This document shows positions 1-64,000 of a stretch of DNA of 64,000 bases, piece by piece. Numbering within the stretch: the first letter of the stretch is position 1; the number at the start of each line of letters is the position of its first letter. The stretch lies in NCBI GenBank assembly GCA_965262915.1, contig OZ253564.1, forward strand, positions 736,001 to 800,000. The letters are read 5' to 3'. This DNA is from Candidatus Spongiisociaceae bacterium. Its GTDB lineage: Bacteria; Actinomycetota; Acidimicrobiia; Spongiisociales; Spongiisociaceae. The position numbers were made by a program, and so were the translations under genes. The notes beneath the pieces are model-generated. The model did not search any database and was not told where the DNA came from. It saw only the letters and a program-made list of their open reading frames with translations.

Positions 1-59
1 TGTTTGCGATTCCGGCACGGGAGGACTCGCCTTGTGACTCCCCGACCGTGGTACCCGAA

Positions 60-236
60 GGCCTCTTCCTTCACAGCAACCGGCTGACGGGTCTCATACC
101 GGCGGAACTCGGCGAACTCTCCAAGCTCTCCTTCCTGGATCTGGGCGGAAACTCGTTCATGGGATCGATACCACCGCAGTTGGGGAGGCTTCCGAGTTGA
201 CTTATCTGGTCATCCATGGCACCGACCTGGCGGGCC
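60..236 (+). pseudogene. Plant-type leucine-rich repeat fragment, frameshifted
   Basis: Reads LFLHSNRLTGLIPAELGELSKLSFLDLGGNSFMGSIPPQLGRLP, stops at 198-200 and continues in another frame as LTYLVIHGTDLAG. Matches the LxxLxLxxNxLxGxIP consensus. Confidence 0.75.
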
Positions 237-1766
237 AACATCGCCAGGATCGAATCCGACGACGACAACTTCCAGGATCTCTACTCGGTGAAAGTCACCA
301 CCTACCGGGCTATCCGCAAGCTCTACGAGTTGGGGGTGACCACCGGGACCTCGGCCTCCACTTTCTCGCCGGACGGACGGGTGAGCCGGGCCCAGATGGC
401 GGTATTCATCGCCCGGATGCTGGCTCACACCAACGCCCGCCCGGCCGGCCTCACGGTCCAGATCGCGGGCACCGAGGTTTTCGAGAACTCTGATGTCCGC
501 CTGTCGGTGACCCTGCGCGACCCGGGCCACCGGCCTTTCGAGGACAGGGAGGTGGACATCTTCACCGCTACCGACCCCGCCAAGGCCTTCGACCAGAACG
601 GTGTGTGCACGGACCATGTCGCGCCCGCCCTGGGCAGCAGCGCCTGTGCCATCGACGTGTCGGACAAGACCACTGACAGCCTGGGCAACCTGGAGGCCGA
701 CATCGCGGTGGGGGATGTCGAAGGTCTTCGCATCTGGGTGTGGACGGACGAGAGCGGCAAGCTGTTCGACGAGGACAGTGCGGAACCCGTGGTGGTCGAC
801 ATCACGACCCGAAGCGGCGCTTCCGCTCTGGAAGTCTCCGATGACCTCCCGCCCACTGCCATGAAGGTGCAGTTCGGGGACTCGGTCACCTTCACCTTCC
901 GGATGATCGATGACGATGGCGATCCTATAGCCCGCTCGGGTGTCAGCTTCACCGTCCAGGTCCGGGAGTCGCGGGACAACGGGCGCAGTTTCGAGCCGAC
1001 GACCATCAGCAAGCAGACCGGTCCGGACGGCGGGACCCAGCTCACTTTCCGGTTCACGGATCCATCGCCGGATCCGGGCGACATCGCCAAGCTCGATCTC
1101 GACATCCGGAACAGCAGCGGGTTCAAGGTCGAGGATGAAACCACCATCGGGATGGTGGAGGACGACAGGAGCCGTGACGATCCCTTCCTGGACTGGGCGG
1201 ACGGGCGGGCCGAGCCCACGACCCTGGAACTCAGCCTCACCAAGGAGTACCGGACCGCCTCGTCGGACGGCGCCGGTGCGGCTTCCACCGTTAGGGCCGG
1301 TCTCACCGATCAGTACGGTGGTCCGGTAGCCCGAGAGAACATCGTGTTCACATCCAACGACAGGAACGGGGTTCCGAGCGGGGTACGCCGCCTTACCAAC
1401 CGGCAGGGTGTCGCCAGCCTCAACTACCTGCGAGACTTCACCGGAAGGGGTGTAGAGACGATCACCGCCAGGTTCAAGCGCCTCAGCACCACAGCTCGCC
1501 AATACTGGATAGCGCCCATATCCGGCACTGCCGACGGGTCGGGCAGCGTCCGTGTCGTGGACACCGACAACAACACCATCGTCGTGGCCGACGGCAACGA
1601 CGCCTTCCTGATCGAGTACGACGGCAACGATCACTACCAGGTCGACGCCGAACCGGTCACCGTAGCCAACTTCGAAGCAAAACTGACTGTCGGCGACACC
1701 CTCGCCTACGAGATCGTCGGCCCCGGCGAGGCCGCCGTCAACAACTTCAACCTCACCGATCGGTAG
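216..1766 (+). CDS. SLH-domain surface protein with Ig-like regions, N-terminally truncated
   Basis: SLH motif GVTTGTSASTFSPDGRVSRAQMAVF. Paralogous to 11634..13742 but lacks its signal peptide and first SLH repeats. Confidence 0.8.
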   Translation: MAPTWRANIARIESDDDNFQDLYSVKVTTYRAIRKLYELGVTTGTSASTFSPDGRVSRAQMAVFIARMLAHTNARPAGLTVQIAGTEVFENSDVRLSVTLRDPGHRPFEDREVDIFTATDPAKAFDQNGVCTDHVAPALGSSACAIDVSDKTTDSLGNLEADIAVGDVEGLRIWVWTDESGKLFDEDSAEPVVVDITTRSGASALEVSDDLPPTAMKVQFGDSVTFTFRMIDDDGDPIARSGVSFTVQVRESRDNGRSFEPTTISKQTGPDGGTQLTFRFTDPSPDPGDIAKLDLDIRNSSGFKVEDETTIGMVEDDRSRDDPFLDWADGRAEPTTLELSLTKEYRTASSDGAGAASTVRAGLTDQYGGPVARENIVFTSNDRNGVPSGVRRLTNRQGVASLNYLRDFTGRGVETITARFKRLSTTARQYWIAPISGTADGSGSVRVVDTDNNTIVVADGNDAFLIEYDGNDHYQVDAEPVTVANFEAKLTVGDTLAYEIVGPGEAAVNNFNLTDR

Positions 1767-1798
1767 GCCAGGTGCCAGACACCCCAGGAGCGTAAATG

Positions 1799-3019
1799 TC
1801 AAGCTGCGGCTCGGTCGATGGTGGTTCGGTGTGCCCATGCGGTGTGTTCGTTGTAGGGGGTTTGGTGTTTGAGGCAGCCGTGGAGGATGCCGACGAGTCG
1901 GTTGGCGAGGGCTCGGAGTGCTTGGTGGTGGAGGTCGTCGGCTGCTCGGCGTTTGTCGTAGAAGGCTCGGGCTCCTGGACTGTTCTTTAGGGAACAGAAC
2001 GCCCATTGGTCCAGGGCGTTGGGGAGACGCCGGTTACGGACCTGGCGAGCCAGGACAGCGTGCTTGCGGCCTGACGCCACTGTGATGGGCGACGTGCCGG
2101 CGTAGTTCGTGGGGGACTTGGCGCTGGTGTAACGGTCGGGGTCGTCCCCGAACTCACCGAGCGCCCGGGCGCCGAGCACAGTACCGAGTCCTGGCTGAGA
2201 CAGGTAGATGTCGGCGTCCGGGTGTTCTCTAAAACGGGTCTCGAGGGTTGCTTGGAGGTCTGCGATCTGGCGGTTGGTTTCCACAATGAGTTTCACCAGT
2301 GCCCCAACAGTCGCCCCGAAGGCGTCCGCGACCGGCCCCGGCGCGGTGAGATGGCGGGTACGGAGACCTTTCTGTATGCGGCGGGCAACCTTGTCGAGGT
2401 TGCGTCGCCGTCCGCCCCTCTGTAGCGCTGCTCGGATCTGGGGCAGTGTCAGGCGGGCGCCCAGGATTGGGGTGGGTGCCCGACCGAGTATGGCCACAGC
2501 GTCGCGATGGGCCAGGTCATCGAAGGTTTCCAGCGCTGCGGGATAGTACTCGCGCAGGGCGTTGCGGACTTGGTTGGTGTGACGCGTCCGAGCCCAGATC
2601 AGGTTCTGATGCGTTCTGGCCATGATCTTGATCGCGTCTGATTCGGGGCTGTCACCGGCCACCGAACGATGGTTGTGACGGTCGGTGCGTACCAAATCAG
2701 CTAACACCTTGGCATCACCGCGGTCTGATTTCGCTCCGCCCAGGCTGTGACGGTCCCGGTAGCGGGACACAGCCCTAGGATTGATCGCATACACCAAATA
2801 GCCCGCTGCGATGAGCGCACCCACCCACAGCCCACGATCGGTCTCGATCCCTACCACCACCTCAGCTGCATCCGATGCGTGTTCGGCGACCAACTGGTGG
2901 AAGCGGGCTATACCTTGGATCCCTTCCGGGAGACGGGCGAAACCCAGCCGGGTCCCATCCTCGTCCATCAGATACACATCATGGTGGCCCTCAGCCCAGT
3001 CGTTACCCACAAATATCAT
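1799..3019 (-). CDS. IS110 family transposase (bridge recombinase)
   Basis: DEDD motifs GNDWAE..HD, GIET, KSDRGDA. C-terminal YAGTSPITVASG, typical of the Transposase_20 domain. Confidence 0.95.
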   Translation of the reverse strand: MIFVGNDWAEGHHDVYLMDEDGTRLGFARLPEGIQGIARFHQLVAEHASDAAEVVVGIETDRGLWVGALIAAGYLVYAINPRAVSRYRDRHSLGGAKSDRGDAKVLADLVRTDRHNHRSVAGDSPESDAIKIMARTHQNLIWARTRHTNQVRNALREYYPAALETFDDLAHRDAVAILGRAPTPILGARLTLPQIRAALQRGGRRRNLDKVARRIQKGLRTRHLTAPGPVADAFGATVGALVKLIVETNRQIADLQATLETRFREHPDADIYLSQPGLGTVLGARALGEFGDDPDRYTSAKSPTNYAGTSPITVASGRKHAVLARQVRNRRLPNALDQWAFCSLKNSPGARAFYDKRRAADDLHHQALRALANRLVGILHGCLKHQTPYNEHTAWAHRTTIDRAAA

Positions 3020-3039
3020 CCCTTCCTCCTTCAACGGGG

Positions 3040-3255
3040 ATCGATCCTTGCCGAGCTGTAGAACACGCCTGGCGGCGACCTAATGGATCAGTGCTCTGTG
3101 GCACGCCACCCCATGAGCGCTACAAGCGGCCCTCGCGAACCGGCCGGGGTACGATCTGGCACTAGGAATCAGCGTTCCGGGTGCCACCAGTACTCACCGG
3201 CCAGCCAGCTCAACCACCACACCCTCCCAGACAAACCAGCAGAAGTGGTGGACCC
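3040..3255 (-). ncRNA. Putative IS110 bridge RNA
   Basis: Contains guide-like 7-mers matching the target flanks (TGGCACC at 3180-3186, GTGCCAG at 3156-3162) and the element ends (TGGGGTG at 3107-3113, CCATTAG at 3080-3086). Exact RNA ends are uncertain. Confidence 0.8.
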
Positions 3256-3260
3256 CCATT

Positions 3261-3314
3261 AGGTGTCAGGTGTCGGTTGCCAGGTGTCGGTTGCTGTTGA
3301 CGATCATCAAGTAC
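3261..3314. repeat. Heptamer (YCAGGTG-like) tandem repeat plus conserved TGCTGTTGACGATCATCAAGTAC motif
   Basis: aggtgtcaggtgtcggttgccaggtgtcgg. The 23-mer recurs inverted at 8065-8087. Confidence 0.8.
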
Positions 3315-3396
3315 GGTGGATTTCGCCCCGGATCCCTTGGAACCAACCCTCTAGTATGGAGGTCGTGCTTGTACCTGCGGCAGAAGGGGTGATGGA

Positions 3397-4857
3397 GTGA
3401 GGGCTGTGCGGGTTGCGGGGGCGCTGGTCATGGTGGTGTCTGTTCTGACGCCGGGAACCTGGGATGTGGTGGAGGCTCAGACGACGGTAGCTGGTTTGTG
3501 CGACGCGGGGTCGGTGGCACAGTTCAGTGATGTGGGTGCGGGTGATTATGGAGCGGAGTACACAAAGTGTATGAGAGCGTTGGGTTTGTCGCTTGGTAGA
3601 GGCGACGGGTCTTATGGGCCTGACTTGGAACTGACGCGGGCGCAGATGGCCTCGTTCTTGGTGCGGCTCTGGGAGGACGTGTTAAGGAAGCAGTGCCCGA
3701 AGGCTGTGGATGCGCCGTTCACTGATGTGGCTGGTAATACCCACGAGGAGAGTATTGGCTGCTTGTACGGTCTGGATATCACCAAGGGTACGACGGCGGT
3801 GACCTATGGGCCGGGTGAGAAACTGAAAGTTACCCAGATTTCACTGTTCCTGGTTCGTGTCTACGAAAAGGCCGGAAACCGCTGCGGCGTTGCGGGCGAT
3901 GGCCTTGAGCGGGCGGTGGCATGCCTGGCTACGTTGAGGGTTATACCGTCGGAGTCTGAAGGCAGCAGCCTCGGGTTCGTGACCAGAGACCAGATGGCCG
4001 TGTACATGGTCGGGTTGTGGCACAACATGGTCGGCCGGGGTCTACCGCCACGACCACCGGCAAGGCCGGCCGACGGCACCTACACCACCGTATCGGCCGG
4101 TCGGTATCACTCGTGCGGTCTACTCTCTGACGGGACCATCGAATGCTGGGGCAACAACGAATCAGATCAGCTGAACGCTCCCGATGGGCGGTACCTCTCC
4201 GTATCGGCCGGTGGGGACCATTCGTGCGGTGTGCGCTCTGACGGGGCTATCAGATGCTGGGGTGACAACGATGATGGCAAGTTGAGTGTGCCTGCAGGGG
4301 AGTACAGTTCCGTATCGGCTGGCGGGGACCATTCGTGCGGTCTGGGTTCTGACGGGAGTATTGAATGCTGGGGCAGCAACGACTCCGGCCAGGTGAACGC
4401 CCCCCGCGGTGAGTACCTCTCCGTATCGGCCGGGGGGGACCATACCTGCGGTCTACGCTCTCACGGTCGCGTCAGATGCTGGGGTGACAACGATGACGGC
4501 CAGGTGAGAGACCCAGCAGGGGAGTTCATTTCCGTATCGGCCGGCAGGTTCCATTCGTGCGGTGTGCGCCCTGACGGGAGCGTCGAATGCTGGGGCAGCA
4601 ACGAATTCGGTCAGGCGACCCCTCCCGGTGGGCGGTACCTCTCCGTATCGGCCGGTGGAGACCATACCTGCGGTGTGCGCACCAACCACCTGATCAGATG
4701 CTGGGGCAACAACAAGTTCGGCCAACTAAACGCACCCGACGTGCGCTTCAACGCTGTCTCGGCCGGCAGGTTCCATACCTGCGGTGTGCGCACCAACCGC
4801 GCCATCACATGTTGGGGCAACAACCGCTTCGGCGAGGTGGACACACCCGGCGGGTAG
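3397..4857 (+). CDS. Secreted SLH-domain protein with RCC1-like repeats
   Basis: Signal peptide, SLH motif (YGPDLELTRAQMASFL) and seven VSAGxxHxCG..DG...CWG repeats. Confidence 0.9.
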   Translation: MRAVRVAGALVMVVSVLTPGTWDVVEAQTTVAGLCDAGSVAQFSDVGAGDYGAEYTKCMRALGLSLGRGDGSYGPDLELTRAQMASFLVRLWEDVLRKQCPKAVDAPFTDVAGNTHEESIGCLYGLDITKGTTAVTYGPGEKLKVTQISLFLVRVYEKAGNRCGVAGDGLERAVACLATLRVIPSESEGSSLGFVTRDQMAVYMVGLWHNMVGRGLPPRPPARPADGTYTTVSAGRYHSCGLLSDGTIECWGNNESDQLNAPDGRYLSVSAGGDHSCGVRSDGAIRCWGDNDDGKLSVPAGEYSSVSAGGDHSCGLGSDGSIECWGSNDSGQVNAPRGEYLSVSAGGDHTCGLRSHGRVRCWGDNDDGQVRDPAGEFISVSAGRFHSCGVRPDGSVECWGSNEFGQATPPGGRYLSVSAGGDHTCGVRTNHLIRCWGNNKFGQLNAPDVRFNAVSAGRFHTCGVRTNRAITCWGNNRFGEVDTPGG

Positions 4858-5020
4858 TCCACCGCCTAATCGTATTTCCTCTGGTGAACCGCCACAGGTT
4901 CTTCGGAGAGTGTGGTGATACCCAAGAGCGTCCACTAGATGATCAGTTCCAAGGTTTTAGTGGTCGTATGCGATCAGGGAGCGGGCCGGGCCTGGTTGTT
5001 GGGTGGTTTGGTTGTGCCAG

Positions 5021-5374
5021 ATGACCGCGGTGAGGACGCCTACCGCCATCTGCCCATTCGGCCAGCGAGATGAGAACCACGAACAGGACCAGTATTCCTT
5101 CGATCTGATCCGCGAGGTGCAAGCTGTCGGTGGACCGGTCGGAGCTAGCTTCGGGCTTGGCGTCACCCTTGATCGGTTTGTGGATAGCGTCTATTTCGAC
5201 CGCTCGGAGCGGAACCGAGGAATCCAACCGGCCGACCTGGTCGCATTCATTATCAATCGGCACATCAGAATCCAGGACAGTCCCGGTGACAAGCGCTCGG
5301 ACTGCGCTGTGTGCAGCCTGGTGGACGACCATATCAAGTATTGGATCAAGACCTACCGGATACCTTGGCCGTAG
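5021..5374 (+). pseudogene. DUF3800-like C-terminal fragment
   Basis: DSVYFDRSERNRGIQPADLVAF resembles the S..IQxAD motif of DUF3800. The N-terminus is missing. Confidence 0.5.
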
Positions 5375-5556
5375 AAGTAGGGCTAGACGTCAACCGGGGC
5401 AGCCCCTTCGTGGGGCCGCCCCGGCGCTGGTTGGACCGATGCACCTCGGTGACCCAAAGCGACTTACAGCCTGAAAACTATCGTACAGCACTGCTGTGAC
5501 GATGTCGACAGCCCCCGGTCTGCTCTCACGCGGGCCGTATGTGAACGGCCGGAGGC

Positions 5557-5637
5557 TCGGGCAGCGTCCGTGTCGTGGACACCGACAACAACACCATCGT
5601 CGTGGTCAGCGGCAACGCCGCCTTCCTGATCGAGGAC
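5557..5637 (+). repeat. Partial duplicate of SLH gene segment ~1540-1616
   Basis: tcgggcagcgtccgtgtcgtggacaccgacaacaacaccatcgtcgtgg is nearly identical to 1539-1590. Confidence 0.85.
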
Positions 5638-5722
5638 TGGCACCTGGCACCTGGCACCTGGCACCTGGCACCTGGCCGCCTAGCACCTGGCGCCTAGCAC
5701 CTGTTGCGGGGTGTCAGGTACC
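5638..5722. repeat. Heptamer TGGCACC tandem repeat
   Basis: (tggcacc)n with degenerate units, followed by inverted ggtgtcaggtaccag. Confidence 0.9.
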
Positions 5723-6079
5723 AGTGGTGACTGTGATGGCGATCACCGAAGTAGCCGAACTCGCCCAAGCCGTCGCCGCACGATCCAGCCGACACCTCCC
5801 GGCGATCGTCCAAAAAAATGGGGCGACACCCGGTATTTACGACGACGCCCTCGGCGCCTTCGCCTTCCCGGGGAAAAGGCAGGCCCAGGAGCAGGAGACC
5901 CAACAGCGCAGGCGGGGCGGCCTCGGCCTCGGCTGGTGAACAGCCCGATCCCGGCCATCCTTGTCCACGCCGGTCGGGGCCCTTGATGGAAGAGGTCTCG
6001 CAGGCCGCTATCCGCTTTCCATGCCTATCGAGATATACATCGGCCTTGACTTCTGAAGTAGTTCAGGTATTGTTGGGGT

Positions 6080-6535
6080 ATGGAAGCAGTCGAGCGGACG
6101 TTTTCGGAGTTCTTACGGCAGCCCAACGATGTGGTGGCCGAGTTGGTTGAGCGCGATGTGCTACTGCGGCGGCGCAACGCGCCCACGCTCCGCTTGAGCC
6201 GGGCAGACCGCGACGAAGACCGCTCAAAAACAATCGAGGCTCTTGCCCGACTGTTGTGCAACCTTGCGACGCACAGCCCTGTTGTGCTGGGCGCGGCGGT
6301 GGGCGACGCCTTCGCTTGGACACTGTTCCTTCCCAGGCCGGATCGGGAGGTCTTCGTCGAGGAGTTGACACGGATGCTGCTCGGCGCGGCCGCGGTGGAC
6401 AATTATTCTCCGGTGACACAACTGGTACGCGAATGGAAAGCTACCGCTGAGATCCATGCCGATCCCAGACTCGCCCGTCGGCTCAGCAAGCCGCTGGAAG
6501 CGAGCGGGGACACCGTCCCAGCCCCCGCCGGCTGA
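6080..6535 (+). CDS. Putative antitoxin (Phd-like N-terminus)
   Basis: MEAVERTFSEFLRQP..DVLLRRRNA and REWKATAEIHADP, typical of actinobacterial antitoxins. Lies directly upstream of a RelE-like gene. Confidence 0.65.
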   Translation: MEAVERTFSEFLRQPNDVVAELVERDVLLRRRNAPTLRLSRADRDEDRSKTIEALARLLCNLATHSPVVLGAAVGDAFAWTLFLPRPDREVFVEELTRMLLGAAAVDNYSPVTQLVREWKATAEIHADPRLARRLSKPLEASGDTVPAPAG

Positions 6536-6540
6536 GGACG

Positions 6541-6886
6541 ATGCCGAAACGGCGAGAACGAGTTGCCCCACCGCCGTCGGCTAACGGTTGGGACTTGCGC
6601 TACGCGAACAGCGGCGCGGTCAAGGGATGGGAACAGATCTGCGCTGCGGCCCCGACGAACACGCGGACAGCCTGGGAGAGGACCACCCACGACCCGCGTC
6701 GGCGAGACCACCGCCAGCATCCGCTGAGAGGCTCGTTGGGTCGACGATCGGTGAACGGAACCGAGATGGAGCAGTGGCAGTACGAGGTCACCGCGGGCGG
6801 GCGGATCTGGTACTGCATCGAAGACAAGAACCAAGACGGTATGGATCACTGACGCACAAGTGGGCCACCCTAAGGCAACCGAGTAG
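6541..6886 (+). pseudogene. RelE/ParE-like toxin with a frameshift near the 3' end
   Basis: QWQYEVTAGGRIWYCI. The expected tail KTVWITDAQVGHPKATE* lies in another frame after ~6830. Confidence 0.65.
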
Positions 6887-7284
6887 CCGCACCGTTCGCC
6901 GAACCCACCGTTGTTAGGGGTCACCCGAACCAGCGGCTGCTGCCAGGACTCCGACCGGAGAGGTCGACGGGCAGCCTGTTCGATGGTTCGTGGCGACGTT
7001 GCTCCTTGACGAGTTGGGGCTGTCGAGGCCCTGACCGTTTCCGGCAGAAACCGGCCCGAATCGGGGCCGAACCGCGCTCCGAGCGCTAACTAACGTAACC
7101 CAAAGGCCCAACAGCCGATTTACGGCCCGGGAGAACAACGCCATGGCCTGGAAAGCCTGACCGTCCCAGTTTTGTACGGGTTCCCTATTGGATAGCCGGT
7201 CTCTGAGCTGTTCGCTTGGTGTGTGGGGTCCGGGTCGGGTCTGGCATCGGCTTCCGGTGGGGGGAGTAGGTGTCGTAATCGGGG

Positions 7285-7375
7285 TCATGTCGCGATGTTC
7301 GATCTGGACATCCGGAACGGGGGCGGGTTCAAGGTCAAGGATGGAACCGCCATCGGGATGGTGGAGGGCGACAGA
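7285..7375 (+). repeat. Partial duplicate of SLH gene segment ~1080-1168
   Basis: Encodes FDLDIRNGGGFKVKDGTAIGMVEGDR versus LDLDIRNSSGFKVEDETTIGMVEDDR. Confidence 0.8.
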
Positions 7376-7389
7376 ACTTCGTTCACCCT

Positions 7390-7800
7390 TCAACCCGCCT
7401 TGACAGCCCCGTCCGGTGCCAGCTCACACAGAGCGATTCCCAGCGTCAGATGATCATGAGTCCGCTGATCGTCCGCACTTGCCACACGAGTCCGGGCGGT
7501 TTCGAGAAGTTGTGCCGTGGCCCTCTCCGGTAACTTCTCCTGGGCGCAAGCGAGCAGAAGTTCAGGCAGCAGCAAGTCGAAGTCAAAGTCGACGCGCTCC
7601 AACTCCAGCAAGAAATCACAGCAGTCACGACTGCTCGGGCCCCACCATGCTTCGTGCGGCTCGCACCAGCGAAGGATGGACGCGTGTATCAGCCCATCGA
7701 AATACGACCGCAGAGCCCTCCGTAGATCGAACTGCGTCCAGTACGGAGAGCCACGCGGCCTCGCCCGAATGCGAGCGGTCTGAATGGCCGATCCGACTGC
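7390..7800 (-). pseudogene. C-terminal fragment of an unknown protein
   Basis: Protein-like helical sequence (RALRSYFDGLIHASILRW..WWG) with no convincing start. Confidence 0.35.
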
Positions 7801-7928
7801 GCAGAGAGCCTCGCGGCTACCCAGGCTTTGTCCGAAGTAAGAATGTGGCCGGAGTTCCGGATCGGAGCGCCCCAGCAGAGTTCTCCCGGCCGGAGGCACC
7901 GAGGGGACGGACAGGTCACCAACCTGTA

Positions 7929-8227
7929 ACAGGTGTCAGGTGTCAGGTGTCGGGTGTCAGTCCTTGATGATGGGTTCTGTGGCCAGCTACGGAACGGGCG
8001 AGTGGCCGACACAGATAAGGGCACCGAGAATCCTTCAGTCCCGCCAAACAGGTGCTAGGTGCCAGTACTTGATGATCGTCAACAGCACCCGACACCCGAC
8101 CCGACACCCGACACCTGGCACCTGACACCCGAGACCTGACACCCGACACCTAAAACCTGGCCCCCGGCACCTGGCACCCGATACCTGACACCTGGCACCT
8201 GACACCTGGCACCCGATACCTGACACC
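7929..8227. repeat. Opposed heptamer arrays (CAGGTGT / GRCACCY)
   Basis: Forward units at 7929-7960 and 8048-8064. About 20 reverse units at 8085-8227, abutting the stop codon of the next gene. Confidence 0.9.
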
Positions 8228-10047
8228 TACTGTGCGGCGAAGTTGCGACCTCGGAGCAGGTAGCCGGCTACCTGGGCCCGGGAGTTGGAATCCCACGGGC
8301 AGAACTTCAGCGGGTCGGCCGAGCAACTGCCGGTGATCCCGGCTGCGTACGACGAGTCGATGTTCGGGGCGTGGACGGTCCGGGCGGTGTCGACGAACCC
8401 CACCGGCTCCGCCGCGGGTAGGGCGAACGCCCGCTTGAGCAAGGTGGCCATCTGCGCCCGGGTCACCTCCGTCTCGGGGCAGTACTTATCGGGATCCTCC
8501 GTGCACCCGAGCGTAACGTTCAGATCCGCAAGACGCTCGACGTAGGGTGCCCACCACACCTTGGGATCCACATCGGTGAAGCGCACCGAGGACACCGGAT
8601 CGGGATCCATCCCGTCGAGCACGCGTACGAACCACACCGCGGCTTCCCAACGGAGGAGCGGTCCACCCGGGCACAAGAGACCCTCGCTGCATCCGGTGTC
8701 TTCGAACACCCCCTCCCCGTAGAGGATACGCACAGCCCTCGTGTGCTCTCCTGCCGAGTCGAGATCCGAAAAGCTGTCCGTGTCGGTCGAATCCGGTTCC
8801 CCGCCGTTGTTGTCGCCGCCGTTGTTGTTGTTGTTGCCTCCGGCGTCGGTGCCTCCGGTGTTGGTGCCTCGGGTGTTGGTGCCTCCGCCTCCGTTGTTGG
8901 TGCTGCCTCCGTTGTTGGTGCTGCCGCCGTTGGTGTTGCCGGGGTTCTGTTCCGTGACATCGATACTTACCTCAACGGTGTCGCTTGCCAGCATGGGATC
9001 GGTGGCCTTGACCGTGACCATGTATCCGCCCGTGTCCAGGGGATGCCCGTTGGTCCTTATCTGGCCGGTATCGGGCTTTATCCGGAACGTATCGGTATCG
9101 CCGCCCTCCAGGCTGTAGGTCAGGGGGTCGTTGTCCGGATCCGAGGCTGTCACGGGGGCTCCGACAGGGCTGTCCATCCTCGCGTTCTTCGAGACCGCCC
9201 GATCGACTGACTCGGTGCCGAAATCAGGCGGCGAGTTCGACCCGTTTACGGGGTTGCCGGGTACGCGGTCCTCCGAGACAGTATGGGCACACGCCGGCTG
9301 GTAGTCGAGATTGTCATAGAAGACTTCGGGCCGCAGATAGTGCCCTGCATCTTCCGCCCTGGGTGTATAGCTGTCCGTGTAGCGTGCGACGATCGTCCAA
9401 GGGCCATCCGGGCGAACCGAGCGAGCCCACGTCCATTGCTCCCTGGTTGCGCCGGCGGGATCGTGCAGAGTAGCGGTCAACGTCACGCCCACGAGCGGAT
9501 ACAACGACTGTACCGACACCGATGGGAGCAACTCCTGGTGCGGGCGGCTCAGATCGTTGGCCGGGATTCTGAGTCCCAGGACTCCGAGGAAGGCCTTGGC
9601 GTCGGAATCGTTGTCGCGCCAGAGGCCCTCGATACCGATGACCTCGCACTGTTCGGCGTCGTTGTCGTTCCGTACGTTGATCCTGGCGTAGGCGGATGTC
9701 TCTCCGGCCGGGATGACGATCTTACGGTCATACAAGGTGTTGCCGATCGACGGCAGCGAGCTTCCGTTCGAGCCGGTGATGGTGAAGTCCGCTTGGCTGC
9801 CTTCCGTTGCCGTTCCGCGGATCGCCAGGTACACGTGCCTGTCGACCTCGTCGGGTTGGCCGTCGCCAAAAGAGAAGATCAGCTTCGCGCGACGGCCCTC
9901 ACGGAAGTCGGAGGCATCGACAAACATGTGGATATCCGGATCTTCGCCGTTGTTCTGGGCCGAGGCGGGAACCATCAGAAACAGGACGCCCGCGACAAGA
10001 GGGACGAATGCAACACTCGCCGCCTTCAGCAGACGCCCTAACTTCAT
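8227..10047 (-). CDS. Secreted protein with Calx-beta-like and cadherin-like domains, Gly/Asn/Thr linker and C-terminal SLH
   Basis: Signal peptide. PVTASDPDNDPLTYSL..IKPDTGQI cadherin motif. Cys-SLH motif YCPETEVTRAQMATLL. Confidence 0.88.
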   Translation of the reverse strand: MKLGRLLKAASVAFVPLVAGVLFLMVPASAQNNGEDPDIHMFVDASDFREGRRAKLIFSFGDGQPDEVDRHVYLAIRGTATEGSQADFTITGSNGSSLPSIGNTLYDRKIVIPAGETSAYARINVRNDNDAEQCEVIGIEGLWRDNDSDAKAFLGVLGLRIPANDLSRPHQELLPSVSVQSLYPLVGVTLTATLHDPAGATREQWTWARSVRPDGPWTIVARYTDSYTPRAEDAGHYLRPEVFYDNLDYQPACAHTVSEDRVPGNPVNGSNSPPDFGTESVDRAVSKNARMDSPVGAPVTASDPDNDPLTYSLEGGDTDTFRIKPDTGQIRTNGHPLDTGGYMVTVKATDPMLASDTVEVSIDVTEQNPGNTNGGSTNNGGSTNNGGGGTNTRGTNTGGTDAGGNNNNNGGDNNGGEPDSTDTDSFSDLDSAGEHTRAVRILYGEGVFEDTGCSEGLLCPGGPLLRWEAAVWFVRVLDGMDPDPVSSVRFTDVDPKVWWAPYVERLADLNVTLGCTEDPDKYCPETEVTRAQMATLLKRAFALPAAEPVGFVDTARTVHAPNIDSSYAAGITGSCSADPLKFCPWDSNSRAQVAGYLLRGRNFAAQ

Positions 10048-11098
10048 CTCGAGATACCTCCGCCCGCTGTCCTATGACGGTGGAAGGTCAGGTGACGCGA
10101 GTGCAACAGCAGTCGGTGACCCGGTCCAGCCACCTCAAACCGGCGATCGAGACACTCCAATTCCTCCCTATTGCACAAGGCTAACGGTAGGAAAACCTCC
10201 GGTATACAGGGGAAATTAGTCGGTACCACCCCCGTTGTCCATTGGGGTTGACCGAGCGATACCCGATGCAGGACATAACAACTGCGCCTACGTGCGCCGG
10301 TTGTCCCGGCGTTGCCATCGATGTTGCGCTTGCATTCTCTTTCCACCGAGCAACCTCAGATCGAACCGTTACGAGGGTGGTTCTTCAACCCCTGTCAAGC
10401 AGGTTCCGGTCCGCCGACATCTGGCCGGATGCCGAGGTGTCGGCTCGCAGCCTCGCCGGATTCCTCTTCGGGAGCACCTCGGGACCCCGGGCCGGCTACC
10501 TAGCCTATGAGGGTTTGACCCGTAGTCGAGCACGGCGAGCCGTTGCCAGGCGGCCGGTGACGGCCGGCCGGCCCACCGGGCGGAGTGCGCCGGTACCTGA
10601 GAGTTCCGAGGCCTTTCCCAGGCACGCCGACCGGTCGAGGACCGTAGGGCGCCGGAAGCGTGGTCGTTGTTCTCTACGGGCGCCGGATCCGGCCTTTCCC
10701 GGCGGGCCGATCCACGATCTCCGGCCCGAACCTCGGGATCGGATATGGAGACCAAGACGGCTGTGGCCCGCTGATGCGGCGCCGTCACGGATGTCGCTGT
10801 CAGAACTCCGGGTTCACCGGCACCCGTTCCACCTGTCCTATCCACCCACTTCCGAACCATGGAGGCGAGTTTGCGATGTGTAGGGGTTGATGTGTGTCAT
10901 ACGGGTGTGTTATAACTACATCATGGGAGCGAAAGGTGTGGAAGGCAAACGGCTCCGCTATCGCGACTTCATGTCAGGGCTGCAGGTGTGCGGTCCACGG
11001 CCCCGGAACATCGGCAGGGGCCAGGCTCTGACGGCGGGTGATGAACGGTTGTCGCAACGTGTACCGTTGGAACTGATGGTTTAGCAAGGGGAGTCACT

Positions 11099-11308
11099 GT
11101 GACCACCGTCACCGAAGCTCTGGTCGACGCCAAGAACGAAGCCCGCCAGGCAGAGACGCGAACCGAAATCGCCGACGCCCTGCTAAAGGTGCTCGAAGGG
11201 CAGCGCCAGTCGGACCGTGCCGCGTTCCGACTGTGCATGTGGATGATCACGTCGGTGTTCACCGCCGCCGCGTCGGCGGCGGGTCTCGTAATCGCAGTTC
11301 TCCGATGA
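11099..11308 (+). CDS. Small coiled-coil protein with C-terminal transmembrane helix
   Basis: GGGAG RBS before GTG. Hydrophobic tail LCMWMITSVFTAAASAAGLVIAVLR. Confidence 0.45.
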   Translation: MTTVTEALVDAKNEARQAETRTEIADALLKVLEGQRQSDRAAFRLCMWMITSVFTAAASAAGLVIAVLR

Positions 11309-11633
11309 CCCGTCGGCCTTAGCCCAAGAGCCCGCGCAGAACCCCGCGTCAATCGGCGTCCGCGACTACAACCCCTTACTAATTATCATTGCTGCAATTA
11401 CAGTTCTTGACCCCTATTCGCAATCAAGATGCTCGAATGTTTCTCTCGAATTGCCCATGTGCGCATCCCCGGCCTGAACGTACCTGGCGGCGGGGAGCTA
11501 CCCGATACAGCATCGGTCGGACGGTACCCGATGTACGCCTATACAACCGGCCTGCACTACCCTTCCCCCGATGAGGTACGGGCCGCCTTCGGTGGCCAGT
11601 GTCGGTGTCGAGGGATCGGATGAAGAGGCCGGA

Positions 11634-13742
11634 ATGGGCCGGATCATGACAGGAATCTGCAGGCGTTGGAGCGCGGTGTTGGCCATGGTGATGGTCGCTC
11701 CGTTGCTGGCCCTGGCATCGGGCCCGGCCGTGGCCGTCGACGGGAAAGCCGACAACCTGGCCTCCTACACGGCATGCGTGGCTGACGCGATCGCCTCGGC
11801 GGGCTTCGTCGACACGCTGGGGCACTTCGCCGAGGAGGCGATCGACTGCCTGGGGTACTACGGGATCACCTTGGGCACCACGCCGGAACGGTTCTCGCCC
11901 AACCAGCCGATCACCCGATGGCAGATGGCCCTGTTCCTGGTCCGGGCGGCGGTGCCGGCCGGGGTCGAGCTGCCGGAGCCTTCCGATCAGGGTTTCGAGG
12001 ATCTGGATCGCATGGCGCCCTTCATCCGGGATGCGATCAACCAGGTGGCGGCTATGGGTATCACGCGGGGGACGTCGCCCACCACCTTCTCCCCGACGTT
12101 GCGCATGGACCGCCGTTCCATGGCCTTGTTCATCTACCGCTTCCTCCGCATGGCCCCGCCGGGACCCGGCGGAGCCGACGCCAGCCTGATCATCCCCGAC
12201 GACACCGTGTTCGAGGACCTGAGCGGTCAGTCGGAGGACGCCGTGACCGCCATCCGGGTCATATACGAGATGGGGGTCACCACCGGCACCACCGCCACCA
12301 CCTTCTCGCCCAACCGGAGGGTGACCCGGGCACAGATGGCATTGTTCTTCACGAGGGCCTTGGCCCACACCAATGCCCGTCCCGTCGGGGTGACCATCCA
12401 GAGCGACGCGGACCTGGTCTCCGCCGGGGACACGCTCGATGTCCACATCTCCATACGGAACAAGTCCTTCGGTACCCGGGCCGGGGCGCTGGTCGATGTT
12501 TTCTCCACCCCTGCGGATGACCCCTACTCGTCGTTCGGCCCGGACGGGGCCTGCCTGCTGGGGGTCGAGGTGGCCTTCGGGGGCCGGGTGTGCATGATCG
12601 ACCGGTCCGACCAGCGTCTCAACGAGTCCGGCAACCTGCTCGTGATCCTCGAGCCGACCGACAACATGCTGCTGTGGGCCTGGGCGGGTTCGGTGGAAGA
12701 GGAGTTCCGGGTCAACAGCACCACGTCCGGATCTATCGATATCCAGGTCCTCAAGCCGGCCGCGGCCGTGAGGGTCCGCGACGATATGAGGCTTACGGCC
12801 ACCAGATTGAAGCTGGGCGACACGGTGGAGGTGGCGTTCCAGCTGGTGGACGACGACGGCAGGCCCGTCAGCGAGGCCGGTGTCGGGATCCAGATCGTGA
12901 CCACCTACGAGACGAACGGGGTCACCGACCGGACGAAGATCGCCACCTACCGGACCGACAGCGAGGGACTGGTGTTGGTTCCCTTCCGGGCGACGGATCC
13001 CGACAGAGCAGCGAGCAACGACTCGGTGACCCTGGACATCGACGTGGTGACGCAGGCGCTCGGGGTGGTGGACCAGACCACGCTGGGTGTGGTCGCGGAC
13101 GACGCCGACGACCGGGACGACGATGTGTTCACCTGGTCCGAGGAAGCCGCGGTGGCCTCCACGCTCAGGGTGAGGCAGTCGGTCGCCTATCACGAGATAC
13201 CCGAGTCGGGTCCCGGTCCGGTCCAGTTGGTGCGGGCCATCCTCACCGACCAGTACGGCGATCAGGTGACCGACGCCCGGATTGACTTCTCGTCGGACGA
13301 CCTGCTCGGCTTGGGAACGGGTCCGGTGAGCAAGAACACCGACAGTTCCGGTGTGGCTGCGTTGCGCTACCGGCGGGACGTCTCGACACCCTCGTCCGAG
13401 CTCATCTCCGCCGAGACCTCCGACGGCAACGTGGACGCCCGGCCCATCTACCACTACTGGGCGGAACCCCAGCCCGACAGGAGCTCGGCCCTGGGGATCC
13501 CTGTCCTGTTGGGCGATGTGCGCAACAACGTGATCCTGTACGACGCCTTCTCGCCCAAGCTGCTCCGCTACGACGCCAACGACCGCTTCGCCATCCGAGA
13601 CATAGTCGTCACCATGTCCGCCTTCGAGGAAGCCTTGGCCTCCGGCGACTACAAGCGCCTCAGCTACAGCCGCTACTCCACCGAGCCCGGGAAGACCAGC
13701 TCCTTCGAGTTGACCAATACCAGGATCTTCGACGAGGCGTGA
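11634..13742 (+). CDS. SLH-domain surface protein (three N-terminal SLH repeats, Ig-like regions)
   Basis: Signal peptide. FSPNQPITRWQMALFL, FSPTLRMDRRSMALF, FSPNRRVTRAQMALF. Start codon is uncertain. Confidence 0.9.
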   Translation: MGRIMTGICRRWSAVLAMVMVAPLLALASGPAVAVDGKADNLASYTACVADAIASAGFVDTLGHFAEEAIDCLGYYGITLGTTPERFSPNQPITRWQMALFLVRAAVPAGVELPEPSDQGFEDLDRMAPFIRDAINQVAAMGITRGTSPTTFSPTLRMDRRSMALFIYRFLRMAPPGPGGADASLIIPDDTVFEDLSGQSEDAVTAIRVIYEMGVTTGTTATTFSPNRRVTRAQMALFFTRALAHTNARPVGVTIQSDADLVSAGDTLDVHISIRNKSFGTRAGALVDVFSTPADDPYSSFGPDGACLLGVEVAFGGRVCMIDRSDQRLNESGNLLVILEPTDNMLLWAWAGSVEEEFRVNSTTSGSIDIQVLKPAAAVRVRDDMRLTATRLKLGDTVEVAFQLVDDDGRPVSEAGVGIQIVTTYETNGVTDRTKIATYRTDSEGLVLVPFRATDPDRAASNDSVTLDIDVVTQALGVVDQTTLGVVADDADDRDDDVFTWSEEAAVASTLRVRQSVAYHEIPESGPGPVQLVRAILTDQYGDQVTDARIDFSSDDLLGLGTGPVSKNTDSSGVAALRYRRDVSTPSSELISAETSDGNVDARPIYHYWAEPQPDRSSALGIPVLLGDVRNNVILYDAFSPKLLRYDANDRFAIRDIVVTMSAFEEALASGDYKRLSYSRYSTEPGKTSSFELTNTRIFDEA

Positions 13743-13746
13743 TCGT

Positions 13747-13786
13747 GTCAGGTGTCAGGTGTCAGGAGTCAGGTGTCAGGTGCTAG
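13747..13786. repeat. Heptamer TCAGGTG array directly after a stop codon
   Basis: gtcaggtgtcaggtgtcaggagtcaggtgtcaggtgctag. Confidence 0.9.
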
Positions 13787-13851
13787 TGAAGGGTATAGAA
13801 CTCTAACAACTGTTAGTCTCCATTATTGACACTGACCACTGACCACGGATG

Positions 13852-14958
13852 TCACTCCAGCTTGTCGAGCAGCCTTTCGAGCCGGCTCACGCTGAAACCG
13901 GACGGGCTATTGCCTACCCGGTTGCCGTCCTTGTCGAGCAGCCAGACCTGGGAGTTACGGGATCCATAGTGCTCATGGACGGTGTCGGACTCGTCCCACA
14001 GATTGGTGAACGTCAGACCCTTGGAGTTCACGAAACTCTCTGCGGCACTGAGGGAGTTGTAATCCTTGGGGTTGATGCCTATCACGGTGACTCTGTGAGC
14101 GTTGTCTCGAGCAAACTGCTCGACTTCCGGGGCTTCTCCCCGGCAGTACGGTCACCAGGAAGCCCAGAACCAGAACAGCACCGCCTTGTCGCGCGTGAAG
14201 AGGGACCGGAGGTTCACGGTCTCGCCGCTGGAGATGTCGGTGAGGTCGACATCGGGAACGTCGGCGCTGAGTTCGGTCATCGCGGGTTCGGTCATCTGCT
14301 CCTTCTGTTTGAGCAGTGCCCGGTGGAGGAAGGTGGCCATCTGGGCTCGGGTGACGGAGTCGTCGGGGCAGTAGCTCAGGGGGTCGGTCTTGCATCCGGT
14401 CGTGATACCCGCCGCGGCAAGGGCGTCGATGTTGGCTTCGTGGGTGTTGCCTGCGGTGTCGGTGAACCCGGCCGGGGAGGCGCTTTCGAGGTCGAAGGCG
14501 TGGACGAAGAAGGTGGCCATCTGGGCTCGGGTGACGGAGTCGTCGGGGCAGTAGCGGAGGGGGCCGGTCTTGCATCCGGCGGTTATGTCGCGGTCGGCGA
14601 GTTCCTCCGCGTAGGGGGACCACCAGTCGGAGGCGTCCACATCGGCGAACCGGGAGGTGGTGGAGGTGGTGACCTCGCCGCCGAGGACCCGGATGAGCCA
14701 CACCGCCATCACCCAGCGGTCGATCGGATCGTCGGGGCAGAAGAGGCCGTCCCCGCATTCGGTGTCGTCGAACACGCCCATCTCGGCGAGGGCTTTGATA
14801 GCCGGCTCGTGGGTGCCGCCCGAACTCACATCGGAGAACCCGTCGGCGCCGGCGGCCGGTAGCGAGGTGAGCATCGAAGCCAGCAACGCCGCGATGACCA
14901 GTGCCGATAGGGCGCCCCGGCGGCACCGGAGGGATGCGGTGCGCTCATATGCCGTCAT
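13852..14958 (-). CDS. SLH-anchored TlpA/ResA-like redoxin, probable selenoprotein (FWASW-U-PYC)
   Basis: TGA at 14152-14154 occupies the first Cys position of CxxC. The frame continues as PYCRGEAPEVEQFARDN..LLDKDG..LLDKLE* to 13852. Confidence 0.88.
14107..14143 (-). promoter_or_regulatory. Candidate SECIS hairpins
   Basis: CCGGGG-AGAAG-CCCCGG, then TCGAGCA-GTT-TGCTCGA, immediately 3' of the UGA. Confidence 0.6.
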
Positions 14959-15126
14959 GATGCTTCTCCCATTCGGGCCAGGCCTTCATGTTAGTTCTCC
15001 GGATGGCCCTGCTGTCGGGTATCGCCCACGGTCCTCACTCCCGGAGGAGAAATGGGCTAGCCGTGTGGACGATGGCGGAGGGTTTCGGACCGGTTCCAGG
15101 CGACCCTCCACATGGGCAGTTGGTCG

Positions 15127-16251
15127 TCACGAGGCGGATGCCTCCAACGCCGCCAGCAACCTCTCGATCAGGCCTGCGTCGAAGAAGGGAGGACCGCTCA
15201 CCGGGTTGCCTTGCGCGTCGAGGATGCGGTACGTCACCCGGTCGCCTTGCTCGTTGAGCAGCCGGAACTCGGACCAGTACCTGATTCCGTAGTGGTTTAT
15301 TAGCCCAGGGGGACGGTCCCGCAGGATGGGGAAGGTTAGCCCGTGGGTGGTCGCGAAGTCGCCGACCTCTTCGAAAGTGCCCAGGTAGTTGACTGCTATG
15401 ACCCTGACCCTGTCTGAGTTGTCACGAGCGAACTGCTCGACGGCCGGCGCATGCGCCTGGCACTTCGGTCAGAAAGGTGATAGGAACCACAGGAGGAGAG
15501 GCTTGTCGCCGGTTACGAACGAGCGGAAGTTCACGGTCTCGCCGGTGGAGATGTCGACCAGGTCTACGTCGGGGACGTCGTCGGAGATGGTGACCGGTTC
15601 GGGTTCGCCCATCTGTTCCTTCTGTGCGAGCAGGGCCCGGTGGAGGAAGGTGGCCATCTGGGCGCGGGTGACGGGCTGGTCGGGGCAGTAGCGGAGCGGA
15701 TCGGTCTCGCATCCCGCCGTGATGCCGGCTTCGGCCAAGGCGTCGATGTTGGCCCCATGCGTGTTGCCCTCGGTGTCGGTGAACCCGGCCGGGGAGGCGC
15801 TTTCGAGGTCGAAGGCGTGGACGAAGAAGGTGGCCATCTGGGCTCGGGTGACCGAGTCGTCGGGGCAGTAGCGGAGCGGGTCGGTCTCGCACCCGGTGGT
15901 GATGTCGCGGTCGGCGAGTTCCTCCGCGTAGGGCGACCACCATTCGGAGGCGTCCACGTCGGCGAAGCGAGACGTACCGGTGGTGGTGGGCTCGTCGCCC
16001 AGGACCCGGATGAGCCATACGGCCATCACCCACCGGTCGATGGGATCGTCGGGGCAGAAGAGGCCGTCCCCGCATTCGGTGTCCGCGAATACGCCCCGGT
16101 CGGCGAGGTCGTTGATGGCCGGCTCGTGTACTCCACCGGAACCGACGTCGGAGAAACCCTCCGCGCCGGCGGCCGGGAGTGGGGTGGCAGCAGCCGCGGC
16201 CAGCGTCGCCGCGACCAGCGCAGCCCGCCAGCGTCTGCGGCGCAGGGTCAC
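15127..16251 (-). CDS. SLH-anchored TlpA-like redoxin, probable selenoprotein (FLSPF-U-PKC)
   Basis: In-frame TGA at 15469-15471. Continues PKCQAHAPAVEQFARDNSDRVRVIAVN..LEASAS* to 15127. Confidence 0.85.
15421..15460 (-). promoter_or_regulatory. Candidate SECIS hairpin
   Basis: CGAGC-AGTTC-GCTCG at the same distance from the UGA as in the two paralogs. Confidence 0.55.
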
Positions 16252-16318
16252 GCCCTATCCGCTGGAGAAGGCGGCACTGGGGTTTCCACGGCGGTGCTCC
16301 TCCCTAGGGGACCGGATG

Positions 16319-17374
16319 TCACAGTAGCTCGTCCAGGAGGCGTTCGACCAGGGTCTTGTGGAAAGGCGCGGTGCGGTCCGTCAGCCGGTTGCCGAACGGA
16401 TCCAGTAGCAGGAAGTCCGATGTGCTCTCCATGTTGTAGTGGTCCCACGCCTCGCGGGACTCGCTCCAGAGCGCGGTGAAGGTGACGCCCTTGGAGGCCA
16501 CGAATTCCTGGGCGATTTCCAGCGTGCCGATGCCCCCGACGCCGACGACGGTCAGTCGGTGGGAGTTGTCTCGAGCGAACTGCTCGATGGCCGGGGCCTC
16601 TTCCCGGCACGTCTCTCAGAAGGGGGACCAGAACCAGAACAGGAGCGGTTTCTCCCCCTTCACCACCGACCGCAGGCTGACCAATGCACCCGTAGCCGCG
16701 TCGAACATGTCGACGTTGGGAACATCGTCGGAGATCTCCAAGGCGATGGGCGCCTCGGTCGTGGTCGGAGCGGCTGTGGTGGTCGTGGCCGGGGCTTCGG
16801 TGGTGGTGGTCGGTGCCTCGGTGGTTTCGGTGGTCGTGGGTACGGTTTCGGCTGCCGCCGGGTCCTCGGCCGGGGTGGTGTCCGCGACCGTGATCTCGGT
16901 CGTAGCCGGGGTGGTTTCGGTGACCGCCGCGCTGGTCACGGTGGTCGCCTGGGTGGTGCCAGATGCGGTGGAGGCGGTAGCGGTCTCTGCTGTCTCCTCC
17001 CCGGCGGTGGTTGTGGTGGTGTCCGCGACCGCGTTCGTAGTGGTCTGTCCGGATGCCTTCTCCGACGGGGGAGTGGTCTCCTCGACGCTGGGCCGGGTGG
17101 TCGGTACGGTTGACGTGGCGACCGTCTCCGTCGCGACGGCTGCCGGCGGCGAGGCGGTGGTTGCTGAGGCGGTGGTTTCCGGAAGTTCTACGCCTACCGA
17201 GCTATCCCCGCTGCCGCACCCCGCGATCAGCAGGGCCGTCGACACCACAGCGATGACCGATCCGGCCGATCGACGGTCGAGTCGTCGGGTGTGTGACTGA
17301 CGTACTTCGTTCGACCCCAAGACCCGGGCCATTGGGCCTGGCGCGCTGTTACGTTCGCGACCCTTTCGTCCCAT
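16319..17374 (-). CDS. Lipoprotein with Thr/Ala-rich stalk and C-terminal TlpA-like redoxin, probable selenoprotein (FWSPF-U-ETC)
   Basis: Lipobox LLIAGC. TGA at 16616-16618 continues as ETCREEAPAIEQFARDN..LLDELL* to 16319. Start codon is uncertain. Confidence 0.85.
16571..16607 (-). promoter_or_regulatory. Candidate SECIS hairpins
   Basis: CCGGG-AAGAGGC-CCCGG, then TCGAGC-AGTTC-GCTCGA. Confidence 0.6.
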
Positions 17375-17729
17375 GGCACAACGGCGCGGGCCATTGCGAA
17401 CCTGACGGGCACCGCTTGCCACCCACCTTCTTGCTGTCACCGTCTAAGCATAAAGGCTGTCGAGAGTTCGGGATCGGCTGTTGAGTCCGCTGTTCACGAG
17501 GCACCGACAATCGGGAGCGACGCGTCGTTACTTACTGCGGTTCAATCGCCATCACATCAACACCTCGAGCAAGTATCACGCCCCTGTTAGGCGAGACCGC
17601 GGCCGGTCGCCAACTGGGAGGCGCACCTCGTGAGAGCCGGCCCGGAGGGTGGCAGGCGACTCACGAGCCAGCCCAACCAATGCCCTACCGGACGCTTAGG
17701 ACCTCCAAGCCACAGCGAGCAGTCTCCAC

Positions 17730-20700
17730 CTAGAGGTTGGCGGCTGAGTCACCCACAGTTGACGTTCCGGGGTCAGATCCACCTGCGTCTTGGGTTATCG
17801 TGATCGTGGTGTGGGGTGTGGTGGATACCACGGTGATGGTGTAGCCACGGATGGTGACACTTTCTCCATCGGTCAGGATTGGGAACCCTTTGATGTGTCC
17901 GGTACCTGGATCACCAGCCACCTTCACGGGGAGTTCGCCTGTGGCGATGGCGGCGTCCACCGTGTAGATGAGTACACCTTCTGCGGGTAGTGCAGGGAGG
18001 AGAGTCTCGTTTCCCTCAGGGGTTCGGTATTCTGTACCTGTGTCATAACCCAGGTTACGTCTGTTTTCGATGACAATCACTTCAGTGTCAGACAAGGGAA
18101 CAGCCACCATGCCTATCCCTGCCCCGGGGTCAGCGACGGGACTCAGGGTGACGGTCACCTCAGATTCGGTCACACAGAGAATCTGGGCGGTGTCGAGCCA
18201 GCCCAGCTGCCAGCGGCTCCATGCCAGCATTTCAAGAGCCTCCAGCGAGTTTGCGTAGCCGGTGGATCGCGATCCGTCCGGATGTTGTCATACATGAGCA
18301 ACTCGGGGGTCACCTTGGGAAGATACCGGGAAGTTGACCCGCATGCCCATGAGACCGAATCTGGCGTGAGCCCAGGTCCGGCCACGGGGTGTGTACTCCG
18401 CTCGGTGGCGGCGTAAGTCGTAGGGCCCGAGGTCCAGTAGCCCGAGATTGTGGACCAGTTCGTGGGCGCCTACCCGTCCTTGGTGGTACGTCGGACCTGA
18501 TGGGAATGCGTTCATGCGGAGAGTTGAGACAGTGCCTTCATCGGTCTGGACTGATCCAAGAGCGTTGCCTCCACTGAAGTGGGCGCTGGGCATGAGAACT
18601 ATCAGGGCGTCGATGCCCGTGAAGTCGAAGTCGGGATCCGCCAACCGTACAGCTTCCCTATCTACCTCATGTCTCAGTTCAGGGATTCCATAAGGGCTGG
18701 TGTAGATGTGGTCCCGGTAGTTGAACTCTGCCCTTAGCCACCGGTCCAGAGACACGAACTCCAAGTCGAGCTTGCCGTAGCTGGAGGTCTCCAGATACTT
18801 CTCCATGTAGCGAAGCACCGATTCTGCCTCATGTGCCACCGATGTGGTTGCTTGAGCGTCTGGGAAGTCCACGAAGAGCACCGCTACCCGTACAGTCCCG
18901 GTTGAGGGCACCGCCCGGCCGGGCAGGGGGAACCCGGCTGTCGTACCCTCCACGCCCTTCGGACGGCACATCCGGGGGTCCGGACCCTGGGTCCATGGAG
19001 CTTGTTGCACGGCAGCCGGAAACGAGACAACCGGGTCTCGACCCCAGCAGGTGACGGTTCCGTTGGTGCGGATTCCACACGAGTGGGCTCCTTCGGCGGT
19101 AACTGCTGTGAACTCCCCTTGGGGGGCGTCGGTCTGACTATCGGAGTTTCCTCCCCAGCAGACGACTGTCCAGTCGTTGCGGACTCCACACGAATGCTCA
19201 AACCCGGCAGCAACCGAGCTGAACTGCCCCTCGGGAGCGTCCGCCTGATTCTCCCAGTTGCCACCCCAGCAGGCAACCGTCCCATCGGTGCGGACTCCAC
19301 ACGAATGCCCGTATCCCGCGGACACCGTGCTGAACTGCCCCTCGGGAGCGTCTGCCCGACCGGCCCAGTTCGAACCCCAGCAGGTGACCGTCCCATCGGT
19401 GCGGACTCCACACGAATGCCCGTATCCGGCAGCAACCGTGCTGAATTGCCCCTCGGGAGCGTCCGCCCGACCGGCCCAGTTCGAACCCCAGCAGGCAACC
19501 GTCCCATCGGTGCGGACTCCACACGAATGCCCGTATCCGGCAGCAACCGTGCTGAATTGCCCCTCGGGAGCGTCCGCCCGGCCCCACCAGTTCTCTCCCC
19601 AGCAGGCAGCCGTCCCATCGGTGCGGACCCCACACGAATGAGCGAACCCGACGGTCAAACCTAGAAACGTTCCGTCTGGTGGGTCGACACGCCCCCCTCC
19701 TCCATAACCCCAGCAGGCAACGGTCCCATCGGCACGGACTCCACACGAATGCCCACCCCCCGTCGAAACAGCGCTGAACTTTCCTTGCGGAGCCTCCGGT
19801 CGACCATCGGTGTTCTCTCCCCAGCAGGCCACCGTCCCATCGCTGCGAACCCCACACGAATGGAACTCTCCCGCCGATACGGCACTGAACTTTCCTTCGG
19901 GTGGGTCAGATCGACCATCGGTGTTCTCTCCCCAGCAGGCCACCGTCCCATCGCTGCGAACCGCACATGAATGGGTTTCCCCCGCCGATACAGCGCTGAA
20001 CTTCCCCCAGGGAGCGTCTGCCCGGCCCCACCAGTTCTCTCCCCAGCAGGCCACCGTCCCATCGCTGCGAACTCCACACGAATACCCACTCCCGGCGGAC
20101 ACCGCTGCGAACTTGCCCTCGGGAGCGTCAACCCGACCGTCCGAGTTCGCACCCCAGCAGACAACCGTCCAATCGGTACGGATCCCACACGAATGAGCGT
20201 CCCCCGCCGATACAGCGCTGAACCTCCCCTCGGGGGCGTCCACCTGATCCCCCCAGTTCGCACCCCAGCAGACAACCGTCCCCTCAGTACGGATCCCACA
20301 CGAATACCCATACCCGGCGGACACCGCGCTGAACTCCCCCTCCGGAGCGTCAGCCTGATCCCCCCAGTTCGTACCCCAGCAGACAACCGTCCAATCGGTA
20401 CGGATCCCACACGAATGCCCATTCCCGGCGGACACCGCTCTGAACTCTCCCTGCGGCGCGGCAGCCTGACCGTCCCAGTTCCCACCCCAGCAGACAACCG
20501 TCCAATCAGTACGGATCCCACACGAAAAACCATTGCCACTGGAAACCGTTGCGAACCCCCCATCCTGGGGTGGTTGGTCAGGCCGAACCGAACCGAACCG
20601 CAGAGCACGGCTCAAGAACGTTGCCATCTGACCACGAGTGGTTTCCCGCCGGGGACAGTACCGAGCCGGGCTAGTCGAACACCCCGCCGTCACACCCACA

Positions 20701-21253
20701 GCCGCCAGGACATCGATATTCGACGCGTGAACATTGTCTTCGATATCCACGAACCCACTCGACGAACCCTCACCAAGACCGAAAGCACGAACCAGAAACG
20801 ACGCCATCTGATCCCGCGTGACAGTCTCCGATGGACAGAACCGCAACGGCCCGGTAGCGCAACCCGCAGTAATACCCAACTCAGCAAGACGCTCCACATG
20901 AGGCACCCACCACTCGCCCGCATCCACATCCGCAAACCGTGACACCCCCACCTCATCCGGGTCGCCCCCATCGATCACCCGAACCAGCCACACCGCCATA
21001 ACCCACCGCCGGACCGGGTCAGTCGGACAGAACACCCCCGGGCGGCACTCCGTCCCCGCCAGAACACCCTCAGCCGCCAAAGCCTCCACAGAACCCCGAT
21101 GAGGCCCAGCCTCATCAATATCCGAAAACCCCGACCAGAAGCAGCCGCAGCAGGCACAGAAACCCCCACCCCCAACACAACCCCAACAACAGCCGCCACA
21201 ACCCCCGACACCACCCACCGACTTCCAGCAACAAAACGAGCCCACACCATCAC
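17730..21253 (-). pseudogene. SLH + RCC1-repeat + M6-like metallopeptidase surface protein, disrupted
   Basis: Signal peptide lies in a different frame (frameshift ~21135). About 14 RCC1-like repeats. VAVLFVDFPDA and HELVHNLGL zinc motif. In-frame TGA at 18288-18290 precedes EMLAWSRWQLGW. Confidence 0.8.
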
Positions 21254-21867
21254 CGCGTAAACCGTACCGAAGATCGTGAGCAGCGTCCATGAGTCGCCCC
21301 CGTGCCTCCCTCGGAGATGAACCGAATCGCGTTCGTCGGAGAGTGTGATGGTGCCCGGGTTTGTTACCGCACCGGGTCTACCGGAGTGAAGTTCCCCCGG
21401 TGGCCGGACACTCCCGCAAAGTGGTGTCGGTTCTTGTTGGTGTATGGGGGGCCTTGAGTGGCTCTTCGGAAGTGAGCTGCGTCTATGACGAGCGTATGTT
21501 CTTCAGTCAGTTGTTGGGTGAGCCAGTGTTGATATCGAGTAGCGAGATGGTGGGCGTCGTGGAGGCCTCGTTTATCGACAAGACAGCCAACCACACCTTG
21601 CGGCGGGACGATGAAGCAAGAAGGAGTCGGGCCTGGTACGAGGTCATTGCGGTGCCTCCCACATGCCGCTCAGGGATCTCTCGGGTCCCTACCAGTGGCC
21701 TGGATCATGGGGAGCAGGAACCAGCCACATGGTCCGGGGCAGCCGCGTTCGGTGGGGTGTCAGTGGGTCCGGCGCCGCAGAGCATCGCCGCGTACGCCAT
21801 CCGGACCAGCGGGAGGTGGCGGATTGCTGCTCCGCGACCTACCGGGACAGGTATAGGGTGCTTCATC

Positions 21868-23271
21868 ATGCGACCGGTGCTTACGGCTGAGCAGTCCCGC
21901 CGCCAGGATGCCGTCGCCCGGGTGGATCCGCGCACCTTGCTGGACCGGGCCGGCCTAGCAGTGGCGATGCAGGCGGTGAGGTTGGGAGCCGGCTACGGGT
22001 CCCGGGTGGCGGTGCTGGCCGGTCCGGGCAACAACGGGGGGGACGGTTACGTGGCCGGCCGCTACCTGGCCGGGCGGGGGGCGATGGTCGATGTCTACCC
22101 GCTCACCGCACCCAGGACCGGTCCTGCCCGGTGGGCGTACCGGCTGGCGCAGAACGAAGGGGTGGCAGTCCGGGAATGGCACGACCCGCGACCGGCTGAC
22201 CTGGTGATCGACGCCCTGTTCGGAGCAGGCTTCCGGGGAACGTTGCCCGACCTCTCCGCCTGGCAGGGAATCCCGGCATGTCTGGCCGTCGACGTTCCTT
22301 CCGGGCTGGACGCCACCACCGGTGAGGCAGGAGACGGCGTCCTGTCCGCCGATGCGACCGTGACGTTCCACGGATACCGGGTGGGTCACCTGGTCGGTTC
22401 CGGTCCCGACGTGTGCGGCGAGGTGACGGTGGCGGACATCGGTCTGCCCGACGTGGAGCCCGAGATGTGGCTCTGCGAAGAGGTGGACGCCCCACTCCCG
22501 GTGCGGGCCCGGACCGCCCACAAGTGGTCGGCCGGATCGGTACTCGTGGTCGGCGGTTCCGACGGTCTCGACGGAGCGGCCACCCTGACCGCCCGGGCGG
22601 CGTTGCGGGCCGGGGCGGGCGCGGTGATGATCGCCTGCCCGCCGACGGTCGAGGAGAAGGTGCGCTCGCCGGAGATCATGACCAGGGCCATCGGCACATC
22701 CCGGTCGTTGTCGCTTGGCGATGTCCCCCAATTACTCGAACTAGCCGGCCGCTTCGACGTGGTGATCATCGGACCCGGCCTCGGTTCGGCCGATGATCTG
22801 GGCGGTTTCGTCCGCGGGGTTCTCCGAGGCTGGAACGGTCCTATGGTGGCCGACGCTGACGCCCTCAACGCCCTGGACGGGCCGGAGGACCTCGTGAGGG
22901 AAGGTGAGACGATCATCACCCCCCACGCCGGCGAGTTCTTTCGCCTGACCGGACGGACCGCGGCCTACCAGGAGGCCATGCGGCTCGCCGAAAACTCGGG
23001 CGTGACCGTCCTGCTGAAGGGCGCCCCAACCTTCGTCATGGGAGCGCAGCGCTGGGTGGTCAACTCCGGAGGGCCCGAGCTGGCCACCATCGGGACCGGA
23101 GACGTGCTGGCAGGAATGATCGGAGCCTTCCGGGCCGTAGGTCTGGACGGTCCCACGGCGGCCCGCTCCGCGGCGTACTGGCACGGGCGGGCCGCCGCCG
23201 ACCTGCAACGCACCCGCACGGTGACCGCCGACCAACTGGTCGATCACCTCGCGCTGACCACACGCCGCTGA
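21868..23271 (+). CDS. nnr: Bifunctional NAD(P)H-hydrate epimerase/dehydratase
   Basis: GPGNNGGDG, DALFGAG, DVPSG, IGPGLG, DADALN, TPHAGEF, LATIGTGDVLAG. Confidence 0.95.
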   Translation: MRPVLTAEQSRRQDAVARVDPRTLLDRAGLAVAMQAVRLGAGYGSRVAVLAGPGNNGGDGYVAGRYLAGRGAMVDVYPLTAPRTGPARWAYRLAQNEGVAVREWHDPRPADLVIDALFGAGFRGTLPDLSAWQGIPACLAVDVPSGLDATTGEAGDGVLSADATVTFHGYRVGHLVGSGPDVCGEVTVADIGLPDVEPEMWLCEEVDAPLPVRARTAHKWSAGSVLVVGGSDGLDGAATLTARAALRAGAGAVMIACPPTVEEKVRSPEIMTRAIGTSRSLSLGDVPQLLELAGRFDVVIIGPGLGSADDLGGFVRGVLRGWNGPMVADADALNALDGPEDLVREGETIITPHAGEFFRLTGRTAAYQEAMRLAENSGVTVLLKGAPTFVMGAQRWVVNSGGPELATIGTGDVLAGMIGAFRAVGLDGPTAARSAAYWHGRAAADLQRTRTVTADQLVDHLALTTRR

Positions 23272-23746
23272 CCAACCCTGGCCACGCACCGTTGACCAAC
23301 TGTGACCTAACCGTTCACTGACTGTGCCTAAGCGCCGCCGTTGACCGGTACTCCCGGTATCCGGGACCACCCCATAGCAGGTACCGGACCCTCCAAGTCG
23401 CGAAAATCGCCCCGGCGCCGCTGACCCTGACGGGCCCTCCCTCCCCCGCCGCCACCACCTGAGACGGACCGGGCGAACGCGGGGCCGGAGCGTGGGCTCC
23501 GCAGCTCTCCGAGTATGCCCGGACCTTCCGGTCACCGTCTGCCTGAGGGCGGGCAAGGCCCATCGGCTCGGAGACCGGAACTCCGTTGATGATCGCCGCT
23601 TCCGGACCTGCGGCGATGTTTGTGCTCACGACACCTTCAATATGCCTGATGGCTGTGACAGTGACAACCCCCACGTTCCCTGGCCCGCGGGGGATTCGCC
23701 GCGCGGCAGTCATGCCGGGCGATCCCGCCTACCGGAGAGACCGCTG

Positions 23747-24040
23747 TCAGGCGATGCGGGTCATCCGCTTGATGACGACGCTTTCCAAGCGGTCCTCGAT
23801 GGCGGCGAGACCGTCCGCGATGTGGGGCTCGGCGAGGTGGGCATCGAGATCGGCTTCCCTCCGCCAGAGAGCCACGAAATAGAAGACGGTGGGATCGTCG
23901 TTGACCGCATGCAGCCGGTAGTCGAGGCAACCCTCCTCCTCACGGGTGGGCACCACCATGGCCATGAGGGCTTCGCGAACGGTCGCCTCCGATCCGGGCA
24001 CGACCCTTACCTGGGCGACGGCGGTGAGAGGCTCGGTCAT
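23747..24040 (-). CDS. Putative quinol monooxygenase (ABM domain)
   Basis: PTREEEGCLDYRLH..W...ADLDAHL. Confidence 0.9.
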   Translation of the reverse strand: MTEPLTAVAQVRVVPGSEATVREALMAMVVPTREEEGCLDYRLHAVNDDPTVFYFVALWRREADLDAHLAEPHIADGLAAIEDRLESVVIKRMTRIA

Positions 24041-24073
24041 GGGCGCAACTCTACCGCCCTGAGCAAACCGCTC

Positions 24074-24367
24074 TCAGGCGATGCGGGTCATCCTCTTGAT
24101 GTCGATACCCTCGATCCGATCCTCGACGCGGGCGATTGCGTCACGGACGTGGGCCGATTCCAGGTGGATGTCCAGATCCTCCCCGCTCCGCCACTGCTCC
24201 ACGAAGTAGAACAGCCCCGGGTCGTCATCGACCACATGCAGCTTGTACTCGATGCAGCCCTCCTCGTTGAGGGTGGGCGGGACGATGGCCGCCAACGCGT
24301 CGCGCACAGCGTCCTCCGCCCCCGGCGCGGCCCGGATCCAGGCAACAACGGTTAGTACGTCGGTCAT
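24074..24367 (-). CDS. Putative quinol monooxygenase (ABM domain), tandem paralog
   Basis: PTLNEEGCIEYKLH..EQWRSGEDLDIHL. Same IKRMTRIA tail as its neighbour. Confidence 0.9.
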   Translation of the reverse strand: MTDVLTVVAWIRAAPGAEDAVRDALAAIVPPTLNEEGCIEYKLHVVDDDPGLFYFVEQWRSGEDLDIHLESAHVRDAIARVEDRIEGIDIKRMTRIA

Positions 24368-24972
24368 GGGCGTAACTGTAGTGGCCCGAGGCGAAGCCGG
24401 TACCGCTTCGGCGTAAGTAGGCCGTACGTGAAACCCGGCCCAACAGGGCCGGGTGGGTAAACGTTCTCGGCGCTCTAGCACCGAGAACTAGCGCTTCCTC
24501 ATCCGCTAGCAGGTTGCCCATCCAGTGGCTGGATCTGCGGGTCGATCACCAACCGACCGGGTGCCGGGATTCCCCAGCAGCTTTGGGGAACTGAAGAACC
24601 CGACAATCCGTTCGCCGGCTGAAACAACCAGACCCGGGAGAACCAGCCACCAACACCGTGGGCCGAGCGGTCTCAGAACCACCGCCCAGCACGAACCGGC
24701 TACGACCATCACGATTCTCACCCCACCGTTTACGGCCGCTTGTGGACGCGTTCTCCTGTTATGCGAGGTAGATAGCGGTTTGTGAGGAAGCTAATCTTGG
24801 CCGGTGTCACTACAAGTGTCCTAGCGGTCAGCTTTACTATGCGTGCTCGGCTCAGATGTAATACGGTGATGGACGCCGCGCTGTTAGATCCTGGTCGGTG
24901 GCCACGAGCTTCGAGCGCTGAGATCGATTCCTGCAACCCGGTTAACACAGCCGGACAGGGCAGGTGTCCAGC

Positions 24973-25160
24973 CTATGGGGGAACTCCATCTTCGGGCGGG
25001 CGGTCATCTGGCCACCGAGAGCAGCCCGTGCGGCGGCTTCGGCGTCTACGGTGTCGGTCTTGCCCCGGAGGCGGCGTAGCTGGGCGGTTTGGGCGCATGA
25101 CCTCTACCACCTCGACACCGGCTGCGCTCAGATGACGAGCCAGGCTGGCAGCGCAGTCAA
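24973..25160 (-). pseudogene. IS110 transposase remnant
   Basis: LARHLSAAGVEVVEVMRPNR, then in a shifted frame GKTDTVDAEAAAR. Confidence 0.7.
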
Positions 25161-25364
25161 AGTCTGCGCTGCGGCGTCGACCGCGATGTAGTAACGCCGG
25201 AATGCTGCCCGGCCCCCCCGGCCGGGGTTCCCGAATGGGTCGCGACGGCGAGATGTACACGGCTGCTCACAAGTCAGGAAGGAGACGGACCGCGCCGGTG
25301 CTGGTTGGGGCTAGCAACCGCGTCGTACGGGGTGGTATTGTTCATGTATAGGGAGGATGATGTG

Positions 25365-25604
25365 ATGGGTACCGAGCTAGTTGGTCGAGAAACACCCTCT
25401 CCTGTTGTGACGATGTCCGAGGTTCAGGCGTGGTCGGCTCAAGGCAGGCGTAGACTCGCGGAGCGCGGTATCTACACCAGGGATCTCGGGAAACGGCTTC
25501 AGTGGAAACGCACCCGCGGGATCGATACATCCGCCGAAGAACGGTTCGTACGCTATCTTGATTCGGTTAGTGACGAAACAGGCGTAGCCGAACCTAGCGA
25601 TTGA
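25365..25604 (+). CDS. Small hypothetical protein, possible antitoxin partner
   Basis: GGAGG RBS. Its stop overlaps the start of the downstream nucleotidyltransferase-like gene. Confidence 0.5.
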   Translation: MGTELVGRETPSPVVTMSEVQAWSAQGRRRLAERGIYTRDLGKRLQWKRTRGIDTSAEERFVRYLDSVSDETGVAEPSD

Positions 25605-26184
25605 AGAGCCGCACAACCGCGCGGGACCTGCTGCTAAGGGCCGGCGGGGTATCACCTGGTAGCTTAGAGTACATAGCGCTCTACGCGGCAGCATTCGATA
25701 GCCTAACCGACTCCCCACTCGTACTAGTCGGTGGCGCGGCGCAGCCTCCCTTTATACCGGTATCGAGCGCCTTACCGATATAGATATGGTGGGGTGGGTC
25801 ACCCCGACGGACGCCGCAGCACTGGCATCTGCTGGATTCACGCGGGAGGGACGCCACTGGGTTTATGGAGAAACGACTCCAGAACTCCTAGTAGAAGTAC
25901 CAGAGACGACCCTGTTGGGCCACGATGAGCCCCTGTTATTCCGAACACCGTCCGGTGTAACCGTACGGGTCATCTCGCTTGACGACCTCATGCTGGACCG
26001 CCTCATGCAAGCCACAGATGGGACAGTCGTTACTTGGGAGGAAGCCCTATCGCTTGGTATAGCAGCGAAACACCGCATTAACTGGACGGTGCTACAAGCT
26101 AGATGCGACGCAGCGGCAGACGAAGACGCGTTCCTTCAGAGATTACCTGACGTGTTGAACCGGATCATCGATGACGTAGGCTAG
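25601..26184 (+). pseudogene. Nucleotidyltransferase-like protein (DUF6036-like), frameshifted at ~25745
   Basis: Joined frames read LVLVGGAA..LYTG...TDIDMVG..GFTREGRHW..VISLDDLMLDRL (GG...DxD signature). Confidence 0.6.
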
Positions 26185-27499
26185 CGTCGCTGTGGGGTCC
26201 AGACCTCTCCCGTATTCGTAGGCATCCGACCGCCCAGCGCAGCGTTCGGAGTCCTGGATAGGAGACTTCTCAGACAGCACCATCATCGCCGCGATGGTGC
26301 ACCGGCTCGTTCGCAGAAGCGTCGTGTTTACCACTGCGGCAACCCATACCTGGGCTTCGAGCTTGCCCGCTCGAAGGACCCTGGTCCGGGAAGCTGTGGG
26401 TTACCAGTCGTCCCCGGCGATGCATGACCGAGCAATTTCCGGCGGGGGTGTGCCGGAGTCGGGAAAACGGTCCGTAGGGATGGTATGCAGCTCGCACACC
26501 CCGACCTCGATGCTCGCCAACGTGGTGGCGTGCTCGGGGGCAGCCGGTCGGTGACCTCCCGCGCCGGGCGCGTCCCATAAGGCCCGGTCGTCCATTCCCA
26601 GGCACGTCAATGAAGCGTCATCGTGTACGTGCCGGGTTCCTTGTAGATGACCGCGCAGTCGTCGTCCTGGGGGTACACGGCATCCTCCTTGGCATGCACG
26701 ACAGGTCGGGAGTCCACGAAACGGATACCGGGCGCGGACACGCCCTTGTTTCCCACCCAACCCCGGTCGAGGCTCGCCTCCGCCGCCGCTATGTCGGCGT
26801 CCTCGGTCCAACAGGTGTGGGTGCTGCCGTTGCCGAGGTCGATCTCCATCCTGTCGACGGGAACAGCACGATGGCGGGCTCCCTGGCGGACGACCTTGTC
26901 CTCAAGCGGCGCGTCCACGGTCGGCCAGATAATGGGATACGTGACGGGATGGGATACGTGACGGGACTCCCAACAGGTTCGGCACCTTCCACGGTTTCGG
27001 CCTGACAGCCCGCCCAACTAGCGGACGGGAAGGGCGACTTGCCGGGTAGGCACAAATCTGGAATGTTCAGCAACCACACATATGTCGGGGCTCCGACCCA
27101 CAGGTACTCGCGTGGGGGATTCGTGCCGATGACCGGATCGAACGTCAACCAGTTCGGACCGGGTACATCCGGTGCCGGTCCCCGAGCGTACCAGCGGGCA
27201 CCTAGACCTATGCCCTAACCCGACGGGTTGTCCAGGTCGCCCTGATAGCTGAGGTCTCCGAGATGCGCGTCACTGATCGGCCCGGCAGCCGTAACAGACG
27301 CGGCCGTCACCGGCGAGTTCGATCGGTTCTGGCAGGCGGGTCATCAGGTCCTTGTTCCACCGTGCCATGTCACACGCTCCTTCGGTTAGAGCAAAGGGGT
27401 TGACCCGCTAGCAGCTGGGAATCGGTGTGAAGCCGAGCCCGGTGAACTGCCGGAGGTGTCATTCGTCGGGTGGTTTCGGGCCGGTTTTGAGGGCTACGA

Positions 27500-27870
27500 G
27501 ACCGAAGCGGCATCCCTTTGACGAGCTGTTGGGCTCCGACGCCTCGAACTTGTGCTGCTTGACATCGATCAGGTCCAACCGTCCCGACCAGCACTGCTGC
27601 GTTCTGCCCGCCGGGCCCGGGTCGTGGGTGTTCGGGGCAAGGGAAGAACCCAGCGCACAGTGTTCCTGTCCGTCGACGCCCGCCGTGCCCTGGCCGGCTA
27701 CCTGGAGGTGGAACGACCGTTCGACGCCACCGACGAGTCCACCGCGTTGTTCCTGTCCGCTGTTTCGGTGAGCAGCCGCCCCCCGACGGGCGGCTCTCCG
27801 GGCGCAGTGTCAACACCGTCCTCGAACGTATCGGCCGGCTCCACGACGCGGAACACACCGAACCCGTACG
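27500..27870 (+). pseudogene. Tyrosine recombinase remnant
   Basis: ELVLLDIDQV, VRGKGRTQRTVFL, ALFLS and, in a shifted frame, GRLSGRSVNTVL. Confidence 0.7.
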
Positions 27871-27872
27871 GT

Positions 27873-29033
27873 TCAACCTACGCGTGGTGGAGGGAACACA
27901 ACCCGGAAGCTGGGCAGTTCCCCGCGGATCGGAACCTGTCCCGTTATGACCTGTTCAAGATGTTCACCCTGGTCCGGAGCGAGGATCCCCGCTGGGCGGC
28001 GGTGGACACCAGGGTGGGCCGGGGTGTCATCTGTCGTTTCGACCGGACGACCAAGTCTTTTTACAAGCGCTGCAGCAGGGAAGGGACCAAGCCCGGATAT
28101 CCCCGTTTCAAGCCCCGACACCGGTGGAGGAGCATCGAGATAGTGAACGCCGGGGCCCAGATGCTCGTACCGCCGGGTCCCGGGGGTCGATGGTGGCGTC
28201 TGCGGGTCAAGGGAGTCCCCGCAGCCAGGTTCTGCGATGGCAACGGACGGCTGGCCGCCGCTCTCGATGCTGGCACGGTGGTGGAGCTGTGGGTGGTGCG
28301 CACCCCGTTGCGGGTGGAGTTGCATGTGGTGGTCGGACACGACGCGGATACCACTGTGGTGTCCGCTCCTCTGAACCCGGTGGGGATAGACAAGGGCCTG
28401 TCGACGCGGATGGCACTGTCCGACGGGCGGTACGTACCGGCGCGGACCATCGACAATCAGGTTGTCCGCCGGTACCAGCGTCGCCTGGCGCGAGCACAAC
28501 GGGGATCTCGGTCCCGGGCCAAGAAGCGGGCTGCTGTGGCCAGGGTCCGGCGCAGGGAAACCGAGAGAGCCCGGGCGGCGGACTTCCGCCTGGCCCACGA
28601 CCTCGTTACTTCCTTCGACGGCGTCGCCGTCGAGGACCTCAACATCGCGGGACTGCTCCGCTCCCGCAGATACTCCAAGAAGATGTCGGAACAGCGGTGG
28701 GGTACCTTCGACCTCGTACTGGGACACAAAGCCGAGAAAGCTGGTGTCCCGTATGTGAAGGTGAGCCCTTCCCATACCAGCACAGATTGCTCCCGATGCG
28801 GGCATCGCCAGCCGATGCCGCTCGGAACCAGAGTCTATCGGTGCGGGAGTTGCCGTCTCAGCCTGTGCAGGGACGTCAACGCCGCCAGGAACATATGCGC
28901 CCGGGCCTTCCCACAGGTCCGGGGTCGGGAGGGGCCACCACCTGACGCGGCGCGCTATACAAACAACCACCGTGAGACCGACTCGCCCCCTAGGGCAGGG
29001 ACGCAAGTGGTCGCCGCAGAACAGTATGCCTGA
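27873..29033 (+). CDS. tnpB: TnpB RNA-guided endonuclease (IS200/IS605-type), N-terminus missing
   Basis: PGYPRFK, VGIDKG (RuvC-I), VAVEDL (RuvC-II), TSTDCSRCG..CGSC zinc finger, RDVNAARNI (RuvC-III). Confidence 0.88.
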   Translation, partial: STYAWWREHNPEAGQFPADRNLSRYDLFKMFTLVRSEDPRWAAVDTRVGRGVICRFDRTTKSFYKRCSREGTKPGYPRFKPRHRWRSIEIVNAGAQMLVPPGPGGRWWRLRVKGVPAARFCDGNGRLAAALDAGTVVELWVVRTPLRVELHVVVGHDADTTVVSAPLNPVGIDKGLSTRMALSDGRYVPARTIDNQVVRRYQRRLARAQRGSRSRAKKRAAVARVRRRETERARAADFRLAHDLVTSFDGVAVEDLNIAGLLRSRRYSKKMSEQRWGTFDLVLGHKAEKAGVPYVKVSPSHTSTDCSRCGHRQPMPLGTRVYRCGSCRLSLCRDVNAARNICARAFPQVRGREGPPPDAARYTNNHRETDSPPRAGTQVVAAEQYA

Positions 29034-29494
29034 GCAGCCTGCATGGGCACTCAGTATAAAGGTCCCCTCGGCGTTTCACGCAGTTGCCCTCATTCCGTAG
29101 GAGTTGCATTGTCCCAGGTCACGGCGCTTTTGGCGGAATCTGGAGTGTCATGTTGTTTCAGTGGTGGTCGCGGAGTTGCAGTCGAAAAGGTATACCATTT
29201 GTGACACCAGTTGAAGGCGTGGGGCTGAGGGTCAACTGTCCCTTGGTGGGTCACCCTGGCGTTTCCCGTAGGAATGCTGCGGTTGTCCCAGCTTTGGCAG
29301 TCTTGGCTCGACCCGCCGGGTGGAGGCCCGCACCGTCACACACCTGTATTTGCTCGCCATGGTCTGACCATTGGATGGTACTGCCGAACTGCCTGCGACA
29401 TGAGATGCTTCCACGGTGGGCGGTCTCGGCCCGGTTGTTGCTGCGAGTTTGCTCGCTTCAACACGGTGCTGTCGGCTGCTGTGTGATATCCAGG

Positions 29495-30575
29495 TTATGG
29501 CAGGGGTGTGGAGTCGTCCTGCAGATACGTTGCCCATGCTGCCATGAGTTGGCGGCGTCGGTCGAATAGATCTGTGCGTAGGTATGCGGCTTCGACCTGG
29601 TTGCGGTTCTGGTGGGCCAGTGCAGCCTCGGCGACTGATCTGGGTGTGTCTGTGCATTCCTCTACCCAGACGCGAAAACTCGAACGGAAGCCGTGGGGCA
29701 CGCAGGAGATCCCGAGCCGGTGGAGTATTGCCCCGACGGTACTCTTGCCGATCTGACCGCCGCGCGCGCCTGGGAAGATCAGCCCGCTGCTGTTTCGGTA
29801 CTGGTGAGCTTCGTGCAGGATTGCAATGGCGCGTGTCGCCAGTGGCACACGGTGTTCCCGGCTCTTTTTCGTCCTCTTGGCCGGAATCGTCCAAGTCGCC
29901 TTCTCGAAGTCTATTTCGAGCCATTGCGCGAGCCTGGCTTCTGTGGGTCTCGTTGCGGTGAGTATCTGGTATTCGAGTAGCAGGATGCTGGTCGGGTAGG
30001 CACTCGACCAGCGTACCTGCTGGAGGGCTGCCGCGACCTGATCATGGGGCAGCGCCGGGTGATGCCGAGACCCACTGCTGTGCTTGGGCAGCGCGGCGGT
30101 GATGGCCTCCCCGGCCGGGTTGTCGGGCCGATGCCCCGCGGCTATCGCCCACAGCATTATCGCCGAGATTTCCCGTTTCACTGTCTGAGCAGTGGGGTTC
30201 TTTTCGTGCCATATTGGAGTTAGGAGGCCCATGACGTCAGCGGTGGTGATTCGGTCTACCCGTTTGCTGCCCAGCGTCGGGTACGCGTAGTTCTTGAGGG
30301 TGGATCTCCACCTGTGTTCCGTCTTGCTACCGGGTTTCCAGCCTTTGGAGTACAGCTGGATAACTTTCTCGGCCGCCTCAGCGAAGGTCGGCACCCCGCC
30401 GCCCCGGGGATCTTGTCCCTGTTCTGCCAGCCGACGATTGTTGAATGCCTTTCGTCGGGCTTCGGAGAGTTTGACCAATGGATAGCTTCCGAGGCCGATG
30501 TTGGTGAGGCGGCCGCCAATCCGGATTCGCTGAATCCACGACTTTCGTACTCCAACGTTTCGCCCATTAGCGTGC
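29495..30575 (-). CDS. P4-like tyrosine integrase with a degraded arm-binding N-terminus
   Basis: KSWIQR..GLGSYP.VKLSEAR, LTATRPTE, HGFRSSFR, LAH, AY.R catalytic motifs. Confidence 0.88.
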
Positions 30576-33387
30576 CCGACCTACTGTGCGTATCCGATAG
30601 AGAGTGCCCGCCCCTAGGCATATTCTACCCGAAAGGACGCTGCTGTGTAGCGTTCCTGCCATGCGTTGAACTCGACGACCTGCACGCAGAAGCGGGTACG
30701 TCAGGTACGGGGTTAAGCCTGGCAGAAGACATCGGCGTTGGTAACTCCCCTCGTCGCGACTGGGCTGTGCGAGACTACTGGATGTCGTCTGGAGACGAGG
30801 GTCAGGCCCGGCTAAGCCGTTCGATTCTCAGTCAGCGAGAAGAGGAGACAGATTCCGGCTGAGGAGGTGACAGACTCCCGGGACCCCTACCATTACCCCT
30901 GGTCAGGGGTGGTCGCGAAGACCCCGCCCTCGACGCGGTGCTGTTCCTAGCCCACCGCAGGTCGATGGTCGACATCATCCAGGCCGTCGGACGGGTCATG
31001 CGAACCGCCGCGGGGAAAGAACGCGGTTACATCATCCTGCCCGAAGGGAAAACCCGTATCGACGACGCCGTTCTGCGCAGCCCAAGGTTCAAGCCGGTCT
31101 GGGACGTGATCCGGGCGTTACGAGCCCACGACAAACGGATGGACGTGTGCGTCAACACCGCCGACAAAGGCGGCAAACCACCCATAAACGTTATAGGCGG
31201 CGCCGACGGCGACGACACCGACAACACGGATGACGGTAGGGGGTTGGACACTGCCACCGTTGTGCAGATGACCCTCCCCATGAACTCCGAAATCGCGTCG
31301 GCGCTGGTCGAAATCTGCGGGGACCGCACGTATTGGGCGACTTGGGGAGACGACGTAGGAGAAGTCACCCGAACCGTCTCAGCCCGCATCAGCCGACTCA
31401 TCGGATCCCGGCCGCACACTGCGGAAGCGTTCGGACGGTTCCTCACAGAGATGCGTCAGACGATCAACGAACACCTACAAGAAGCCGACCTCGTCGACAT
31501 GTTGGCCTGCCACATAGTCACGCTGCCCGTGTTCAACGCCCTGTTCGGCTCCGCCGCGTTCGCTTCCCTCAACCCGGTTGTTGCTGCGTTGAACCAGATG
31601 GTGGACACGCTGGACCGGGACCACATCCGAGCCGACACCGCCCGCCTCGACCGCCTATACGACAGCGTGACCGAACGGGTCCGCCAGGTCACCGACCCCG
31701 AAGGCCGCCTCAAAATCCTGCTCGAACTGTACGAATCGTTCTTCGCGAAAGGCATGAAACGGGAAACCGACCGGCTCGGCGTCGCCTACACCCCCATCGA
31801 GCTGGTGGACTATGTTCTCCGATCAGCCGACCGGCTCTCCCAGCACCACTTCGGCAAGGGCCTATCAGACCCCGACGTTCATGTGTTGGACCCGTTCACC
31901 GGAACCGGCACCTTCATCAACCGGCTACTCACCATCAACGACAGCAACGGCCGGCCGCTTATCACAGACGAAGACCTGGACCGCAAATACACAGCCGAGA
32001 TACACGCCAACGAAATGCTGCTGTTGGCCTACTCCATCGCCGCCGTCAAAATCGAAGAAGGACGGCGCCAACGCCGACCCACAGCGACTACCAGCCATTC
32101 GCAGGCATCGTCCTGTGCGACACGTTCAACAGCCAACCCGACCAGCAACAGCTCGACACCCTGTCAGGCAACAGCCGACGGGCCGAACAACAAGCCGGCC
32201 AACGCATCGACGTCATAGTCGGGAACCCGCCCTGGTCCGCAGGACAGAGAACCGCCGCCGAGGACAACCCCAACATCGTGTACCCACAACTGCGGGAACG
32301 CATCCGCGAACCCTACGCGGCGCGCAGCACCGTTACGTTGAAGGCGGCCTTGTACGATTCGTACAAGCTGGCGATCCGGTGGGCCACCGACCGCATCGGC
32401 GACCAAGGCATCGTCGCGTTCGTCACCCCCAACTCGGTGCTCGACGGCAACGCCGAATCCGGGCTCAGAGCCTGCCTAGCCGACGAATACCACAGCCTGT
32501 ACCTACTCAACCTACGCGGCGACGCCCGCCTCTCCGGCGAAGCCAGGAGGCGGGAAAAGGGCAACGTCTTCGGCAGCAGCACGAGGGTGGGCATACTCGT
32601 ATCCGTACTGGTCAAACACCCCCACCAGCCACATCCCGACCGCCAGACCCGCATCTGGTACCACAACATCGGCGACTACCTCACCACAGACCAGAAAAAA
32701 CAGGCCCTCCAAGACATGGGGCATGCGCCGACGAGCGGCGACGGGGAAGGCTGGCAACGGATCAAACCCGACAGCAACCACGACTGGATCAACCAATCCG
32801 ACCCCACCTGGCAACACCTAATGCCCCTCGGGGACAAGACCACCAAACAGGCAGCCCTGCGCGGGTCGGCTGGATCGGGCGCTGACTCCCCGACTGTGTT
32901 CCACATCTACTCGTCCGGCCTCAAGACCAATCGCGACCCATATGTGTACGACTACGACAAGGACGGTCTGGAAGAACGGGCCGAAGCAATGGTCGACGAA
33001 TACGAACACCAACGCGACCGTGTGAGCACCGGGGAGGCGACGGTCGACCAAGCCACCCGAAACGTCAGACCACATGTCATCAAATGGACGGGTGACCTGC
33101 GACCACGGCTACGACGCGGCCTGCGCGCCACCTACGACGAACGGAACATTCGGGAAGTCCACTACCGGCCGTTCACCAAGATGTGGCTCTACTACGAACC
33201 GCTGTTCCTCAACAGGGTCTACCGCATCCCCATCATGTTCCCTCACCGTCCCGACGGCGCGAACCAGGCGATAGTCGTAGCGGGGAGGGGATCGACCCGT
33301 GAGTTCTCGACGGTGGTGACGGACACAGCACCGGACCTGGAGCTGGTGTCCAAAGGTCAGGTGATGCCAAGAACCACCCATCATAAT

Positions 33388-33439
33388 CCGACCGACCGAC
33401 CGACCGACCGACCGACCGACCGACCGACCGACCGACCGA
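33388..33439 (+). repeat. (CCGA)13 simple sequence repeat inside the type ISP TRD
   Basis: 52 nt, 13 perfect units. Confidence 0.97.
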
Positions 33440-33569
33440 TCAGGTCATCTACATCACCGGGCCGGGAGCATCGGTCGGGTTCTCAACACTCGTCAGCGAC
33501 TGTCCCCCGGACCTGCATCTGCTGTCAGGCGGACAAGCGTTCCCCCGATACACCCACCCGACCGGATGA
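33438..33569 (+). other. Alternative TRD cassette 2
   Basis: DQVIYITGPGASVGFSTLVSDCPPDLHLLSGGQAFPRYTHPTG*, paralogous to the in-frame segment at 33262-33378. Confidence 0.85.
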
Positions 33570-33709
33570 ATCAGGTGATCAGCATGACCGGACCAGGCTG
33601 GAAAGGCCCCTTCTCGACGCTGATAAGCGACATCCCTCCGGACATCCAGTTCATGGGCAACGGTCAGGCGTTCCCCCGGTACACGTATCCGAAGGAGACC
33701 AGCCGATGA
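33566..33709 (+). CDS. Alternative TRD cassette 3 (47-aa mini-ORF)
   Basis: MNQVISMTGPGWKGPFSTLISDIPPDIQFMGNGQAFPRYTYPKETSR*, with ATGA overlaps at both ends. Confidence 0.8.
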   Translation: MNQVISMTGPGWKGPFSTLISDIPPDIQFMGNGQAFPRYTYPKETSR

Positions 33710-34684
33710 CCGCCGGCACTACTCCGATGCTGGACTTGGGGGACCTAGACCCCACCGGCGACCGGCCCGACGACCAAGGCCGGGTGGACAACATCACCGA
33801 CTGGTGCCTCAACCAGTTCCGCAGCCGCTACCAGGACCCTGCCATCACCAAAGACCACATCTGGGCATACATATACGGAGTGATGCACGCCCCCGACTGG
33901 CGAACCAGATACGCGAACGATCTACGCAAAGGTCTACCCCGCATCCCCTACACCGACGACTTCTGGCCGTTCGCCCAGGCGGGCCGGGAGCTGATCGACC
34001 TACACGTCGGCTACGAAACCTGCGAACCGTATCCGCATGTGCGAGTGCTGGTAGACGGGCAGGCGGCCGACCCGGACCGTGACAGCCCCGACGTGTACCG
34101 TATCGATAAGCCGATACGCTGGGCCAGAACCCGCGGCGAAGACAGGAAACTCGCCAACGACCTGAGCGTGCTCGTGGTCAACGACCGGTGCCGAATCGAA
34201 GACATCCCCCCGGAAGCGCACGAGTATGTGGTCAACGGGAAAACCCCCCGCTCGGCTGGGCCATCGACCGTCTACGGGCTACCCGTGACAAAACGAGCGG
34301 GATCACCCGCGACCCGAACCGGTGGCACACCTGGGCAGACCGGCCCTACAACCTGATCGAACACCTATGTAGGCTGATCACCGTGTCCGTCCGCACCGTC
34401 CGCATCGTCGACGGGTTGCCCCCCTCGCTGCCCCCAGACGACCCACGCCCCGCCGGCTGACCTATCGGAGAGGCCGGCTGGCGTAAGGTAGCTGGGTTGA
34501 CCCTGGTCCGCTGCCCAACCACACCCCACCGGTTCTCCCGGGAGAATCCACCACGACAACAACCCAACTGGCGCGCCGCTGATCCAAGTGAGCTGACTCC
34601 AAAAAAACCGGTCACCATCAACCGCCCCGCTTCAAGTCACGCGTATAATTCCCTTTGGATTGTGTTGACTCAGGGGATTAAGTT

Positions 34685-36373
34685 ATGAGACGGTTGGCGC
34701 TACTGGTCGCATGGGTGCTGGTGCTCGGAACAGTCGCGTCGGGAGCGTTACCGTCCACGCCACCCGCGGTGGCGCAGGAGACAACCGGGCCGCCGGAAAT
34801 ATGCGACACAGCCGCGGTGGAACAATTCACCGACGTCGCCGACGGTGAATACGCGTCCGCCTACGTGCTGTGCATGCGCTCTCTGGGCCTCTCGGTGGGA
34901 AGAGGAGCAGGAACCTACGGTCCTGACAGCCAACTCAACCGCGGGCAGATGGCATCATTTCTGGTGCGGCTGTGGCGTGACGTGCTGGGCAACCAATGTC
35001 CCACCGGAGTAGTCACGCCGTTCACCGACGTGCTCGACGACTCCACGCATACCAAGAACATCGAATGCATCTACGGACTGGAGATCACCACCGGCACCGG
35101 CCCCGACACCTACGGCCCCAGGGACCCGCTGAAGGCAACCCAGATCTCCCGATTCCTGTACCGCGTCTACAACAAAGCCGGCGGCGACATGTGCCCGAGC
35201 GCAGACGGGTCGGAACTCCACCGGGCCGCAGAGTGCCTGCTCCAACTCCGGGTCGTGCCCACCACCGGCGAAGCCACCGCCACCACCACCGTCACCCGAG
35301 CACAAATGGCCGTCTACATGGTAGGGCTATGGCACAACCTCTCAGGCAAAGGCCTACCACCCCCACCCCCACCCCTAGGCACCCCCACACCTGAGGCGAC
35401 CACCACCACTACTACCCAACCCACCCACACCGCACCCACCACCCAACGCATCGCCTACACGGTCAACAGATCCACAGCACTTGATCGCGTGCGGGGAGTC
35501 ACGACCACTGACGTCTGGGTTATGAACGCCGACGGAACCGACCAGAAACAACTCACCGACAACGGCTGGGGTCCGGTGTGGTCACCTGACGGAACCCGAA
35601 TCGCCTACACCGGCAGGCGCCTGACGGGCTCCAGAATCAGACCAAACCAGATCAATGAGGTCTGGGTTATGAACGCGGACGGAACCGACCAGAAACAACT
35701 CACCGACAACGGCTGGGGTCCGGTGTGGTCACCTGACGGAACCCGAATCGCCTACACAGTCGGACTCCGCGGAATCTTACGCGGAGTCCGGGTTATGAAC
35801 GCGGACGGAACCGACCAGAAACAACTCACCGACAACGGCATGAGTCCGGTGTGGTCACCTGACGGAACCCGAATCGCCTACGTAGCCCTCGGCCCGGACA
35901 CCGGAGTCCCGACCACTGAGGTCTGGGTTATGGACGCCGACGGAACCGACCAGAAACAACTCACCATCGGCGAGATCTCGGGGTCGTTTCTTCTGTCGTG
36001 GTCGCCTGATGGAACCCGAATCGCCTACCCAGGGGCAAACGGAGTCTGGGTCATGAACGCGGACGGAACCGACCAGAAACAACTCACCGACAACGGCTGG
36101 CGTCCGGTGTGGTCACCTGATGGAACCCGAATCGCCTACTCTAGGGCAAACGGAGTCTGGGTTATGAACGCGGACGGAACCGACCAGAAACAACTCACCG
36201 ACATCGGCCAGAGTCCGGTGTGGTCACCTGACTCTGGCCGAATCGCCTACTCTGGGAGCGGAGTCTGGGTCATGAACGCGGACGGAACCGACCGGAAACT
36301 GCTCTACTACAACCGCACCGCCGGGGATGGCGCGGGTCCGGTGTGGTCGCCCGTGGTCGTGCCGGAGGGTTAA
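34685..36373 (+). CDS. SLH-domain protein with TolB-like (PD40) beta-propeller
   Basis: Signal peptide. SLH region paralogous to 3397..4857. Repeats VWVMNADGTDQKQLT..PVWSPDGTRIAY. Confidence 0.92.
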   Translation: MRRLALLVAWVLVLGTVASGALPSTPPAVAQETTGPPEICDTAAVEQFTDVADGEYASAYVLCMRSLGLSVGRGAGTYGPDSQLNRGQMASFLVRLWRDVLGNQCPTGVVTPFTDVLDDSTHTKNIECIYGLEITTGTGPDTYGPRDPLKATQISRFLYRVYNKAGGDMCPSADGSELHRAAECLLQLRVVPTTGEATATTTVTRAQMAVYMVGLWHNLSGKGLPPPPPPLGTPTPEATTTTTTQPTHTAPTTQRIAYTVNRSTALDRVRGVTTTDVWVMNADGTDQKQLTDNGWGPVWSPDGTRIAYTGRRLTGSRIRPNQINEVWVMNADGTDQKQLTDNGWGPVWSPDGTRIAYTVGLRGILRGVRVMNADGTDQKQLTDNGMSPVWSPDGTRIAYVALGPDTGVPTTEVWVMDADGTDQKQLTIGEISGSFLLSWSPDGTRIAYPGANGVWVMNADGTDQKQLTDNGWRPVWSPDGTRIAYSRANGVWVMNADGTDQKQLTDIGQSPVWSPDSGRIAYSGSGVWVMNADGTDRKLLYYNRTAGDGAGPVWSPVVVPEG

Positions 36374-37020
36374 ACAAAGAACACTGTGGCCGATGGGTAC
36401 ACACACCGGCTATGGTCCCCGAATCGGCAGGCGTTGCCGGTCTAGTATCAGGTAGTCGAGTACCAGTCCTGTTGTCTCAGACTACCAACCGCGCTGGTCT
36501 CGGCACCTAGTACCAACTCGCTGAAGCATGGGCATCAAAGACAGATGCCGCCCGTACGTTCACCGGGAGGGTGAATGTCACGCCCGGGCAGGACCACAGT
36601 CCAAGAGACATGACCCCCGGTCCAGGAGCCCGATACCCCCACGCCGGTAACAGTAGAAACCCCCGATCCATGAATAATCGGGGCTAACGTTCTATCCGCT
36701 GTCCTGGAACACGGCGGCGATTTCGGCCCCGCACTCCGCCTCGATCCGGTCCATGACCGCGCCGTGACGAGTCGCGTCAATCAGGATCCATGCCAGTTCC
36801 CCCAGAACACGAGCACATAGAATAGCTGCCCGCCAGTGACACCGAGAGTGACACCGCCCAGGTCAGTATCGTCGGAAATACCTATCTACCAGGCTAAATA
36901 GCGGTATCCGCCAAGTTGTACTGGTAAGTATATAGGCCCCCAACTAACGATCCTCTTCTAGCCCGTGTTGGGGCGAACAGTGGGGCCTTGGTAGGTTGGT
37001 CCGGTCTGAGAGGGAGGTCC

Positions 37021-37679
37021 ATGGCAGGGGCCAAGTACGGGCTCACGCTGTCGAACCGCAGCGTGCTGCTCGGGGTGTCCACGGTGGAGGAGATGCTCGG
37101 TCTGGCCGCCGCAGCCTGATGGCGATCACCACAGCCGACCGGGAGGAGGTGTGGGACTCGGTATGGGTGGGTGACTCGATCTTCGCCAAGCCGCGCCTCG
37201 ACGCCCTGGTGGCCTTCGGGGCGCTGGCCGCCTGCACGGAGCGGGTAGGTCTCGGGGTCGGGTGCATGGCGAGCATGCCGCTGCGCGACGCTCTACTCCT
37301 GGCATACCAGTGGCTCAGCTTCGACTTCCTGTCCGGCGGCCGGTCCATCTTCGTGGCCTGCCAGGGTCAGCGGGAGGCGGGGGGAGGCAAGTTCGCGGAG
37401 GAGTTCGCGGCTTTCGGCATCGATCCGTCCACGAGGAGCCGCCGGATGGAGGAGGCGATCGAGATCCTGCGGCTCGTCTCCCAGACCGAGAACGCCTCCT
37501 ACGAGGGGACCTACAACCGGTTCGAGGACGTGACCGTGCTGCCACGGCCGGTGCAGCAACCGCTGCCGATATGGGTGACCGCCAACCCCAACCCGGCCTT
37601 CCCTTTGGGGGTTCCCCGGACCTACTGGGAGAGAGGAGATCCCGCCGGGGCCGTTGCCGGAATGGTAGGGGCCCGCTAG
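37021..37679 (+). pseudogene. LLM-class flavin-dependent oxidoreductase, frameshifted and 3'-truncated
   Basis: MAGAKYGLTLSNR, WDSVWVGDS, TERVGLG, DFLSGGR, PRPVQQPLPIWV. Confidence 0.8.
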
Positions 37680-37680
37680 C

Positions 37681-38787
37681 GTGGCTGAGGGGATGCGTGA
37701 ACGTGGCATGGCGCCAGTGCCGGCGCGGAGCGGTGGGCTGGGGCGCCTGCGTCACCGGGCGGCGGTTGCTACGGCTTCAGTTTGGGTAGGGGTGCTGGCT
37801 CTGTCGGTGGTGCCGGTGTGGGTGCATCTGACCGTCGCCGGCCGGGGGGCTAACCCCTTCTGGTGGGTCGCTGCCATGAACGTGGGTCAGGGTTGTGTCT
37901 TGGTCCCGTGTCTGGTCGCCACCCGGAGGGCGGCTGGTCTGAGAGGGGCGAGGGGTCTGCCAGCCGCTGCGGTATTGGGTGCATCACCGGGCCGTGGTCG
38001 GGTGTGGACTTGGGTCACGGCTGTTGGTCTCTGGATGGTGCCTGCGCGGATGAGCATGGCGTTCTTGGTGTGGGCAACGGAGTGGGTGGGTACTGCCGCG
38101 GCTGCCGTCGTCGGCCAGTACCTGGTTCCTCTAGCTGTTGCGGGGCTCTTGGCCTTGTCAGGCCGGTCTGTTCTTCCCCGGCGCTGGCCGCTCGTGGGAG
38201 CTATCGCGGTGGTGGGGGTCTGGCTCGTGGCTGTCGGGGAATCCGGCGGTGTCGCCCCTCTACTCGCGTTCCGGACGGGCTGGCCGGTGCTGGTCGGTCT
38301 CTCTCTGGCGATGGTGTCCACAGTTGGTGCGGCCGCTTCGGTAGTCCTCAACGTGGTTTACGGTGACCGGCTGTCGGTGGCGGCAGCCCGCTGCGGTGGG
38401 ATCCCTGCCCCCGCCGCCGGGGTGTGGTGGGCGGTAGCAGCGATGGCGGGTTCGTGTTTCGCGGTGGCCCCGCTGAACCTCGCTGTCGGGTGGTGGCTGT
38501 TCGGTCCGGTCCCGCTGGCCGACCTGGGCTCCGGGCTGTTGTTCGGTGCTACGGCGGTAGCTGTGGGTGGCACCGCCCTTCGGGTAGCGAACGCGCTGAG
38601 CCGTTCGGCAGCGGTCAACGCTCCGATTCTCTTGGCGCTGCCCCTCGCGGTGCTCTGGCTACTCCTCGCCGGGGCCGCTCCACCGCGGCTCGACCTTTAC
38701 CTGGCCGGTGTGGTCCTCCTCCTAGGAGTCGTTTGGCAGACGTCGGGTGCGTCCCGCCGCCGATCCAGGAAGCGAACGAACCCTTAG
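37681..38787 (+). CDS. Multi-pass membrane protein (DMT/EamA-like)
   Basis: About 10 hydrophobic segments. Confidence 0.55.
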   Translation: MAEGMRERGMAPVPARSGGLGRLRHRAAVATASVWVGVLALSVVPVWVHLTVAGRGANPFWWVAAMNVGQGCVLVPCLVATRRAAGLRGARGLPAAAVLGASPGRGRVWTWVTAVGLWMVPARMSMAFLVWATEWVGTAAAAVVGQYLVPLAVAGLLALSGRSVLPRRWPLVGAIAVVGVWLVAVGESGGVAPLLAFRTGWPVLVGLSLAMVSTVGAAASVVLNVVYGDRLSVAAARCGGIPAPAAGVWWAVAAMAGSCFAVAPLNLAVGWWLFGPVPLADLGSGLLFGATAVAVGGTALRVANALSRSAAVNAPILLALPLAVLWLLLAGAAPPRLDLYLAGVVLLLGVVWQTSGASRRRSRKRTNP

Positions 38788-39144
38788 CGGCAGGAGCGGC
38801 CGGGGGGTTAGACCGAAACCCGGCTATACGTCCGAGCAGGCCCTCGCCACCAACCGTACAACCCAAGACTGCCGGCGTTGCCAGCGGACTCGCCCCGGTC
38901 CGCTGTCTGTACGGCGGGTATGAGACCGGCGTTCGTGCCGGCAGATCGCTGGACCGGGTGAGCGGCAACTCACCGCAGATCGGTTGACCCCTGTCCCTCT
39001 CGGTGAGCATCGATGAAGGTGGCCATAACCTGGGTGGGCGGTCAAGGTTTACCTGGGCGGAATACGCAGAAGCCTTCCGCGGGATCTCATTCGCCCGCCG
39101 CAACTCACGGTTCTCCTGCGACTTTCGTGGACGTGATCGGATTC

Positions 39145-41172
39145 TCAGCCGCTAGCGGTCGGTTCGGATGTGAGGTCGAGAGCCCGTACCAGGAAGGTTG
39201 CCATCTGTCCCCGGGTCACAGCCTGGTGCGGGCAGTAACGTAACGGATCGGTCTTACATCCCATGGTCACGCCGACCGCGACCAGAGCATCGATGTTGGC
39301 CTCGTGGGTGTTACCCGCCGTATCCGCGAACCCCGCCGAAGGCGCAGGCGGCAGATCGAAAGCCCGAACCAGGAACGTCGCCATCTGCGCCCGGGTAACC
39401 GGCTTGTCCGGGCAGTACCGCAACGGATCGGTCTTGCATCCCTCAGACACACCAAGATCCCCAAGACGCTCCACATAGCCCACCCACCAAGCATCGGGAT
39501 CCACATCCGCGAACCGCGTCCGCGCATCGGAAGACACGGGAGCCTGACCGAGGACCCGGGTCATCCACACCGCCATGGCCCAACGCTCGATCGGCTCATC
39601 AGGGCAGATACGCCGCTCACCACACTCGGTACCTTCGAGGACACCCGCCGCCGCGAGCCGGTTGATCGACGGTTCGCGAACACCGCCGTCGTCGTCGAAG
39701 CTGTCCGGTTCGGCGGGTTGGTCAGGTTTCTCCCCGTCGTTGCCGTGGCCCGGGGTGGGATCCTCCGGATCGTCAGCCGGGGGAGGGGCCACACCATCGA
39801 TGGCGGTGATGTTGGAGGACCTGAGACCCAGGCCGGTCCGTAACTGGGCCCCGGCGACGGTCACCGACGCGGGTTCACCACCGCGGACACCGCGGAACAT
39901 GACATGTGCGGGTGAGGACAGGGACTCTGTAGCTACCAAGATCGCGTCGGTGACCTCCTCCCAGCCCAGCCAACGCGCGACAGCCGAGGCGCTTACCCGG
40001 CGGTCCCAAGAAGCGTTCGGGTTGCCCACCCCCGGGTCGACGTCCCAGGGGTCCTCGACCGGCGTCAGATACGGCCACTCGCGTCCTGGTGTTTTGCCGT
40101 TCCACTCGGTGAAGAACCCGTAAACGTTGCTTCGGGTGATCCCACCGGACGACGCGGAGAAGAACGCCTGGACGATCCCCGCCTTCGTGAACGTCTCCCA
40201 CTCGTCGCCGAAGTAGGTGAGAACCCGGTCCCTGGTGGTTTCCACGCCGTCGAGCCAGGGCTGCCCACCCGACCGGGTCTCCTTTGCCCAACCTATGTAG
40301 TTCATGTCCCGCCAGCTGTCGTAGAGATGGCACCAGCATCTGTCCTTGCGGGCGGCGCTGATCCCCGGATCGTCGTCGGGATCAGCGGGACGCGGCTCGG
40401 TTTCCCACTGGAAGAACTTGAAGGCTGCGTACGAGCGGGCCGTGACGGCCTGGGCCTCGTTGACTCCTGCCGCCTCCCAGTCGTCGGGGATTTCGGCAGT
40501 ACCCTTGAGGTAGTCCTCGAGTCCGATCGCCAGGACCACGTGGAATCCTGTCTCTACCGGGTCGTCTCGTATCTTCAGTTCCCCGTGACGGTATTCGCAC
40601 ACCTCGTTGCTCCGAGGTGCGCACAGCTTGTTCCTTTCCTCACCGTGACGGAGCCGGACACCCTTGGCGTCTGGCCAGGAAATAGCCGCTCGGCAGCCAC
40701 CTGCCGTTCCCTGGAGCTCACCACCACGGAAGAAGCCGCACTCGTTGCGGGCCATGCGCCGGAACTCCCACCTCTCACCAGCCTGCGGATGCTCCGGCTT
40801 CGGGCAGGGACCCTCGTCGTCGCCCACCAGACACAGATCCAACGGACCTCCTACGGCGGTGAACTCCAACAAGGTGATCTGGGACCCCAAATTGACCCAC
40901 AGTGGGTTATCCAGCGTATACAACAGATCATTGGGAAGGGGCAGGTCCCGCATCGTCGCCGGTTCCGAGCCCGGGAAGTAATAGGCGGCGACATCCTCAC
41001 CCGGCTTGGCCGGATCGGCAAGCGCCTGCCCGTAGGCGCCCCACTGGCCCATACCAACACCATGACCCGAACCCGCGCCCTCGAAAACGAAACCGCCGCT
41101 ACCTTGAGCATCAGCGGCAACAGCAGGAACCAGGCCCACCAGAACCGCCACGAGCAACAACCGCCGGAGCAC
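39145..41172 (-). CDS. SpoIID/LytB-domain protein with C-terminal SLH repeats
   Basis: GHGVGMGQWGA, LEDYLKG..E, AQAVTARSY, FSASSGG, PYL..VEDP, GLRSS and Cys-SLH repeats. Confidence 0.9.
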   Translation of the reverse strand: MLRRLLLVAVLVGLVPAVAADAQGSGGFVFEGAGSGHGVGMGQWGAYGQALADPAKPGEDVAAYYFPGSEPATMRDLPLPNDLLYTLDNPLWVNLGSQITLLEFTAVGGPLDLCLVGDDEGPCPKPEHPQAGERWEFRRMARNECGFFRGGELQGTAGGCRAAISWPDAKGVRLRHGEERNKLCAPRSNEVCEYRHGELKIRDDPVETGFHVVLAIGLEDYLKGTAEIPDDWEAAGVNEAQAVTARSYAAFKFFQWETEPRPADPDDDPGISAARKDRCWCHLYDSWRDMNYIGWAKETRSGGQPWLDGVETTRDRVLTYFGDEWETFTKAGIVQAFFSASSGGITRSNVYGFFTEWNGKTPGREWPYLTPVEDPWDVDPGVGNPNASWDRRVSASAVARWLGWEEVTDAILVATESLSSPAHVMFRGVRGGEPASVTVAGAQLRTGLGLRSSNITAIDGVAPPPADDPEDPTPGHGNDGEKPDQPAEPDSFDDDGGVREPSINRLAAAGVLEGTECGERRICPDEPIERWAMAVWMTRVLGQAPVSSDARTRFADVDPDAWWVGYVERLGDLGVSEGCKTDPLRYCPDKPVTRAQMATFLVRAFDLPPAPSAGFADTAGNTHEANIDALVAVGVTMGCKTDPLRYCPHQAVTRGQMATFLVRALDLTSEPTASG

Positions 41173-41358
41173 CCGAGGATTGTAGAAGCCACCCGTCAGC
41201 AATCTGAACACCAACCTTCGACGTCGACGAACCCGAACTCCCGACACCCCGACCACCCAACACGCCACCCCGGTGGGAAACCTCTGACGGTGACCCGGGT
41301 TCGGTGGAGTCACTCCAGTCTGCCGATGTACGCGGACGAACCTTGGTGTCGGGAGGAA

Positions 41359-41550
41359 TCAGTTCTGGTCGATGATCATCTGGCGGACGTGGGCCTCCAT
41401 CATCCGATGCATCGCCGCGATCTCCTCGGGACCCTTGCCCTCGAAAAGATTGCTGTGCCCTTCCTCCCCGTGCCCCATCATCGCCGACAGCAACTCGTCG
41501 GCGGTGTCCTGCTCCGTGGTCCAGTCACAGCCTTCACATGCAAGCTTCAT
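41359..41550 (-). CDS. Small DUF1059-like metal-binding protein
   Basis: CxxC..E(L)L....H...H pattern (MKLACEGCDW..HGEEGH). Confidence 0.65.
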   Translation of the reverse strand: MKLACEGCDWTTEQDTADELLSAMMGHGEEGHSNLFEGKGPEEIAAMHRMMEAHVRQMIIDQN

Positions 41551-41930
41551 CGCTTGGTCCCTTCGACGGACGCGTTCTCGAAGTGATCACCCTAGGGGGA
41601 GAGTTCATTTGATCGCAACACACCTAAACTCCTACCCAAGGACCTCCGGTAGCCTGTCCGTTCATCGGTGGCTAGGTCCCTGGGCCCTGGTGCCCCACCC
41701 CTGCCACGGGCACGCTAGGGATGGTGATGAGGTCATGGATGGACAAGGCCCGAGCCCTCCGACCGGTCCATGTGGCGGATTCTCCCGCCGAAGATCTTTC
41801 TCCTGCGCCGACGACGCCCATGTAACATTGACGTACTTCCTCAAGCGACCGGACCGTACACGAAAGGTGTCATACCCTCCCGGTAAGTCTTGGTAGCAGA
41901 TTTTGGGGCGTGACGTTGGAGAGGAGACGT

Positions 41931-42741
41931 ATGGCCCTTGACCTCCGGTCCTGGCGCGACCGTATCGATAGAGGCTCTATCACGGATCAGCGGCCCCTCT
42001 TGGTGCTGCCTCAGCAACGCAGCCCTCGCGGCGGGTCGGGAACCTTCCTTGCTTCTGATGGCGGAGGTAGGCAGTGGTGGGTAAAGCCGCTGAACAACCG
42101 TCAGGGCGGTAAGGTGATTGTGACCGAGCATGTGGTAGGACGTGTGGGCGCCCTGATAGGAGCGCCGGTCTGTGAGGTGGCCATCGTGCAGATCCCCGAG
42201 GAACTGGCTGGGTGGCAGTTTGTACCCGGTCGACAGTTGGAGCCAGGACTTGCCCACGGTTCCGCCGCGGTGGACCAAGCGACCGAGGATCGAAGCCTCG
42301 CTCACCGTCAGCGCGACGACAATCAGATCAGGCAGGCAGGTGTCTTCGCCCTGTACGATTGGTGTTGGGGGGGAGACCACCAGTGGCTGTAGAGACCACC
42401 AGTGGCTGTACTCGGCGAAGGCGGATATGGAGCTATACAGCCATGACCACGGCTTCTATCTGCCACCCACTGGTTCGGACTGGAACGTTGGCGCGCTCGA
42501 TTCCCATGCCGACAGGCCCCACCCAGGGCCTTGGCCGCCTCGCGTTCTTGACCGAAGGGAACTAGATCGCTTATCTGCGGCTCTCCGCGCGATTGATAAG
42601 CAACATCTCTGCGCCATCCTTGGAGATGTTCCTCTGACCTGGCCGGTAACTACCCGAGAACTCGAAGCTCTGGGATCCTTCCTGGAGTGCCGGGCACCTC
42701 TCGTCGCGCATCGTCTGGACTTGATGAAGGAGGCTATGTGA
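41931..42741 (+). pseudogene. HipA-like kinase, frameshifted by a 19-nt tandem duplication
   Basis: GGSGTFL, WVK, E, LYDW..GGD and HDHG kinase motifs. Duplication at 42373-42410. Confidence 0.8.
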
Positions 42742-43616
42742 TGCGATTCGTCTACTCACTTATCCGGTTCGTGCCGGACCCCGCCAAGGGCGAGTTCGTA
42801 AATGTCGGCGCAATCGTAGGAAGCGAACTTTCATCCGAATGGCAAATCCGACAGGTGTCTAATCCCGCCCGCGCCAGGGCCTTAGACGACGAGCGCTCCC
42901 TTGACTTGGTATGGGCTTTCTGCACCCGGGTCGGGGCTGACATAGACCGTTTCGAGGATTCGCTTTACCGCCTGTTCGACTCTGAGGTAGAGTTGTCGGA
43001 GGACTGGCTTGAGAACCTCCACACCCAGCATCGCAACATCGTCCAACTCAGCCCACCGTCACCCATGGTAGCTGACAGTGCTGATGAGGCGCTGGACCGT
43101 CTGTTCAGTCAGATGATTCTGGATCCCACACGTCACCGGCAGAGCACTGTGACCAAACACGTAGTGCTGGCTGCCATGCGAAGGGCCTACGGGAGTTGCG
43201 GCCTACACAAGAACCGCGGCTTTGTAGAACGTGCCCGGCTGTCCGCTTCGGACCACTCGATCCCCGTCGACTTCGCAGTGGTAAACGGTCAGGTACTGCA
43301 ACTGGTCCAGACTTGGTCGTTTCAGTCAGCCGACCAGCAGTCTCTCGCCCAACAAGTACGTTCCTGGGGATGGGTGGTGCATCGGACCCGTCAGCAAGGC
43401 GCCCAACTGGACGCAAGCGGGGTGGAGGGACTTGATGTCGACCCGGATATCGCGATCAGGGCCGTATACGTTCCTCCCGCACCGGACGGAAACGCTGACG
43501 CCTACAGAGGCGCCTTGGATGTGTTCAAAGAGACAGCGATCGAGCACAGACCCATCGATCAGGTCAAAGACGTAGCCGAAGAGGCCCGCCGCCTACTGGC
43601 CAAGACTTCTGTGTAG
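42741..43616 (+). CDS. DUF3037-domain protein
   Basis: YSLIRFVPDPAKGEFVNVG signature. Coupled to the HipA-like gene, its usual partner. Confidence 0.85.
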   Translation: MRFVYSLIRFVPDPAKGEFVNVGAIVGSELSSEWQIRQVSNPARARALDDERSLDLVWAFCTRVGADIDRFEDSLYRLFDSEVELSEDWLENLHTQHRNIVQLSPPSPMVADSADEALDRLFSQMILDPTRHRQSTVTKHVVLAAMRRAYGSCGLHKNRGFVERARLSASDHSIPVDFAVVNGQVLQLVQTWSFQSADQQSLAQQVRSWGWVVHRTRQQGAQLDASGVEGLDVDPDIAIRAVYVPPAPDGNADAYRGALDVFKETAIEHRPIDQVKDVAEEARRLLAKTSV

Positions 43617-43715
43617 CAATACCACAACCTTGCCGCGGATCCATGGGCAAGGGCCCGTGCGAGACAGCATGGAAGTATCATCCTCCCCGTGGGTGCTCAT
43701 GAGAACGGGCAGGGC

Positions 43716-45269
43716 ATGCTCGATTGGTTGCTGACCGGGGGCACGGTGATCGACGGGACCGGGAGTCCCGGTTTCCGGGCCGATGTAGGTCTGGTGGGGG
43801 ATCGGATCGCCGCGGTCGGGTCGCTGGACCGCTGCGAAGCACAACGAACCGTGGACGTGAGCGGTTCCGTCGTCAGTCCGGGATTCATCGACGTCCATTC
43901 CCACTCCGAGTTCTCCCTGCTGAGAGGGGTCGATGTCGACGCTCGCCTCACTCAAGGGATCACCACCGACCTGCTCTCGCCGGACGGCTTCGCCTACGCA
44001 CCCCTCTCGCCGGACCGGCTCACCGAGATGAAGGCCTATCTCGAGGTGTTCAACGGGGCGCCCGAGGACGGATGGGAATGGTCGGGCAACGAGGAGTACC
44101 TGGCGATGTTCGACGGCCGGGTCGGCATCAACGTCGTACCCCAGGTGGGTTTCAACGCGGTGCGGGCTGAAGCGGTCGGCTGGGATCCTCGCCCGGCCGA
44201 ACCCGCCGAGGTCGAGCACATGAGGGGACTCACCCGCCGAGGTATGGAGCAAGGTGCCTCCGGTATACAGGTGGGCCTCGACTACTTCCCGTCCGGGCAC
44301 GCCACCACCGAGGAGCTGGTGGCCGTGGCCCGGGTGGTTGCCGAGTACGGGGGGGTCTACACATCCCACGTCCGCGGGATCCGGGGCGACACCGAAGGCG
44401 GCGTGAAGGAGGCGCTGCGGGTCGGGCGGGAGGCGGGGGTGGCGGTCCATATCTCGCACCTGTTCGGCTCCGACGAGCTCTACCAGCTGCTGACCGACGC
44501 CACCGACGAGGGGCTCGACGTCACCTTCGACGCCTACCCGTACATGGCTGCCAGCAGCCACCTGGCCTTCTGCCTGCCCATGTGGGTTGACCGAGGCCCC
44601 CCTGGCACCGTGCTGGAACTGCTCGAGGATCCGTCGGTACGATCCCGGTTGGCCCCCCACATCGACGAGTTCTTCGCGGCCTACGTGGCCCGGCCCGAGA
44701 ACGCTTTCTTCTCGTCCCTCCCGCCCGGTCCGTACCAGTACCTGGAAGGCCGCCCGCTGACCGATGCCGTAGGCCGGGTCGGGGACACGCTCGCCGAGAC
44801 CGTCTGCACCCTGCTGGCCGAGTGCCGGATGCGCGTCCTGATGGTGTACCGCTGGTACGACGAACCCAAGCTCCGCCGTGCCATGACCCACCCGCTCGGC
44901 ATGGTCGGGTCAGACGGCCTGTTCCGGGGCACCCGGCCCCACCCGCGAGGCTTCGGCGCCCACGCCCGGGTGCTGGCGCATCTGGTACGCGACAAGGGCT
45001 GGCTGGAGTTGCCCGACGCGATCCGCCGGATGACCTCCATGCCCGCTGCCCGCTACGGCCTGGCCGACCGGGGAGTGATACGCACCGGAGCAGCCGCCGA
45101 TGTGGCCGTGTTCGACCCGGACCGCATCCAGGACCGGGCCACCTTCGGCAACCCCCGAGCCACGGCGCTCGGGATGGACTACGTCTTCGTAAACGGCCAC
45201 GGTGCCATCAAAGCGGGCCAACTGGCAGGCACCACGGCCGGCCGGGTTCTGCGCGGTCCGGGTTCCTGA
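43716..45269 (+). CDS. N-acyl-D-amino-acid deacylase family amidohydrolase
   Basis: VIDGTG, PGFIDVHSHS, SHVR, GSDG, HPRGFG, RRMTSMPA, ADVAVFD. Confidence 0.93.
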   Translation: MLDWLLTGGTVIDGTGSPGFRADVGLVGDRIAAVGSLDRCEAQRTVDVSGSVVSPGFIDVHSHSEFSLLRGVDVDARLTQGITTDLLSPDGFAYAPLSPDRLTEMKAYLEVFNGAPEDGWEWSGNEEYLAMFDGRVGINVVPQVGFNAVRAEAVGWDPRPAEPAEVEHMRGLTRRGMEQGASGIQVGLDYFPSGHATTEELVAVARVVAEYGGVYTSHVRGIRGDTEGGVKEALRVGREAGVAVHISHLFGSDELYQLLTDATDEGLDVTFDAYPYMAASSHLAFCLPMWVDRGPPGTVLELLEDPSVRSRLAPHIDEFFAAYVARPENAFFSSLPPGPYQYLEGRPLTDAVGRVGDTLAETVCTLLAECRMRVLMVYRWYDEPKLRRAMTHPLGMVGSDGLFRGTRPHPRGFGAHARVLAHLVRDKGWLELPDAIRRMTSMPAARYGLADRGVIRTGAAADVAVFDPDRIQDRATFGNPRATALGMDYVFVNGHGAIKAGQLAGTTAGRVLRGPGS

Positions 45270-45558
45270 ACGAGACACTTCTAGTCCCTACCCACGGGTG
45301 GACCTGGCTATAGGTTGGCCGAGGATCATCTCAGCCTGAACGGGGGCCCCATGTTTATTGAGCGGACTGGCTCCGCCCGTCGGCTGTTGGGTTTTCGGGT
45401 GATGGCCCCCTCCACCGTTCGTTCGGTCGAGAGCATGGGGGTAGCCGGAGGAGCAAATCAATGGATTCAGCCATCAGGAGGCTGGTCCCTTCGCTCTACG
45501 ACTCGGCACGCATCACTTCTCATGGGAGGAGCTTTTCGATTTGGAACTGTTAGGTCGT

Positions 45559-46323
45559 TTAGTAGCTCCAGGCCCGGGGCCCTTCGGCAACTTCGACACC
45601 GAGATTGTCTTGTTTGTCGTGTAGCCGTCGCGCACTTGTCTTACCGTTCGCGCCCTGCGCCGTCTGCCTTTCATTAGCTTTTACCTCCGATGCTGCCTCC
45701 GTGAACTCTAGATACTCGATCTCTTCCCATCTTAGAAGAATGCCGGAAGCCTGTATTTCTGGATTGCCTTCATCATCAGTGAGTATCTCTCCGGTGTAAG
45801 GGTCGAGGCTAAGGGTCGCGGCTAGATAGAGATCCTGCGGCTCAGGGTATCCCGAAGCATACGGTCGGCGCCCGTTGACCTCGCCGAAAACGCCGCCTAT
45901 CCAAATGCCAGACTGCAGCTTGCAGCGAACCCCGCCAGCGGGTCGATCCTGGAACAGATGATCCCAAGCCCGAGGCGTCCTATCTCTCCCGCCTAGTTGC
46001 CGAGCCCACGACCAGTTTTTCTTCCACCCGAACCCCAGCACGCCACCCCCGACCAAGGGCACGATCGTGTACAAGATTGGGACAATCCAGAACCACTGGG
46101 GCAAGGATTGCCGGTTGGCGAGGCTGTCCCAGTAGTTCGCATAGAGCCAGTAAAGGGGCCAAGCAGCGATCGACAACACGACAGCCGATCCTCCAACGAA
46201 CCTCAAAGCCCGGTCCTGCAATCCGATCCCGAACCGACCTGCCCATCGCTCAAAACTCCAAACAAACAGAGCACCTGGAAGAAGGGCGATGAGGACGAGA
46301 GTGGCTGTGCCCAAACCTGTCAT
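45559..46323 (-). CDS. DUF6338-like membrane protein
   Basis: LLPG, three TM helices, PRAWDHLF, ASGYPEPQDLYL, EIEYLEF. Confidence 0.7.
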   Translation of the reverse strand: MTGLGTATLVLIALLPGALFVWSFERWAGRFGIGLQDRALRFVGGSAVVLSIAAWPLYWLYANYWDSLANRQSLPQWFWIVPILYTIVPLVGGGVLGFGWKKNWSWARQLGGRDRTPRAWDHLFQDRPAGGVRCKLQSGIWIGGVFGEVNGRRPYASGYPEPQDLYLAATLSLDPYTGEILTDDEGNPEIQASGILLRWEEIEYLEFTEAASEVKANERQTAQGANGKTSARRLHDKQDNLGVEVAEGPRAWSY

Positions 46324-46626
46324 GCGATGTCACCCACCATTGTCTACTCGAACATACGTTGTACATCGTAGGTGATCAGTGTGACACAAGTTCGAGAGAA
46401 GCTGCCATGGGTCTCTGAGCCAACCTGCCATTGCTCGCCCGGGTCGCCCCCCAACGTACTGAGCGCCCAAGTACCGAGTATCGACCGCGTTGGCTCCGAT
46501 GACAGAATGGTTGTCCTTATGACTTTGCAGATGCCAGCCGGTCCGAATGACGGGTAGGACTCGGCGAATCCCTCCCCTGCCGGGCTGGTCTAAGGCTGGT
46601 ACTCCCCGGGTCGGTCCGGTATTGGC

Positions 46627-48059
46627 GGCTCTTCGGAAATGAGTGGGGAGTAGGGGATCTGCCAGGGGGAGTTGGAATCCACCAGAAGTGAGGAGGGGTC
46701 CTCCATAATCGGGTGTTGGTAATGACATCCGAGGCAGGAGGACCCCTGTGGAAGCTGATCCTACGCGCATGTGCGAGAAGTTGGTAGGCCTAGGTGAGGT
46801 TGATCTGGTAGGGATCAACGACCCGGGCGAGGAGGCACCGTTGGAGGTGGTGATCCGGTCCCGCAAGCCCCGGCCGTTGTGTGAGTCCTGTGGCGGGTCG
46901 GTGTGGTCGAAGGGCTATCGGACGGTTGTGTTGGTGGATTTACCGGCGTTCGGCCGGCCTGTGCGGCTGCGGTGGCGGAAACGGCGCTGGACATGTCCGA
47001 ACCCCGACTGTGCGCTCAGATCGTTCATCGAACAAGACCCCAAGATTGGTCCCCAACGGGCGTTGTTGACATCCCGAGCGGCCCGGTGGGTGACCATCCA
47101 GGTGGGTGGGCGGGGCCGTTCGGTCGACGAGGTCGCCGCAGAACTTGGTTGTGATTGGCATACGGTGAACAAAGAGGTTGGCCGCTGGGGCGAAGCGCTG
47201 CTGGAAGCAGACACCGATCGGGTCGGGACCGTCGAAGCTGTGGGAGTGGACGAGACGTTGTTCTGGCGTCGGGGCCGTTGGCGTACCAAAGTCTGGTGCA
47301 CCTCTGTCGTCGACGTTGGCGGCCACCAGCTGATCGACATAGTCCCTGGTAGAACAGCAGAAAGCGCCGCAGCCTGGTTCCGGTCACAACCCACCGAATG
47401 GTGTGAGGCTATCCGCTGGGCGGTGTTGGACATGTCCGGTTCGTATCGGAAGGCGTATGACAGGGTGCTGCCGCACGCGCTGCAGGTAGCGGACCCGTTC
47501 CACGTCATCCGCCTCGCCAACCAGCGTCTCGACGAGGTACGACGAAGAGTCCAAAACGAAACCCTCGGGCATCGAGGCCGCAAGGATGACCCGCTGTATC
47601 GGATACGGCGGCTCCTAACCGCTGCGCATGAGAGGATCAGCGACCGGGGTCAAATACGGCTGCGTGGTCTCCTCGATGCTGGTGACCCCTACGGGGAAGT
47701 GCGCACAGCCTGGCACGCGAAAGAGACGGTACGAGGCATCTACGGGATCGAGAGTCCGGTCCTTGCTCTCCGATACACCCTCCAGCTCGCAGACGACCTC
47801 CAACACGAATCCTGCCCACCCGAGATCAACAAGCTGGGTCGTACCATCGCCCGCTGGACCCCCCAGATCACCAACTGGCACATCTCGAAGGTAACCAACG
47901 GACCCACCGAAGCCCTCAACAACCTCATCAAACGGATCAAACGAGCAGCGTTCGGGTTCCGCAACTTCGCGAACTACCGAATCCGCGCCCTTCTCTACGC
48001 GGGGAAACCCAACTGGGACCTACTCCCATCGGTCACTCCCCACTGAAATCCGATGAGCC
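46627..48059 (+). mobile_element. ISL3-family insertion sequence, complete
   Basis: Terminal IRs GGCTCTTCGGAAATGAGTGGGGAGT / ACTCCCCACTGAAATCCGATGAGCC. 8-bp target duplication GTATTGGC at 46619-46626 and 48060-48067. Confidence 0.97.
46748..48046 (+). CDS. ISL3 family transposase
   Basis: Zinc finger, GVDE, LDM, DPFHV, TNGPTEALNNLIK..AFGFRNF. Confidence 0.96.
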   Translation: MEADPTRMCEKLVGLGEVDLVGINDPGEEAPLEVVIRSRKPRPLCESCGGSVWSKGYRTVVLVDLPAFGRPVRLRWRKRRWTCPNPDCALRSFIEQDPKIGPQRALLTSRAARWVTIQVGGRGRSVDEVAAELGCDWHTVNKEVGRWGEALLEADTDRVGTVEAVGVDETLFWRRGRWRTKVWCTSVVDVGGHQLIDIVPGRTAESAAAWFRSQPTEWCEAIRWAVLDMSGSYRKAYDRVLPHALQVADPFHVIRLANQRLDEVRRRVQNETLGHRGRKDDPLYRIRRLLTAAHERISDRGQIRLRGLLDAGDPYGEVRTAWHAKETVRGIYGIESPVLALRYTLQLADDLQHESCPPEINKLGRTIARWTPQITNWHISKVTNGPTEALNNLIKRIKRAAFGFRNFANYRIRALLYAGKPNWDLLPSVTPH

Positions 48060-48237
48060 GTATTGGCAGCGTCTGAGTCGGTTGAGGCTCGGTCTCCGAT
48101 ACCTCCCATCCATCTCGTGGGGTTACCGTGGATTCAGCTTGCGTTCCCAACTTTTTCCGTATCTGGCGGCGACCTGGCGACGGTCCCGGAAGTAGTCTTG
48201 TCGGCATGTGCAGTCAGTGTGGAGAGGGATGTCACTC

Positions 48238-49569
48238 ATGAGCAACGTACGTCTATTGGCCGGCCGTCCGATGAGCCGCCGGGCCTTCGTGCAAAGGGCC
48301 GCGGCAGCCGGGGTAGGACTCAGCGCCTTGGGTGCCCTCATGGCCTCCTGCGCCGACGACGACGGACCGGATCGTCCCCTTACCCCGGCCTTCTACGACT
48401 GGATCCTGTCCCTGTTCCCGACCCAGGCGGTAAGCGACAGCTGGGACCAGGAAGTCAACGTACAGACCGCGCCCGTCGAAGGCTTCGGCATCGAGCGTTT
48501 CGTGGCGGAAGGCGAGGAAGGGGAGAGCACCTGGGACATATACGTCGGCATGACCCCGTTCGTCGAGATGGCGGCTCTGATCGATGCGGGCGTCATCGAG
48601 CCCTGGGATGATTACCTTGCCGACGGCGTGGCCGATACATGGGTTCCCTCCGTCAGGGCGGAAGCCACCTACGACGGCAGTATCTACAGCCATCCGTTCG
48701 ACACCAGCATCGTGGCGGCCGGCTGGCACGGGGGGCTGGTGGAGGCAGCCGGCCTCGATCCGGATCACGCCCCGGCGACATGGGATGAGTGGATCACCTC
48801 TGCCCGCCAGGTGATGGACAGCGGCGCTGCGCCGTTCGGTGCCACCTTCGACGCCAACGGGTGGCGTTCGCTGGCGCCCGTCTCCCACTCCATCGACAAC
48901 AACGTGTACACCGAGGAGGGCAGGTTCGATTTCACCCACGATGCGGTCGTCGAAGCGCTCGAGATCATGAGACGGCTCATGGAGGTGTCGAACCCGGACG
49001 TGCTCGGTCAGGGCGCGACCGACGCCGGGGCGAACGTCACGCCGGACGAGGGTGCCTTCGCAGGCGAGAAGGCCGCCTACTACTTCAAGCATGCTTACGG
49101 ACCCATCAACATGTCGTCCAAGTGGGCCGATCCCAGCAACCTGCGGCTCGGGGCCATCCCGACCGTGCCGGGCGGGTCGGGCGGAACGGTGTTCTGGTCG
49201 ACCGGCGCCGGTCTGTTCACCTACGGCGGCAACAAGGAGCAGGCTGCGGAGTACATGCACTTCCTCACCACCAGCGAGGACATCCACCGGGCCGATGTCG
49301 GCAACCAGGGTGGCGTGGTAGGCCAGCTCCAGCCCTACGAAACGATCTGGGAGGAGTGGCGGGCCAGCCCGCCGTCCTGGCTGGCGAGTTGGGCGATCAC
49401 CCTGAAGGACCAGCTGAGCAGGGCGAGTGCCATCCGGACCCACACGGCGGGAGTGACCCAGTTCCAGATCGGCCGGCCCCACTGGGAGACCTACCTGACA
49501 GGCGAGGTGTCGGACCCGCGCCAAGCTCTGCAGGCCGCCAAGGACGCGGTACTGGCCGAGACTTCATAG
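48238..49569 (+). CDS. ABC transporter substrate-binding lipoprotein (Tat-exported, CUT1-type)
   Basis: SRRAFV twin-arginine motif, lipobox LMASC, PATWDE. Confidence 0.88.
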   Translation: MSNVRLLAGRPMSRRAFVQRAAAAGVGLSALGALMASCADDDGPDRPLTPAFYDWILSLFPTQAVSDSWDQEVNVQTAPVEGFGIERFVAEGEEGESTWDIYVGMTPFVEMAALIDAGVIEPWDDYLADGVADTWVPSVRAEATYDGSIYSHPFDTSIVAAGWHGGLVEAAGLDPDHAPATWDEWITSARQVMDSGAAPFGATFDANGWRSLAPVSHSIDNNVYTEEGRFDFTHDAVVEALEIMRRLMEVSNPDVLGQGATDAGANVTPDEGAFAGEKAAYYFKHAYGPINMSSKWADPSNLRLGAIPTVPGGSGGTVFWSTGAGLFTYGGNKEQAAEYMHFLTTSEDIHRADVGNQGGVVGQLQPYETIWEEWRASPPSWLASWAITLKDQLSRASAIRTHTAGVTQFQIGRPHWETYLTGEVSDPRQALQAAKDAVLAETS

Positions 49570-49750
49570 GGGTCTGTCGGCAAAGTGATTCGCCGTGTCC
49601 TGGCAGCCATCGGCGCCCCTCGCGGCGTTCCGCCTCCTCGACGTACCGCTGCGGGTACGCCTTCGTCGGCGGGCCTGGCGAGAAACGCCGCTGCCGGCGC
49701 ACGACACACCGCCACTTCGCAGACAGACCCCAGCGGACTGATCCCTGCAG

Positions 49751-50686
49751 GTGGTGGACACGCTGAAGAGGTTGTCCCGGCTTACGAATAGACAAAGCGG
49801 CAGGCGGTCCGGGGTCATCCCGTTCCTGGTCCCGGCGCTGATCCTGTTCGGCATCTGGCAGCTGTACCCGATGCTGCGCGTGGCGACGCTGGCCTTCACC
49901 GACTACGTGGTGATCGGCTCCGCCCCCACCTCGTTCGTGGGGTTCCGCAACTTCATCGACGCGTTCGGCGATCCGCTGGTACGGAGCGGGCTCATCCGCT
50001 CGCTGGTGTTCACATTGATCTTCCTTCCGGGCGCGATCGTGCTGCCCCTGCTGGCCGCGGTGGCCCTGACCCGGGTTCGCTCGACCCGCATGGCCGCCTT
50101 CTACCGGGTGACCCTCCTGATACCGGCGCTGCTGCCCGGCCCGCTCATATTCATCATGTGGCGATGGTTGTACAGCCCGGCCATCGGGCCTATCAACTAC
50201 CTGCTGGTCGACGTGCTGGAGTGGTTCACCGTCCACACGGTGCCCAACTGGGCCGGCGACCCCATCCTGATGCTCCCGTCCATCGTGGTCATGGAGTGGT
50301 GGTGGGGGATCGGATACCACACCATCTTCTTCCTGGCCGGCCTGGCTGCCATCCCCATGAGCACGCTGGAGTCGGCCCGGGTCGACGGCGCCCACGAGGG
50401 AAGGGTGTTCTGGCACATCCTGCTACCCGGGCTGAGGCCGATAATCGCCGTGCTGGTGATCCTCCGGCTCGGGTCGGCCTTCGCCGTCATCGAGGAGTTC
50501 CTCATCTACGGCGGGGTAAACCGGGCTCTGCCGACCTACACGTGGACCGTGTACATGTGGGACACCGCCTTCAAGGTCGGGAAATGGGAGCAGGGCTATG
50601 CCTCGGCGGTGGGCCTGATCGGCACACTGGCGGTGCTGGTCCTGATCGTGCTGATGCTACGGGTGGGAAGGCTGACGCGCTCATGA
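49751..50686 (+). CDS. Carbohydrate ABC transporter permease
   Basis: FVGFRNF and the EAA-like loop ESARVDGA. Confidence 0.93.
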   Translation: MVDTLKRLSRLTNRQSGRRSGVIPFLVPALILFGIWQLYPMLRVATLAFTDYVVIGSAPTSFVGFRNFIDAFGDPLVRSGLIRSLVFTLIFLPGAIVLPLLAAVALTRVRSTRMAAFYRVTLLIPALLPGPLIFIMWRWLYSPAIGPINYLLVDVLEWFTVHTVPNWAGDPILMLPSIVVMEWWWGIGYHTIFFLAGLAAIPMSTLESARVDGAHEGRVFWHILLPGLRPIIAVLVILRLGSAFAVIEEFLIYGGVNRALPTYTWTVYMWDTAFKVGKWEQGYASAVGLIGTLAVLVLIVLMLRVGRLTRS

Positions 50687-51555
50687 CGACGGTTAGCACA
50701 CGGGCACCGAACCGCCGGGCCCTGCGGGCCGTTCTCGGACGGGTGGCGACGCACGGATACCTGGTCCTGCTGGTGCTGTTCGTGGCGCTGCCGCTGCTCT
50801 GGGTGCTGATGCTGTCGGTCAAGACCCTCCCGGATGCCTACACCAACCAGATCATCCCGCGTTTCGGCCTGACGCTGGAGCACTACTGGCAGACCTGGGG
50901 AACGATCGGCTCCCTGCGACGCAACTTCCTCAACAGCGCCATCGTGGCGGTGGGAAGCATCTCTCTGACCGTCGCCGCGGCCGGCCTCCTGGCCTACGCT
51001 GTCGTGCATCTCCGCTTCCGGGCCAAAGCGGTGGTGATCGTCACTGCCTTCGCGGCGCTGCTGATCCCGGTTCGTGTCTCCGGCATCATCGGCGTGTGGG
51101 CGGTCCAGCGCCAACTGGATCTCCTGGACTCGGTTCTCGGACTGATCCCGCCCTATTCGACCTTCGGGCTGGCGGTCGGCTTCTTTATCATGAAGAGCAC
51201 CTTCGAGCTGATACCGAAGGAACTGATGGAAGCGGCGGAAGTGGACGGCGCGTCGCCTCTCTGGAGGTTCTGGCATGTGGGTGTTCCGCTGGCCCGCAAC
51301 GGGCTGATCGTCGCCGGCCTGACCCAGTTCATACTGTCGTGGGGCGACTACCTGCTGGCGGTGACCCTCACGACTTCTAGGGAGTCCCGCACCCTGCCCG
51401 TGCTTCTCGCCACCGCTACGGGAGGGATGGGCGCCTGGAACTGGCCCTCGATCTCGGCCGTGTTCGTGATGGCTTCCCTCCCGGTGCTGATCGTGTTCAT
51501 CTTCGTGTATCGACGGTTCATGCAAGGAGTACTCGAAGGTGGACTACGGGGATAG
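50683..51555 (+). CDS. Carbohydrate ABC transporter permease
   Basis: ATGA-coupled to the previous gene. IPKELMEAAEVDGAS. Confidence 0.93.
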   Translation: MTTVSTRAPNRRALRAVLGRVATHGYLVLLVLFVALPLLWVLMLSVKTLPDAYTNQIIPRFGLTLEHYWQTWGTIGSLRRNFLNSAIVAVGSISLTVAAAGLLAYAVVHLRFRAKAVVIVTAFAALLIPVRVSGIIGVWAVQRQLDLLDSVLGLIPPYSTFGLAVGFFIMKSTFELIPKELMEAAEVDGASPLWRFWHVGVPLARNGLIVAGLTQFILSWGDYLLAVTLTTSRESRTLPVLLATATGGMGAWNWPSISAVFVMASLPVLIVFIFVYRRFMQGVLEGGLRG

Positions 51556-51573
51556 GACGAGGAAGGAAGAAAC

Positions 51574-52440
51574 ATGAATGTACCGGCCGGCCCCAAACTG
51601 CTCATCGGCTACGACGTGGAGTCCTGCGCTATCGGGGAGAGCCTGAGTCGCATCGAGGATCCCGCGAACCAGCTCTACCAGGCGATGGATTCGGGATCGA
51701 TCGAAGAAGGCTGCCGCCGGATCGTGTCCCTGCATCGAGACCTGGGAGTGTCGGGCACGGTGTTCGCCTGCGGAAAGACGGTGCTCCACGCCCTTCCCAC
51801 CTTCGAGAAGCTGGTCGAAGAGGAACTGATCGATATCCAGCAGCACACTTACAGCCATGTGCTCTTCAAGGAGGACGTGCAGCTGGGGGCGACCTTTCCC
51901 GCTTCTCCCACCCCTGCCCTCCAGTTCGAGGTGCGAATGGCATCAACCGTCCTCCGCGAGTACCTAGGCATCGAATGCATCGGGCTGCGCACCCCCCACG
52001 GTTATGCCTTCGGCCTGTCGGACCGCCCCGACCTCGTGGATGTGATCCGATCCGAAGGCATACGCTTTGTCAGTTCCTGGGCGCGGGATCCCGAGGGGAA
52101 CTCTCCGGCTCCGCTAACCAACCAGCCTCATTGGTACGACGAGGGCGGCGTGTTGGAGACGCCGTTTCAGCACTGGATGGACGTGGCGTGGTTCGAGTTG
52201 AAAGGGCTGACCGCCTTCGACGAGTTCACCAAGGTACTGCGCGAGGCGGTGGACTGGATCGTTGCCAACGAGGCGGTCTACGGGACCTGCTTCCACGACT
52301 GGGGGTTGGTGCGCTACCAGTCGGAGGAGTCCGGCTGGCTGCGTAACCTGGTCGAATATGCATTGGAGAGCGGGGTAGAGGTGATGAGCTACACGGACTA
52401 CTACCGCCAGGCCATCGGCCAGACGGCTCGGGGAGGTTGA
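51574..52440 (+). CDS. Polysaccharide deacetylase family protein
   Basis: YDVE, QHTYSH, GLRTP, CFHDW (NodB-like). Confidence 0.85.
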   Translation: MNVPAGPKLLIGYDVESCAIGESLSRIEDPANQLYQAMDSGSIEEGCRRIVSLHRDLGVSGTVFACGKTVLHALPTFEKLVEEELIDIQQHTYSHVLFKEDVQLGATFPASPTPALQFEVRMASTVLREYLGIECIGLRTPHGYAFGLSDRPDLVDVIRSEGIRFVSSWARDPEGNSPAPLTNQPHWYDEGGVLETPFQHWMDVAWFELKGLTAFDEFTKVLREAVDWIVANEAVYGTCFHDWGLVRYQSEESGWLRNLVEYALESGVEVMSYTDYYRQAIGQTARGG

Positions 52441-52444
52441 CGAG

Positions 52445-53362
52445 ATGCTGATGGAAGGGATCATCACACCGGTGGTCACCCCGTTCCACGCCGACGGGAG
52501 CATCGACCGGTCCGCCTTCGGCGAGATGCTCGAACACCTCATCAGCGCCGGGGTTCACAGCGTCATCGTCGGGGGCAGCACCGGCGAGTTCTACGCCCAG
52601 ACCCTCGCCGAGCGGGTCGAGATGATGGAGTTCGGGGTCGACGTGGTCCGCCGGCGGATACCCGTGATGGCGGGGGTGTCGGCCAGCCACACCGCGGACT
52701 GCATCACGCTGGCCACCGCGGCCCGTGACCTGGGCCTGGACGGTCTCCTCCTGGGTTCCCCCCCCTATGCGGCGCCCACCGAGAAGGAGAACGCCCTCCA
52801 CGCCCTGCGGATCGACCGGGCGGCCGGTCTCCCGATCATGCTCTACAACTACCCCCACCGGACCGGCTCGGACATGGGCCCCGAATACCTGAGCCGGGTG
52901 AGCCGCTCGCCCCGGTTCCGGGCGATCAAGGAGAGTTCGGGTGACATAGACCGGCTCCACCTGCTGGCACGGGAGTATCCGCATCTCACCATCGCCTGCG
53001 GGGCCGACGACCAAGCACTCGAGTTCTTCGTATGGGGGGCCCGATCGTGGGTGTGCGCCGGGTCCAACTTCCTGGCCGCCGAACACATCGCCCTGTACGA
53101 GGCGTGCGCCGTGAAGGGTGACTTCGAGCTGGGACGGCGGATCATGAAGGCCATGCTCCCGCTGATGACCACTCTCGAGAGAGGCGGCAAGTTCGTCCAA
53201 GGAGTCAAGTTCGGTGCCCGGCTGGCAGGTTTGCCTGCGGGCGTTCCCCGGCAACCTCTCCGCTCCCTGACCAAGGAGGAGAAGCGGGAGTTGGAACGGG
53301 TCATCCGCACGATGAAGACGGCCGTGCGCAGTGCGGTCGAGGGGGGATCGGCTCATGCTTGA
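52445..53362 (+). CDS. Dihydrodipicolinate synthase family lyase
   Basis: VTPF, GSTGE, MLYNYP, IKESSGD. Confidence 0.92.
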   Translation: MLMEGIITPVVTPFHADGSIDRSAFGEMLEHLISAGVHSVIVGGSTGEFYAQTLAERVEMMEFGVDVVRRRIPVMAGVSASHTADCITLATAARDLGLDGLLLGSPPYAAPTEKENALHALRIDRAAGLPIMLYNYPHRTGSDMGPEYLSRVSRSPRFRAIKESSGDIDRLHLLAREYPHLTIACGADDQALEFFVWGARSWVCAGSNFLAAEHIALYEACAVKGDFELGRRIMKAMLPLMTTLERGGKFVQGVKFGARLAGLPAGVPRQPLRSLTKEEKRELERVIRTMKTAVRSAVEGGSAHA

Positions 53363-54872
53363 CCTGCTGACCAGAGACGAGTACGCGGCGCTGTCGTCGG
53401 CGATCATCCTGCCCGCCAACTCGTTCATCAACGGCAAGTTCCGCCCCGCCCTCTCGGGCGCGACGTTCATATCCACCAACCCGGCGACCGGAGAACCCCT
53501 TGCCGAGGTCGCCGCCTGCGGGGCCGAGGACGTGGACCTGGCGGTCCGCAAGGCGCGCCAGGCCTTCGACGACGGCCGGTGGGCCAAGTTGGCGCCGGCA
53601 GATCGCAAAGAGGTCTTGATCCGGCTGTGCAAGCTGATGACCCGCAACCGGCGGGAACTCGCCGTTATGGAGAGCATCGAGTCGGGCAAACCGATCCGGG
53701 ACTGCGACTCGATAGACGTGCCGGAGGCCATCGACACCATCAAGTGGCATGCCGAGCTCATCGACAAGGTCTACGACAAGTCGGCGCCGGTCGGCGACGA
53801 CGCCATGGCGCTCATCGTGCGGGAGCCGGTCGGAGTGGTGGGTGCGGTCCTTCCGTGGAACTTCCCGCTGCTCATCGCCGCCTGGAAGATCGGCCCGGCC
53901 CTCGCCGCCGGGAACTCCGTCGTCCTGAAACCCTCCAAGCAGACGTCGCTCACCGCCCTGCGCCTGGCCGAGCTGGCCATGGAGGCCGGACTGCCGGACG
54001 GTGTCCTCAACGTGGTCACCGGCACGGGACCGGGGGTCGGGGAGCCGCTGGGGAGACACATGGACGTGGACATGGTCACCTTCACGGGATCGACCGAGAC
54101 CGGCCGGCAGTTCCTCCGTTACTCCGCGGACTCCAACCTCAAGAAGGTCACCCTGGAGTGCGGCGGCAAGAACCCGTTCGTGGTGCTCGAAGGAGCGGAG
54201 GATCTGGACATGGTGGCCGAGCACTTCGTGACCGGCGCCTTCTGGAACATGGGCGAGAACTGCTCGGCCTCGTCCCGGCTGATCGTCCACCAGGCCGTGC
54301 GGGACGAACTGCTCGACCGGGTCCTGGCCCGGGCGGCGGACTGGAGGACCGGGGACCCGCTCGATCCGGTCAACCAGCTCGGTCCGCTGGTCGACGAGCC
54401 GCACCACACCAAGGTGTGTTCCTACCTCCGCGCAGGGGCTGACGAGGGGTCCGGAGTGCTCCTGGGAGGCAGGTCGTTGGGTGGCCTGTACGTCGAGCCG
54501 ACCATCTTCGACGTGAACGACACCGACTCAGTCCTCATCACCGAAGAGATCTTCGGTCCGGTGGCAGCGGTGACCACGGTCACCAGCAACGAGGCAGCTA
54601 TCGGGATGGCCAACAACACTCCCTACGGCTTGGCGGCCTCGGTGTTCTCGGGGAACATGCGTGAGGCTCTGCGCGGGGCACGTGCCATCCGCGCCGGCAC
54701 GGTCACCGTCAACTGTTACGGCGAGGGGGACATTTCCACTCCGTTCGGCGGCTACAAGCAGTCCGGGTTCGGGGGACGCGACAACTCCGTCTACGCCCAC
54801 GAGCAATACACCGAGCTCAAGACCATCTGGATCGATCTCAGCGACCGCTCCTTGGAGGAGTCCATCGACTGA
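53355..54872 (+). CDS. Aldehyde dehydrogenase (PuuC-like)
   Basis: PWNFP, FTGS, LECGGK, GENCS, EEIFGP, PFGGYKQSG. Confidence 0.95.
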   Translation: MLDLLTRDEYAALSSAIILPANSFINGKFRPALSGATFISTNPATGEPLAEVAACGAEDVDLAVRKARQAFDDGRWAKLAPADRKEVLIRLCKLMTRNRRELAVMESIESGKPIRDCDSIDVPEAIDTIKWHAELIDKVYDKSAPVGDDAMALIVREPVGVVGAVLPWNFPLLIAAWKIGPALAAGNSVVLKPSKQTSLTALRLAELAMEAGLPDGVLNVVTGTGPGVGEPLGRHMDVDMVTFTGSTETGRQFLRYSADSNLKKVTLECGGKNPFVVLEGAEDLDMVAEHFVTGAFWNMGENCSASSRLIVHQAVRDELLDRVLARAADWRTGDPLDPVNQLGPLVDEPHHTKVCSYLRAGADEGSGVLLGGRSLGGLYVEPTIFDVNDTDSVLITEEIFGPVAAVTTVTSNEAAIGMANNTPYGLAASVFSGNMREALRGARAIRAGTVTVNCYGEGDISTPFGGYKQSGFGGRDNSVYAHEQYTELKTIWIDLSDRSLEESID

Positions 54873-55052
54873 CTCGCACGTTGGTGCTGGCCGCGGCGTC
54901 CTCACCGCGTGGAGAAGCCCCCGGGTAGGGGATGATGCGGAACAAGGAGTTCGGGCTTGTGACCCTCCTCGATCCTGGAGGCGGTGACCACACCACTACC
55001 TGGGCTGGGCGGCGAGCGGTGAGGAATCGAGCGCGGCGATGGCATTCGTCGG

Positions 55053-55793
55053 TCAGGGTCGATCATCGAGGAGTCGCGGAAGGTTTCTGGTCTCGTGTTC
55101 CAGCCAGGCCGCGGCGGCCGGGGATATGAATGACACCAGCTCGGTTGCTTCGCTGTATATCTGCTCCAAGGTTTTGGCGACTTCGGGCATACCTCGGAGC
55201 GTACATCTGAGGGGACCGATGATGGGTTCGCAGTGGGAGATGCGATTCCGAAGGAGGTGCAGGTAGGCGAGCCGGTGTTCAACAGCTCGGCGACGGTCCC
55301 CGAAGTCACGGCCGGGCGCGGTGAAAGCGTTGTCAAGTGCAGGAACCCAGAGGCTCTGCTCGTAGCGGGCACTCGCCAGATAGCGCCAGAATCCAAAGTT
55401 GAGAGCCGCGATGACCTTTCCGGGATCCGGACGGTACGACGTGTGCTCGGCACGCCCTATCGCACTTCTGATCTTTACTCGATCCGCCTTGTTGAACCAG
55501 TGATGCCTCACCCAACTCGGCTCGTCGAACCAAGCTTTACCGGGAGGACGACCGCTGACCTGAGCATGGTGGGCGGTCAACCGACGGTGCATGGCGTTCC
55601 GAACCAGTACCTCGACATGTTGGATCAGTTCCGCGAAGGACCCAGACACGGGCGCATTCCATGCGTAGAGGGCAACGGCCGCCGCAGGATCGGTTGTCGC
55701 CTGGCGAATGGATGCGAAACGTTGCACCGACACCAAGCCTTCGAGTTCGTCTGCGGTGAAGACGGATGCCGGGTCGGGTCGCGTTGTCGTCAC
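55053..55793 (-). CDS. Abi_2/AbiF-like HEPN protein
   Basis: LYAWN, EVLVRN, LNFGFW and HEPN RxxxxH motif LRNRISHCEP. Confidence 0.85.
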   Translation of the reverse strand: MTTTRPDPASVFTADELEGLVSVQRFASIRQATTDPAAAVALYAWNAPVSGSFAELIQHVEVLVRNAMHRRLTAHHAQVSGRPPGKAWFDEPSWVRHHWFNKADRVKIRSAIGRAEHTSYRPDPGKVIAALNFGFWRYLASARYEQSLWVPALDNAFTAPGRDFGDRRRAVEHRLAYLHLLRNRISHCEPIIGPLRCTLRGMPEVAKTLEQIYSEATELVSFISPAAAAWLEHETRNLPRLLDDRP

Positions 55794-55820
55794 CTTGGCT
55801 ATCCGGGATCGTCGTCGTCG

Positions 55821-56024
55821 GCCCCGGTCTGGTGACTTCGGCCACCCCCGGGTTGAGTTCGTGCCGCGGGTCTGCCGGGCGTCGAGCAACGAGCATTGGT
55901 GCGGGTAGGGTCGTCGCCTGTCGGGAGTCTGTTATCCTATTGTCGAAGACCCCGGTCTGGTGGCTCCGGCCACCCCCGGGGTTAAGTTCGTGCCGGGGGT
56001 CTGCCGGGAGTTGAGCAGCGAGCA
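55821..56024 (-). ncRNA. Two copies of a structured repeat upstream of the Abi gene (abiF-RNA-like)
   Basis: Copies at 55821-55895 and 55949-56024. Closing stem GACCCC..GG / CCGGGGTC with inner hairpin GGTGGC-CGGA-GCCACC. Confidence 0.65.
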
Positions 56025-56083
56025 GCGTTATGGGCCCCGGGGCAACTCTCGCGGCAACCGGCCGACCACTTGCCACCGGCGTG

Positions 56084-56400
56084 TCAGAAGATGGTTGCGG
56101 CGGTGTCGACGATGTTGTAGTCGTCGTCGGTGATGAGCACGACCCGCCACTTGTCGAGGGTGGTGCAGGGATGCGATATCCCGACCCGGGCCGGGGTTCC
56201 CACGGGGAGGTCGGCGGCATTATCGGGCCGTACGAAGGCGTGCTGGTCGTTCAATTCGACGATGGGGAACGGTCCACCTCCGCCTGTGGGGAGAGGGTCG
56301 ATGACTGACGGTGAGCCCTCGTCGAAGCCGATGTCCCGGCGCCCGACGTTGAGCAGGGCCAGGTTGGGCACTCCGATGTCGATCAGGAACCGGAGACCGG
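56084..56400 (-). pseudogene. D-serine deaminase-like PLP enzyme, C-terminal remnant
   Basis: GRRDIGFDEG, LNDQHA, GISHPCTTLDKWR. Confidence 0.75.
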
Positions 56401-56423
56401 TCGGCTCCACGCCCGTGGCGGCC

Positions 56424-56810
56424 CTGTATCTGGAGCCGACGATCTTCGAAGTGGCCGGCCCCGACTCGGTCCTCATGTGGGAGGAGATCTTCGGCTCGGT
56501 GGCGGCGGTGACCACGGTGAGCAGCAATGAGACCGCTATCAGGGTGGCCAACAACACACTGTACGGTCTCGCGGCTTCGGTGTTCTCGGGGAACATGCGG
56601 GAGGCCCTGCGCGGGGCGCGGGCCATTCGTGCTGGCACCGTGACCGTCAACTGTTACGGCGAGGGAGACATCTTCACTCCGTTCGGCGGCTACAAGCAGT
56701 CCGGGTTCGGGGGCCGGGACAATTCTGTCTACGTCCACGAGCAGTACACCGAACTCAAGACGATCTGGATCGACCTCAGCGACCGGGTATTGGAAGAGTC
56801 GATCGACTGA
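56424..56810 (+). pseudogene. Duplicate of the 3' 387 nt of the aldehyde dehydrogenase gene
   Basis: Colinear, diverged copy of 54486-54872 that ends at the equivalent stop codon. Confidence 0.92.
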
Positions 56811-57167
56811 CCGTGGTCGGTGGTTCTCGCCTGGCCGTGTTTGCCGCTTGGTGGCGTGGTCGGTCCGTCGTCGTATTCCCAGCAGACGAGCGTTCCGGCG
56901 GTTCTGACGCCGCACGTGTGTCCGGGAAGGAGTCCGTGAGAGGGAACAGGCCGGGACGGAAGGTCTCGGACGAGTTCAAACGAGACGCGGGCAGATCGTC
57001 AACATCTCAGGCAACCCGATCTGCAAGACATACCATCCGGGGCGCTTCACGTCCTTGTATTGCCAGGGCTTGGCTACTGTGTTGTTAACCTCAGGGAGGG
57101 CTTCAGTGTCTTGGTGTGTCTGCGCCTTGGGCATTGTCACGAAACGAGGAAACGAGAGCGGGGCGCG

Positions 57168-60100
57168 ATGGCTTGGAGATCTCTACCAGCGCAACGAACG
57201 GCGCGGTGCCGCGGAGGCCGAGGCCGCCGGGCCGGGAGGAAACTGACGACGATCGTGACCGTAGCCGCGATGGTGATGTCGCTGGCTACGCCGGTGGCTG
57301 CACAGAATGATCCTCCGGCGCGGCCCACCGGGTTGAGGTTGTCCGCGCCGTCGCACGAGTTGGTACGGCTTACCTGGCGCAATCCGAGGGATTCGTCGAT
57401 CACGGGCTACAAGATCCTGCGCCGTCTTGCCGATTACACAACCTCTTTCGGGGAGATAGATACCGTTACAGGAAGCAGCGTGACTTCCTATGAGGACATG
57501 AGCGTTGCGGCCGGCGTCACCTACTACTACTCGATCAAGGCCGTCAACAGTGCGGGAGACAGTGAGGAGTCGGACGGTATGTTCGACCTCTACATCCGCG
57601 TGCCGGCGGAGCCGATCAACGACTCGCCTGTGGTGACCGGCAGCATCGCACTGACCTACACGGAGAACGGCACCAAGACGGTAGCCCGTTACCGCGCCAG
57701 GGATCCCGATAGTAACCAATTCACATGGGACCTAGAAGGGGAGGATGAGGATGATTTCAGCATCACCGACGGTGTGTTGGCGTTCCGCTCGCCGCCGGAC
57801 TTCGAGAACCCCACGGACAGGGGTGCCGACAGCGAGGACAATGACTATGAGGTAACGGTACGTGCTGACGACAGCCTTAACGTAGGCGAGTTGCACGTGG
57901 TCGTGTCTGTGATTGGTGTGGACGAGCCACCGACGTTTACGGCCGGGGATACCGAGGTTTCTTACACCGAGGACCGAACAGGCATTGTGCAGACCTACCT
58001 TGCCATGGATCCGGAGGGTGAAGAGATTTCCTGGTCGCTGTCCGGTACTGATCGGGGTGATTTCACTATCACCGGCGGCGTGTTGAACTTCGTGGCTCCA
58101 CCTGATTTCGACGCGCCGACAGATAGCAATAGGAACAATGAATATGTAGTGACCGTGGTGGCTTCAGATGGAGCCAAGACTTCTACTCGCAGCGTGACTG
58201 TGACCGTAGAAGATGTCGACGAGCCGGGTACGGTCACGTTGTCGTCACCGCAACCGATGGTTGATATCGACTTGACCGCGACTCTGAGTGACCCTGATGG
58301 GCGCATCACCAATATTGAATGGCGGTGGGAATTGCAAGAGGGCGGTTCGGGTCCGTGGGTACTTATCAGCAGCGCGAACTCGGATCGCTTCCGTCCCCGC
58401 GCGAGCGACGAGGATGACCGGCTACAGGTCGAAGTCCGCTACCACGACAGGCGCGGAGCCAAGTCTTTGACGAGTGATCCGACTCTGGTCGTGCAGTCTT
58501 TCCGTTTAGATAACCTGCCACCGGTCTTTGCTTCTCAGTCGTTCACACGTGCGGTGGCTGAAAACACTTCCTCGGGTCAGAACGTCGGTGATACGGTGGT
58601 AGCCACCGACGAGGATGTGTCCTCATTGGTATACAGCCTCAGTGGCGCGGACGCCGCAGCGTTCACTATCGACTCGTCGTCCGGTCAGATCAGGACGAGC
58701 GCTCCGCTCGACTACGAAACCAAGAAGACCTACCGCGTCAACGTGGTCGCCACCGACTCGTCCAGAGCGTCGCAGTCTGTGGCGGTGACCATCAATGTCG
58801 AGGATGTGGAAGAGCCCCTTTCGGCCGTCACCGGTGACACCCCGGTCGAATACGCCGAGGACCGCACCGACGCGGTGGCCACCTACACCGCTACTGACCC
58901 CGACGGCACTGCTGTTACTTGGAGTCTCTCAGGTGTCGATGCCGGTAGGTTCGATATCAGCAACCGCGGCGTGTTGAGTTTCGCGATACGGCCTGACTTC
59001 GATGACCCGGCTGACCAGGGTAGGAACAATACCTACGACGTGACTGTCGAGGCATCCTCAGGGAGTGATGATAGCTCCTTGCCTGTGATGGTGATGGTCA
59101 CCGATATAGACGAGCCGTTGGTGCTCACCGGTGATGGCTCGGTCCGATTTGCCGAGAACAGGAGCAGCAGCGACACGGTGCATACCTATGAGGCCGACGA
59201 TCCTGAGGGAGAGACCGTCGTGTGGACTCTGGAAGGCGCCGACCGTGAACTCTTCACCATTACTACGGGCGGTGAGTTGATGTTCGAAGCATCGCCGGAC
59301 CATGAGAACCCGACCGACCGCGGCAGGAATGGCTCCTATGACGTGACAGTGGTGGCTTCTGACAGGAGACATACCGCGGAGCGAGATGTAACCGTTACCG
59401 TCACCAACGTAGACGAGCCCGCCACGCTGACGCTCAGCTCGCAGCAGCCGCAAGCCGGCACCGCGCTCACCGCCAGACTGACCGACCCCGACGCCCGCAT
59501 CAGGATCAGCAGTTGGCGATGGCACAAGTCACCGAACGGGACAGACCCTTGGCTCGATGCCACAGGAAGAGGGGCGCGGTCGGCCCAGTACACCCCGGGC
59601 GAAGGCGACGCTCCACCAGACGGTGATGAGGGCCTCTACCTGCGGGTGAGTGTCACCTATACAGACGCGTTCGGGGCAAAGGCCCTCGAGTTGATCACGA
59701 CCCGGACGGTACGCGCCGAGCCACTCACGAACAGCCCGCCGGTGCTCTCATCGACGGACGGGAGGCGCTCGATCCCGGAGAACACATCCCCGGGCGAAGA
59801 CATAGGCGCGGCCTTCAGCGCTACCGACACCGACAGTGGCGACACCTCCCTGAGCTACAGCCTCGCTGGTACTGACGCCGGCTCGTTCGACCTTGACGCT
59901 TCGACGGGTCAACTCTCAACCAGAGCTGCGCTCGACCATGAGGCCAAGAGCAGTTACGAGGTCACGGTGAGGGTGACCGACCCGTCTAATGCCTCCGACG
60001 ACGTACCGGTCACCATCACCGTCGAGAACGTGGAAGAGGACGGAACTGTCACACTTTCGGGTGTGCCACCCGAGGTCGGTACTCGGCTGACCGCCACGCT

Positions 60101-61028
60101 GACCGATCCCGACGGCGATATCTTCGATCTCGCCTGGCAATGGCAGCGGTCCACCAGTCGCGACGGCGGCTGGAGCGACATCTTCGCCGCGACCTCACAG
60201 ACCTACACACCGACCGGCGCCCACACCGATTACGACACCGATTACTACCTGCGGGCCGTGGCCAGATACAAAGACGGATTCTCCCCCAACGACTCAGATG
60301 AGGCCAATGGCGCCACTCTCGAGATAGTGGAAAGGGTGCAGCAACAGCAGCGTGACACCAGCACCGGCACCGGCACTGACACCGACGACCGCAGGCCGAC
60401 CAGCAGCGGCACCAGCAGCGGGACTAGCAGCGGCAGCGGTACCAGCGGAACACAGAGGCCCGATCCTGAGCCTGAGCCCGACGACGACAAGGCCTTCTCG
60501 GACATTGACGACACCTCATCGCTTCACCGAGCGTTGCGGACGCTGTCTGCCGAGGACGTGCTGGACGGTACGGGCTGTGGTCGTGGTCGTCTATGTCCCG
60601 AAGATCATCTGTCGCGCTGGGAGATGGCGGTGTGGCTGATACGTGTCGTAGACGACGGTGCCGACCCTCGTGCGACACGCAGGTCACGGTTTGCCGATGT
60701 GGACGCCGATGAATGGTGGTCGCCCCATGTTGAGCGTCTTGCTGACCTTGGGATCACCGAGGGTTGCAAGGCCGAACCCCTGAGCTACTGTCCTGATCAG
60801 CCCGTCACCCGTGCCCAGATGGCCAGTTTCCTCGTCCGGGCTTTCAAACTCCCCAGGGCCGGGTCCGCAGGATTCGAGGACACCGCCGGAAACGTCCACG
60901 CCCGGAACATAGATGCGATTTACGCGGCGGAAATCACTATCGGCTGCGCCTCCATCCCGCTGATGTACTGCCCCGGCCGGTACACCACCCGAGCCCAAAT
61001 GGCAAGGTTCCTCCTCCGGGGTCGCTGA
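57168..61028 (+). CDS. Large adhesin-like protein: FN3, multiple cadherin-like repeats, C-terminal SLH
   Basis: FN3 (W..P...ITGY..YSIKAVN), repeated PDFE.P.D...N.Y.VTV and LDYETK motifs, Cys-SLH tail. Start codon is uncertain. Confidence 0.9.
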   Translation: MAWRSLPAQRTARCRGGRGRRAGRKLTTIVTVAAMVMSLATPVAAQNDPPARPTGLRLSAPSHELVRLTWRNPRDSSITGYKILRRLADYTTSFGEIDTVTGSSVTSYEDMSVAAGVTYYYSIKAVNSAGDSEESDGMFDLYIRVPAEPINDSPVVTGSIALTYTENGTKTVARYRARDPDSNQFTWDLEGEDEDDFSITDGVLAFRSPPDFENPTDRGADSEDNDYEVTVRADDSLNVGELHVVVSVIGVDEPPTFTAGDTEVSYTEDRTGIVQTYLAMDPEGEEISWSLSGTDRGDFTITGGVLNFVAPPDFDAPTDSNRNNEYVVTVVASDGAKTSTRSVTVTVEDVDEPGTVTLSSPQPMVDIDLTATLSDPDGRITNIEWRWELQEGGSGPWVLISSANSDRFRPRASDEDDRLQVEVRYHDRRGAKSLTSDPTLVVQSFRLDNLPPVFASQSFTRAVAENTSSGQNVGDTVVATDEDVSSLVYSLSGADAAAFTIDSSSGQIRTSAPLDYETKKTYRVNVVATDSSRASQSVAVTINVEDVEEPLSAVTGDTPVEYAEDRTDAVATYTATDPDGTAVTWSLSGVDAGRFDISNRGVLSFAIRPDFDDPADQGRNNTYDVTVEASSGSDDSSLPVMVMVTDIDEPLVLTGDGSVRFAENRSSSDTVHTYEADDPEGETVVWTLEGADRELFTITTGGELMFEASPDHENPTDRGRNGSYDVTVVASDRRHTAERDVTVTVTNVDEPATLTLSSQQPQAGTALTARLTDPDARIRISSWRWHKSPNGTDPWLDATGRGARSAQYTPGEGDAPPDGDEGLYLRVSVTYTDAFGAKALELITTRTVRAEPLTNSPPVLSSTDGRRSIPENTSPGEDIGAAFSATDTDSGDTSLSYSLAGTDAGSFDLDASTGQLSTRAALDHEAKSSYEVTVRVTDPSNASDDVPVTITVENVEEDGTVTLSGVPPEVGTRLTATLTDPDGDIFDLAWQWQRSTSRDGGWSDIFAATSQTYTPTGAHTDYDTDYYLRAVARYKDGFSPNDSDEANGATLEIVERVQQQQRDTSTGTGTDTDDRRPTSSGTSSGTSSGSGTSGTQRPDPEPEPDDDKAFSDIDDTSSLHRALRTLSAEDVLDGTGCGRGRLCPEDHLSRWEMAVWLIRVVDDGADPRATRRSRFADVDADEWWSPHVERLADLGITEGCKAEPLSYCPDQPVTRAQMASFLVRAFKLPRAGSAGFEDTAGNVHARNIDAIYAAEITIGCASIPLMYCPGRYTTRAQMARFLLRGR

Positions 61029-61099
61029 CACGGGGGTCTGACAAACACCCAGCTAAACCATCAAACACCGGCGACGGTGGACGACACGGGTGCCTCTGT

Positions 61100-61330
61100 G
61101 TATGTCAAGTCGCGTGCGGTTGAGACCTTATCGGTGTTGGGTTGATGCCGTTCGTTGGTGATCATCAGCCACCGGACGCGGGACGCGATCTTGCGTTTGA
61201 GGCAGCGCATCGCAGGGTTGTGGGTCCTGCCCTCGCCGATCTTGCGCTCGTAATACCGACGTTCGGCGCTGTTGTCCGTGCGGACCCTGGGTGAGGGCAA
61301 TGAGATGCAGTGATGTCGAGCACTGTGTTG
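61100..61330 (-). pseudogene. IS110 transposase C-terminal remnant
   Basis: LHLIAL, RRYYERKIGEGRTHNPAMRCLKRKIA. Confidence 0.7.
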
Positions 61331-61608
61331 ACACCTGCAGCCTCTCCCTGATCTCCGCTATCGCTGTCACCCGTCTTAGGTCGAATGCAGGTTGCCGTGT
61401 TGACTGACAACTCATGGGTGCTTGGGTGCACAGCCGCAAAGGTAACCTTCCCCAAGCTCCGCGGGACACGGACGGAAACGGCTTGCCTGTGTGGGCTCGG
61501 ATCCCGGGCTTGGAGTTGCCCGACCAAGAGCGGCACCGGCTTTGCCGTTACGTTCAGTACTGGCAGGATTTCCTCGACCCGAACACCGACCTCGTCGTCG
61601 GCGGTGGG

Positions 61609-62358
61609 TTATGGGACGATGGGCTGGAAGGCAGGGCTGGAAAGCGGCTGGTAGTTATCTGGCCACGGGGCGGTCAGACGGCAGAGGAGGCGCATACTCG
61701 GAGCCACGCCAGGGGGGTTGACGTGTTCGGCGGTGATGGAGATAATGTCCTCGCCGATGCGATCGCGGAGGCCGTGGACCGTCTCGACCAGGTAATCCGG
61801 TACCCAACCCACAGGAGCGTAATCCGGGGTGGCGATGAGGATGGCTTGAGGATTCACCTCATTGTGGGGGTCGTCCACGAGGATCAGGCGATCGCCGGAC
61901 TGCAACGCCGTGACAGCTTCTGAAGCGCCCTCGCGGTGGCGGATCCCGCGGACGAAGAACAAAGTGGTGAGGTTGGCGTCTTCGGTGCGGATTGGTGGGG
62001 CGAACACCTCGATGCGGTCGGTCACCTTCCGGCCGTCGTTGCGGGCCATCACCTCGAAGGGGTCGCTATCGATGTCTAGGCCAAGTTTCTTAACATACTG
62101 ACCGTAGTCCGGGCGGCGGCGCGGCATTTGGCGGTTACGAAAGACGGGAAACAGTTTCTCGCTCTCATAGACCCGGTGAAGATCAGGCAGGCCCGGCAAA
62201 CGCGGGAAGCCCTGAAGGGATTTGGAGGCCTTCAGATAGACGAACCGGTAGGACTCCGAGCCGTTCAACACAGTTTGGGTGAGCAGGCCTACAGGGCGGA
62301 TCCGGCCCTCGGGGTGGCGCCAGGTGACATACAGGTTGGATTCGGCGCGCTCGGTCAT
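61609..62358 (-). CDS. HIRAN-domain protein with HipA_N-like N-terminus
   Basis: W..P....PVG.L, LFPVFRNR, FFVRGIRH, DPHNEVNPQAI, VGWVP. Confidence 0.8.
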   Translation of the reverse strand: MTERAESNLYVTWRHPEGRIRPVGLLTQTVLNGSESYRFVYLKASKSLQGFPRLPGLPDLHRVYESEKLFPVFRNRQMPRRRPDYGQYVKKLGLDIDSDPFEVMARNDGRKVTDRIEVFAPPIRTEDANLTTLFFVRGIRHREGASEAVTALQSGDRLILVDDPHNEVNPQAILIATPDYAPVGWVPDYLVETVHGLRDRIGEDIISITAEHVNPPGVAPSMRLLCRLTAPWPDNYQPLSSPAFQPIVP

Positions 62359-62390
62359 CCGTTTCTCCACCACGAAAAAAGGGGCCTCCT

Positions 62391-62840
62391 TCAGCCTAGC
62401 GAGGGTTGGAACTGGGTCAGTCGCGCCCAGTTGCGACGCATAACCCGCTCGGCGAAGGCCTCGGGTGGGTAGTTGCGATCTTTGGACGACATCTGTTCTA
62501 GCCTTTGTGGGTCGCTTAACAGGAACCCGAGACTCGAGGCATGATCGAAGGTAGGGGCCAGATAGCGGCCGGACTCAGACACGATAACGGCCCAGTTCTC
62601 CTCATGGCGGTCAGTGTTGCCGATGAGGGCGTCCAGTACAAGATACCCGACGAACACTTCCCAAGCCGATAAACCGTCCAAAGCGCTTGCAGGAGCCTGA
62701 TAGTCTTCCAGCGCCCGATGGATGGCCTCAACCGTATATGAACTTCGGTCGCTGACAGTTACGTAGTCGCCTTGTTCGGCAAGCAACGCATTCCCGTGAA
62801 CCAAGTCCTCGGTCGCGTTGAGTACAGAACGACATATCGT
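62391..62840 (-). pseudogene. HipA-like kinase C-terminal part, interrupted by ISL3
   Basis: LDALIGNTDRHEENW and LAPTFDHASSL. The frame is cut at the IS end. Confidence 0.85.
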
Positions 62841-64000
62841 GGCTCTTCGGAAATGAGTGGGGAGTAGGGGATCTGCCAGGGGGAGTTGGAATCCACCAGA
62901 AGTGATGGGGGGTCCTCCATAATCGGGTGTTGGTAACGACATCCGAGGCAGGAGGACCCCTGTGGAAGCTGATCCTACGCGCATGTGCGAGTTGTTGGTA
63001 GGCCTAGGTGAGGTTGATCTGGTGGGGATCAACGACTCGGGCGAGGGTGCACCGCTTGGGGTGGTGATCGGGTCCCGCAAGCCCCGCCCGTTGTGTGTGG
63101 CATGTGGCGGCCCGGTGTGGTCCAAGGGTCACAGAACGGTTGTGTTGGTGGATTTACCGGCGTTCGGCCGTCCGGTTCGGCTGCGGTGGCGGAAACGCCG
63201 CTGGACGTGCCCGAACACCGACTGTGAGATCAGATCGTTCATCGAACAAGACCCCACGATTGGTCCCCAACGGGCGTTGTTGACATCCCGAGCGGCCCGG
63301 TGGGTGACCATCCAGGTCGGTCGGCGGGGCCGTCCGATCCAAGAGGTCGCCGCAGAGTTGGGTTGTGATTGGCATACGGTGAACAAAGAGGTTGGCCGCT
63401 GGGGCGAAGCGCTGCTGGGGGCCGACACCGATCGGATAGGCGAGGTCGGGGCTGTGGGCATCGACAAGAAGCGTTGTTCTGGCGGAAAGGCCGGTGGCGC
63501 ACCAAGGTTTGGTGCACCTCTGTCGTCGACGTTGGCGGCCACCAGCTGATCGACATAGTCGGTGGTAGAACAGCTGAAAGCGCCGCAGCCTGGTTCCGGT
63601 CACAACCCACCGAATGGTGTGAGGCTATCCGCTGGGCGGTGTTGGACATGTCCGGTCCTTACCGGAAGGCGTATAACCGGGTGTTACCGCACGCTCTCCA
63701 GGTAGCAGACCCCTTCCACGTCATACGCCTCGCCAACCAGCGACTCGACGAAGTACGACGAAGAGTCCAAAACGAAACCCTCGGGCATCGAGGCCGCAAG
63801 GATGACCCGCTGTATCGGATACGGCGGCTCCTAACCGCCGCGCATGAGAGGATCAGCGACCGGGGTCAAACACGCCTGCGTGGTCTCCTCGATGCTGGTG
63901 ACCCCTACGGGGAGGTACGCACAGCCTGGCACGCGAAGGAAACGGTACGAGGCATCTACGGGATCGAGAGTCCCGCCCTCGCTCTCCGATACACCCTCCA
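62841..64000 (+). mobile_element. Second ISL3 copy, running off the window, with a transposase frameshift at ~63465
   Basis: Same left IR and close similarity to 46627..48059. Confidence 0.95.

What the first reader, a model, noticed from the sequence alone, without database searches (positions are those of the whole stretch)
1768..3290. IS110 with a readable bridge RNA programmed against the host heptamer repeat
Seen, on the minus strand: the empty site is TGACAC-CT-GGCAC and the circle junction is TGGGGTGT-CT-AATGG. The non-coding end carries, in order, TGGCACC (left target guide, matching the common repeat unit, one mismatch to this site), GTGCCAG (reverse complement of CT-GGCAC), TGGGGTG (left donor guide) and CCATTAG (reverse complement of CT-AATGG). 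Established: this is the target-loop/donor-loop layout of IS110 bridge RNAs such as IS621, which targets REP elements. Inference: a new ortholog aimed at a 7-bp tandem repeat, where each repeat junction is a potential safe intergenic target.
Basis: partly seen in the sequence, partly recalled or inferred. Interest (0 to 1): 0.8.

Follow-up and report, generated by a model that had tools for sequence, protein, structure and literature searches.

The report
Bridge-RNA IS110 element targeting heptamer repeats
A small jumping gene of the IS110 family carries its own guide RNA whose address segments match the 7-base host repeat it sits in, and sister copies with altered addresses sit at correspondingly different sites: a clean new example of a mechanism first described in 2024.

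Summary
Window 1779-3260 (minus strand) is a 1,482-bp IS110-group insertion sequence with a CT core at each junction. It encodes a DEDD/Ser recombinase preceded by a 241-nt non-coding left end. None of 200,000 shuffles of that left end holds the three exact 7-mers together.

The genome has 11 full-length copies and one solo left end. Their target-loop guides change together with their own flanks:
- GUGCCAG goes with CT-GGCAC.
- GUGUCAG goes with CT-GACAC.
- GUGCUAG goes with CT-AGCAC.
- Two further classes carry quite different guides and sit at quite different sites.

The same rule holds in sister Acidimicrobiia genomes and in 36 distinct insertions of more distant relatives. The RNA fold, with two internal loops each capped by a hairpin, is supported by compensatory changes in 37 of 44 pairs. 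Contigs from two other public runs join 1776 directly to 3261, which is the predicted empty site. The target 13-mer occurs 299 times in this genome.

It is a new member of a known kind (IS621-type bridge RNA). Expression and recombination were not tested. Two features are noteworthy. First, guides retarget naturally by single bases within one genome. Second, because the target is a tandem repeat, the two target guides are complementary to each other.

The parts
1779..3260 (-). IS110-group insertion sequence, 1,482 bp; 1,484 bp counting one copy of the CT core. It has no terminal inverted repeats.
   Evidence: The ends were defined by aligning 11 genomic copies. Contigs in runs X2 and X5 skip exactly 1,484 bases from 1776 to 3261, with 2 letters shared between the two sides. 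No inverted repeat links the two ends.
1799..3019 (-). Recombinase gene, 406 aa from the ATG at 3019 (an upstream TTG at 3034 would give 411 aa). Predicted catalytic residues are D7, E59, D99, D102 and S316.
   Evidence: Pfam DEDD_Tnp_IS110 E=1.8e-34 and Transposase_20 E=1.6e-9. NCBIfam NF033542 'IS110 family RNA-guided transposase' scores 183.3 bits against a cut-off of 140. The phmmer alignment to IS621 (8wt6) places its D..E..DxxD and SG motifs on these residues. The residue roles are taken from passages of PMC11208158.
3053..3213 (-). Core of the bridge RNA: outer helix, target-binding module and donor-binding module. This is the stretch used to build model R1.
   Evidence: Consensus fold. 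Model R1 matches upstream of the recombinase gene in 79 of 80 related loci and at 12 places in this genome. In the resulting alignment 37 of 44 pairs show compensatory changes.
3214..3251 (-). 5' stem-loop of the left-end RNA
   Evidence: Predicted in both the single-sequence fold and the consensus fold. Its covariation was not tested.
3142..3202 (-). Target-binding module. It has a lower stem and an internal loop of 11 nt (5' side) and 12 nt (3' side), capped by hairpin GGAA-CGCUGA-UUCC at 3178-3165.
   Evidence: Across the 18 closest copies, the variable columns are concentrated in the two loop strands.
3180..3186 (-). Left target guide TGGCACC. It has the sense of the left target plus the core C.
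   Evidence: It matches flank TGACACC at 6 of 7 positions, and the seventh is a G-T wobble. In copy c2 the match is 7 of 7.
3156..3162 (-). Right target guide GTGCCAG, the reverse complement of CT-GGCAC
   Evidence: It matches its own right flank at 7 of 7 positions. It changes in step with the flank in copies c3-c6 and c9.
3075..3120 (-). Donor-binding module: a lower stem and an internal loop capped by hairpin GUGC-CACAGA-GCAC at 3104-3091.
   Evidence: The loop strands are conserved across the family.
3107..3113 (-). Left donor guide TGGGGTG
   Evidence: It equals the right-end sequence TGGGGTG at 1786-1780. The next position is G opposite T, and it is followed by C for the core C.
3080..3086 (-). 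Right donor guide CCATTAG
   Evidence: It is the reverse complement of the core CT plus the first 5 nt of the left end, AATGG. CCATTA is conserved in nearly all of the 80 related matches.
1797..1802 (-). TTGACA, the -35 half of a promoter that is complete only in the circular junction form. It overlaps the recombinase stop codon (1801-1799).
   Evidence: Seventeen nt downstream, the last right-end base, the core CT and the left-end bases AAT together give TCTAAT. TTGAC is kept in 33 of 34 distinct related right ends. TCTAAT is kept in 25 of the 26 loci where both ends were located. Promoter function is inferred, not shown.
3261..3294 (-). Left flank: core CT (3262-3261) preceded by a degenerate heptamer mini-array
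   Evidence: Tandem Repeats Finder rows 3261-3288 and 3267-3294; sequence.
1767..1778 (-). Right flank: core CT (1778-1777), then GGCAC-CTGGC, running up to the stop codon of the neighbouring gene (1764-1766 on the + strand)

Best explanation
Window 1779-3260 (minus strand) is an intact copy of an IS110-group insertion sequence. It encodes a DEDD/Ser recombinase. Its 241-nt left end encodes a bridge RNA of the IS621 type.

The RNA has two internal loops:
- The first loop carries a left target guide (sense of the target's left half) and a 7-nt right target guide (antisense of the core plus the right half). Together they specify TGRCAC-CT-GGCAC, the junction between two units of a host 7-bp tandem repeat.
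- The second loop carries guides for the element's own joined ends, TGGGGTG(T)-CT-AATGG.

By analogy with IS621, the element circularises, and this joins a -35 box in the right end to a -10 box that spans the core. The RNA is then made, four recombinase subunits bring donor and target together on the two loops, and strands are exchanged at the CT core.

Shown here:
- the anatomy of the element;
- the guide-to-flank and guide-to-end matches;
- covariation of the guides with insertion sites across copies and across genomes;
- covariation support for the RNA fold;
- the precise empty site in other samples.

Inferred, not shown:
- transcription of the RNA;
- the junction promoter;
- the circle;
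- catalysis.
For: 1. Family: Pfam PF01548 and PF02371. NCBIfam NF033542 is above its cut-off. The IS621 catalytic motifs align.

2. Own genome: 11 full-length copies at 82-100% identity, plus a solo left end. Each sublineage has its own guides, and they match its own flanks:
- c1, c2: GTGCCAG with CT-GGCAC.
- c3-c6: GTGTCAG with CT-GACAC.
- c9: GTGCTAG with CT-AGCAC.
- c7, c8, c10: AGGCTCC and TGATAG with AAGGCTC-CT-ATCA.
- c11 and the solo copy: (A)ATGCTCC with (A/G)ATGCTC-CT.
- The 5 nt after the core match the copy's own right guide at 5 of 5 positions in 7 copies and at 4 of 5 in 4 copies.

3. Sister genomes: seven copies in other Acidimicrobiia assemblies have the same ends and the same donor loop. 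Their target guides differ and fit their own flanks.

4. Family-wide: in 36 distinct insertions, the mean match is 5.28 of 7 on the left and 4.92 of 7 on the right. With guides and flanks permuted, the means are 3.0 and 2.16. None of 2,000 permutations reached the observed values.

5. Fold: 93.8% of cells form a standard pair, against 38-44% when partners are slid by 1-3 columns. 37 of 44 pairs carry compensatory changes. The target-loop strands are hypervariable and the donor-loop strands are conserved.

6. Empty site: one contig in X2 and one in X5 join 1776 to 3261, skipping 1,484 bases with 2 shared letters. These contigs differ from the adjacent 340 bases at only 3-4 letters.

7. Targets: TGRCACCTGRCAC occurs 299 times, against 0.46 expected per strand.

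8. Chance: 0 of 200,000 shuffles hold the three exact guides together.
Against: - No direct evidence of transcription, circles or recombination. The RNA-library contigs over 3048-3128 may derive from DNA.
- Protein similarity to IS621 is weak (phmmer E=5.4e-7, two stretches).
- Rfam 15 gave no bridge-RNA match on this stretch.
- The minimum-energy fold of this copy pairs the two target guides with each other. The closed form is 13.5 kcal/mol more stable than the open loop.
- The left target guide does not pair with the second core base. The left donor guide is mismatched at the position next to the core.
- Only 6 of 11 copies keep the 406-aa frame throughout.
- This copy has two residues (PT at 303-304) where seven of the other copies have RR, near S316.
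- Three copies carry a right donor guide that fits only CTA of their own left end.
- c7 and c8 share flanks (152 of 152 and 144 of 150 bases identical), so they may represent one insertion event.
Confidence: 0.9

Rival explanations
1. The family is RNA-guided, but this particular copy is a recently immobilised relic. Its recombinase would be impaired, so it moves only when a sister copy supplies the enzyme, or not at all.
For: Copy c1 differs from its 99.4%-identical twin c2 by clustered changes. These include PT for RR at residues 303-304, close to the S316 loop; seven of the other copies have RR there. Five of the 11 copies are already frameshifted.
Against: The 406-aa frame, the catalytic motifs, both loops and both ends of c1 are intact. 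The locus is polymorphic between samples, which points to recent movement. The bridge RNA stretch of c1 and c2 (left-end start to ATG) is letter-for-letter identical, so the RNA part is not in doubt.
Confidence: 0.15
2. Insertion into heptamer arrays is directed by the protein, or by an unusual DNA structure of the repeat. On this view the left-end RNA is only a leader that regulates recombinase expression.
For: For another IS110 element, a preprint abstract reports that a target stem-loop adds specificity beyond base pairing (10.64898/2026.03.19.712850, abstract read). Repeat arrays could form slipped structures; this is my inference.
Against: Single-base differences in the right guide track single-base differences in the flank (G, A, or AG for GG) between otherwise similar copies. 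Copies with unrelated guides sit at unrelated sites. A protein-only model does not predict this, because the guide columns are almost the only variable columns in the RNA.
Confidence: 0.04
3. The guide-flank matches are chance or a by-product of low-complexity sequence. On this view the copies spread by duplication or by homologous recombination between repeats.
For: c7 and c8 have near-identical flanks, because both lie inside copies of another insertion sequence.
Against: 0 of 200,000 shuffles reproduce the three exact guides. The flanks of the seven heptamer-class copies are unrelated outside the repeats. An exact empty site exists in other samples. The permutation control across 36 insertions was never reached.
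Confidence: 0.01

Closest known systems
IS621 of Escherichia coli, the archetypal bridge-RNA IS110 element (passages of PMC11208160 and of PMC11208158)
   Same: - DEDD RuvC-like domain plus a Tnp domain with a catalytic Ser.
- RNA encoded in the left end, upstream of the gene.
- A 5' stem-loop, then a target-binding loop, then a donor-binding loop.
- The left guides have the sense of the top strand and the right guides are antisense.
- CT core.
[quoted passage not shown]
- A natural target that is a repeated intergenic sequence.
- The bases just 3' of the right guides fit the 'handshake' rule: A after the right target guide faces donor position 7 (T), and G after the right donor guide faces target position 7 (C). 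This is read from the sequence and is consistent with the rule, not a test of it.
   Different: - Only distant protein similarity (phmmer E=5.4e-7); 406 aa against 326 aa.
- The right target guide is 7 nt rather than 4.
- The left target guide pairs with the core C but not the core T.
- The target is a 7-bp tandem repeat rather than a REP palindrome, so the two target guides are complementary to each other.
ISPpu10, ISPa11 and other IS110 members that insert into REP or conserved intergenic repeats (extended-data legend of PMC11208160; abstract of 10.64898/2026.03.19.712850)
   Same: The strategy is the same: the guide is aimed at a multi-copy intergenic repeat. The copies in sister genomes (L026-L043) sit just after a GC-rich hairpin that is conserved between loci. 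This resembles the stem-loop-bearing target described for ISPpu10.
   Different: The heptamer-class target here has no adjacent stem-loop of its own. The host is an uncultured Acidimicrobiia lineage.
CazIS110-1 and the copy-out / half-match models (passages of 10.1101/2025.10.25.684509 and of 10.64898/2026.08.31.748434)
   Same: Same family and the same two-loop RNA. Those models allow recombination at sites that match only half of a loop. That could account for the odd right end of c11/L014 and for the rearranged copy at L017/L013.
   Different: Nothing here tests copy-out against cut-out. The empty-site contigs cannot tell an ancestral empty site from an excision.
IS1111 subgroup with a 3' guide RNA (seekRNA). 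The subgroup's layout is recalled; the term appears only in the abstract listing.
   Same: The same recombinase family and the same site-specific insertion into repeats.
   Different: In that subgroup the RNA lies downstream of the gene. Here only 20 nt follow the stop codon, and the structured RNA is upstream.

Membership tests
IS110 family, IS110 subgroup (bridge-RNA elements) | N-terminal DEDD RuvC-like domain | tested here: met
   PF01548 E=1.8e-34, covering profile positions 1-155 of 155. D7, E59, D99 and D102 align with the IS621 DEDD residues.
IS110 family, IS110 subgroup (bridge-RNA elements) | C-terminal Tnp domain with a conserved Ser-Gly | tested here: met
   PF02371 E=1.6e-9. S316-G317 aligns with the IS621 Ser-Gly.
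IS110 family, IS110 subgroup (bridge-RNA elements) | Curated whole-protein model | tested here: met
   NF033542 scores 183.3 bits against a cut-off of 140.
IS110 family, IS110 subgroup (bridge-RNA elements) | No terminal inverted repeats; the junctions share only a 2-bp core, with no longer target duplication | tested here: met
   No inverted repeat links the two ends. The empty-site joint has 2 shared letters. CT is present at both junctions in 10 of 11 copies; c11 has an aberrant right end.
IS110 family, IS110 subgroup (bridge-RNA elements) | Structured non-coding RNA in the left end, upstream of the gene, with two internal loops | tested here: met
   Consensus fold. 37 of 44 pairs carry compensatory changes. 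The model matches in 79 of 80 related loci at the same position.
IS110 family, IS110 subgroup (bridge-RNA elements) | The first loop is complementary to both strands of the target around the core and covaries with it | tested here: met
IS110 family, IS110 subgroup (bridge-RNA elements) | The second loop is complementary to the joined ends of the element | tested here: met
   For this copy, 7 nt match on each side. In 3 of the 12 genomic RNA copies the right donor guide does not fit.
IS110 family, IS110 subgroup (bridge-RNA elements) | A promoter reconstituted at the circle junction | tested here: inconclusive
   The sequence fits TTGACA, a 17-nt spacer and TCTAAT, and this is conserved in relatives. 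The -10 box lacks the usual A at its second position. No transcript or circle was observed.
IS110 family, IS110 subgroup (bridge-RNA elements) | RNA-dependent recombination of donor and target | not testable with these tools
   This needs a recombination assay.
IS1111 subgroup (guide RNA at the 3' end) | Long non-coding right end that encodes the RNA | tested here: not met
   The right end is 20 nt beyond the stop codon. The structured RNA is upstream of the gene.

The most novel reading that the evidence does not exclude
The element and the host heptamer microsatellite may be evolving together. Three-unit heptamer runs number 205 in this genome, against 4-8 in three congeners and none in 27 other relatives searched. 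A recombinase whose target loop reads every repeat junction could itself expand, contract or seed these arrays, by recombining neighbouring units or half-matching sites.

Meanwhile, sister lineages escape competition by changing one or a few guide bases. One of them now inserts into the 5' non-coding region of a rival, more abundant IS110-family element. Another inserts at that rival's right-end junction.
Probability: 0.1. Interest if true: 0.7.

Novelty: new member of a known kind. Interest (0 to 1): 0.45.

Why it matters
This locus gives a natural, within-genome demonstration of bridge-RNA programmability. Closely related copies differ in one or a few guide bases and sit at sites that differ in the corresponding bases.

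It also raises two practical questions for people who engineer bridge recombinases:
- How does a recombinase cope with a target loop whose two guides can pair with each other? That pairing is unavoidable when the target is a tandem repeat whose period equals the guide spacing.
- Is a G in the left guide used to read two target variants by G-T wobble?

For the host, the element marks several hundred potential insertion points. This particular locus is polymorphic between samples.

The mechanism itself is not new.

Tried and rejected
Rfam search. An E-value search of 1700-3400 and a gathering-threshold search of the whole window gave no bridge-RNA family. The only hit above threshold was Ms_AS-4, antisense to the gene.

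Single-sequence folding. The z-score was only -2.5 and the fold pairs the two target guides. I did not use it as evidence that the guides lie in loops.

The consensus fold also pairs part of the left donor guide with the right donor guide. I treated this as an artefact and removed those 5 pairs before building model R1. The covariation counts therefore refer to the 44 remaining pairs. They were made on an alignment fitted to that structure, which leans towards it.

Family-wide end finding used simple pattern rules:
- 76 of the 80 matches had both target-loop strands.
- The left end was located in 60 and the right end in 39; both ends were located in 38, of which 36 were distinct.
- The other rows were dropped before the count.
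- Two rows with a 10-nt loop score low only because of a register shift.

RNA-library run X18. Ten contigs were laid, some over the donor loop (3048-3128). One contig runs from the right end into a CT-ATCAGG flank that fits the class-B right guide. The tool warns that such contigs do not show transcription and that depths cannot rank parts of a gene, so I do not count this as evidence of expression. Parts without cover are not interpreted.

Literature on earlier description:
- (IS110, bridge RNA, tandem repeat, heptamer) returned 5 papers that hold at least 3 of the 4 terms. None holds 'heptamer'.
- (Acidimicrobiia, IS110, insertion sequence, sponge) listed 8 of 11 papers; none of the 8 listed holds both 'Acidimicrobiia' and 'IS110'.
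- These searches cover only the held library.
- Supplementary files were not opened. Supplementary Data 2 of PMC11208160, which lists target motifs per guide pair, may already contain this or a sister element.

No structure prediction, complex prediction or large protein search was run. The family assignment did not need them.
Full report
OBSERVATION. All reads below are on the minus strand.
- The left flank ends CTGACAC-CT at 3269-3261.
- The element starts with AATGGGGG at 3260 and ends with CCTGGGGTGT at 1779.
- A second CT lies at 1778-1777 and is followed by GGCAC.
- The four 7-mers are at 3186-3180 (TGGCACC), 3162-3156 (GTGCCAG), 3113-3107 (TGGGGTG) and 3086-3080 (CCATTAG).
In 200,000 shuffles of the 226-nt left end, the three exact 7-mers never occurred together. 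Singly they occurred in 2.5%, 5.9% and 0.6% of shuffles.

THE ELEMENT. The only long frame is 1799-3019 (406 aa from the ATG; a TTG at 3034 would add 5 residues).
- It matches Pfam DEDD_Tnp_IS110 (E=1.8e-34) and Transposase_20 (E=1.6e-9).
- It matches NCBIfam NF033542 'IS110 family RNA-guided transposase' at 183 bits, against a cut-off of 140.
- Its only relative among solved structures is the IS621 recombinase (E=5.4e-7). That alignment puts D7, D99, D102 and S316-G317 on the IS621 catalytic residues, and E59 lies beside its Glu. The roles of those residues come from passages of PMC11208158.
- There are 241 non-coding bases before the ATG and 20 after the stop codon.
- No inverted repeat links the two ends.
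- The copy lies between two real genes: SLH plus Big_1 upstream, and SLH plus RCC1 repeats downstream. It sits 10 nt after the stop codon of the first.

COPIES IN THE SAME GENOME. The genome is one 5.06-Mb contig. It holds 11 full-length copies at 82-100% identity, plus fragments. The RNA model finds 12 left-end RNAs: the 11 copies and one solo left end. Aligning the copies fixes both ends to the base. It also gives the key result: the identity groups coincide with guide classes, and each class fits its own flanks.
- c1 and c2 (99.4% alike): right guide GTGCCAG, right flank CT-GGCAC.
- c3-c6 (95-98% alike): GTGTCAG, flank CT-GACAC.
- c9: GTGCTAG, flank CT-AGCAC.
- c7, c8 and c10 (98.5-99.3% alike): left guide AGGCTCC(T) and right guide TGATAG, flanks AAGGCTC-CT-ATCA.
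- c11 and the solo copy: left guide (A)ATGCTCC(T), left flank (G/A)ATGCTC-CT.
- c6 has a private change in its left guide (ACGGCACC) that fits its private flank (TCGACAC-C).
- Two right-end fragments also abut heptamers. L016 abuts CT-GACAC followed by six more units. L013 abuts CT-GGCAC.
- Two short left-end remnants (L019, L020) abut CACCCTC-CT and CACTCTC-CT, a fourth target class.
- c7 and c8 may be a single event, because both lie inside near-identical copies of another element.

OTHER GENOMES.
- Seven copies in other Acidimicrobiia assemblies (77-81% protein identity) have the same ends and the same donor loop. Their target guides are CCACCCTCC or CCACTCTCC on the left and TAGATCTAG or TAGGGCTAG on the right. 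Their flanks read CACCCTC-CT and CT-AGATC or CT-AGCCC. This is the class whose remnants survive in the window's genome.
- The model built from 18 close sequences matched, on the gene's strand and just upstream of it, in 79 of the 80 related loci. These reach down to 53% protein identity (Rhodococcus, Nocardia, Pseudonocardia, Actinoplanes and others).
- In that alignment the two strands of the first loop are hypervariable. The second loop is nearly constant..TGGGRTG.C and ..CCATTA...
- Simple rules located both element ends in 38 of 76 usable rows, 36 of them distinct. There, guides matched flanks at a mean of 5.28 of 7 positions on the left and 4.92 of 7 on the right. After permuting guides and flanks the means were 3.0 and 2.16, and none of 2,000 permutations reached the observed values.
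- Relatedness between rows inflates such tests. However, the permutations also include same-class pairs, which works in the opposite direction.

THE RNA. The minimum-energy fold of this copy alone does not leave the target guides free. It pairs UGGCAC with GUGCCA. The comparative fold gives the following layout:
- a 5' stem-loop;
- an outer helix;
- a first module: lower stem, an internal loop of 11 and 12 nt, and a capping hairpin of 4 bp with a 6-nt loop;
- a second module of the same design.
On the 80-sequence alignment, 93.8% of cells form standard pairs, against 38-44% when partners are slid by 1-3 columns. 37 of 44 pairs show changes on both sides, and no shuffle reached any of the five measures. 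That alignment was fitted to the model's structure, so it leans towards it. This is the layout described for IS621 in passages of PMC11208160 and PMC11208158.

DETAILS OF PAIRING (read from the sequence; inference).
- The left target guide has the sense of the top strand and ends on the core C. Its next base is C here, U in classes B and C, and G in the sister genomes. Pairing with the core T is therefore not conserved.
- The one difference from this site (G where the flank has A) is an rG-dT wobble with the bottom strand. One left guide can thus read both TGGCAC and TGACAC. The right guide would face a C-A mismatch, and it is the right guide that has diversified.
- The right target guide is 7 nt (core plus 5). 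This is longer than the 4 nt of IS621, as the IS621 authors noted for some orthologues.
- The left donor guide matches TGGGGTG, mismatches the base next to the core, and then matches the core C. Most relatives have a T, A or G at that guide position while the DNA keeps T. In IS621 this position was reported as the mismatch-tolerant one.
- The bases 3' of the two right guides fit the 'handshake' rule of PMC11208158.
- Because the target is a tandem repeat of period 7, the two target guides are complementary to each other. The closed form of the module is 13.5, 10.8 and 11.7 kcal/mol more stable than the open loop in c1, c3 and c9. The figure is about 3 kcal/mol in c7 and c11. The heptamer class is nevertheless the most numerous.

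PROMOTER. The right end carries TTGACA at 1802-1797, overlapping the stop codon. Seventeen bases further on, the last right-end base, the core CT and the left-end bases AAT would give TCTAAT in a circle. TTGAC is present at that place, with a spacer of 17 or 18 nt, in 33 of 34 distinct related right ends. TCTAAT is present in 25 of the 26 loci where both ends were found. This matches the junction promoter described for IS621. It remains sequence evidence only.

POPULATION EVIDENCE. One contig in run X2 and one in run X5 (different studies) join 1776 to 3261. They skip 1,484 bases, with 2 letters that fit either side and 59 and 53 letters on the shorter side. These contigs differ from the window at 4 and 3 of the adjacent 340 bases. 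This is the predicted empty site in near-identical strains, and it confirms the ends and the 2-bp core. It cannot tell an ancestral empty site from an excision. A contig in X1 runs from the flank into the element, so that sample is occupied.

THE HOST REPEAT.
- TGRCACCTGRCAC occurs 299 times in the genome (179 on one strand, 120 on the other), against 0.46 expected per strand. A strict pattern finds 73 arrays of 3 to 22 units.
- In the window, arrays lie at 5637-5703, 7930-7960, 8086-8228 and 13745-13782.
- Runs of three units number 205 here. Three of 7 congeners have 4, 5 and 8. None were found in the other 27 relatives searched. The reversed-pattern control gave 0.
- Many arrays flank, in inverted orientation, a conserved core of roughly 105 nt. 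Thirteen of 14 hits to a motif from that core lie next to heptamers. c6 and c9 sit exactly where this core meets its arrays.

AGAINST, AND UNEXPLAINED.
- No transcript, circle or reaction was observed.
- Only 6 of 11 copies keep the full frame. c3 and c5 shift frame after about residue 327. c9 is out of frame across the Ser motif. c6 and c11 have stop codons.
- c1 has PT where seven of the other copies have RR at residues 303-304.
- c6, c10 and c11 carry a donor loop (GAGGGGGTG and CTGCTAG) whose right guide fits only CTA of their own left end. c8 has only the 5' change.
- c11 and fragment L014 end in ..CCTGGG(G)-ATGCTC-CT instead of ..TGT-CT. The string ATGCTCCT followed by ATGGTTGTCAA occurs at 32 sites and marks the right-end junction of a second IS110-family element.

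COMPARISON AND VERDICT. In every feature that could be tested by sequence, the element behaves as a member of the IS110 subgroup with a 5' bridge RNA. It is not of the IS1111 type, whose RNA lies 3' of the gene. The mechanism has been known since 2024, and covariation of guides with natural targets was how it was found. This is therefore a new member of a known kind.

Beyond that, it offers three things: guide retargeting by one or a few bases among sister copies of one genome, a tandem-repeat target that makes the target loop self-complementary, and nested insertion into a rival IS110-family element. My searches of the held library found no paper linking IS110 or bridge RNA to heptamer repeats and, among the papers listed, none linking IS110 to Acidimicrobiia.

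Noticed in passing
window 2117-2198 (+): Rfam Ms_AS-4 (RF02464, 'Actinobacteria sRNA') matches at 87.6 bits, above its gathering score of 50. The match is on the strand antisense to the recombinase gene, inside the Transposase_20 region. Either an antisense RNA is conserved in this IS family, or the Rfam family was built on conserved IS110 coding sequence.
   Followed up: no
window 7934-8127; also genome 86330-86609, 721385, 1873950 and others: There is a MITE-like or REP-like composite repeat: a conserved core of roughly 105 nt (AGTCCTYGATGAT...CACCGAGAATCCTTCAGTC) flanked by heptamer arrays in inverted orientation. Of 14 motif hits in the genome, 13 lie next to heptamers. The short motif GTACTTGATGATCGTCAACAGCA beside the studied copy (window about 3295-3320) belongs to it.
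   Followed up: partly
genome 541931-543413 and 544723-546205 (L118); fragments at window 21495-21572 and 24986-25137: A second, more abundant IS110-family element is present: 1,483 bp, a 421-aa ORF with PF01548 and PF02371, and 47 DNA matches in the genome, about 30 of them near full length at 71-100% identity. Here two 100%-identical inverted copies flank an ISL3 transposase gene.
   Followed up: partly
genome 4419110-4422080, 3638399-3641368, 287302-290128: Copies c7, c8 and c10 of the studied element are inserted at about position 143-145 of that second element. This lies in its structured 5' non-coding region, about 60-90 nt before its ORF. Two unoccupied copies of the same site exist, at 542081 and 546054.
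   Followed up: partly
genome 290125 (c11) and 4804822 (L014): The right ends read ..CCTGGG(G)-ATGCTC-CT instead of ..CCTGGGGTGT-CT. The added letters equal the left half-target of this guide class. They also equal the sequence that borders the right end of the second IS110-family element at 32 sites. Half-site recombination is a possible cause, untested.
   Followed up: partly
genome copies c6, c8, c10, c11: A variant donor loop (GAGGGGGTG on the 5' side, CTGCTAG on the 3' side) is shared by copies of three different target classes. This suggests exchange between copies. Loose ends of contigs in RNA-library run X18 carry the same variant.
   Followed up: no
genome 2736775-2737499 (L017 and L013): This is a rearranged copy. 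The first 92 nt of the left end break right after the DNA that encodes the left target guide. They are followed by a duplicate of the sequence that also follows the right-end flank. The last 350 nt of the element lie about 280 nt further on.
   Followed up: no
L026-L028, L041, L043; L019, L020 (own genome): The CACCCTC-CT target class lies directly after a GC-rich hairpin (GAACCCC..GGGGTTT) that is conserved between unrelated loci. This recalls the stem-loop-bearing target reported for ISPpu10 (abstract read).
   Followed up: no
window 4081-4791 and 19153-20526: Long tandem repeats of period 111/222 lie inside coding sequence. The first set encodes the RCC1 repeats of the SLH protein downstream of the element.
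   Followed up: no
window 33388-33439: A perfect (CCGA)x13 microsatellite.
   Followed up: no

Follow-up and report, generated by a model that had tools for sequence, protein, structure and literature searches.

Three co-oriented genes on the minus strand, here called A, B and C, each contain a single in-frame TGA where the first Cys of a thioredoxin-fold CxxC motif would be encoded. They lie in a window of 64,000 nucleotides, the whole stretch of DNA that was analysed, from a Candidatus Spongiisociaceae genome that consists of a single contig of 5.06 Mb with 64% G+C. The question raised by this locus is whether the three codons end short surface proteins or are read as selenocysteine (Sec) within longer enzymes. 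We are confident that A, B and C are intact, Sec-decoded, exported thioredoxin-fold oxidoreductases, in which the attacking residue is the Sec of U-x-x-C. An open frame past a stop is weak evidence by itself because of the high G+C content of the genome; the Sec reading draws its strength from conservation in relatives and from a domain match that runs through the TGA.

Organization and fold of genes A, B and C

Open reading frames were listed under translation table 11 and reread with TGA as U. Under table 11 the frame of gene A (14152-14958) ends in ...FWFWASW, that of gene B (15469-16251) in ...LLWFLSPF and that of gene C (16616-17440) in ...FWFWSPF. With TGA as U these continue with U-PYC and 99 more codons, U-PKC and 113 more codons, and U-ETC and 98 more codons, respectively, before a final stop that is TGA in all three. 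The Sec codons are found at 14152-14154 in A (U269, motif WASW-U-PYC), 15469-15471 in B (U261, LSPF-U-PKC) and 16616-16618 in C (U275, WSPF-U-ETC), all on the minus strand.

Gene A (13855-14958, minus strand; stop TGA 13852-13854) encodes 368 residues comprising a signal peptide, three SLH modules (about 14305-14838) and a Sec-redoxin domain (13855-14280). Gene B (15130-16251, minus strand; stop TGA 15127-15129) encodes 374 residues with a signal peptide, three SLH modules (about 15622-16155) and a Sec-redoxin domain (15130-15597). The Pfam SLH scores of 52.2 bits for A and 48.1 bits for B lie over the cut-off of 20.8, and by inspection each of the three SLH-like modules has one Cys pair (68/74, 129/137 and 189/197 in A). 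Both proteins are predicted to be exported from their basic and hydrophobic N-termini, which end in AGA/DG and AGA/EG, and the motifs suggest that the three SLH modules hold them in the cell wall. A CsaB-type pyruvyl transferase is encoded in the genome (PS_pyruv_trans, 93.5 bits). Gene C (16322-17440, minus strand; stop TGA 16319-16321) contains a lipobox, LIAG-C, at residues 71-75 (17216-17230), followed by a Thr/Ala/Glu/Pro-rich linker of 160 residues, 34% of them Thr (16736-17215), and the Sec-redoxin domain (16322-16744). From these motifs C is probably a lipoprotein that is tethered to the membrane and has a long, flexible stalk rich in Thr, and its orthologues have the same lipobox and linker.

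The read-through part of each protein completes a DsbE/DsbF/ResA-like domain. Pfam matches to AhpC-TSA and Redoxin extend across the TGA of every gene (residues 233-345 in A, 223-346 in B and 237-341 in C) with E-values of 8.5e-17 to 1.1e-8. Scores for A, B and C are 61.7, 43.5 and 35.6 bits with AhpC-TSA (PF00578; gathering cut-off 26), and 55.7, 39.4 and 38.7 bits with Redoxin (PF08534; gathering cut-off 26.6). An AF2 model of the gene A read-through domain has a pLDDT of 96.2 and places U43 immediately before a helix formed by residues 44-59. The best fold matches in the PDB are Mtb DsbE (1lu4) and DsbF (3ios), with TM scores of 0.77-0.86, then ResA, whose TM score falls within this range, Etrx1/2 and SdbA; a family profile run against PDB sequences gives E-values of 1.3e-21 for DsbF and 1e-19 for DsbE. 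In an alignment with DsbE/DsbF the UGA falls opposite the first Cys of their CPFC/CPTC motifs.

A sequence-only reading of this DNA had described the TGA at the first Cys of CxxC in three adjacent frames, a continuation of about 100 residues that completes a TlpA/ResA-like fold, and the division into two Cys-rich SLH-anchored proteins and one lipoprotein on a Thr-rich stalk. Each of these points is borne out here, and the alignment with Cys-containing homologues that it had suggested does place Cys opposite the TGA. The end that it gave to the region, 17374, is one of three candidate starts of gene C (GTG 17440, ATG 17374 and ATG 17332), the start of which is uncertain.

Sec machinery and the hairpin after the UGA

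The search for Sec machinery, also suggested by that reading, finds tRNA-Sec (77 bits; called as SeC(tca) by ARAGORN), selA (372.6 bits), the adjoining selB (333.2 bits against a cut-off of 242) and selD (390.3 bits) in the genome, every score being over the curated cut-off. The selD gene has its own in-frame TGA, in SPGAG-U-ACK, and encodes a selenoprotein. Of 41 related genomes, 39 have SelA, among them all 17 that hold TGA homologues.

The first G+C-rich hairpin past the UGA of gene A (hp1; 14127-14143, minus strand; CCGGGG-AGAAG-CCCCGG) varies in register among relatives, with 71% of cells paired, and the sequences from metagenome-assembled genomes (MAGs) pair in another register. A further hairpin (hp2) is the candidate SECIS element. 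It has the consensus (U)CGAGC-[A/G]GUU[C/U]-GCUCG(A), with a stem of 5-7 bp and a loop that starts 34 nt past the UGA. This loop is either A-G-U-U-C/U, 5 nt in length, or GUU closed by one additional A-U pair. On the minus strand hp2 is found at 14107-14123 in A (UCGAGCA-GUU-UGCUCGA; -9.2 kcal/mol; loop 34 nt past the UGA), at 15424-15440 in B (CGAGC-AGUUC-GCUCG; -6.8 kcal/mol alone) and at 16571-16587 in C (UCGAGC-AGUUC-GCUCGA; -8.8 kcal/mol). The bSECIS model, as outlined in the relevant part of PMC13188914, has a loop of 3-9 nt, a stem of 4-16 bp, a G at loop position 1 or 2, a UGA-loop spacing of 16-37 nt and an MFE of -7.5 kcal/mol or lower. The hairpins of A and C satisfy all the constraints stated there, and that of B is marginally short (-6.8 against -7.5 kcal/mol).

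All five inner pairs of hp2 form in every one of the 81 sequences with a UGA (405 of 405 cells). Compensatory changes occur at pair 42-56 (CG in 72, UA in 9) and at pair 45-53 (GC in 80, AU in 1), and the covariation score is matched by none of 500 shuffles. In 8/8 cases the switch from CG to UA combines a silent change at Val, GTC to GTT, with replacement of Arg by Gln. Codon use within hp2 is similarly narrow: the Ala codon is GCT in 41/41 sequences compared with 11% genome-wide, the Glu codon is GAG in 41/41 and the Val codon is GTC in 20/21 compared with 39% genome-wide, while a control Ala column has GCC 18, GCG 11, GCT 5 and GCA 1. The hairpin is real and is under constraint at the RNA level. 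A loop containing GUU is also found past the UGA of selD and of a second redoxin subfamily in the same genome. In L038, the sole close Cys form with DNA compared, the hairpin is still there, so that its presence is not strictly tied to the UGA; a recent change from Sec to Cys would explain this.

By analogy with other bacterial selenoprotein genes, hp2 would bind SelB and recruit the SelB-GTP-Sec-tRNA(Sec) complex, allowing the UGA to be decoded as Sec, and would afterwards itself be translated as V/I-E-Q-F-A-R. The terminal UGA of the same genes is an ordinary stop and is without such a hairpin.

Conservation in Acidimicrobiia

Members of the family occur widely among Acidimicrobiia. Of the 69 homologous matches in the 41 related genomes, 44 have exactly one TGA and share 41-64% identity across the whole domain; these come from 17 genomes, namely 8/8 of genus g1, 8/8 of genus g7 and G034. 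A TGA is present at the site in 42 of 44 matches from Acidimicrobiia MAGs, a set found with a pattern that included EAPEVEQF, so that the amino-acid motif was selected for and the codon choice was not. When the 41-genome and MAG matches are taken together the range of identity is 33-64%. Among 41 family sequences examined in detail the first CxxC position is TGA in 40 and TGC in one, and all 41 have 97-113 open homologous codons past this site. The true stop at the same place in homologues is TAG or TAA. Three Cys forms were found, L038 (TGC), P0006 and P0066. Some RCC1-like propellers are fused directly to a Sec-redoxin in relatives.

In a phylogenetic tree the divergence of the paralogues predates the split of two genera, and every clade retains the TGA. 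The three TGAs are therefore inherited from one ancestral Sec codon and are not independent events. The argument made from the letters alone, that three independent nonsense mutations at the same codon are implausible, was thus the wrong one.

Comparison with known systems

Mtb DsbE (Mpt53) and DsbF are, like A-C, actinobacterial, exported and of thioredoxin fold, and they share the active-site context WFW-x-x-W-[C/U]-P-x-C. DsbF is a lipoprotein, and in this it resembles gene C. Unlike A-C, both have Cys in place of Sec, are without an SLH anchor, a Thr-rich stalk or the EQFAR/hairpin segment, and keep the cis-Pro. In the family studied here this canonical cis-Pro appears to be absent, the position being occupied by Ser in 39 and Pro in 2 of 41 sequences in a profile alignment against DsbF, DsbE, ResA and StoA, and because of this the enzyme may not behave like DsbE or ResA. 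Bacillus subtilis ResA and StoA, Streptococcus pneumoniae Etrx1/2 and Streptococcus gordonii SdbA are likewise extracytoplasmic CxxC domains of this fold, exposed on Gram-positive cells and tethered to the membrane or by lipid; all were recovered in the fold search, but they are Cys enzymes without SLH wall anchoring. This group has known partners (CcdA, MsrAB2), whereas none is evident for A-C.

Two NCBIfam models, NF041054 (ResA-like WAxxUGC motif protein) and NF053656 (TUGYCR motif thioredoxin-fold (seleno)protein), describe proteins with a ResA-like fold and an active-site Sec, as in A-C. The scores obtained, 34 bits where the cut-off is 300 and 22.2 bits where it is 100, respectively, fall far short, no NCBIfam model reaches its cut-off for A, B or C, and the W-U-P/E-x-C motif of A-C differs from the UGC of the NF041054 kind.

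UxxC selenoproteins with a thioredoxin fold, the existence of which in bacteria had been taken as established, are indeed already catalogued, as a PF00578 and TlpA kind, in the family descriptions of PMC13188914 (see also PMC1794560). As described there, these TlpA/Prx-like proteins have Sec first in the redox motif and an in-ORF hairpin, as do A-C, for which PF00578 is also the best Pfam match. The families are defined mainly in Deltaproteobacteria and Clostridia, and those descriptions, on which the comparison is based, mention no SLH wall anchor, lipoprotein stalk or RCC1-repeat fusion. A-C are thus of a known kind, and what is newer is their anchoring to the wall, their occurrence as a set of paralogues and Ser for the canonical cis-Pro. 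To call the array unusual, as the sequence-only reading did, was an overstatement given the catalogued kind (as far as those descriptions extend) and the spread of the family in Acidimicrobiia.

Possible functions

Our best guess, offered tentatively, is that the enzymes form or shuffle disulfides of surface proteins without a membrane partner. The U-x-x-C centre would take part in selenenylsulfide and disulfide exchange with envelope proteins rich in Cys, candidate substrates being the Cys-paired SLH modules and RCC1-like propellers, which have two Cys per blade. No conserved redox partner was found near genes A-C, and the gene neighbourhood is conserved only within genus g1.

It is possible, although doubtful, that the Sec-decoded proteins are instead reductases, with the membrane protein CcdA handing electrons from the cytoplasm to lipoprotein C and from there to the wall-anchored forms or to their targets. 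Such a pathway might conceivably serve cytochrome c maturation, like ResA/CcmG, or restore surface proteins that have been oxidised, like pneumococcal Etrx1/2 together with MsrAB2. Of the proteins with this fold that act outside the cytoplasm, most that have been characterised (ResA, CcmG, TlpA, Etrx) are reductases, and the fold search has ResA and Etrx1/2 among its best matches. The genome has one CcdA gene while VKOR was not found in it, and a lipoprotein-type and an SLH-type gene co-occur in 16/16 g1 and g7 genomes, adjacent in 8/8 of g1 and 2/8 of g7. However, CcdA stands alone and far from every redoxin gene: the only DsbD_TM match in the genome (C1:2675464-2676030) is 1.9 Mb off, between unrelated genes, and no linkage to CcdA/DsbD or cytochrome c maturation was found in six related loci. 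Furthermore, the nearest sequence relatives, Mtb DsbE and DsbF, are reportedly oxidants, and a membrane donor would be hard to reach for the wall-anchored forms. A peroxide-scavenging role is rather unlikely.

The disulfide-forming role that we prefer can be extended to a more speculative picture, which is a long shot. The paralogue set would be an envelope-spanning, Se-based redox system without a quinone-linked partner, its stalked lipoprotein and SLH forms standing at different wall depths and forming, shuffling or protecting disulfides of Cys-rich surface proteins. Sec together with Ser for cis-Pro would let O2 or H2O2 recycle the enzymes directly, so that oxidative folding at the surface of the cell would be coupled to the removal of peroxide. 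In addition, five residues of the active-site helix (E-Q-F-A-R) would have been fixed by the SECIS hairpin, and throughout a bacterial class a signal in the RNA would thereby determine protein sequence.

It is improbable that the UGA acts as a selenium-dependent switch, with low Se giving a truncated SLH or stalk protein that has its own structural role and enough Se adding the redox domain. Bacterial Sec insertion does compete with release factor 2, and a truncated product would lose neither export nor anchoring, since the signal peptide and SLH modules precede the UGA. The sequence gives no pointer, however, to a function of the truncated form, and the Cys forms P0006 and P0066 share the same architecture, which shows that the full-length protein is the selected product.

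Alternative readings of the UGA

Read-through without Sec, either by a suppressor or near-cognate tRNA that inserts Trp, Cys or Arg or by lineage-wide recoding of TGA, is very improbable. Cys at the site would work, as Cys forms exist, but TGA is the commonest ordinary stop of the genome (1495 of 2449 long ORFs), is not reassigned genome-wide and also ends the same three genes. The UGA is found solely at the redox-active Cys position and each is followed by the structure-constrained hairpin fitting the bSECIS model; the selABCD set is complete, with SelD itself a selenoprotein, and ARAGORN finds no tRNA within the window.

Selection past the UGA was estimated in ortholog pairs from 20 codons past the codon to the stop. 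The region is conserved, and the purifying selection that the sequence-only reading had proposed to look for is seen in five of six pairs (dN/dS 0.17-0.34), gene B and its G002 orthologue giving 0.72; with this value and its less stable hairpin, B has the weaker case among the three genes. All-pairs medians (0.41 before the UGA and 0.58 after) are uninformative because synonymous sites are saturated. That the genes have decayed, with the TGAs as true stops, short SLH or stalk products and a dying remnant downstream, is scarcely credible: public gene calls do end at the TGA, frames open past a stop are common at this G+C content, the gene B pair has a high dN/dS and the window contains one genuine nonsense TGA (18288-18290), but the TGA and 97-113 codons are kept in 40/41 family sequences (17 genomes) and 42 MAG matches at the identities given above, the paralogue clades that predate the two-genus split each retain the TGA and the downstream frame, Pfam domains cross the TGA, the read-through domain is modelled with a pLDDT of 96 and dN/dS is low in the other five pairs.

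The TGA at 18288-18290, in a neighbouring gene, is by contrast a plain nonsense codon, as TGA is absent from 7/9 homologous matches; the other two are one with TAG and one fragment with TGA.

Database annotation

Selenoprotein genes of this kind are routinely truncated by gene-finding software. Among the best 120 database matches 106 are short, and all but one of those are SLH-only; an Acidimicrobiia surface enzyme family is thus stored as short 'S-layer homology domain-containing proteins' with the catalytic half missing. Mis-annotation had been foreseen in the form of split genes, and the entries are indeed truncated, but they are not split, the N-terminal SLH part alone being held. Because of this truncation both the selenoproteome of Acidimicrobiia, sponge symbionts included, and the redox capacity of their envelope are undercounted. 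Wall-anchored selenoenzymes also raise the question of why Sec is favoured outside the cytoplasm, without an obvious reductant. The family further provides a clean natural case of a SECIS element constraining codon, and even amino-acid, choice (81 sequences), and the DNA signature TGA + 30 nt + GAGCAGTTYGCTC can be used to locate and repair such genes.

Read-through of the three redoxin genes

Genes A (13855–14958), B (15130–16251) and C (16322–17440), all on the minus strand, are genuine selenoprotein genes, and their kind is already known. Translated with the standard bacterial code, each appears as a shorter ORF closed by TGA, A (14152–14958) stopping at ...FWFWASW, B (15469–16251) at ...LLWFLSPF and C (16616–17440) at ...FWFWSPF. 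When this TGA is read as selenocysteine (U), A continues as U-PYC with 99 further codons in frame to 13855, B as U-PKC with 113 to 15130 and C as U-ETC with 98 to 16322, and the terminal stop of all three is a second TGA. Pfam AhpC-TSA and Redoxin matches cross the internal TGA in each gene (E 8.5e-17 to 1.1e-8, all above the gathering cut-off). A and B also match SLH, and each contains three SLH-like modules with, as judged by eye, one Cys pair per module (68/74, 129/137 and 189/197 in A). C has a lipobox (LIAG-C, residues 71–75) and, after it, a linker of 160 residues, of which 34% are Thr and 81% are Thr, Ala, Glu, Pro or Ser. The sequence-only reading of three TGA-interrupted redoxin genes was accurate in its ORF ends, its UxxC read-through, the SLH anchors of two of the proteins and the Thr-stalked lipoprotein form of the third.

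A fourth paralogue in the same genome, L103 (G000:C1:2313140-2313553), reads WSPY-U-PTC and is followed by the same hairpin. Its open frame spans only 169–192 aa, without a signal peptide or most of the SLH part, and it may be a remnant.

Two architectures, three SLH modules with a redoxin domain and a lipoprotein with a Thr/Pro-rich stalk and a redoxin domain, are accompanied in relatives by a third, in which the redoxin is fused to RCC1-like repeats and SLH modules are absent (loci L035:1172-4216, L042:11-1687, L050:138-989 and L053:953-1675). These repeats carry two Cys per blade, and the fusion proteins reach 1015 aa (L035) and 39 Cys. In the SLH modules the Cys pair (C-x5-7-C) precedes a conserved CP..(V/I)TR..MA motif at 14305–14838, at 15622–16155 and at about 20600–21130 (gene 18291–21290); the modules of the SLH protein at 11571–13742 have no Cys pairs. 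The Cys-paired modules may be disulfide-stapled and specific to this lineage.

Selenocysteine machinery

The genome is a single contig of 5.06 Mb, 96% complete. All of the machinery that had been proposed as a check on the genes is present in it: tRNA-Sec (77 bits; SeC, anticodon tca), selA (372.6 bits), selB adjoining selA (333.2 bits against a cut-off of 242) and selD (390.3 bits). The selD gene (L012, G000:C1:4560939-4561865) has an in-frame TGA within SPGAG-U-ACK, which makes its product a selenoprotein too. A search of 41 related genomes found SelA in 39, and every one of the 17 with TGA homologues is among these. TGA is not reassigned in this genome. It ends 1495 of 2449 long ORFs, more than any other stop does, and homologues of A–C close at the corresponding position with TAG or TAA.

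Conservation and ancestry of the Sec codon

The redoxin domain of A, used as a query against 41 genomes (its own and others from the genus, family and order), gave 69 matches. Exactly one TGA is present in 44 of these, from 17 genomes comprising all eight of genus g1, all eight of genus g7 and one other (G034), and most are 41–64% identical to the query over nearly the whole domain. The remaining 25 have no stop; 24 are distant (29–40% identical) and one, from genome G006, is a close Cys form (55% identical). Six of the matches without a stop belong to G028 and G039, two genomes that are unpublished, and no claim is based on them. Among the 41 family sequences extracted, A, B and C included, the first position of the CxxC motif is TGA in 40 and TGC in one, and all are followed by 97–113 open homologous codons. 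When 185,579 species genomes were scanned by pattern, 42 loci came back, nearly all from Acidimicrobiia or Ilumatobacteraceae MAGs, within which TGA occupies the Sec site in 42 of 44 matches; the two exceptions, a Plantactinospora record and a Bacillota record, have Cys. As EAPEVEQF was among the scan patterns, the amino-acid motif was selected for in this set, but the choice of codon was not.

The maximum-likelihood tree of 41 domains contains three groups: 14 sequences form a C-type clade (U-ETC, support 98/91), five a B/D-type clade (95/90) and 17 a weaker A-type group (86/76). Both genera are present in the C and A groups, and the paralogues therefore predate the genus split, with the TGA kept in each. 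One ancestral Sec codon has been kept through duplication and speciation, so that the three TGAs are not independent. The case originally made from the implausibility of three independent nonsense mutations was consequently the wrong argument, since the tree points to a single inherited codon. L038, the sole close Cys form in the tree, branches from within Sec sequences (99/91), which suggests a Sec-to-Cys change. The proposed alignment with Cys homologues gave Cys at the Sec site in two database proteins (P0006 and P0066), alongside the single TGC among the 41 family sequences.

Purifying selection beyond the UGA, a further check suggested by the sequence-only reading, was assessed with the first 20 codons left out and in ortholog pairs only, because saturation makes the all-pairs dN/dS medians uninformative. 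It is seen in five pairs, namely C against two orthologues (dN/dS 0.17 and 0.22), L038 paired with each of two Sec orthologues (0.25 and 0.34) and A against its orthologue in genome G002 (0.33), but B against its G002 orthologue gives 0.72. Contigs from four other studies include pieces that span the TGA of B with 3–6 differences. None of the 40 differences listed, beyond which there are 195 more, falls on a Sec codon, an observation of slight weight. A look among RNA data sets turned up none that contains the stretch.

Another in-frame TGA lies nearby at 18288–18290 (minus strand), between VAHV and QHPDG in a gene (17733–21290) for an SLH, RCC1-repeat and HExxH metalloprotease protein. Across nine homologous matches from relatives and the genome itself, this site has no stop in seven, TAG in one (a paralogue in the same genome) and TGA in one (a fragment). 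This site resembles a plain nonsense mutation or a pseudogene rather than a Sec codon, and the redoxin TGAs stand in contrast to it.

Hairpins downstream of the UGA

Two hairpins follow each of the three UGAs. The second, hp2, has the form (U)CGAGC-[A/G]GUU[C/U]-GCUCG(A) and lies on the minus strand at 14107–14123 in A, 15424–15440 in B and 16571–16587 in C. Across 81 UGA-containing sequences none of its five inner pairs is broken (405 of 405 cells), pair 42–56 being C-G in 72 and U-A in nine and pair 45–53 being G-C in 80 and A-U in one. Sliding the 3' arm lowers pairing from 97% to 20–43%, and none of 500 shuffles equalled the observed covariation score. The compensatory changes cut across the protein code: a synonymous change of Val GTC to GTT is accompanied in 8 of 8 cases by Arg CGN becoming Gln CAA/CAG, and where Glu GAG becomes GAA, Ala GCT becomes Val GTT. 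The stem is frozen at its synonymous sites. The stem Ala codon is GCT in 41/41 sequences (11% of Ala codons genome-wide), while a control Ala column has GCC in 18, GCG in 11, GCT in five and GCA in one; the stem Glu is GAG in 41/41 (70% genome-wide), Gln is CAG in 35/35 (80%) and Val is GTC in 20/21 (39%).

The bacterial SECIS model, as the Fig. 2 legend of PMC13188914 states it, has a loop of 3–9 nt, a stem of 4–16 bp, a G in the first two loop positions, 16–37 nt from UGA to loop and an MFE of at most −7.5 kcal/mol. On the terms of that legend hp2 fits the consensus; its spacing is 34 nt, and the MFE of the isolated hairpin is −9.2 kcal/mol in A, −8.8 in C and −6.8 in B. The motif GAGC[AG]GTT[CTA]GCTC has seven copies in the genome, four of which lie exactly 30 nt past the TGA of four paralogues. 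A GUU-containing loop is common to three unrelated Sec sites of the genome. The selD UGA is followed, at a distance similar to that of hp2, by GGCGCAG-GUU-CUGCGCC. A second Sec-redoxin subfamily (motif FWAEW-U-PAC; L104, G000:C1 about 1226462-1226686; L105, 2053545-2053811) consists of lipoproteins on a Thr-rich stalk and has the hairpin GACGGG-AGUUG-CCCGUC much nearer the UGA, with GUU at nt 21–23. SelB would bind this loop. An Rfam scan of 13700–17600 at E ≤ 1 gave no match, as expected from the poor representation of bacterial SECIS elements in Rfam. The second hairpin, hp2, is a well-supported candidate SECIS.

Two other structures were rejected. The first hairpin, hp1 (14127–14143), is G+C-rich, is paired in only 71% of cells and differs in register between the MAG set and the other sequence set; it is treated as an accessory or spacer structure. 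An outer helix between GGUGACC at the UGA and GGUCACC about 60 nt later is missing from C-type genes, and its pairing can be accounted for by the W-U-P and V-T codons.

Fold and family

The AF2 model of the A domain drew on 30 family sequences; it has a pLDDT of 96.2 and places U43 immediately ahead of a helix (44–59). The best PDB matches are M. tuberculosis DsbE/Mpt53 (1lu4) and DsbF (3ios), with TM 0.77–0.86, followed by ResA, StoA, pneumococcal Etrx1/2 and SdbA; the family profile matches DsbF with E 1.3e-21. No NCBIfam model scored above its cut-off for the A–C proteins, the dedicated selenoprotein redoxin models NF041054 and NF053656 giving 34 bits against 300 and 22.2 against 100. In profile alignment, the cis-Pro of DsbF, DsbE, ResA and StoA is opposed by a conserved Ser in the family of A–C. 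This position (residue 110 of the A domain) is Ser in all but two of the 41 family sequences (39), and those two have Pro; L051, from another family of the order, retains Pro. Residues in the loci from the pattern scan are mixed, but the pairwise tblastn alignments are too imprecise for use. The cis-Pro is the one family-defining feature tested that appears from these alignments to be lacking, and the Ser advises caution over assuming DsbE- or ResA-like behaviour.

A 2026 review of prokaryotic selenoproteomes (PMC13188914) catalogues a PF00578-type 'Prx-like thiol:disulfide oxidoreductase' (UxxC/UxxU), a 'Thiol:disulfide interchange protein' (UxxC) and a 'UGC-containing TlpA' family, and UxxC redoxins are on that basis a known kind. 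The genes had been called unusual, which is too strong for redoxins of a known kind; their new features are the wall anchor, the paralogue set, the Ser in place of cis-Pro and the well-supported SECIS. Searches for selenocysteine with S-layer homology, and for 'Spongiisocius', found no description of this redoxin family in literature outside subscription journals.

Genomic context and possible function

The redoxin genes sit in an island coding for surface proteins that are SLH-anchored and have Big_1, RCC1_2 and cadherin domains. The island is also dotted with transposases, a TnpB-like gene and an integrase. Its flanks carry an IS110-family transposase (1799–3034, minus strand), the TnpB-like gene (OrfB_IS605 and Cas12f1-like TNB; 27552–29033, plus strand) and the phage-type integrase (29495–30478, minus strand). 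Beside the cluster is a YjeF_N and Carb_kinase gene for NAD(P)HX repair (21361–23271, plus strand), a neighbour also in G002 and G005 of the same genus, but not in g7. In six related loci (45 of 73 ORFs scanned) the only recurring neighbours are SLH proteins and, within g1, the YjeF gene; mobile elements also lie there, and no redox partner gene was found near the redoxins among these ORFs. Each of the 16 g1 and g7 genomes has both a lipoprotein-type and an SLH-type gene, and the two are adjacent in 8/8 of g1 and 2/8 of g7.

A pyruvyl transferase of the type required for SLH anchoring is present in the genome. CcdA is encoded by one isolated gene distant from the redoxins, and VKOR was not found in the genome. 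Forming or isomerising the disulfides of Cys-rich wall proteins is tentatively suggested as the function; reduction fed by CcdA is a doubtful candidate, and peroxide scavenging seems unlikely.

Representation in protein databases

The read-through A protein was searched against 5.8 billion proteins, and the best 120 matches were considered. Of these, 106 are only 208–314 aa long and have SLH alone as their precomputed Pfam match (one has none), with source names, where given, of 'S-layer homology domain-containing protein' or 'hypothetical protein'. A redoxin domain is present in only two of the 120, the Cys proteins P0006 and P0066. Two truncated entries that were inspected end exactly at ...FWFWAEW. 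The DNA signature TGA + 30 nt + GAGCAGTTYGCTC provides a way to join truncated SLH ORFs with their redoxin halves in public assemblies.

What the first reader, a model, noticed from the sequence alone, without database searches (positions are those of the whole stretch)
33262..33760. Type ISP R-M gene with a three-frame (CCGA)n switch among alternative target-recognition cassettes
Seen: three paralogous ~40-aa segments (NQ..I...G.G....FST...D..PD......GQ..PR.T) occur in tandem at 33262, 33438 and 33566, one in each reading frame. A (CCGA)13 tract separates the first from the others, and all three frames stay open past the tract. With 13 units, cassette 1 fuses through a linker to the C-terminal domain. 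With 14 or 11 units, it reads into cassette 2 (stop 33567). With 12 or 15 units, it reads into cassette 3 (stop 33707). Established: this region belongs to the specificity domain of type ISP enzymes, and tetranucleotide tracts drive phase variation, normally ON/OFF. Inference: slippage here selects among DNA specificities instead of switching the gene off, or the cassettes are a recombinational reservoir. I know of no description of this arrangement. Caveat: this copy is 5'-truncated and has two other frameshifts.
Basis: partly seen in the sequence, partly recalled or inferred. Interest (0 to 1): 0.9.

Follow-up and report, generated by a model that had tools for sequence, protein, structure and literature searches.

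The report
Three-frame specificity switch in restriction gene
A broken copy of a bacterial restriction-enzyme gene carries a slippery four-letter repeat followed by alternative versions of its DNA-reading loop, one per reading frame; the same layout recurs in other genomes, including one intact gene, and probably lets one gene change the DNA sequence it targets.

Summary
(CCGA)13 lies at 33388-33439 and is the only such tetranucleotide tract in the 5.06-Mb genome. It sits between three paralogous ~41-aa segments of a Type ISP TRD, each in a different frame. This copy is dead: 5'-truncated, with two further frameshifts.

The layout is not decay. Related loci in other genomes carry cassette arrays directly behind a repeat, with nine different repeat units or homopolymers. 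One ortholog is an intact 1744-aa gene.

The downstream cassettes vary mostly at their own third codon positions (c2 5/3/17; the Rhodothermales cassette B 10/5/22). So they are or were translated in their own frames.

The cassette aligns to the beta-hairpin plus Loop VI of LlaGI/LlaBIII. The residue that reads target base +3 there is E, H and Q in the three cassettes.

Stop/start overlaps (ATGA), or in other phyla a complete prfB-like +1 frameshift site, reconnect cassettes to the C-terminal half.

Best reading, inferred and not shown: repeat slippage switches recognition specificity and can also switch the gene off. The closest precedent is the H. pylori Type IIG frameshift-driven specificity switch. 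Within-population tract variation and methylation could not be tested.

The parts
30911..34454 (+). Remnant of a Type ISP restriction-modification gene. It holds the end of the helicase, the coupler, the MTase and the TRD. It is 5'-truncated, with frame changes near 32079-32086 and 34244-34248.
   Evidence: tblastn of the intact 1743-aa ortholog aligns its residues 592-1743 in three frames. Pfam finds ISP_coupler, Eco57I and Type_ISP_C. The indels are seen in the DNA alignment. DNA homology to the orthologs spans only 30923-34502.
32896..33396 (+). N-terminal half of the TRD (Type_ISP_C profile positions 2-158). It ends with cassette c1.
   Evidence: Own-genome Pfam scan: G000 768896-769396, 119.8 bits.
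33262..33384 (+). Cassette c1 (NQAIVV...PDLELVSKGQVMPRTTHH), with E at the base-reading position. It lies upstream of the repeat and is translated in every state.
   Evidence: It aligns to LlaBIII 1333-1376 and to LlaGI chain residues 1175-1219. Variable sites by codon position in its own frame are 4/1/12.
33388..33439 (+). (CCGA)13 repeat. It encodes a PTDR linker in every frame, and its length sets the downstream frame.
   Evidence: TRF. Unique in the genome. Orthologs have 14 and 21 units, or other repeat units, at the same site.
33438..33569 (+). Cassette c2 (DQVIYIT...PDLHLLSGGQAFPRYTHPTG), with H at the base-reading position. Its stop TGA is at 33567-33569. It is in frame with c1 at 11, 14 or 17 units.
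   Evidence: Variable sites by codon position in its own frame are 5/3/17 (chi-square p 0.001). Against G017 it shows 11 synonymous and 2 non-synonymous codon differences in its own frame, versus 2 and 11 in the read-through frame.
33566..33709 (+). Cassette c3, a 47-codon ORF (MNQVISMT...PDIQFMGNGQAFPRYTYPKETSR), with Q at the base-reading position. Its ATG overlaps the c2 stop and its TGA overlaps the next ATG. It is in frame with c1 at 12 or 15 units.
   Evidence: Variable sites by codon position in its own frame are 6/2/9, which is not significant alone (p 0.11).
33692..33697 (+). AAGGAG, a ribosome-binding-site-like hexamer 8 nt upstream of ATG 33706.
   Evidence: Read. It is also AAGGAG in G005, G006 and G026 in the alignment (4 of 5 sequences), and changed in G017.
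33706..34356 (+). ORF for the C-terminal half of the TRD (Type_ISP_C positions 164-304 here; core helices and guide subdomain). It is fused to c1 at 13 units and otherwise translatable from its own ATG. It is cut short here by the 2-nt insertion near 34244.

Best explanation
This is a dead copy of a phase-variable Type ISP restriction-modification gene. In working copies, one slippery repeat inside the target-recognition domain decides which paralogous copy of the DNA-reading element is translated behind it. That element is the beta-hairpin plus Loop VI, which reads base +3 of the target. The copies are written in different reading frames.

In the window's type of locus there are three states.
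- 13 units (or 10, 16 and so on): c1 (E type) is fused to the C-terminal half. The out-of-frame c2 and c3 serve as a disordered linker.
- One unit more: c2 (H type) is appended behind c1 and translation stops. Ribosomes then restart at the overlapping ATG of the c3 mini-ORF, and again at the overlapping ATG of the C-terminal ORF.
- One unit less: c3 (Q type) is appended and coupled directly to the C-terminal ORF.

The appended cassette is proposed to take the place of c1 in the fold. This is what was shown for the extra TRD piece of H. pylori Type IIG enzymes. The result would be a change of recognition at one base. In related loci one frame is simply OFF.

Shown: the anatomy, its recurrence, selection on the frames, and the mapping to Loop VI.

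Inferred: that specificity changes, that the appended cassette displaces c1, and that restart or frameshifting delivers the C-terminal half.
For: 1. Recurrence.
- The same c1-repeat-c2-c3-Cterm locus occurs in G005 with (CCGA)14, and in G017 with three copies of an 8-mer.
- G006 has (CCGA)21, a single c2/c3 recombinant cassette and an intact 1744-aa frame.
- G026 and L089 have (TC)26 and (CAGC)30 at the contig start, followed by c2 and c3.
- Other lineages have a repeat directly before two or three cassettes in different frames: L066 (CCGGACAA)21, L067 (ACGA)12, L069 (CCAA)21, L094 (GACA)23, L103 G9, L061 C9. L013 has G11 inside its first cassette.
- A repeat lies within 700 nt upstream of the C-terminal match in 12 of 46 loci (32.8 kb). 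Elsewhere there are 5 repeats in 223 kb.

2. Selection.
- Variable sites fall on the third codon position of each cassette's own frame: c2 5/3/17 (p 0.001) and c2+c3 11/5/26 (p 0.0002).
- Independently, cassette B of the Rhodothermales/Acidobacteriota set gives 10/5/22 (p 0.002).
- In both cases the read-through frame shows the opposite pattern.

3. Function of the element.
- c1 aligns to LlaGI and LlaBIII so that its E falls on LlaGI H1368 and LlaBIII N1360.
- Those residues read base +3. LlaGI G1372 and Q1373 belong to Loop VI (PMC4872093, sections 15, 16 and 18 read).
- In the 18-cassette alignment that position differs within each of the 7 loci: E/H/Q, E/H, Q/N/H, H/N/D, N/H/Q, N/H and H/D.
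- Loop types recur across phyla. For example, PDLELVSKGQ is found in c1 and in Rhodothermales cassette A.

4. Frame design.
- Where the sequence upstream is held, each switchable cassette's frame opens just before the repeat.
- The cassettes that are not read on into the C-terminal half stop within 0-8 codons; the one exception is c2 of L061, whose stop comes after 47 codons.

5. Reconnection.
- ATGA overlaps lie at c2/c3 and at c3/Cterm in the window, G017 and G026.
- L061 has one at c3/Cterm. L092 has one at the stop of its first cassette.
- In L094 the first cassette's stop overlaps the ATG of the second-cassette ORF. Separately, the third cassette's stop overlaps the ATG of an 8-codon mini-ORF, whose stop overlaps the C-terminal ORF's ATG.
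- L066, L067 and L069 carry GGGGG-TAT-CTT-TGA-C, and L070 carries GGGGG-TGT-CTT-TGA-C, at the end of cassette B. L013 carries the first of these motifs behind its second cassette. A +1 shift there leads into the C-terminal frame.
- That motif occurs once per genome in 3 of 3 genomes searched.
- It contains every element of the prfB site (PMC12421855, passages read).
- L066 is open for its whole upstream 3 kb in the frame that needs this shift.

6. Precedent for displacement: Krebes 2014 (PMC3936762, section 25 read).

7. Structure.
- In an AlphaFold2 model of the G006 TRD, c1 forms four short strands.
- Residues 272-370 (repeat plus out-of-frame cassette) have pLDDT below 50, and the C-terminal half folds.
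- The top structural matches are LlaGI, LlaBIII and DrdV.
Against: - No methylome, protein or read-level data exist. Only assembled contigs were on hand, and those of the two best holders stop at the tract.
- The window's copy is dead. Of the four complete loci of this type, only G006 is intact. G005 falls into four stop-to-stop pieces (966, 261, 436 and 365 aa). G017 has an in-frame stop.
- c1 is translated in all states, and nothing here shows that c2 or c3 displaces it.
- The codon-position test for c3 alone is not significant (p 0.11). Cassette A of the Rhodothermales set shows no third-position excess (15/12/19, p 0.45).
- The finding that cassette types differ within each locus is only weak evidence. 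Among 30 single-cassette homologs, two random cassettes share a type with probability 0.196.
- No known frameshift motif exists at the c2 or c3 stops of the window. Restart at ATGA is inferred from sequence alone, and the c3 ATG has no ribosome-binding site.
- In L061 the stop after c2 comes only after 47 codons. L070 has no repeat, because its upstream part is replaced.
- The AlphaFold2 model is of moderate quality (mean pLDDT 65.3; c1 blocks 51-68).
- The layout is rare. The cassette model matched only 2 of 301 genomes sampled from the class, one of them G000 itself.
Confidence: 0.6

Rival explanations
1. This is a plain ON/OFF phase variation. Only the fused c1 form is active, the other two frames are OFF states, and c2 and c3 are leftovers of old tandem duplications that now serve only as linker DNA.
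For: SSR-driven ON/OFF switching is the common case for restriction-modification genes (listings and abstracts). A single-cassette homolog has a bare G15 between cassette and C-terminal half (L073). The intact G006 gene and the assembled G000 and G017 loci are all in the fused state. c2 and c3 end in stops.
Against: c2 and the Rhodothermales cassette B change mostly at the third positions of their own frames, not of the read-through frame. The cassettes keep all conserved positions of the family and differ at the base-reading residue. ATGA overlaps and a complete prfB-like site sit exactly at cassette ends. L066 is otherwise open but sits in the frame that reads cassette B.
Confidence: 0.2
2. 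The cassettes are mainly a recombinational reservoir. The downstream cassettes are silent donors, and unequal crossing-over or gene conversion replaces the expressed cassette. [quoted passage not shown]
For: G006 has one cassette that is c2 up to GG and c3 from there on, through an exact 131-nt deletion between homologous points. In the Rhodothermales/Acidobacteriota set the first slot holds E, N, Q or E types between otherwise similar flanks, which points to cassette exchange. Recombination-driven TRD switching is well known for Type I hsdS (listing and abstracts).
Against: A silent donor needs no open frame from the repeat, no selection on its own frame, no stop/start overlap and no frameshift site. 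All of these are seen. A tyrosine recombinase gene does lie directly upstream in the window (29495-30478, minus strand), but it sits beside a TnpB gene at the truncation point, the flanks of the orthologs share no homology, and inverted repeats were not searched. Both mechanisms may act together.
Confidence: 0.12
3. There is no function. The layout is decay of a pseudogene family, or an assembly artefact at a repeat.
For: Three of the four complete loci of this type carry other lesions. Contigs break at the repeat in several assemblies.
Against: The layout is seen in independent assemblies and in lineages labelled as different phyla, with different repeats at the same site. One ortholog is intact, with all Type ISP domains. 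The selection signal argues against decay.
Confidence: 0.05

Closest known systems
H. pylori Type IIG enzymes Hpy99XIV (JHP1272) and HpyAXVI (HP1353-HP1354), with a frameshift-mediated specificity switch (Krebes et al. 2014, PMC3936762; section 25 read)
   Same: A repeat tract lies inside a combined restriction-methylation gene. When it is in frame, it adds a small piece paralogous to part of the TRD. That piece displaces or substitutes the regular part and changes recognition at one or two bases. The regular element stays in the protein, as c1 does here.
   Different: - Those enzymes are Type IIG, not helicase-bearing Type ISP.
- Their tract is a homopolymer near the 3' end, and the extra piece is C-terminal.
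- There is one extra piece, giving two specificities, with a second tract for ON/OFF.
- Here there are up to three cassettes, one per reading frame, in the middle of the TRD, with tetra- to octanucleotide repeats.
- Here the C-terminal half must be rejoined by read-through, restart or +1 frameshifting.
- The H. pylori switch was shown by methylomes; this one was not.
LlaGI and LlaBIII, the archetypal Type ISP enzymes (PDB 5FFJ, 4XQK; Kulkarni et al. 2016, PMC4872093)
   Same: The domain order is the same in the intact ortholog. Sequence matches are strong (E 3.8e-258 and 1.5e-247) and so are fold matches. The cassette corresponds to their beta-hairpin 1347-1358 plus Loop VI 1365-1374.
   Different: They have one copy of this element, no repeat tract, and about 12 residues where the loci here carry 100 or more residues of repeat and out-of-frame cassettes.
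SSR-driven phase variation of Type I (hsdS, hsdM) and Type III (mod) systems, the phasevarions (listing and abstracts)
   Same: A non-triplet repeat inside the reading frame, with a length that varies between genomes.
   Different: Those switches are ON/OFF, or truncate HsdS. They do not address alternative recognition elements written in the other frames.
Type I hsdS shufflons, with recombinase-driven exchange of TRDs (listing and abstracts)
   Same: Several alternative recognition modules are kept at one locus, so one system can take several specificities.
   Different: Selection there is by site-specific recombination between whole TRDs. Here it is by slippage and choice of frame, and it affects a 40-residue sub-element.
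prfB (release factor 2) programmed +1 frameshift site (PMC12421855; passages read)
   Same: Related loci L066, L067, L069 and L013 carry GGGGG, a 3-nt spacer, CTT, TGA and C (L070 the same with TGT as the spacer). A +1 shift there restores the downstream frame.
   Different: The site lies in a restriction-modification gene, at the end of a recognition cassette. It is absent from the window's own locus, and frameshifting there is untested.

Membership tests
Type ISP restriction-modification enzymes | One polypeptide with Mrr-type nuclease, SF2 helicase, coupler, gamma-class N6-adenine methyltransferase and TRD | tested here: not met
   The window copy lacks the nuclease and most of the helicase: homology starts at ortholog residue 592. 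Only ISP_coupler, Eco57I and Type_ISP_C are found. The intact ortholog G006 has Mrr_cat_2, ResIII, Helicase_C, ISP_coupler, Eco57I/N6_Mtase and Type_ISP_C. The family assignment holds for the gene lineage; this copy is a remnant.
Type ISP restriction-modification enzymes | Sequence and fold similarity to LlaGI and LlaBIII over the MTase and TRD | tested here: met
   phmmer gives E 3.8e-258 (5ffj_A) and 1.5e-247 (4xqk_A) for the ortholog. The window TRD pieces match as well. Foldseek on the model gives E 4.9e-26 to LlaGI.
Type ISP restriction-modification enzymes | Catalytic NPPW/NPPY motif IV of the methyltransferase | tested here: met
   VGNPPWSAGQR is read in frame at about 32215-32247.
Type ISP restriction-modification enzymes | ATP-driven translocation and collision-dependent cleavage | not testable with these tools
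   This needs biochemistry.
SSR contingency (phase-variable) locus | A repeat with a unit that is not a multiple of three, inside a reading frame, with a hypermutable length | tested here: met
   (CCGA)13 lies inside the TRD coding frame.
SSR contingency (phase-variable) locus | Tract length differs between related genomes | tested here: met
   13, 14 and 21 CCGA units in G000, G005 and G006. A contig of run X22 bridges 33151-33606 with 20 fewer letters, though the place of the gaps is not shown.
SSR contingency (phase-variable) locus | Tract length varies within one population | tested here: inconclusive
   Only assembled contigs were on hand. Those of X18 and X20 end at 33381 and restart at 33447.
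H. pylori-type frameshift-driven specificity switch (Hpy99XIV / HpyAXVI) | A repeat tract followed by a piece paralogous to part of the TRD, which is added when in frame | tested here: met
   c1, then the tract, then c2 and c3. A natural in-frame c1-c2 allele exists in G005.
H. pylori-type frameshift-driven specificity switch (Hpy99XIV / HpyAXVI) | A Type IIG (MmeI-like) enzyme with a C-terminal extra domain behind a homopolymer | tested here: not met
   This is a Type ISP enzyme. The cassettes lie in the middle of the TRD and the repeat is a tetranucleotide. It works alike but is not a member.
H. pylori-type frameshift-driven specificity switch (Hpy99XIV / HpyAXVI) | The methylated motif changes with tract length | not testable with these tools
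   This needs methylomes of defined alleles.
prfB-type programmed +1 frameshift site | SD-like GGGGG, 3-nt spacer, CTT, TGA, C, with the +1 frame continuing the protein | tested here: not met
   The motif is absent at the window's c2 and c3 stops (GGA TGA A and CGA TGA C). It is met in the related loci L066, L067, L069 and L013, and in L070 with a TGT spacer; L078 has a variant.

The most novel reading that the evidence does not exclude
A family of single-polypeptide restriction enzymes writes up to three alternative DNA-reading loops into the three reading frames of one stretch of DNA, behind a single slippery repeat. Gain or loss of one repeat unit then re-targets both methylation and restriction to a different sequence. 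The rest of the enzyme is supplied by read-through, by relayed stop/start restarts, or by a borrowed prfB-type +1 frameshift. The device has spread among bacteria labelled as at least four phyla.
Probability: 0.5. Interest if true: 0.9.

Novelty: new variant of a known kind. Interest (0 to 1): 0.8.

Why it matters
Specificity switching would let a clonal population hold several restriction specificities at once from one gene, without a recombinase. That is a bet-hedging defence against phages that have acquired one methylation pattern.

It would also be a rare case in which all three reading frames of one DNA stretch carry selected, homologous protein modules.

The recurring loop types pair a single residue (E, H, Q, N or D) with a conserved loop. 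This is a natural experiment on the recognition code of Type ISP enzymes. Kulkarni et al. 2016 could only partly derive that code.

A complete prfB-like frameshift site in a defence gene is a separate point of interest. It would tie expression of one specificity state to release factor 2 activity.

Tried and rejected

**Read-level tract heterogeneity.**
- The one run search gave only runs kept as Logan contigs.
- Four runs were laid. The contigs of X18 and X20 stop at the tract, so they say nothing on its length.
- X22 and X2 have contigs that bridge the tract with 20 and 25 gap letters. The places of the gaps are hidden.

**Frameshift motifs in the window.** I looked for a +1 site at the c2 stop and a -1 site at the c3 stop. 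Neither has a slippery codon or heptamer, so I rejected this in favour of stop/start restart. Restart is itself only inferred.

**Class-wide census with the cassette model.** It matched 2 of 301 genomes, G000 and one single-cassette genome. It therefore gave no further arrays.

**Statistic on cassette types.** The argument that cassettes within a locus always differ in type is too weak to carry weight. The chance of two random cassettes sharing a type is 0.196.

**Long G/C homopolymers in the genome.** I checked whether they mark other phase-variable genes. There were no long open frames around most of them, and I did not pursue this.

**Synteny.** Only the gene itself (30923-34502) is shared with the orthologous loci, and the flanks differ.

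**Jobs not run.**
- Complex prediction was not run. The halves of a split domain would tend to pass by likeness to solved single-chain structures, and the score would not tell which cassette is used.
- The second structure job was not used. No natural single chain holds two full cassettes plus the C-terminal half.

**Literature.** Searches for a prior description found no multi-frame cassette array and no prfB-like site in a restriction gene. They cover only the held library. The supplementary text and alignments of PMC4872093 (552 enzymes, and the recognition code) may bear on which base each loop type reads.

Full report
**What is in the window**

TRF finds (CCGA)13 at 33388-33439 with 100% matches. 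A scan of the whole 5,055,038-base genome finds no other tetranucleotide repeat of five or more units.

Three-frame translation shows three paralogous segments.
- c1 (33262-33384) is NQAIVVAGRGSTREFSTVVTDTAPDLELVSKGQVMPRTTHH.
- c2 (33438-33560, stop TGA 33567-33569) is DQVIYITGPGASVGFSTLVSDCPPDLHLLSGGQAFPRYTHP.
- c3 (ORF 33566-33709) is MNQVISMTGPGWKGPFSTLISDIPPDIQFMGNGQAFPRYTYPKETSR.

Their frames are 1, 0 and 2. Each matches Pfam Type_ISP_C at about positions 102-158. The domain's positions 2-158 and 164-304 lie upstream and downstream in the frame of c1.

The frames of c2 and c3 are open from just before the tract, with their last stops at 33384 and 33362. With 13 units, c1 runs through about 90 codons of out-of-frame c2 and c3 into the C-terminal half. 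With one unit more it reads c2, and with one unit less it reads c3.

**State of this copy**

Against the intact 1743-residue ortholog of G006, homology starts at residue 592 (window 30911). It changes frame near 32086 and again near 34248. The DNA alignment shows a 1-nt gap near 32079 and a 2-nt insertion in a C run near 34244.

Upstream lie a tyrosine-integrase gene (29495-30478, minus strand) and a TnpB-type gene (27552-29033). Only 30923-34502 is shared with the orthologous loci, and the flanks differ.

This copy is therefore a pseudogene. It is the only Type_ISP_C locus in its genome.

**The layout recurs**

A Pfam scan of 61 genomes (the window's own and 60 relatives) gave matches in 19. 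Several loci had extra hits to positions about 100-158. I fetched four of them.
- G005 has (CCGA)14 and reads c1 into c2. It also has other frame breaks.
- G006 has (CCGA)21 and an intact 1744-aa frame. It carries a single downstream cassette that is c2 in its first part and c3 in its last part, through a 131-nt deletion.
- G017 has three copies of an 8-mer at the site. c1 is in frame with the C-terminal half, and there is one in-frame stop upstream.
- G026 has a contig that starts with (TC)26, followed by c2, c3 and the C-terminal half.

A metagenome contig (L089, 96% identical in the C-terminal ORF) starts with (CAGC)30 and continues with c2 and c3. Close orthologs thus carry four different repeat units at one site.

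More distant loci repeat the principle.
- L066 (labelled Rhodothermales) has (CCGGACAA)21, then cassettes A and B in different frames.
- L067 has (ACGA)12, then A and B.
- L069 has (CCAA)21, then A and B.
- L070 (labelled Acidobacteriota) has A and B behind a replaced upstream part.
- L094 has (GACA)23, then three cassettes, one per frame.
- L103 has G9, then three cassettes, one per frame.
- L092 has two cassettes at a contig start.
- L061 has C9 between c1 and c2.
- L013 (an open frame of 1470 aa) has G11 inside Loop VI of its first cassette.

In the Rhodothermales type, no cassette precedes the repeat.

Over 46 loci, a repeat lies in the 750-nt junction window in 12 (32.8 kb in all). Elsewhere there are 5 repeats in 223 kb. 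L058 to L060 among these are the loci already fetched from G006, G005 and G017.

The layout is not general. The cassette model matched 2 of 301 genomes sampled from the class.

**The hidden frames are under selection**

I aligned G000, G005, G017 and G026 and sorted the variable sites by codon position.

| Region | Variable sites by codon position in its own frame | p |
|---|---|---|
| c1 | 4/1/12 | 0.003 |
| c2 | 5/3/17 | 0.001 |
| c3 | 6/2/9 | 0.11 |
| c2 + c3 | 11/5/26 | 0.0002 |

G000 against G017 in c2 gives 11 synonymous and 2 non-synonymous codon differences in the c2 frame. In the read-through frame the counts are 2 and 11.

The Rhodothermales/Acidobacteriota set gives an independent result. 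Cassette B shows 10/5/22 in its own frame (p 0.002). Cassette A shows 15/12/19 (p 0.45) and differs in type between genomes.

The samples are small. The genomes within each set are related, so each set is one comparison rather than several independent ones.

**What the cassette is**

phmmer against solved structures aligns c1 to LlaBIII 1333-1376 and to LlaGI chain residues 1175-1219. Adding 164 to the chain index reproduces the paper's H1368, G1372 and Q1373.

Kulkarni et al. 2016 (PMC4872093; sections 15, 16 and 18 read) make three relevant statements.
- A beta-hairpin at 1347-1358 touches the DNA backbone and Loop VI.
- Loop VI spans 1365-1374.
- LlaGI H1368 and LlaBIII N1360 read base +3, together with LlaGI G1372 and Q1373.

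In the cassettes that position is E (c1), H (c2) and Q (c3). Across 18 cassettes it differs within each of the 7 loci, while S16, P24, Q33 and P36 are invariant.

Loop types recur across labels of different phyla and in single-cassette homologs. Among 30 such homologs there are H 9, N 6, Q 5, E 4, D 4, G 1 and K 1. Because types are so mixed, the within-locus differences are only weakly significant.

**Structure**

An AlphaFold2 model of the G006 TRD was built from 19 aligned rows (mean pLDDT 65.3).
- c1 forms four short strands.
- Residues 272-370, the repeat plus the out-of-frame cassette, fall below pLDDT 50.
- The C-terminal half folds.
- The best structural matches are LlaGI, LlaBIII and DrdV.

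**How the rest of the enzyme is supplied**

Every cassette that is not read on into the C-terminal half ends in a stop within 0-8 codons, except c2 of L061 (47 codons). All 18 of the 18 stops examined are TGA.

In the window, the c2 stop overlaps the ATG of the c3 ORF. The c3 stop overlaps the ATG of the C-terminal ORF, and AAGGAG lies 8 nt upstream of that ATG. The same two overlaps are seen in G017 and G026. L061 has the overlap at c3/Cterm. L092 has one at the stop of its first cassette.

L094 has two separate overlaps. The stop of its first cassette overlaps the ATG of the second-cassette ORF. The stop of its third cassette overlaps the ATG of an 8-codon mini-ORF, whose stop in turn overlaps the ATG of the C-terminal ORF.

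Five single-cassette homologs (L071, L073, L075, L076, L079) have no Met between the end of the cassette and the NITD motif of the C-terminal half.

I infer termination-restart relays. These would keep the C-terminal half expressed in the non-fused states.

In the Rhodothermales type, cassette B ends in GGGGG-TAT-CTT-TGA-C (L070 has TGT as the spacer), and the +1 frame continues into the C-terminal half. L013 carries the same motif behind its second cassette. The motif occurs exactly once in each of three genomes searched, at this spot, and the reversed control gives 0. It has every element of the prfB frameshift site as described in PMC12421855 (passages read). A remnant labelled Aestuariivita carries a variant, GGGAGG-TAT-CTT-TGA-T.

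L066 is open through its whole upstream 3 kb in the frame of cassette B, so its full-length product needs that shift. L067 sits in the third frame and stops early.

**Comparison with what is known**

The concept has a precedent. In H. pylori Type IIG enzymes, a second homopolymer tract, when in frame, adds a small domain paralogous to part of the TRD. That domain displaces or substitutes the regular part and changes two positions of the motif. This was shown by methylomes (PMC3936762, section 25 read). The precedent removes the objection that c1 is always present.

The following features appear to be new.
- Up to three cassettes, one per frame, sit behind one repeat.
- They lie inside a Type ISP TRD.
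- The repeat unit turns over between close orthologs.
- Restart relays or a prfB-like site rejoin the C-terminal half.

Four searches of the held library found no description of these.

**What remains open**

No read-level or methylation data could be had. Three of the four complete loci of the window's type are damaged. Which cassette occupies the fold when two are present is unknown. Restart and frameshifting are read from sequence only.

I put 0.6 on the specificity-switch reading, 0.2 on plain ON/OFF, 0.12 on a mainly recombinational reservoir and 0.05 on no function.

Noticed in passing
window 5637-5703, 7930-7960, 8086-8228, 13745-13782: There are heptanucleotide tandem arrays here: CTGGCAC x9.4, CAGGTGT x4.4, CACCTGA x20.7 and GTGTCAG x5.4. 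Genome-wide, 61 loci have exact 7-nt repeats of 4 or more units, and many of the listed units are related to GGCACCT/AGGTGCC. Their role is unknown.
   Followed up: no
window 27552-29033 (+) and 29495-30478 (-): A TnpB/OrfB_IS605-type gene and a tyrosine-integrase gene lie directly upstream of the point where the Type ISP gene is cut off.
   Followed up: partly
window 34685-36373: This ORF has an SLH domain and PD40/TolB-like beta-propeller repeats. It is encoded by 111-, 126- and 273-nt tandem DNA repeats. Similar 111/222-nt repeats lie at 4081-4791 and 19153-20526.
   Followed up: no
own genome (G000:C1) 254049, 2884961, 237407 and others: The genome has very long homopolymers: G26, G24 and G19, and five more of 13 or more bases. 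Most have no long open frame around them.
   Followed up: partly
L066 about 2990-3010; L067, L069, L070, L013 (L107), L078: A complete prfB-like +1 frameshift motif (GGGGG-TAT-CTT-TGA-C; TGT spacer in L070) lies in Type ISP genes of genomes labelled Rhodothermales, Acidobacteriota and Acidimicrobiia. A remnant labelled Aestuariivita has a variant. In the three genomes searched the motif is unique in the genome.
   Followed up: yes
L063 (about 2950-3700), L065, L017, L018, L020, L021: Some ORFs hold only the C-terminal half of the TRD. They are preceded by unrelated DNA, and in L063 a complete new Type ISP gene follows. In L017 and L018, and likely in L020 and L021, a dinucleotide repeat of 16-26 units lies in the locus. 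In L017 it sits inside this half and reads as (ER)n.
   Followed up: partly
L073 2962-2976: A single-cassette Type ISP homolog labelled Caldilineaceae has G15 between the cassette and the C-terminal half. This looks like a plain ON/OFF tract at the same junction.
   Followed up: partly
L027 (G026:C28) about 3195-3539: A second fragment of the C-terminal half lies about 2 kb downstream of the first in the same contig.
   Followed up: no

What the first reader, a model, noticed from the sequence alone, without database searches (positions are those of the whole stretch)
33560..33712. ATGA-coupled chain: cassette 2, cassette 3 mini-ORF, then a free C-terminal domain
Seen: the cassette 2 stop overlaps an ATG (33566) that starts cassette 3. 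The cassette 3 stop overlaps an ATG (33706, preceded by AAGGAG) that starts the type ISP C-terminal domain. Two exact ATGA overlaps suggest selection. Inference: when the tract shifts frame, the C-terminal domain and possibly a 47-aa specificity peptide are still made as separate chains. That would be a split type ISP enzyme with exchangeable recognition modules.
Basis: partly seen in the sequence, partly recalled or inferred. Interest (0 to 1): 0.75.

Follow-up and report, generated by a model that had tools for sequence, protein, structure and literature searches.

The report
Repeat-switched split restriction enzyme, dead copy
The two overlapping stop/start signals are real and sit in a decayed copy of a restriction enzyme gene whose relatives appear to use slippery DNA repeats to choose between alternative DNA-reading modules, while the enzyme's last domain is made as a separate protein.

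Summary
Both ATGA overlaps exist as described (33566-33569, 33706-33709; AAGGAG at 33692-33697). They lie in a Type ISP restriction-modification gene. Its target-recognition domain carries three about 42-aa cassettes in three frames, behind a (CCGA)13 tract. The window's own copy is dead: it lacks the 5' part and has two frameshifts.

The design is widespread in related, sponge- and coral-associated Acidimicrobiia. In 63 loci, n repeat tracts give 2n+1 reading outcomes, and 346 of 367 simulated outcomes stop right after a complete cassette. Cassettes evolve under purifying selection in their own frames. By alignment to LlaGI and LlaBIII, a cassette is the beta-hairpin plus base-reading Loop VI. 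The residue that reads target position +3 is E, H or Q in cassettes 1, 2 and 3.

The C-terminal "guide" half is a free-standing gene in many relatives: 163 such ORFs start at the homologous Met. The last-cassette stop overlaps that start ([AG]TGA) in 21 of 33 loci with the window's gene order.

The first ATGA, and so the 47-aa mini-ORF, occurs only in the closest clade (4 of 4). It is absent in 3 of 3 more distant arrays of the same type.

Verdict: observation confirmed, interpretation partly supported. This looks like an undescribed variant of phase-variable restriction-modification. Switching and specificity change remain inferred.

The parts
30916..34460 (+). Remnant of a Type ISP restriction-modification gene: end of the helicase, coupler, N6-adenine methyltransferase and target-recognition domain. 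Likeness to the relatives starts at about 30916. The gene is read in three frames because of two frameshifts.
   Evidence: Pfam ISP_coupler 3.9e-35, Eco57I, Type_ISP_C 6.9e-78. tblastn against the intact 1744-aa frame of G006 covers residues 592-1744 only, in three frames. The N-terminal 591 aa were not found anywhere in the genome. The breakpoint is seen in the alignment.
32082..32083 (+). One base missing relative to G005, G006 and G017. It shifts the methyltransferase from frame 2 to frame 1, between the FxGxG and NPPW motifs.
33262..33387 (+). Cassette 1 (frame 1, in frame with the gene body). It holds the beta-hairpin and Loop VI equivalent. The residue at the LlaGI H1368 position is Glu.
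   Evidence: Cassette profile hit; alignment to LlaGI; dN/dS 0.06 against G017.
33388..33439 (+). (CCGA)13 tract, read as PTDR repeats. It sets the frame for everything downstream.
   Evidence: Tandem Repeats Finder: 13.0 copies, 100% matches. G005 has 14 units and G006 has 21. The same place holds (GCAGAGGG)3 in G017 and (TC)26 in G042. Contigs from other samples span it with 20 or 21 fewer letters.
33438..33569 (+). Cassette 2 with its TGA stop (frame 0). His at the LlaGI H1368 position.
   Evidence: Pfam 3.9e-07. Own-frame Sd 11.5, Nd 2.5 against G017; in the read-through frame Sd 2.5, Nd 11.5. Alignment to LlaGI.
33566..33709 (+). Cassette 3 as a 47-aa ORF (frame 2), from the first ATGA to the second. 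Gln at the H1368 / N1360 position. The same frame is also open upstream back to the tract.
   Evidence: Pfam 4.2e-06. Alignment to LlaGI and LlaBIII. Own-frame Sd 3, Nd 2 against G017 and Sd 4, Nd 0 against G005.
33692..33697 (+). AAGGAG, a likely ribosome-binding site 8 nt before ATG 33706.
   Evidence: Kept in G005, G006 and G042; lost through a 3-nt deletion in G017.
33706..34356 (+). C-terminal half ORF as it stands (216 aa, frame 1). It corresponds to the last core helices plus the 'guide' subdomain. Two extra C near 34245 derail its last part; the true continuation is 34248-34460 in frame 0.
   Evidence: Pfam Type_ISP_C positions 163-304, 2.8e-42. Its start is homologous to the start of the free-standing ORFs. 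Frameshift seen.

Best explanation
The window holds a decayed copy of a repeat-switched, split-capable Type ISP restriction-modification gene. In the working design, seen intact in relatives, the large protein carries nuclease, helicase, coupler, methyltransferase and the first part of the target-recognition domain. It runs into a hypermutable repeat tract. Behind the tract lie alternative cassettes of about 40 aa, each in a different reading frame and each followed at once by a stop. Each cassette encodes the beta-hairpin and the base-reading Loop VI of the recognition core. Gain or loss of repeat units, probably by replication slippage, decides which cassette ends the large protein. Cassettes read in the wrong frame serve only as a stop-free linker. 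The rest of the recognition domain (last core helices plus the 'guide' subdomain) is a separate polypeptide that docks onto the large protein. In this lineage one tract gives three states. State 1 reads on, so cassette 1 is joined to the C-terminal half through misread cassettes 2 and 3; this is the state in the window, G006 and L040. State 2 stops after cassette 2 (G005). State 3 stops after cassette 3 (L043). In the two stopped states the C-terminal half starts at ATG 33706, coupled to the cassette-3 stop by the ATGA overlap and helped by AAGGAG. The ATGA at 33566 may relay ribosomes from the cassette-2 stop through the cassette-3 mini-ORF, but this is a recent, clade-specific feature and probably not essential. 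Shown here: the anatomy, its conservation, the 2n+1 outcome rule, own-frame purifying selection, tract-length differences between genomes, and homology of the cassette to Loop VI. Inferred: heritable switching within a population, a change of DNA specificity, reinitiation at the overlaps, and assembly of the two chains. In this genome the gene is dead and nothing functional is expected.
For: Anatomy and frames.

Same design in close relatives, with a different repeat at the same place: (CCGA)13/14/21, (GCAGAGGG)3 and (TC)26.

Own-frame selection against G017: cassette 2 has Sd 11.5, Nd 2.5 (dN/dS 0.06) in its own frame, but 2.5/11.5 and 1/13 in the other two frames. Six downstream cassettes of three orthologous arrays have pN/pS 0.21-0.38 in their own frame and 1.07-2.24 in the other frames.

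Family-wide design. 13 arrays of 5-7 cassettes with 2-3 tracts. Arrays are present in nearly all of 79 further loci. Of 62 distinct natural large-ORF ends, 56 end in a cassette by the profile. Of the other six, three run into the C-terminal half (L036, L040 and the canonical L042), two more (L034, L107) end in a cassette after a long misread stretch, and one is cut by a nonsense codon. Simulating all frame states of 63 loci gave 367 outcomes: 346 cassette-ended, 7 fused, 14 other. Outcomes numbered 3 in 11 of 14 one-tract loci, 5 in 27 of 27 two-tract loci and 7 in 19 of 20 three-tract loci.

Free C-terminal half. 163 ORFs of about 225-290 aa at E<=1e-5 among 508 candidates. They start 'MT..LDLG' at the position of ATG 33706. 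Ten loci have a two-gene arrangement.

Overlap. [AG]TGA occurs at the last-cassette / C-half junction in 21 of 33 same-order loci, 18 of them ATGA.

Intact examples of two states in the same c1-tract-c2-c3 architecture: fused in G006 (1730 aa) and L040 (1710 aa), split after cassette 3 in L043 (1477 aa plus a GTGA-overlapped C-half).

Loop VI mapping. My alignment reproduces LlaGI H1368, G1372 and Q1373, and LlaBIII N1360, which PMC4872093 names as the readers of position +3 (sections 15, 16 and 18 read). The column after the invariant 'DL' is variable among 310 distinct cassettes: H129, C66, A54, S24, K13, N13, E5.

Predicted complex of the G005 large-chain end with its C-terminal half: ipSAE 0.83, 0.84 and 0.83; best of 3 controls 0.00; partner pLDDT at least 83; runs agree in at least 73% of contacts. 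The mark was reached by 116 of 157 solved complexes and 2 of 215 mismatched pairs. My own alignments were used, so the counts hold only roughly. Fused homologues are solved, so the pass may reflect likeness only.
Against: The window's copy cannot work. The 5' part is missing and was not found elsewhere in the genome. There are frameshifts at about 32082 and about 34245. G005 (in-frame stop, frameshift) and G017 (TGG to TGA) are also broken.

There is no evidence of switching within one population. All runs were assembled contigs, which break at the tract or give one length each. There are no methylation or expression data.

Cassette 1 lies before the tract and is always read, so the stopped states carry two cassettes. 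The predicted interface used cassette 1 (residues 182-218), not cassette 2 (237-279). My alignment was biased that way.

The first ATGA is absent in L039, L040 and L043. AAGGAG is lost in G017. In multi-cassette loci of the same gene order the ORF often stops 120-600 nt before the C-half start, so stop-start coupling cannot be the only way the C-half is made.

Loci are related to each other, so the counts overstate independence.
Confidence: 0.7

Rival explanations
1. Simple on/off switch with silent cassettes. Only the read-on (fused) frame with cassette 1 gives an active enzyme. The two other frames are off states. Cassettes 2 and 3 are kept as donors for recombination into the expressed position rather than being read directly.
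For: Cassette 1 is constant and under strong selection. G006 shows a 131-nt recombination between cassettes 2 and 3 at an identical 17-nt stretch. The predicted interface uses cassette 1. The canonical single-cassette paralogue in G005 has a plain C13 tract after its cassette, which is an on/off layout.
Against: Many arrays have no constant cassette before the first tract, so a downstream cassette must be read directly (L027, L030, L033, L053). A stop follows every cassette, and every frame path leads to a cassette. Recombination between direct repeats deletes and cannot switch back. L043 is an intact gene resting in the cassette-3 state.
Confidence: 0.15
2. Cassette choice does not change the DNA target. 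Instead it tunes assembly with the guide subunit, for example which of several paralogous C-terminal halves is bound, or enzyme activity or stability.
For: Genomes hold several paralogous systems and several free C-half genes. In the predicted complex the cassette region contacts the C-terminal half.
Against: The cassette covers Loop VI. The most variable columns are those aligned to the base-reading residues, whereas the flanks 'F', 'DL' and 'R..PR' are invariant (PMC4872093 sections 16 and 18).
Confidence: 0.08
3. Decay junk. The cassettes are degenerate tandem duplications in a dying gene, the open frames come from high G+C, and the ATGA overlaps are chance.
For: The window's copy and two of three close relatives are pseudogenes. 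An ATGA at a TGA stop is a 1-in-5 event. At 63% G+C, a stop-free stretch of about 88 codons has a probability of roughly 0.08 (my estimate from base composition).
Against: Own-frame purifying selection. The 2n+1 rule holds in 57 of 61 loci with one to three tracts. Three different repeat types occupy the same site. Intact genes exist with the same layout.
Confidence: 0.04
4. The frames are mixed in one cell by transcriptional or translational slippage on the tracts, not by heritable changes in tract length. One genotype would then make several enzyme forms at once.
For: Many arrays use runs of 9-20 G or C, or long (GA)n. Such runs are known to cause polymerase slippage (general knowledge, recalled). 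A preprint reports frameshift suppression at an (AG)n tract of a Type III mod gene (10.64898/2026.04.01.715767, abstract and outline seen).
Against: Tract lengths do differ heritably between genomes. A tetranucleotide tract like the window's is a poor substrate for RNA slippage (recalled). Several specificities at once would risk self-restriction.
Confidence: 0.1

Closest known systems
LlaGI / LlaBIII, the prototype Type ISP enzymes (PDB 5ffj, 4xqk; PMC4872093)
   Same: Same domain order in the intact relative G006: Mrr nuclease, SF2 helicase, coupler, gamma-class N6-adenine methyltransferase, Type_ISP_C recognition domain. The cassette aligns to the hairpin 1347-1358 plus Loop VI 1365-1374. 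The C-terminal ORF aligns to the core helices plus the guide subdomain.
   Different: The prototypes are single polypeptides with one Loop VI region and no repeat tract. Here there are 2-7 alternative copies in different frames behind repeat tracts, and the guide half is often a separate gene, placed upstream, divergent or downstream.
Phase-variable Type III mod and Type I hsdM/hsdS genes with simple sequence repeats ('phasevarions'; PMC5909438 and PMC7383803, search listings and abstract starts only)
   Same: A repeat tract inside a restriction-modification reading frame, with a unit length that is not a multiple of three, and tract length varying between strains.
   Different: Those switches turn a gene on or off, or truncate it. 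Here each frame leads to a different, complete, selected module, giving 2n+1 outcomes for n tracts.
Type I hsdS shufflons that switch specificity by recombination between duplicated hsdS genes (PMC7394358, search listing and abstract start only)
   Same: Several pre-encoded alternative recognition modules at one locus, of which one is expressed at a time.
   Different: The switch there is site-specific or homologous recombination between inverted repeats and swaps whole recognition domains. Here it would be repeat slippage and frame choice, and only a 40-aa sub-element of the domain is swapped.
NgoAV-type hsdS with a poly-G tract, and the G tract in Streptomyces pglX
   Same: A homopolymer in a specificity or methyltransferase gene changes what is made. 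PglX shares the C-terminal fold family.
   Different: Those have two states only and no arrays of alternative modules.
DrdV / MmeI-type Type IIL enzymes (PDB 7lo5)
   Same: Best sequence match among solved structures for the recognition domain (6.5e-49). The cassette aligns to DrdV 777-818.
   Different: No helicase or Mrr nuclease, a single chain, and no cassette array.

Membership tests
Type ISP restriction-modification enzyme (LlaGI/LlaBIII family) | N-terminal Mrr-type nuclease | tested here: not met
   Absent from the window's copy: likeness to the relatives starts at residue 592 of the G006 frame, and the first 591 aa were not found in the genome. Present in the intact relative G006 (Mrr_cat_2, 8e-18).
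Type ISP restriction-modification enzyme (LlaGI/LlaBIII family) | SF2 helicase-like ATPase | tested here: not met
   Only the last helicase motif region survives in the window. ResIII and Helicase_C are present in G006 and in the large ORF of L027.
Type ISP restriction-modification enzyme (LlaGI/LlaBIII family) | Coupler domain | tested here: met
   PF22240 ISP_coupler, 3.9e-35, over its full length.
Type ISP restriction-modification enzyme (LlaGI/LlaBIII family) | Gamma-class N6-adenine methyltransferase with intact frame | tested here: not met
   The DPFTGTGTF and NPPW motifs are present but lie in different frames, because one base is missing at about 32082. The Eco57I profile hit is 1e-06.
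Type ISP restriction-modification enzyme (LlaGI/LlaBIII family) | C-terminal Type_ISP_C recognition domain | tested here: met
   PF18135, 6.9e-78, in two stretches, plus two extra partial copies covering positions 99-157.
Type ISP restriction-modification enzyme (LlaGI/LlaBIII family) | All functions in one polypeptide | tested here: inconclusive
   Fused in G006 and L040. Split in L043 and in all two-gene loci. The window is in the fused frame at the tract but broken elsewhere.
Repeat-mediated phase-variable (contingency) locus | Repeat tract inside the reading frame, unit not a multiple of three | tested here: met
   (CCGA)13 at 33388-33439.
Repeat-mediated phase-variable (contingency) locus | Tract length differs between related genomes or samples | tested here: met
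   13, 14 and 21 units in three genomes. Contigs from two other samples are 20 and 21 letters shorter across the region.
Repeat-mediated phase-variable (contingency) locus | Tract length varies within one population, with a change of phenotype | not testable with these tools
   Only assembled contigs were on hand. The source-like run breaks at the tract.
Translationally coupled gene pair (stop-start overlap) | Stop of the upstream frame overlaps the start of the downstream frame | tested here: met
   Both ATGA overlaps are present.
Translationally coupled gene pair (stop-start overlap) | Overlap conserved in homologues | tested here: inconclusive
   Second overlap: 5 of 5 close loci and 21 of 33 distant same-order loci. 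First overlap: 4 of 4 close loci, 0 of 3 distant arrays of the same cassette types.
Translationally coupled gene pair (stop-start overlap) | Reinitiation actually occurs | not testable with these tools
   No ribosome profiling or proteomics was on hand.

The most novel reading that the evidence does not exclude
A frame-multiplexed decision tree for DNA specificity. In sponge- and coral-associated Acidimicrobiia, n hypermutable repeat tracts at the 3' end of a Type ISP gene select one of 2n+1 pre-encoded Loop VI cassettes packed in overlapping frames. One gene can then cycle through 3, 5 or 7 recognition sequences without any recombinase. The invariant guide half of the recognition domain is supplied as a separate subunit. 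The window's lineage is the three-state form, in which the third state fuses the guide back on, and the ATGA at 33706 is the hand-over point between the two chains.
Probability: 0.5. Interest if true: 0.9.

Novelty: new variant of a known kind. Interest (0 to 1): 0.8.

Why it matters
Phase-variable restriction-modification is known in two forms. Repeat tracts turn a gene on or off, and recombinases shuffle whole specificity domains. The evidence here points to a third form. Repeat tracts choose between several complete, selected copies of one base-reading loop, written in overlapping frames with a strict 2n+1 logic.

If cassette choice changes the target at position +3, several things follow:
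- A naturally modular Type ISP enzyme would be available for engineering specificity, which PMC4872093 calls an unaccomplished challenge (abstract seen).
- A single-polypeptide enzyme class would be shown to work as two chains.
- It would help explain how uncultured sponge symbionts vary their phage defence.

It also warns annotators that the many short 'hypothetical' ORFs and 'frameshifted' Type ISP genes in these genomes may be working parts rather than debris. For the window itself the gene is a dead copy.

Tried and rejected
1. AlphaFold2 of the fused recognition domain of G006 (539 aa, mixed alignment A4). The C-terminal half reached pLDDT above 90, but the N-terminal core and cassette 1 stayed below 50. 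It says nothing on where cassette 1 sits. No fold search was run on it.

2. The predicted complex does not tell which cassette docks. My alignment A2 laid the relatives' single cassettes on cassette 1.

3. Laying public runs to see tract heterogeneity. All four runs were assembled contigs. The source-like run X1 has no contig across 33382-33446, which shows nothing about variation in the population.

4. Earlier notes of this scan: nothing near the place, and four unrelated hits by words.

5. Promoter scan of 32800-34800: 0 promoter-like sites. This is uninformative for an actinobacterium.

6. I looked for an ATG/GTG relay at cassette-to-cassette junctions in other arrays. The stop usually lies inside the next cassette's head ('ATC NTG ATC'), 10-13 nt after that head begins, so no separate start is possible there. 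I rejected the idea that a chain of coupled mini-ORFs is a general feature.

7. An even sample of 200 genomes of the class found Type_ISP_C in only 5 besides the window's genome. The class at large gives no extra arrays.

8. Literature searches: 'Type ISP' with 'phase variation'; 'Type ISP' with sponge and symbiont; Acidimicrobiia, sponge, restriction-modification and homopolymer; phase-variable, target recognition domain, simple sequence repeat, frameshift and specificity; and the candidate family names. None of the listed titles or abstract starts describes repeat-switched cassette arrays or split Type ISP enzymes. The library lacks most subscription journals, so this is not proof of absence.

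9. My first cassette profile missed the divergent first cassettes whose G tract lies inside Loop VI. Some outcomes counted as 'other' are such cassettes by eye.
Full report
THE OBSERVATION

One search shows both overlaps. At 33566-33569, TGA 33567-33569 closes frame 0 after '...FPRYTHPTG' (cassette 2), and ATG 33566 opens a 47-aa ORF in frame 2 (cassette 3). At 33706-33709, TGA 33707-33709 closes that ORF, and ATG 33706 opens a 216-aa ORF in frame 1. AAGGAG lies at 33692-33697, 8 nt upstream of that ATG. Nothing like a ribosome-binding site precedes ATG 33566.

A (CCGA)13 tract lies at 33388-33439. A third cassette, cassette 1, lies just before it in frame 1.

Pfam places cassettes 2 and 3 on positions about 112-157 of the Type ISP C-terminal specificity domain, and the 216-aa ORF on positions 163-304. 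Taken alone the overlaps are weak evidence. In the window 169 of 843 TGA triplets are preceded by A.

WHAT THE GENE IS, AND ITS STATE IN THIS GENOME

The surrounding gene is a Type ISP restriction-modification gene, with coupler, methyltransferase and Type_ISP_C hits. A relative of the same genus, G006, has an intact 1730-aa ORF with Mrr nuclease, ResIII/Helicase_C, coupler, methyltransferase and Type_ISP_C.

Against that frame the window's copy covers only residues 592-1744, in three frames:
- Likeness to the relatives begins abruptly near 30916.
- One base is missing at about 32082, inside the methyltransferase.
- Two extra C at about 34245 derail the end of the C-terminal ORF.

The missing 591 residues were not found anywhere in the 5.06-Mb genome, and this is the genome's only Type_ISP_C locus. 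An integrase gene (29495-30478, minus strand) and a TnpB gene (27552-29030) lie next to the truncation. So the window's copy is a dead remnant. With 13 units, frame 1 runs from the gene body through cassette 1, the tract and the misread cassettes 2 and 3 into the C-terminal half without a stop. This is the fused state, not a split one.

CLOSE RELATIVES

Four other loci share the layout:
- G005 has 14 units. The gene body runs into cassette 2 and stops.
- G006 has 21 units and a 131-nt deletion that joins cassettes 2 and 3 at an identical 17-nt stretch. The two changes together keep the fused frame.
- G017, of another genus, has (GCAGAGGG)3 at the same place. It is in the fused frame but carries a TGG-to-TGA change upstream.
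- G042's contig starts inside a (TC)26 tract at the same place.

Three unrelated repeat types at one site argue that a frame-shifting tract is selected there. Contigs from two other samples span the region with 20 and 21 fewer letters.

Against G017, substitutions in cassette 2 are synonymous in its own frame (Sd 11.5, Nd 2.5; dN/dS 0.06). That matches cassette 1 (12 and 3). In the read-through frame they are not synonymous (2.5 and 11.5). Cassette 3 gives 3 and 2 against G017, and 4 and 0 against G005. The cassettes have therefore been selected as read in their own frames.

THE FAMILY-WIDE DESIGN

A search with the C-terminal half found 163 proteins of 137-438 aa (E<=1e-5, among 508 candidates). 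Most are 225-290 aa and carry Type_ISP_C only. In an alignment of 29 of them, the N-termini ('MT..LDLG') fall at the position of ATG 33706.

In the window's own family, 19 of 29 genomes have Type_ISP_C matches. Many of these are split into a first and a second half a few kb apart. Mapping ten such loci showed a two-gene form. The C-terminal half is an ORF directly upstream of, or divergent from, a large ORF. The large ORF holds everything else and ends after the cassette.

The 3' ends of these large ORFs carry arrays of 5-7 cassettes in different frames. Each cassette is followed by a stop. The cassettes are separated by runs of 9-18 G or C, or by (GA)n. A scan of one genome per species gave 79 more loci. 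All come from Acidimicrobiia metagenome-assembled genomes, with record titles such as Candidatus Spongiisociaceae, Aldehydirespiratoraceae, Poriferisocius and Poriferisodalis. Nearly all have arrays of 2-7 cassettes with tracts, including tetranucleotide tracts. Many have the window's gene order: body, array, C-terminal half.

Of 62 distinct natural large-ORF ends, the results were as follows:
- 56 end in a cassette by profile search: 48 with one in-frame cassette, 8 with two.
- 3 run into the C-terminal half (L036, L040 and the canonical L042).
- 2 more end in a cassette after a long misread stretch.
- 1 is cut by a nonsense codon.

I simulated every frame state at every tract of 63 distinct loci. 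This gave 367 distinct outcomes: 346 stop right after a cassette, 7 fuse to the C-terminal half, and 14 are other. At least four of the 'other' outcomes are divergent first cassettes that the profile missed. The number of outcomes follows 2n+1: 3 in 11 of 14 one-tract loci, 5 in 27 of 27 two-tract loci, and 7 in 19 of 20 three-tract loci.

In three orthologous seven-cassette arrays, all six downstream cassettes have pN/pS of 0.21-0.38 in their own frame and 1.07-2.24 in the other frames. This is a designed decision tree, not debris. The window's lineage is its one-tract form, with outcomes cassette 2, cassette 3 or read-on.

WHAT A CASSETTE IS

The recognition domain matches DrdV, LlaGI and LlaBIII among solved structures. 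The LlaGI construct lacks residues 2-165 (PMC4872093, section 13), so chain index plus 164 gives residue numbers. The cassette then covers LlaGI 1342-1381.

The paper (sections 15, 16 and 18 read; passages) describes these elements:
- a beta-hairpin at 1347-1358;
- Loop VI at 1365-1374, one of three base-reading elements of the recognition domain;
- H1368, G1372 and Q1373 (LlaGI) and N1360 (LlaBIII), which read target position +3;
- a 'guide' subdomain at 1440-1578 that does not read bases.

My alignments land exactly on these residues. Cassette 2 has His and cassette 3 has Gln opposite H1368 / N1360. Cassette 1 has Glu. Among 310 distinct cassettes the flanks (F, DL, R..PR) are nearly invariant, while this column and the next five vary. 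The C-terminal ORF corresponds to the last core helices plus the guide. So 'exchangeable recognition modules' is a fair reading. The likely effect is a change of the base read at +3. This is inference from homology, not measurement.

THE TWO OVERLAPS

In one search, 79 loci were examined. Three lacked the motif I used as an anchor, 36 had no cassette within 400 nt upstream, and 40 had one. Of those 40:
- 1 is a canonical single-cassette gene.
- 6 have the stop at least 131 nt before the start.
- 33 have the window's gene order with a close junction.

In 21 of those 33 the last cassette's stop overlaps the C-half start: 18 ATGA and 3 GTGA. In the other 12 the start lies between -14 and +24 nt of the stop. 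The flanking sequences differ widely. ATGA outnumbers GTGA although GTGA is commoner in the background (290 against 169). The second overlap is therefore a conserved hand-over point, consistent with termination-reinitiation. However, in multi-cassette loci the large ORF often stops far upstream, so the C-terminal half must also be able to start on its own.

The first overlap is different. In other arrays the stop of one cassette lies inside the head of the next, so no separate start is possible. In L039, L040 and L043 the cassette-2 frame runs on for 17-40 codons and cassette 3 has no start codon, although these loci share the window's cassette 1 - tract - cassette 2 - cassette 3 layout. The 47-aa mini-ORF is thus confined to the closest clade. 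It may relay ribosomes to ATG 33706 when cassette 2 is in frame. A free 'specificity peptide' has no support.

CAN THE SPLIT FORM WORK?

Intact genes exist in two states of this very architecture. G006 (1730 aa) and L040 (1710 aa) are fused. L043 has a 1477-aa ORF ending in cassette 3, with a GTGA-overlapped C-half ORF.

A predicted complex of G005's large-chain end (core, cassette 1, PTDR repeats, cassette 2) with its C-terminal half scored ipSAE 0.83, 0.84 and 0.83. The best of three controls scored 0.00. Partner pLDDT was at least 83, and the runs agreed in at least 73% of contacts. The mark was reached by 116 of 157 solved complexes and 2 of 215 mismatches. My own alignments were used, so the counts hold only roughly. 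These are two halves of a domain whose fused relatives are solved, so the pass may only reflect that likeness. The confident interface used cassette 1, not cassette 2, and my alignment was biased that way. How two in-frame cassettes are resolved is open. 8 of 62 natural ends have two.

WHAT IS NOT SHOWN

The following were not shown: switching within a population, any methylation motif, any expression, reinitiation at either ATG, or activity of any copy. The loci are related, so counts are not independent events.

Five literature searches turned up no description of such arrays or of split Type ISP enzymes among the listed titles and abstract starts. The nearest item is a preprint on frameshift suppression at an (AG)n tract of a Type III mod gene (abstract and outline seen).

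VERDICT

The window's copy is a dead member of what appears to be an undescribed, repeat-switched and split-capable variant of Type ISP restriction-modification.

Noticed in passing
window 27552-30478: A TnpB/IS605 OrfB-type gene (27552-29030, plus strand) and a tyrosine integrase gene (29495-30478, minus strand) lie directly upstream of the point where the Type ISP gene loses likeness to its relatives (about 30916). A mobile element probably removed the 5' part.
   Followed up: partly
L022 (G014), L023 and L024 (G018): Other large genes with Eco57I/MmeI-type methyltransferase domains carry very long tetranucleotide tracts after the methyltransferase: (CCGA)44, (GTCC)7 followed by (GACC)19, and (ACCA)44. 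Repeat tracts in restriction-modification genes seem to be a habit of this bacterial family.
   Followed up: partly
L020 / L042 (G005 paralogue): A canonical fused Type ISP gene with a single cassette has a C11-C13 run in the linker right after the cassette. This would be a plain on/off switch at the same junction.
   Followed up: partly
L028 7007-7290 (G006) and L102: Four extra cassette fragments lie beside a free C-terminal-half gene that is divergent from its large ORF. In G005 (L033) and G006 (L028) the C-half gene points away from the large gene, unlike the co-directional loci. I did not test whether this reflects inversion.
   Followed up: no
L031 1-55 (G042 contig start): The contig begins inside a (TC)26 tract just before cassette 2. 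Assemblies break at these tracts, as the source-like run's contigs do at 33382-33446 of the window.
   Followed up: partly
window 33782-33843: Summed contig depth jumps about 40-fold (to about 290) in two runs over the stretch that encodes the conserved 'DNITDWCL' motif. Many paralogues or other organisms in the samples share it.
   Followed up: no
window 34685-36370: The gene downstream of the remnant encodes a 562-aa protein with an S-layer homology domain and PD40/DPPIV-type beta-propeller repeats. It is unrelated to the restriction gene.
   Followed up: no
window 24355-27370: About 3 kb without any ORF of 150 aa or more on either strand. No Rfam family reached its gathering score in 23500-31000.
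   Followed up: partly
L029 (G009), 18 kb: Three Type ISP large genes in tandem, each with its own 5-6 cassette array. Free C-terminal-half genes lie between them.
   Followed up: partly
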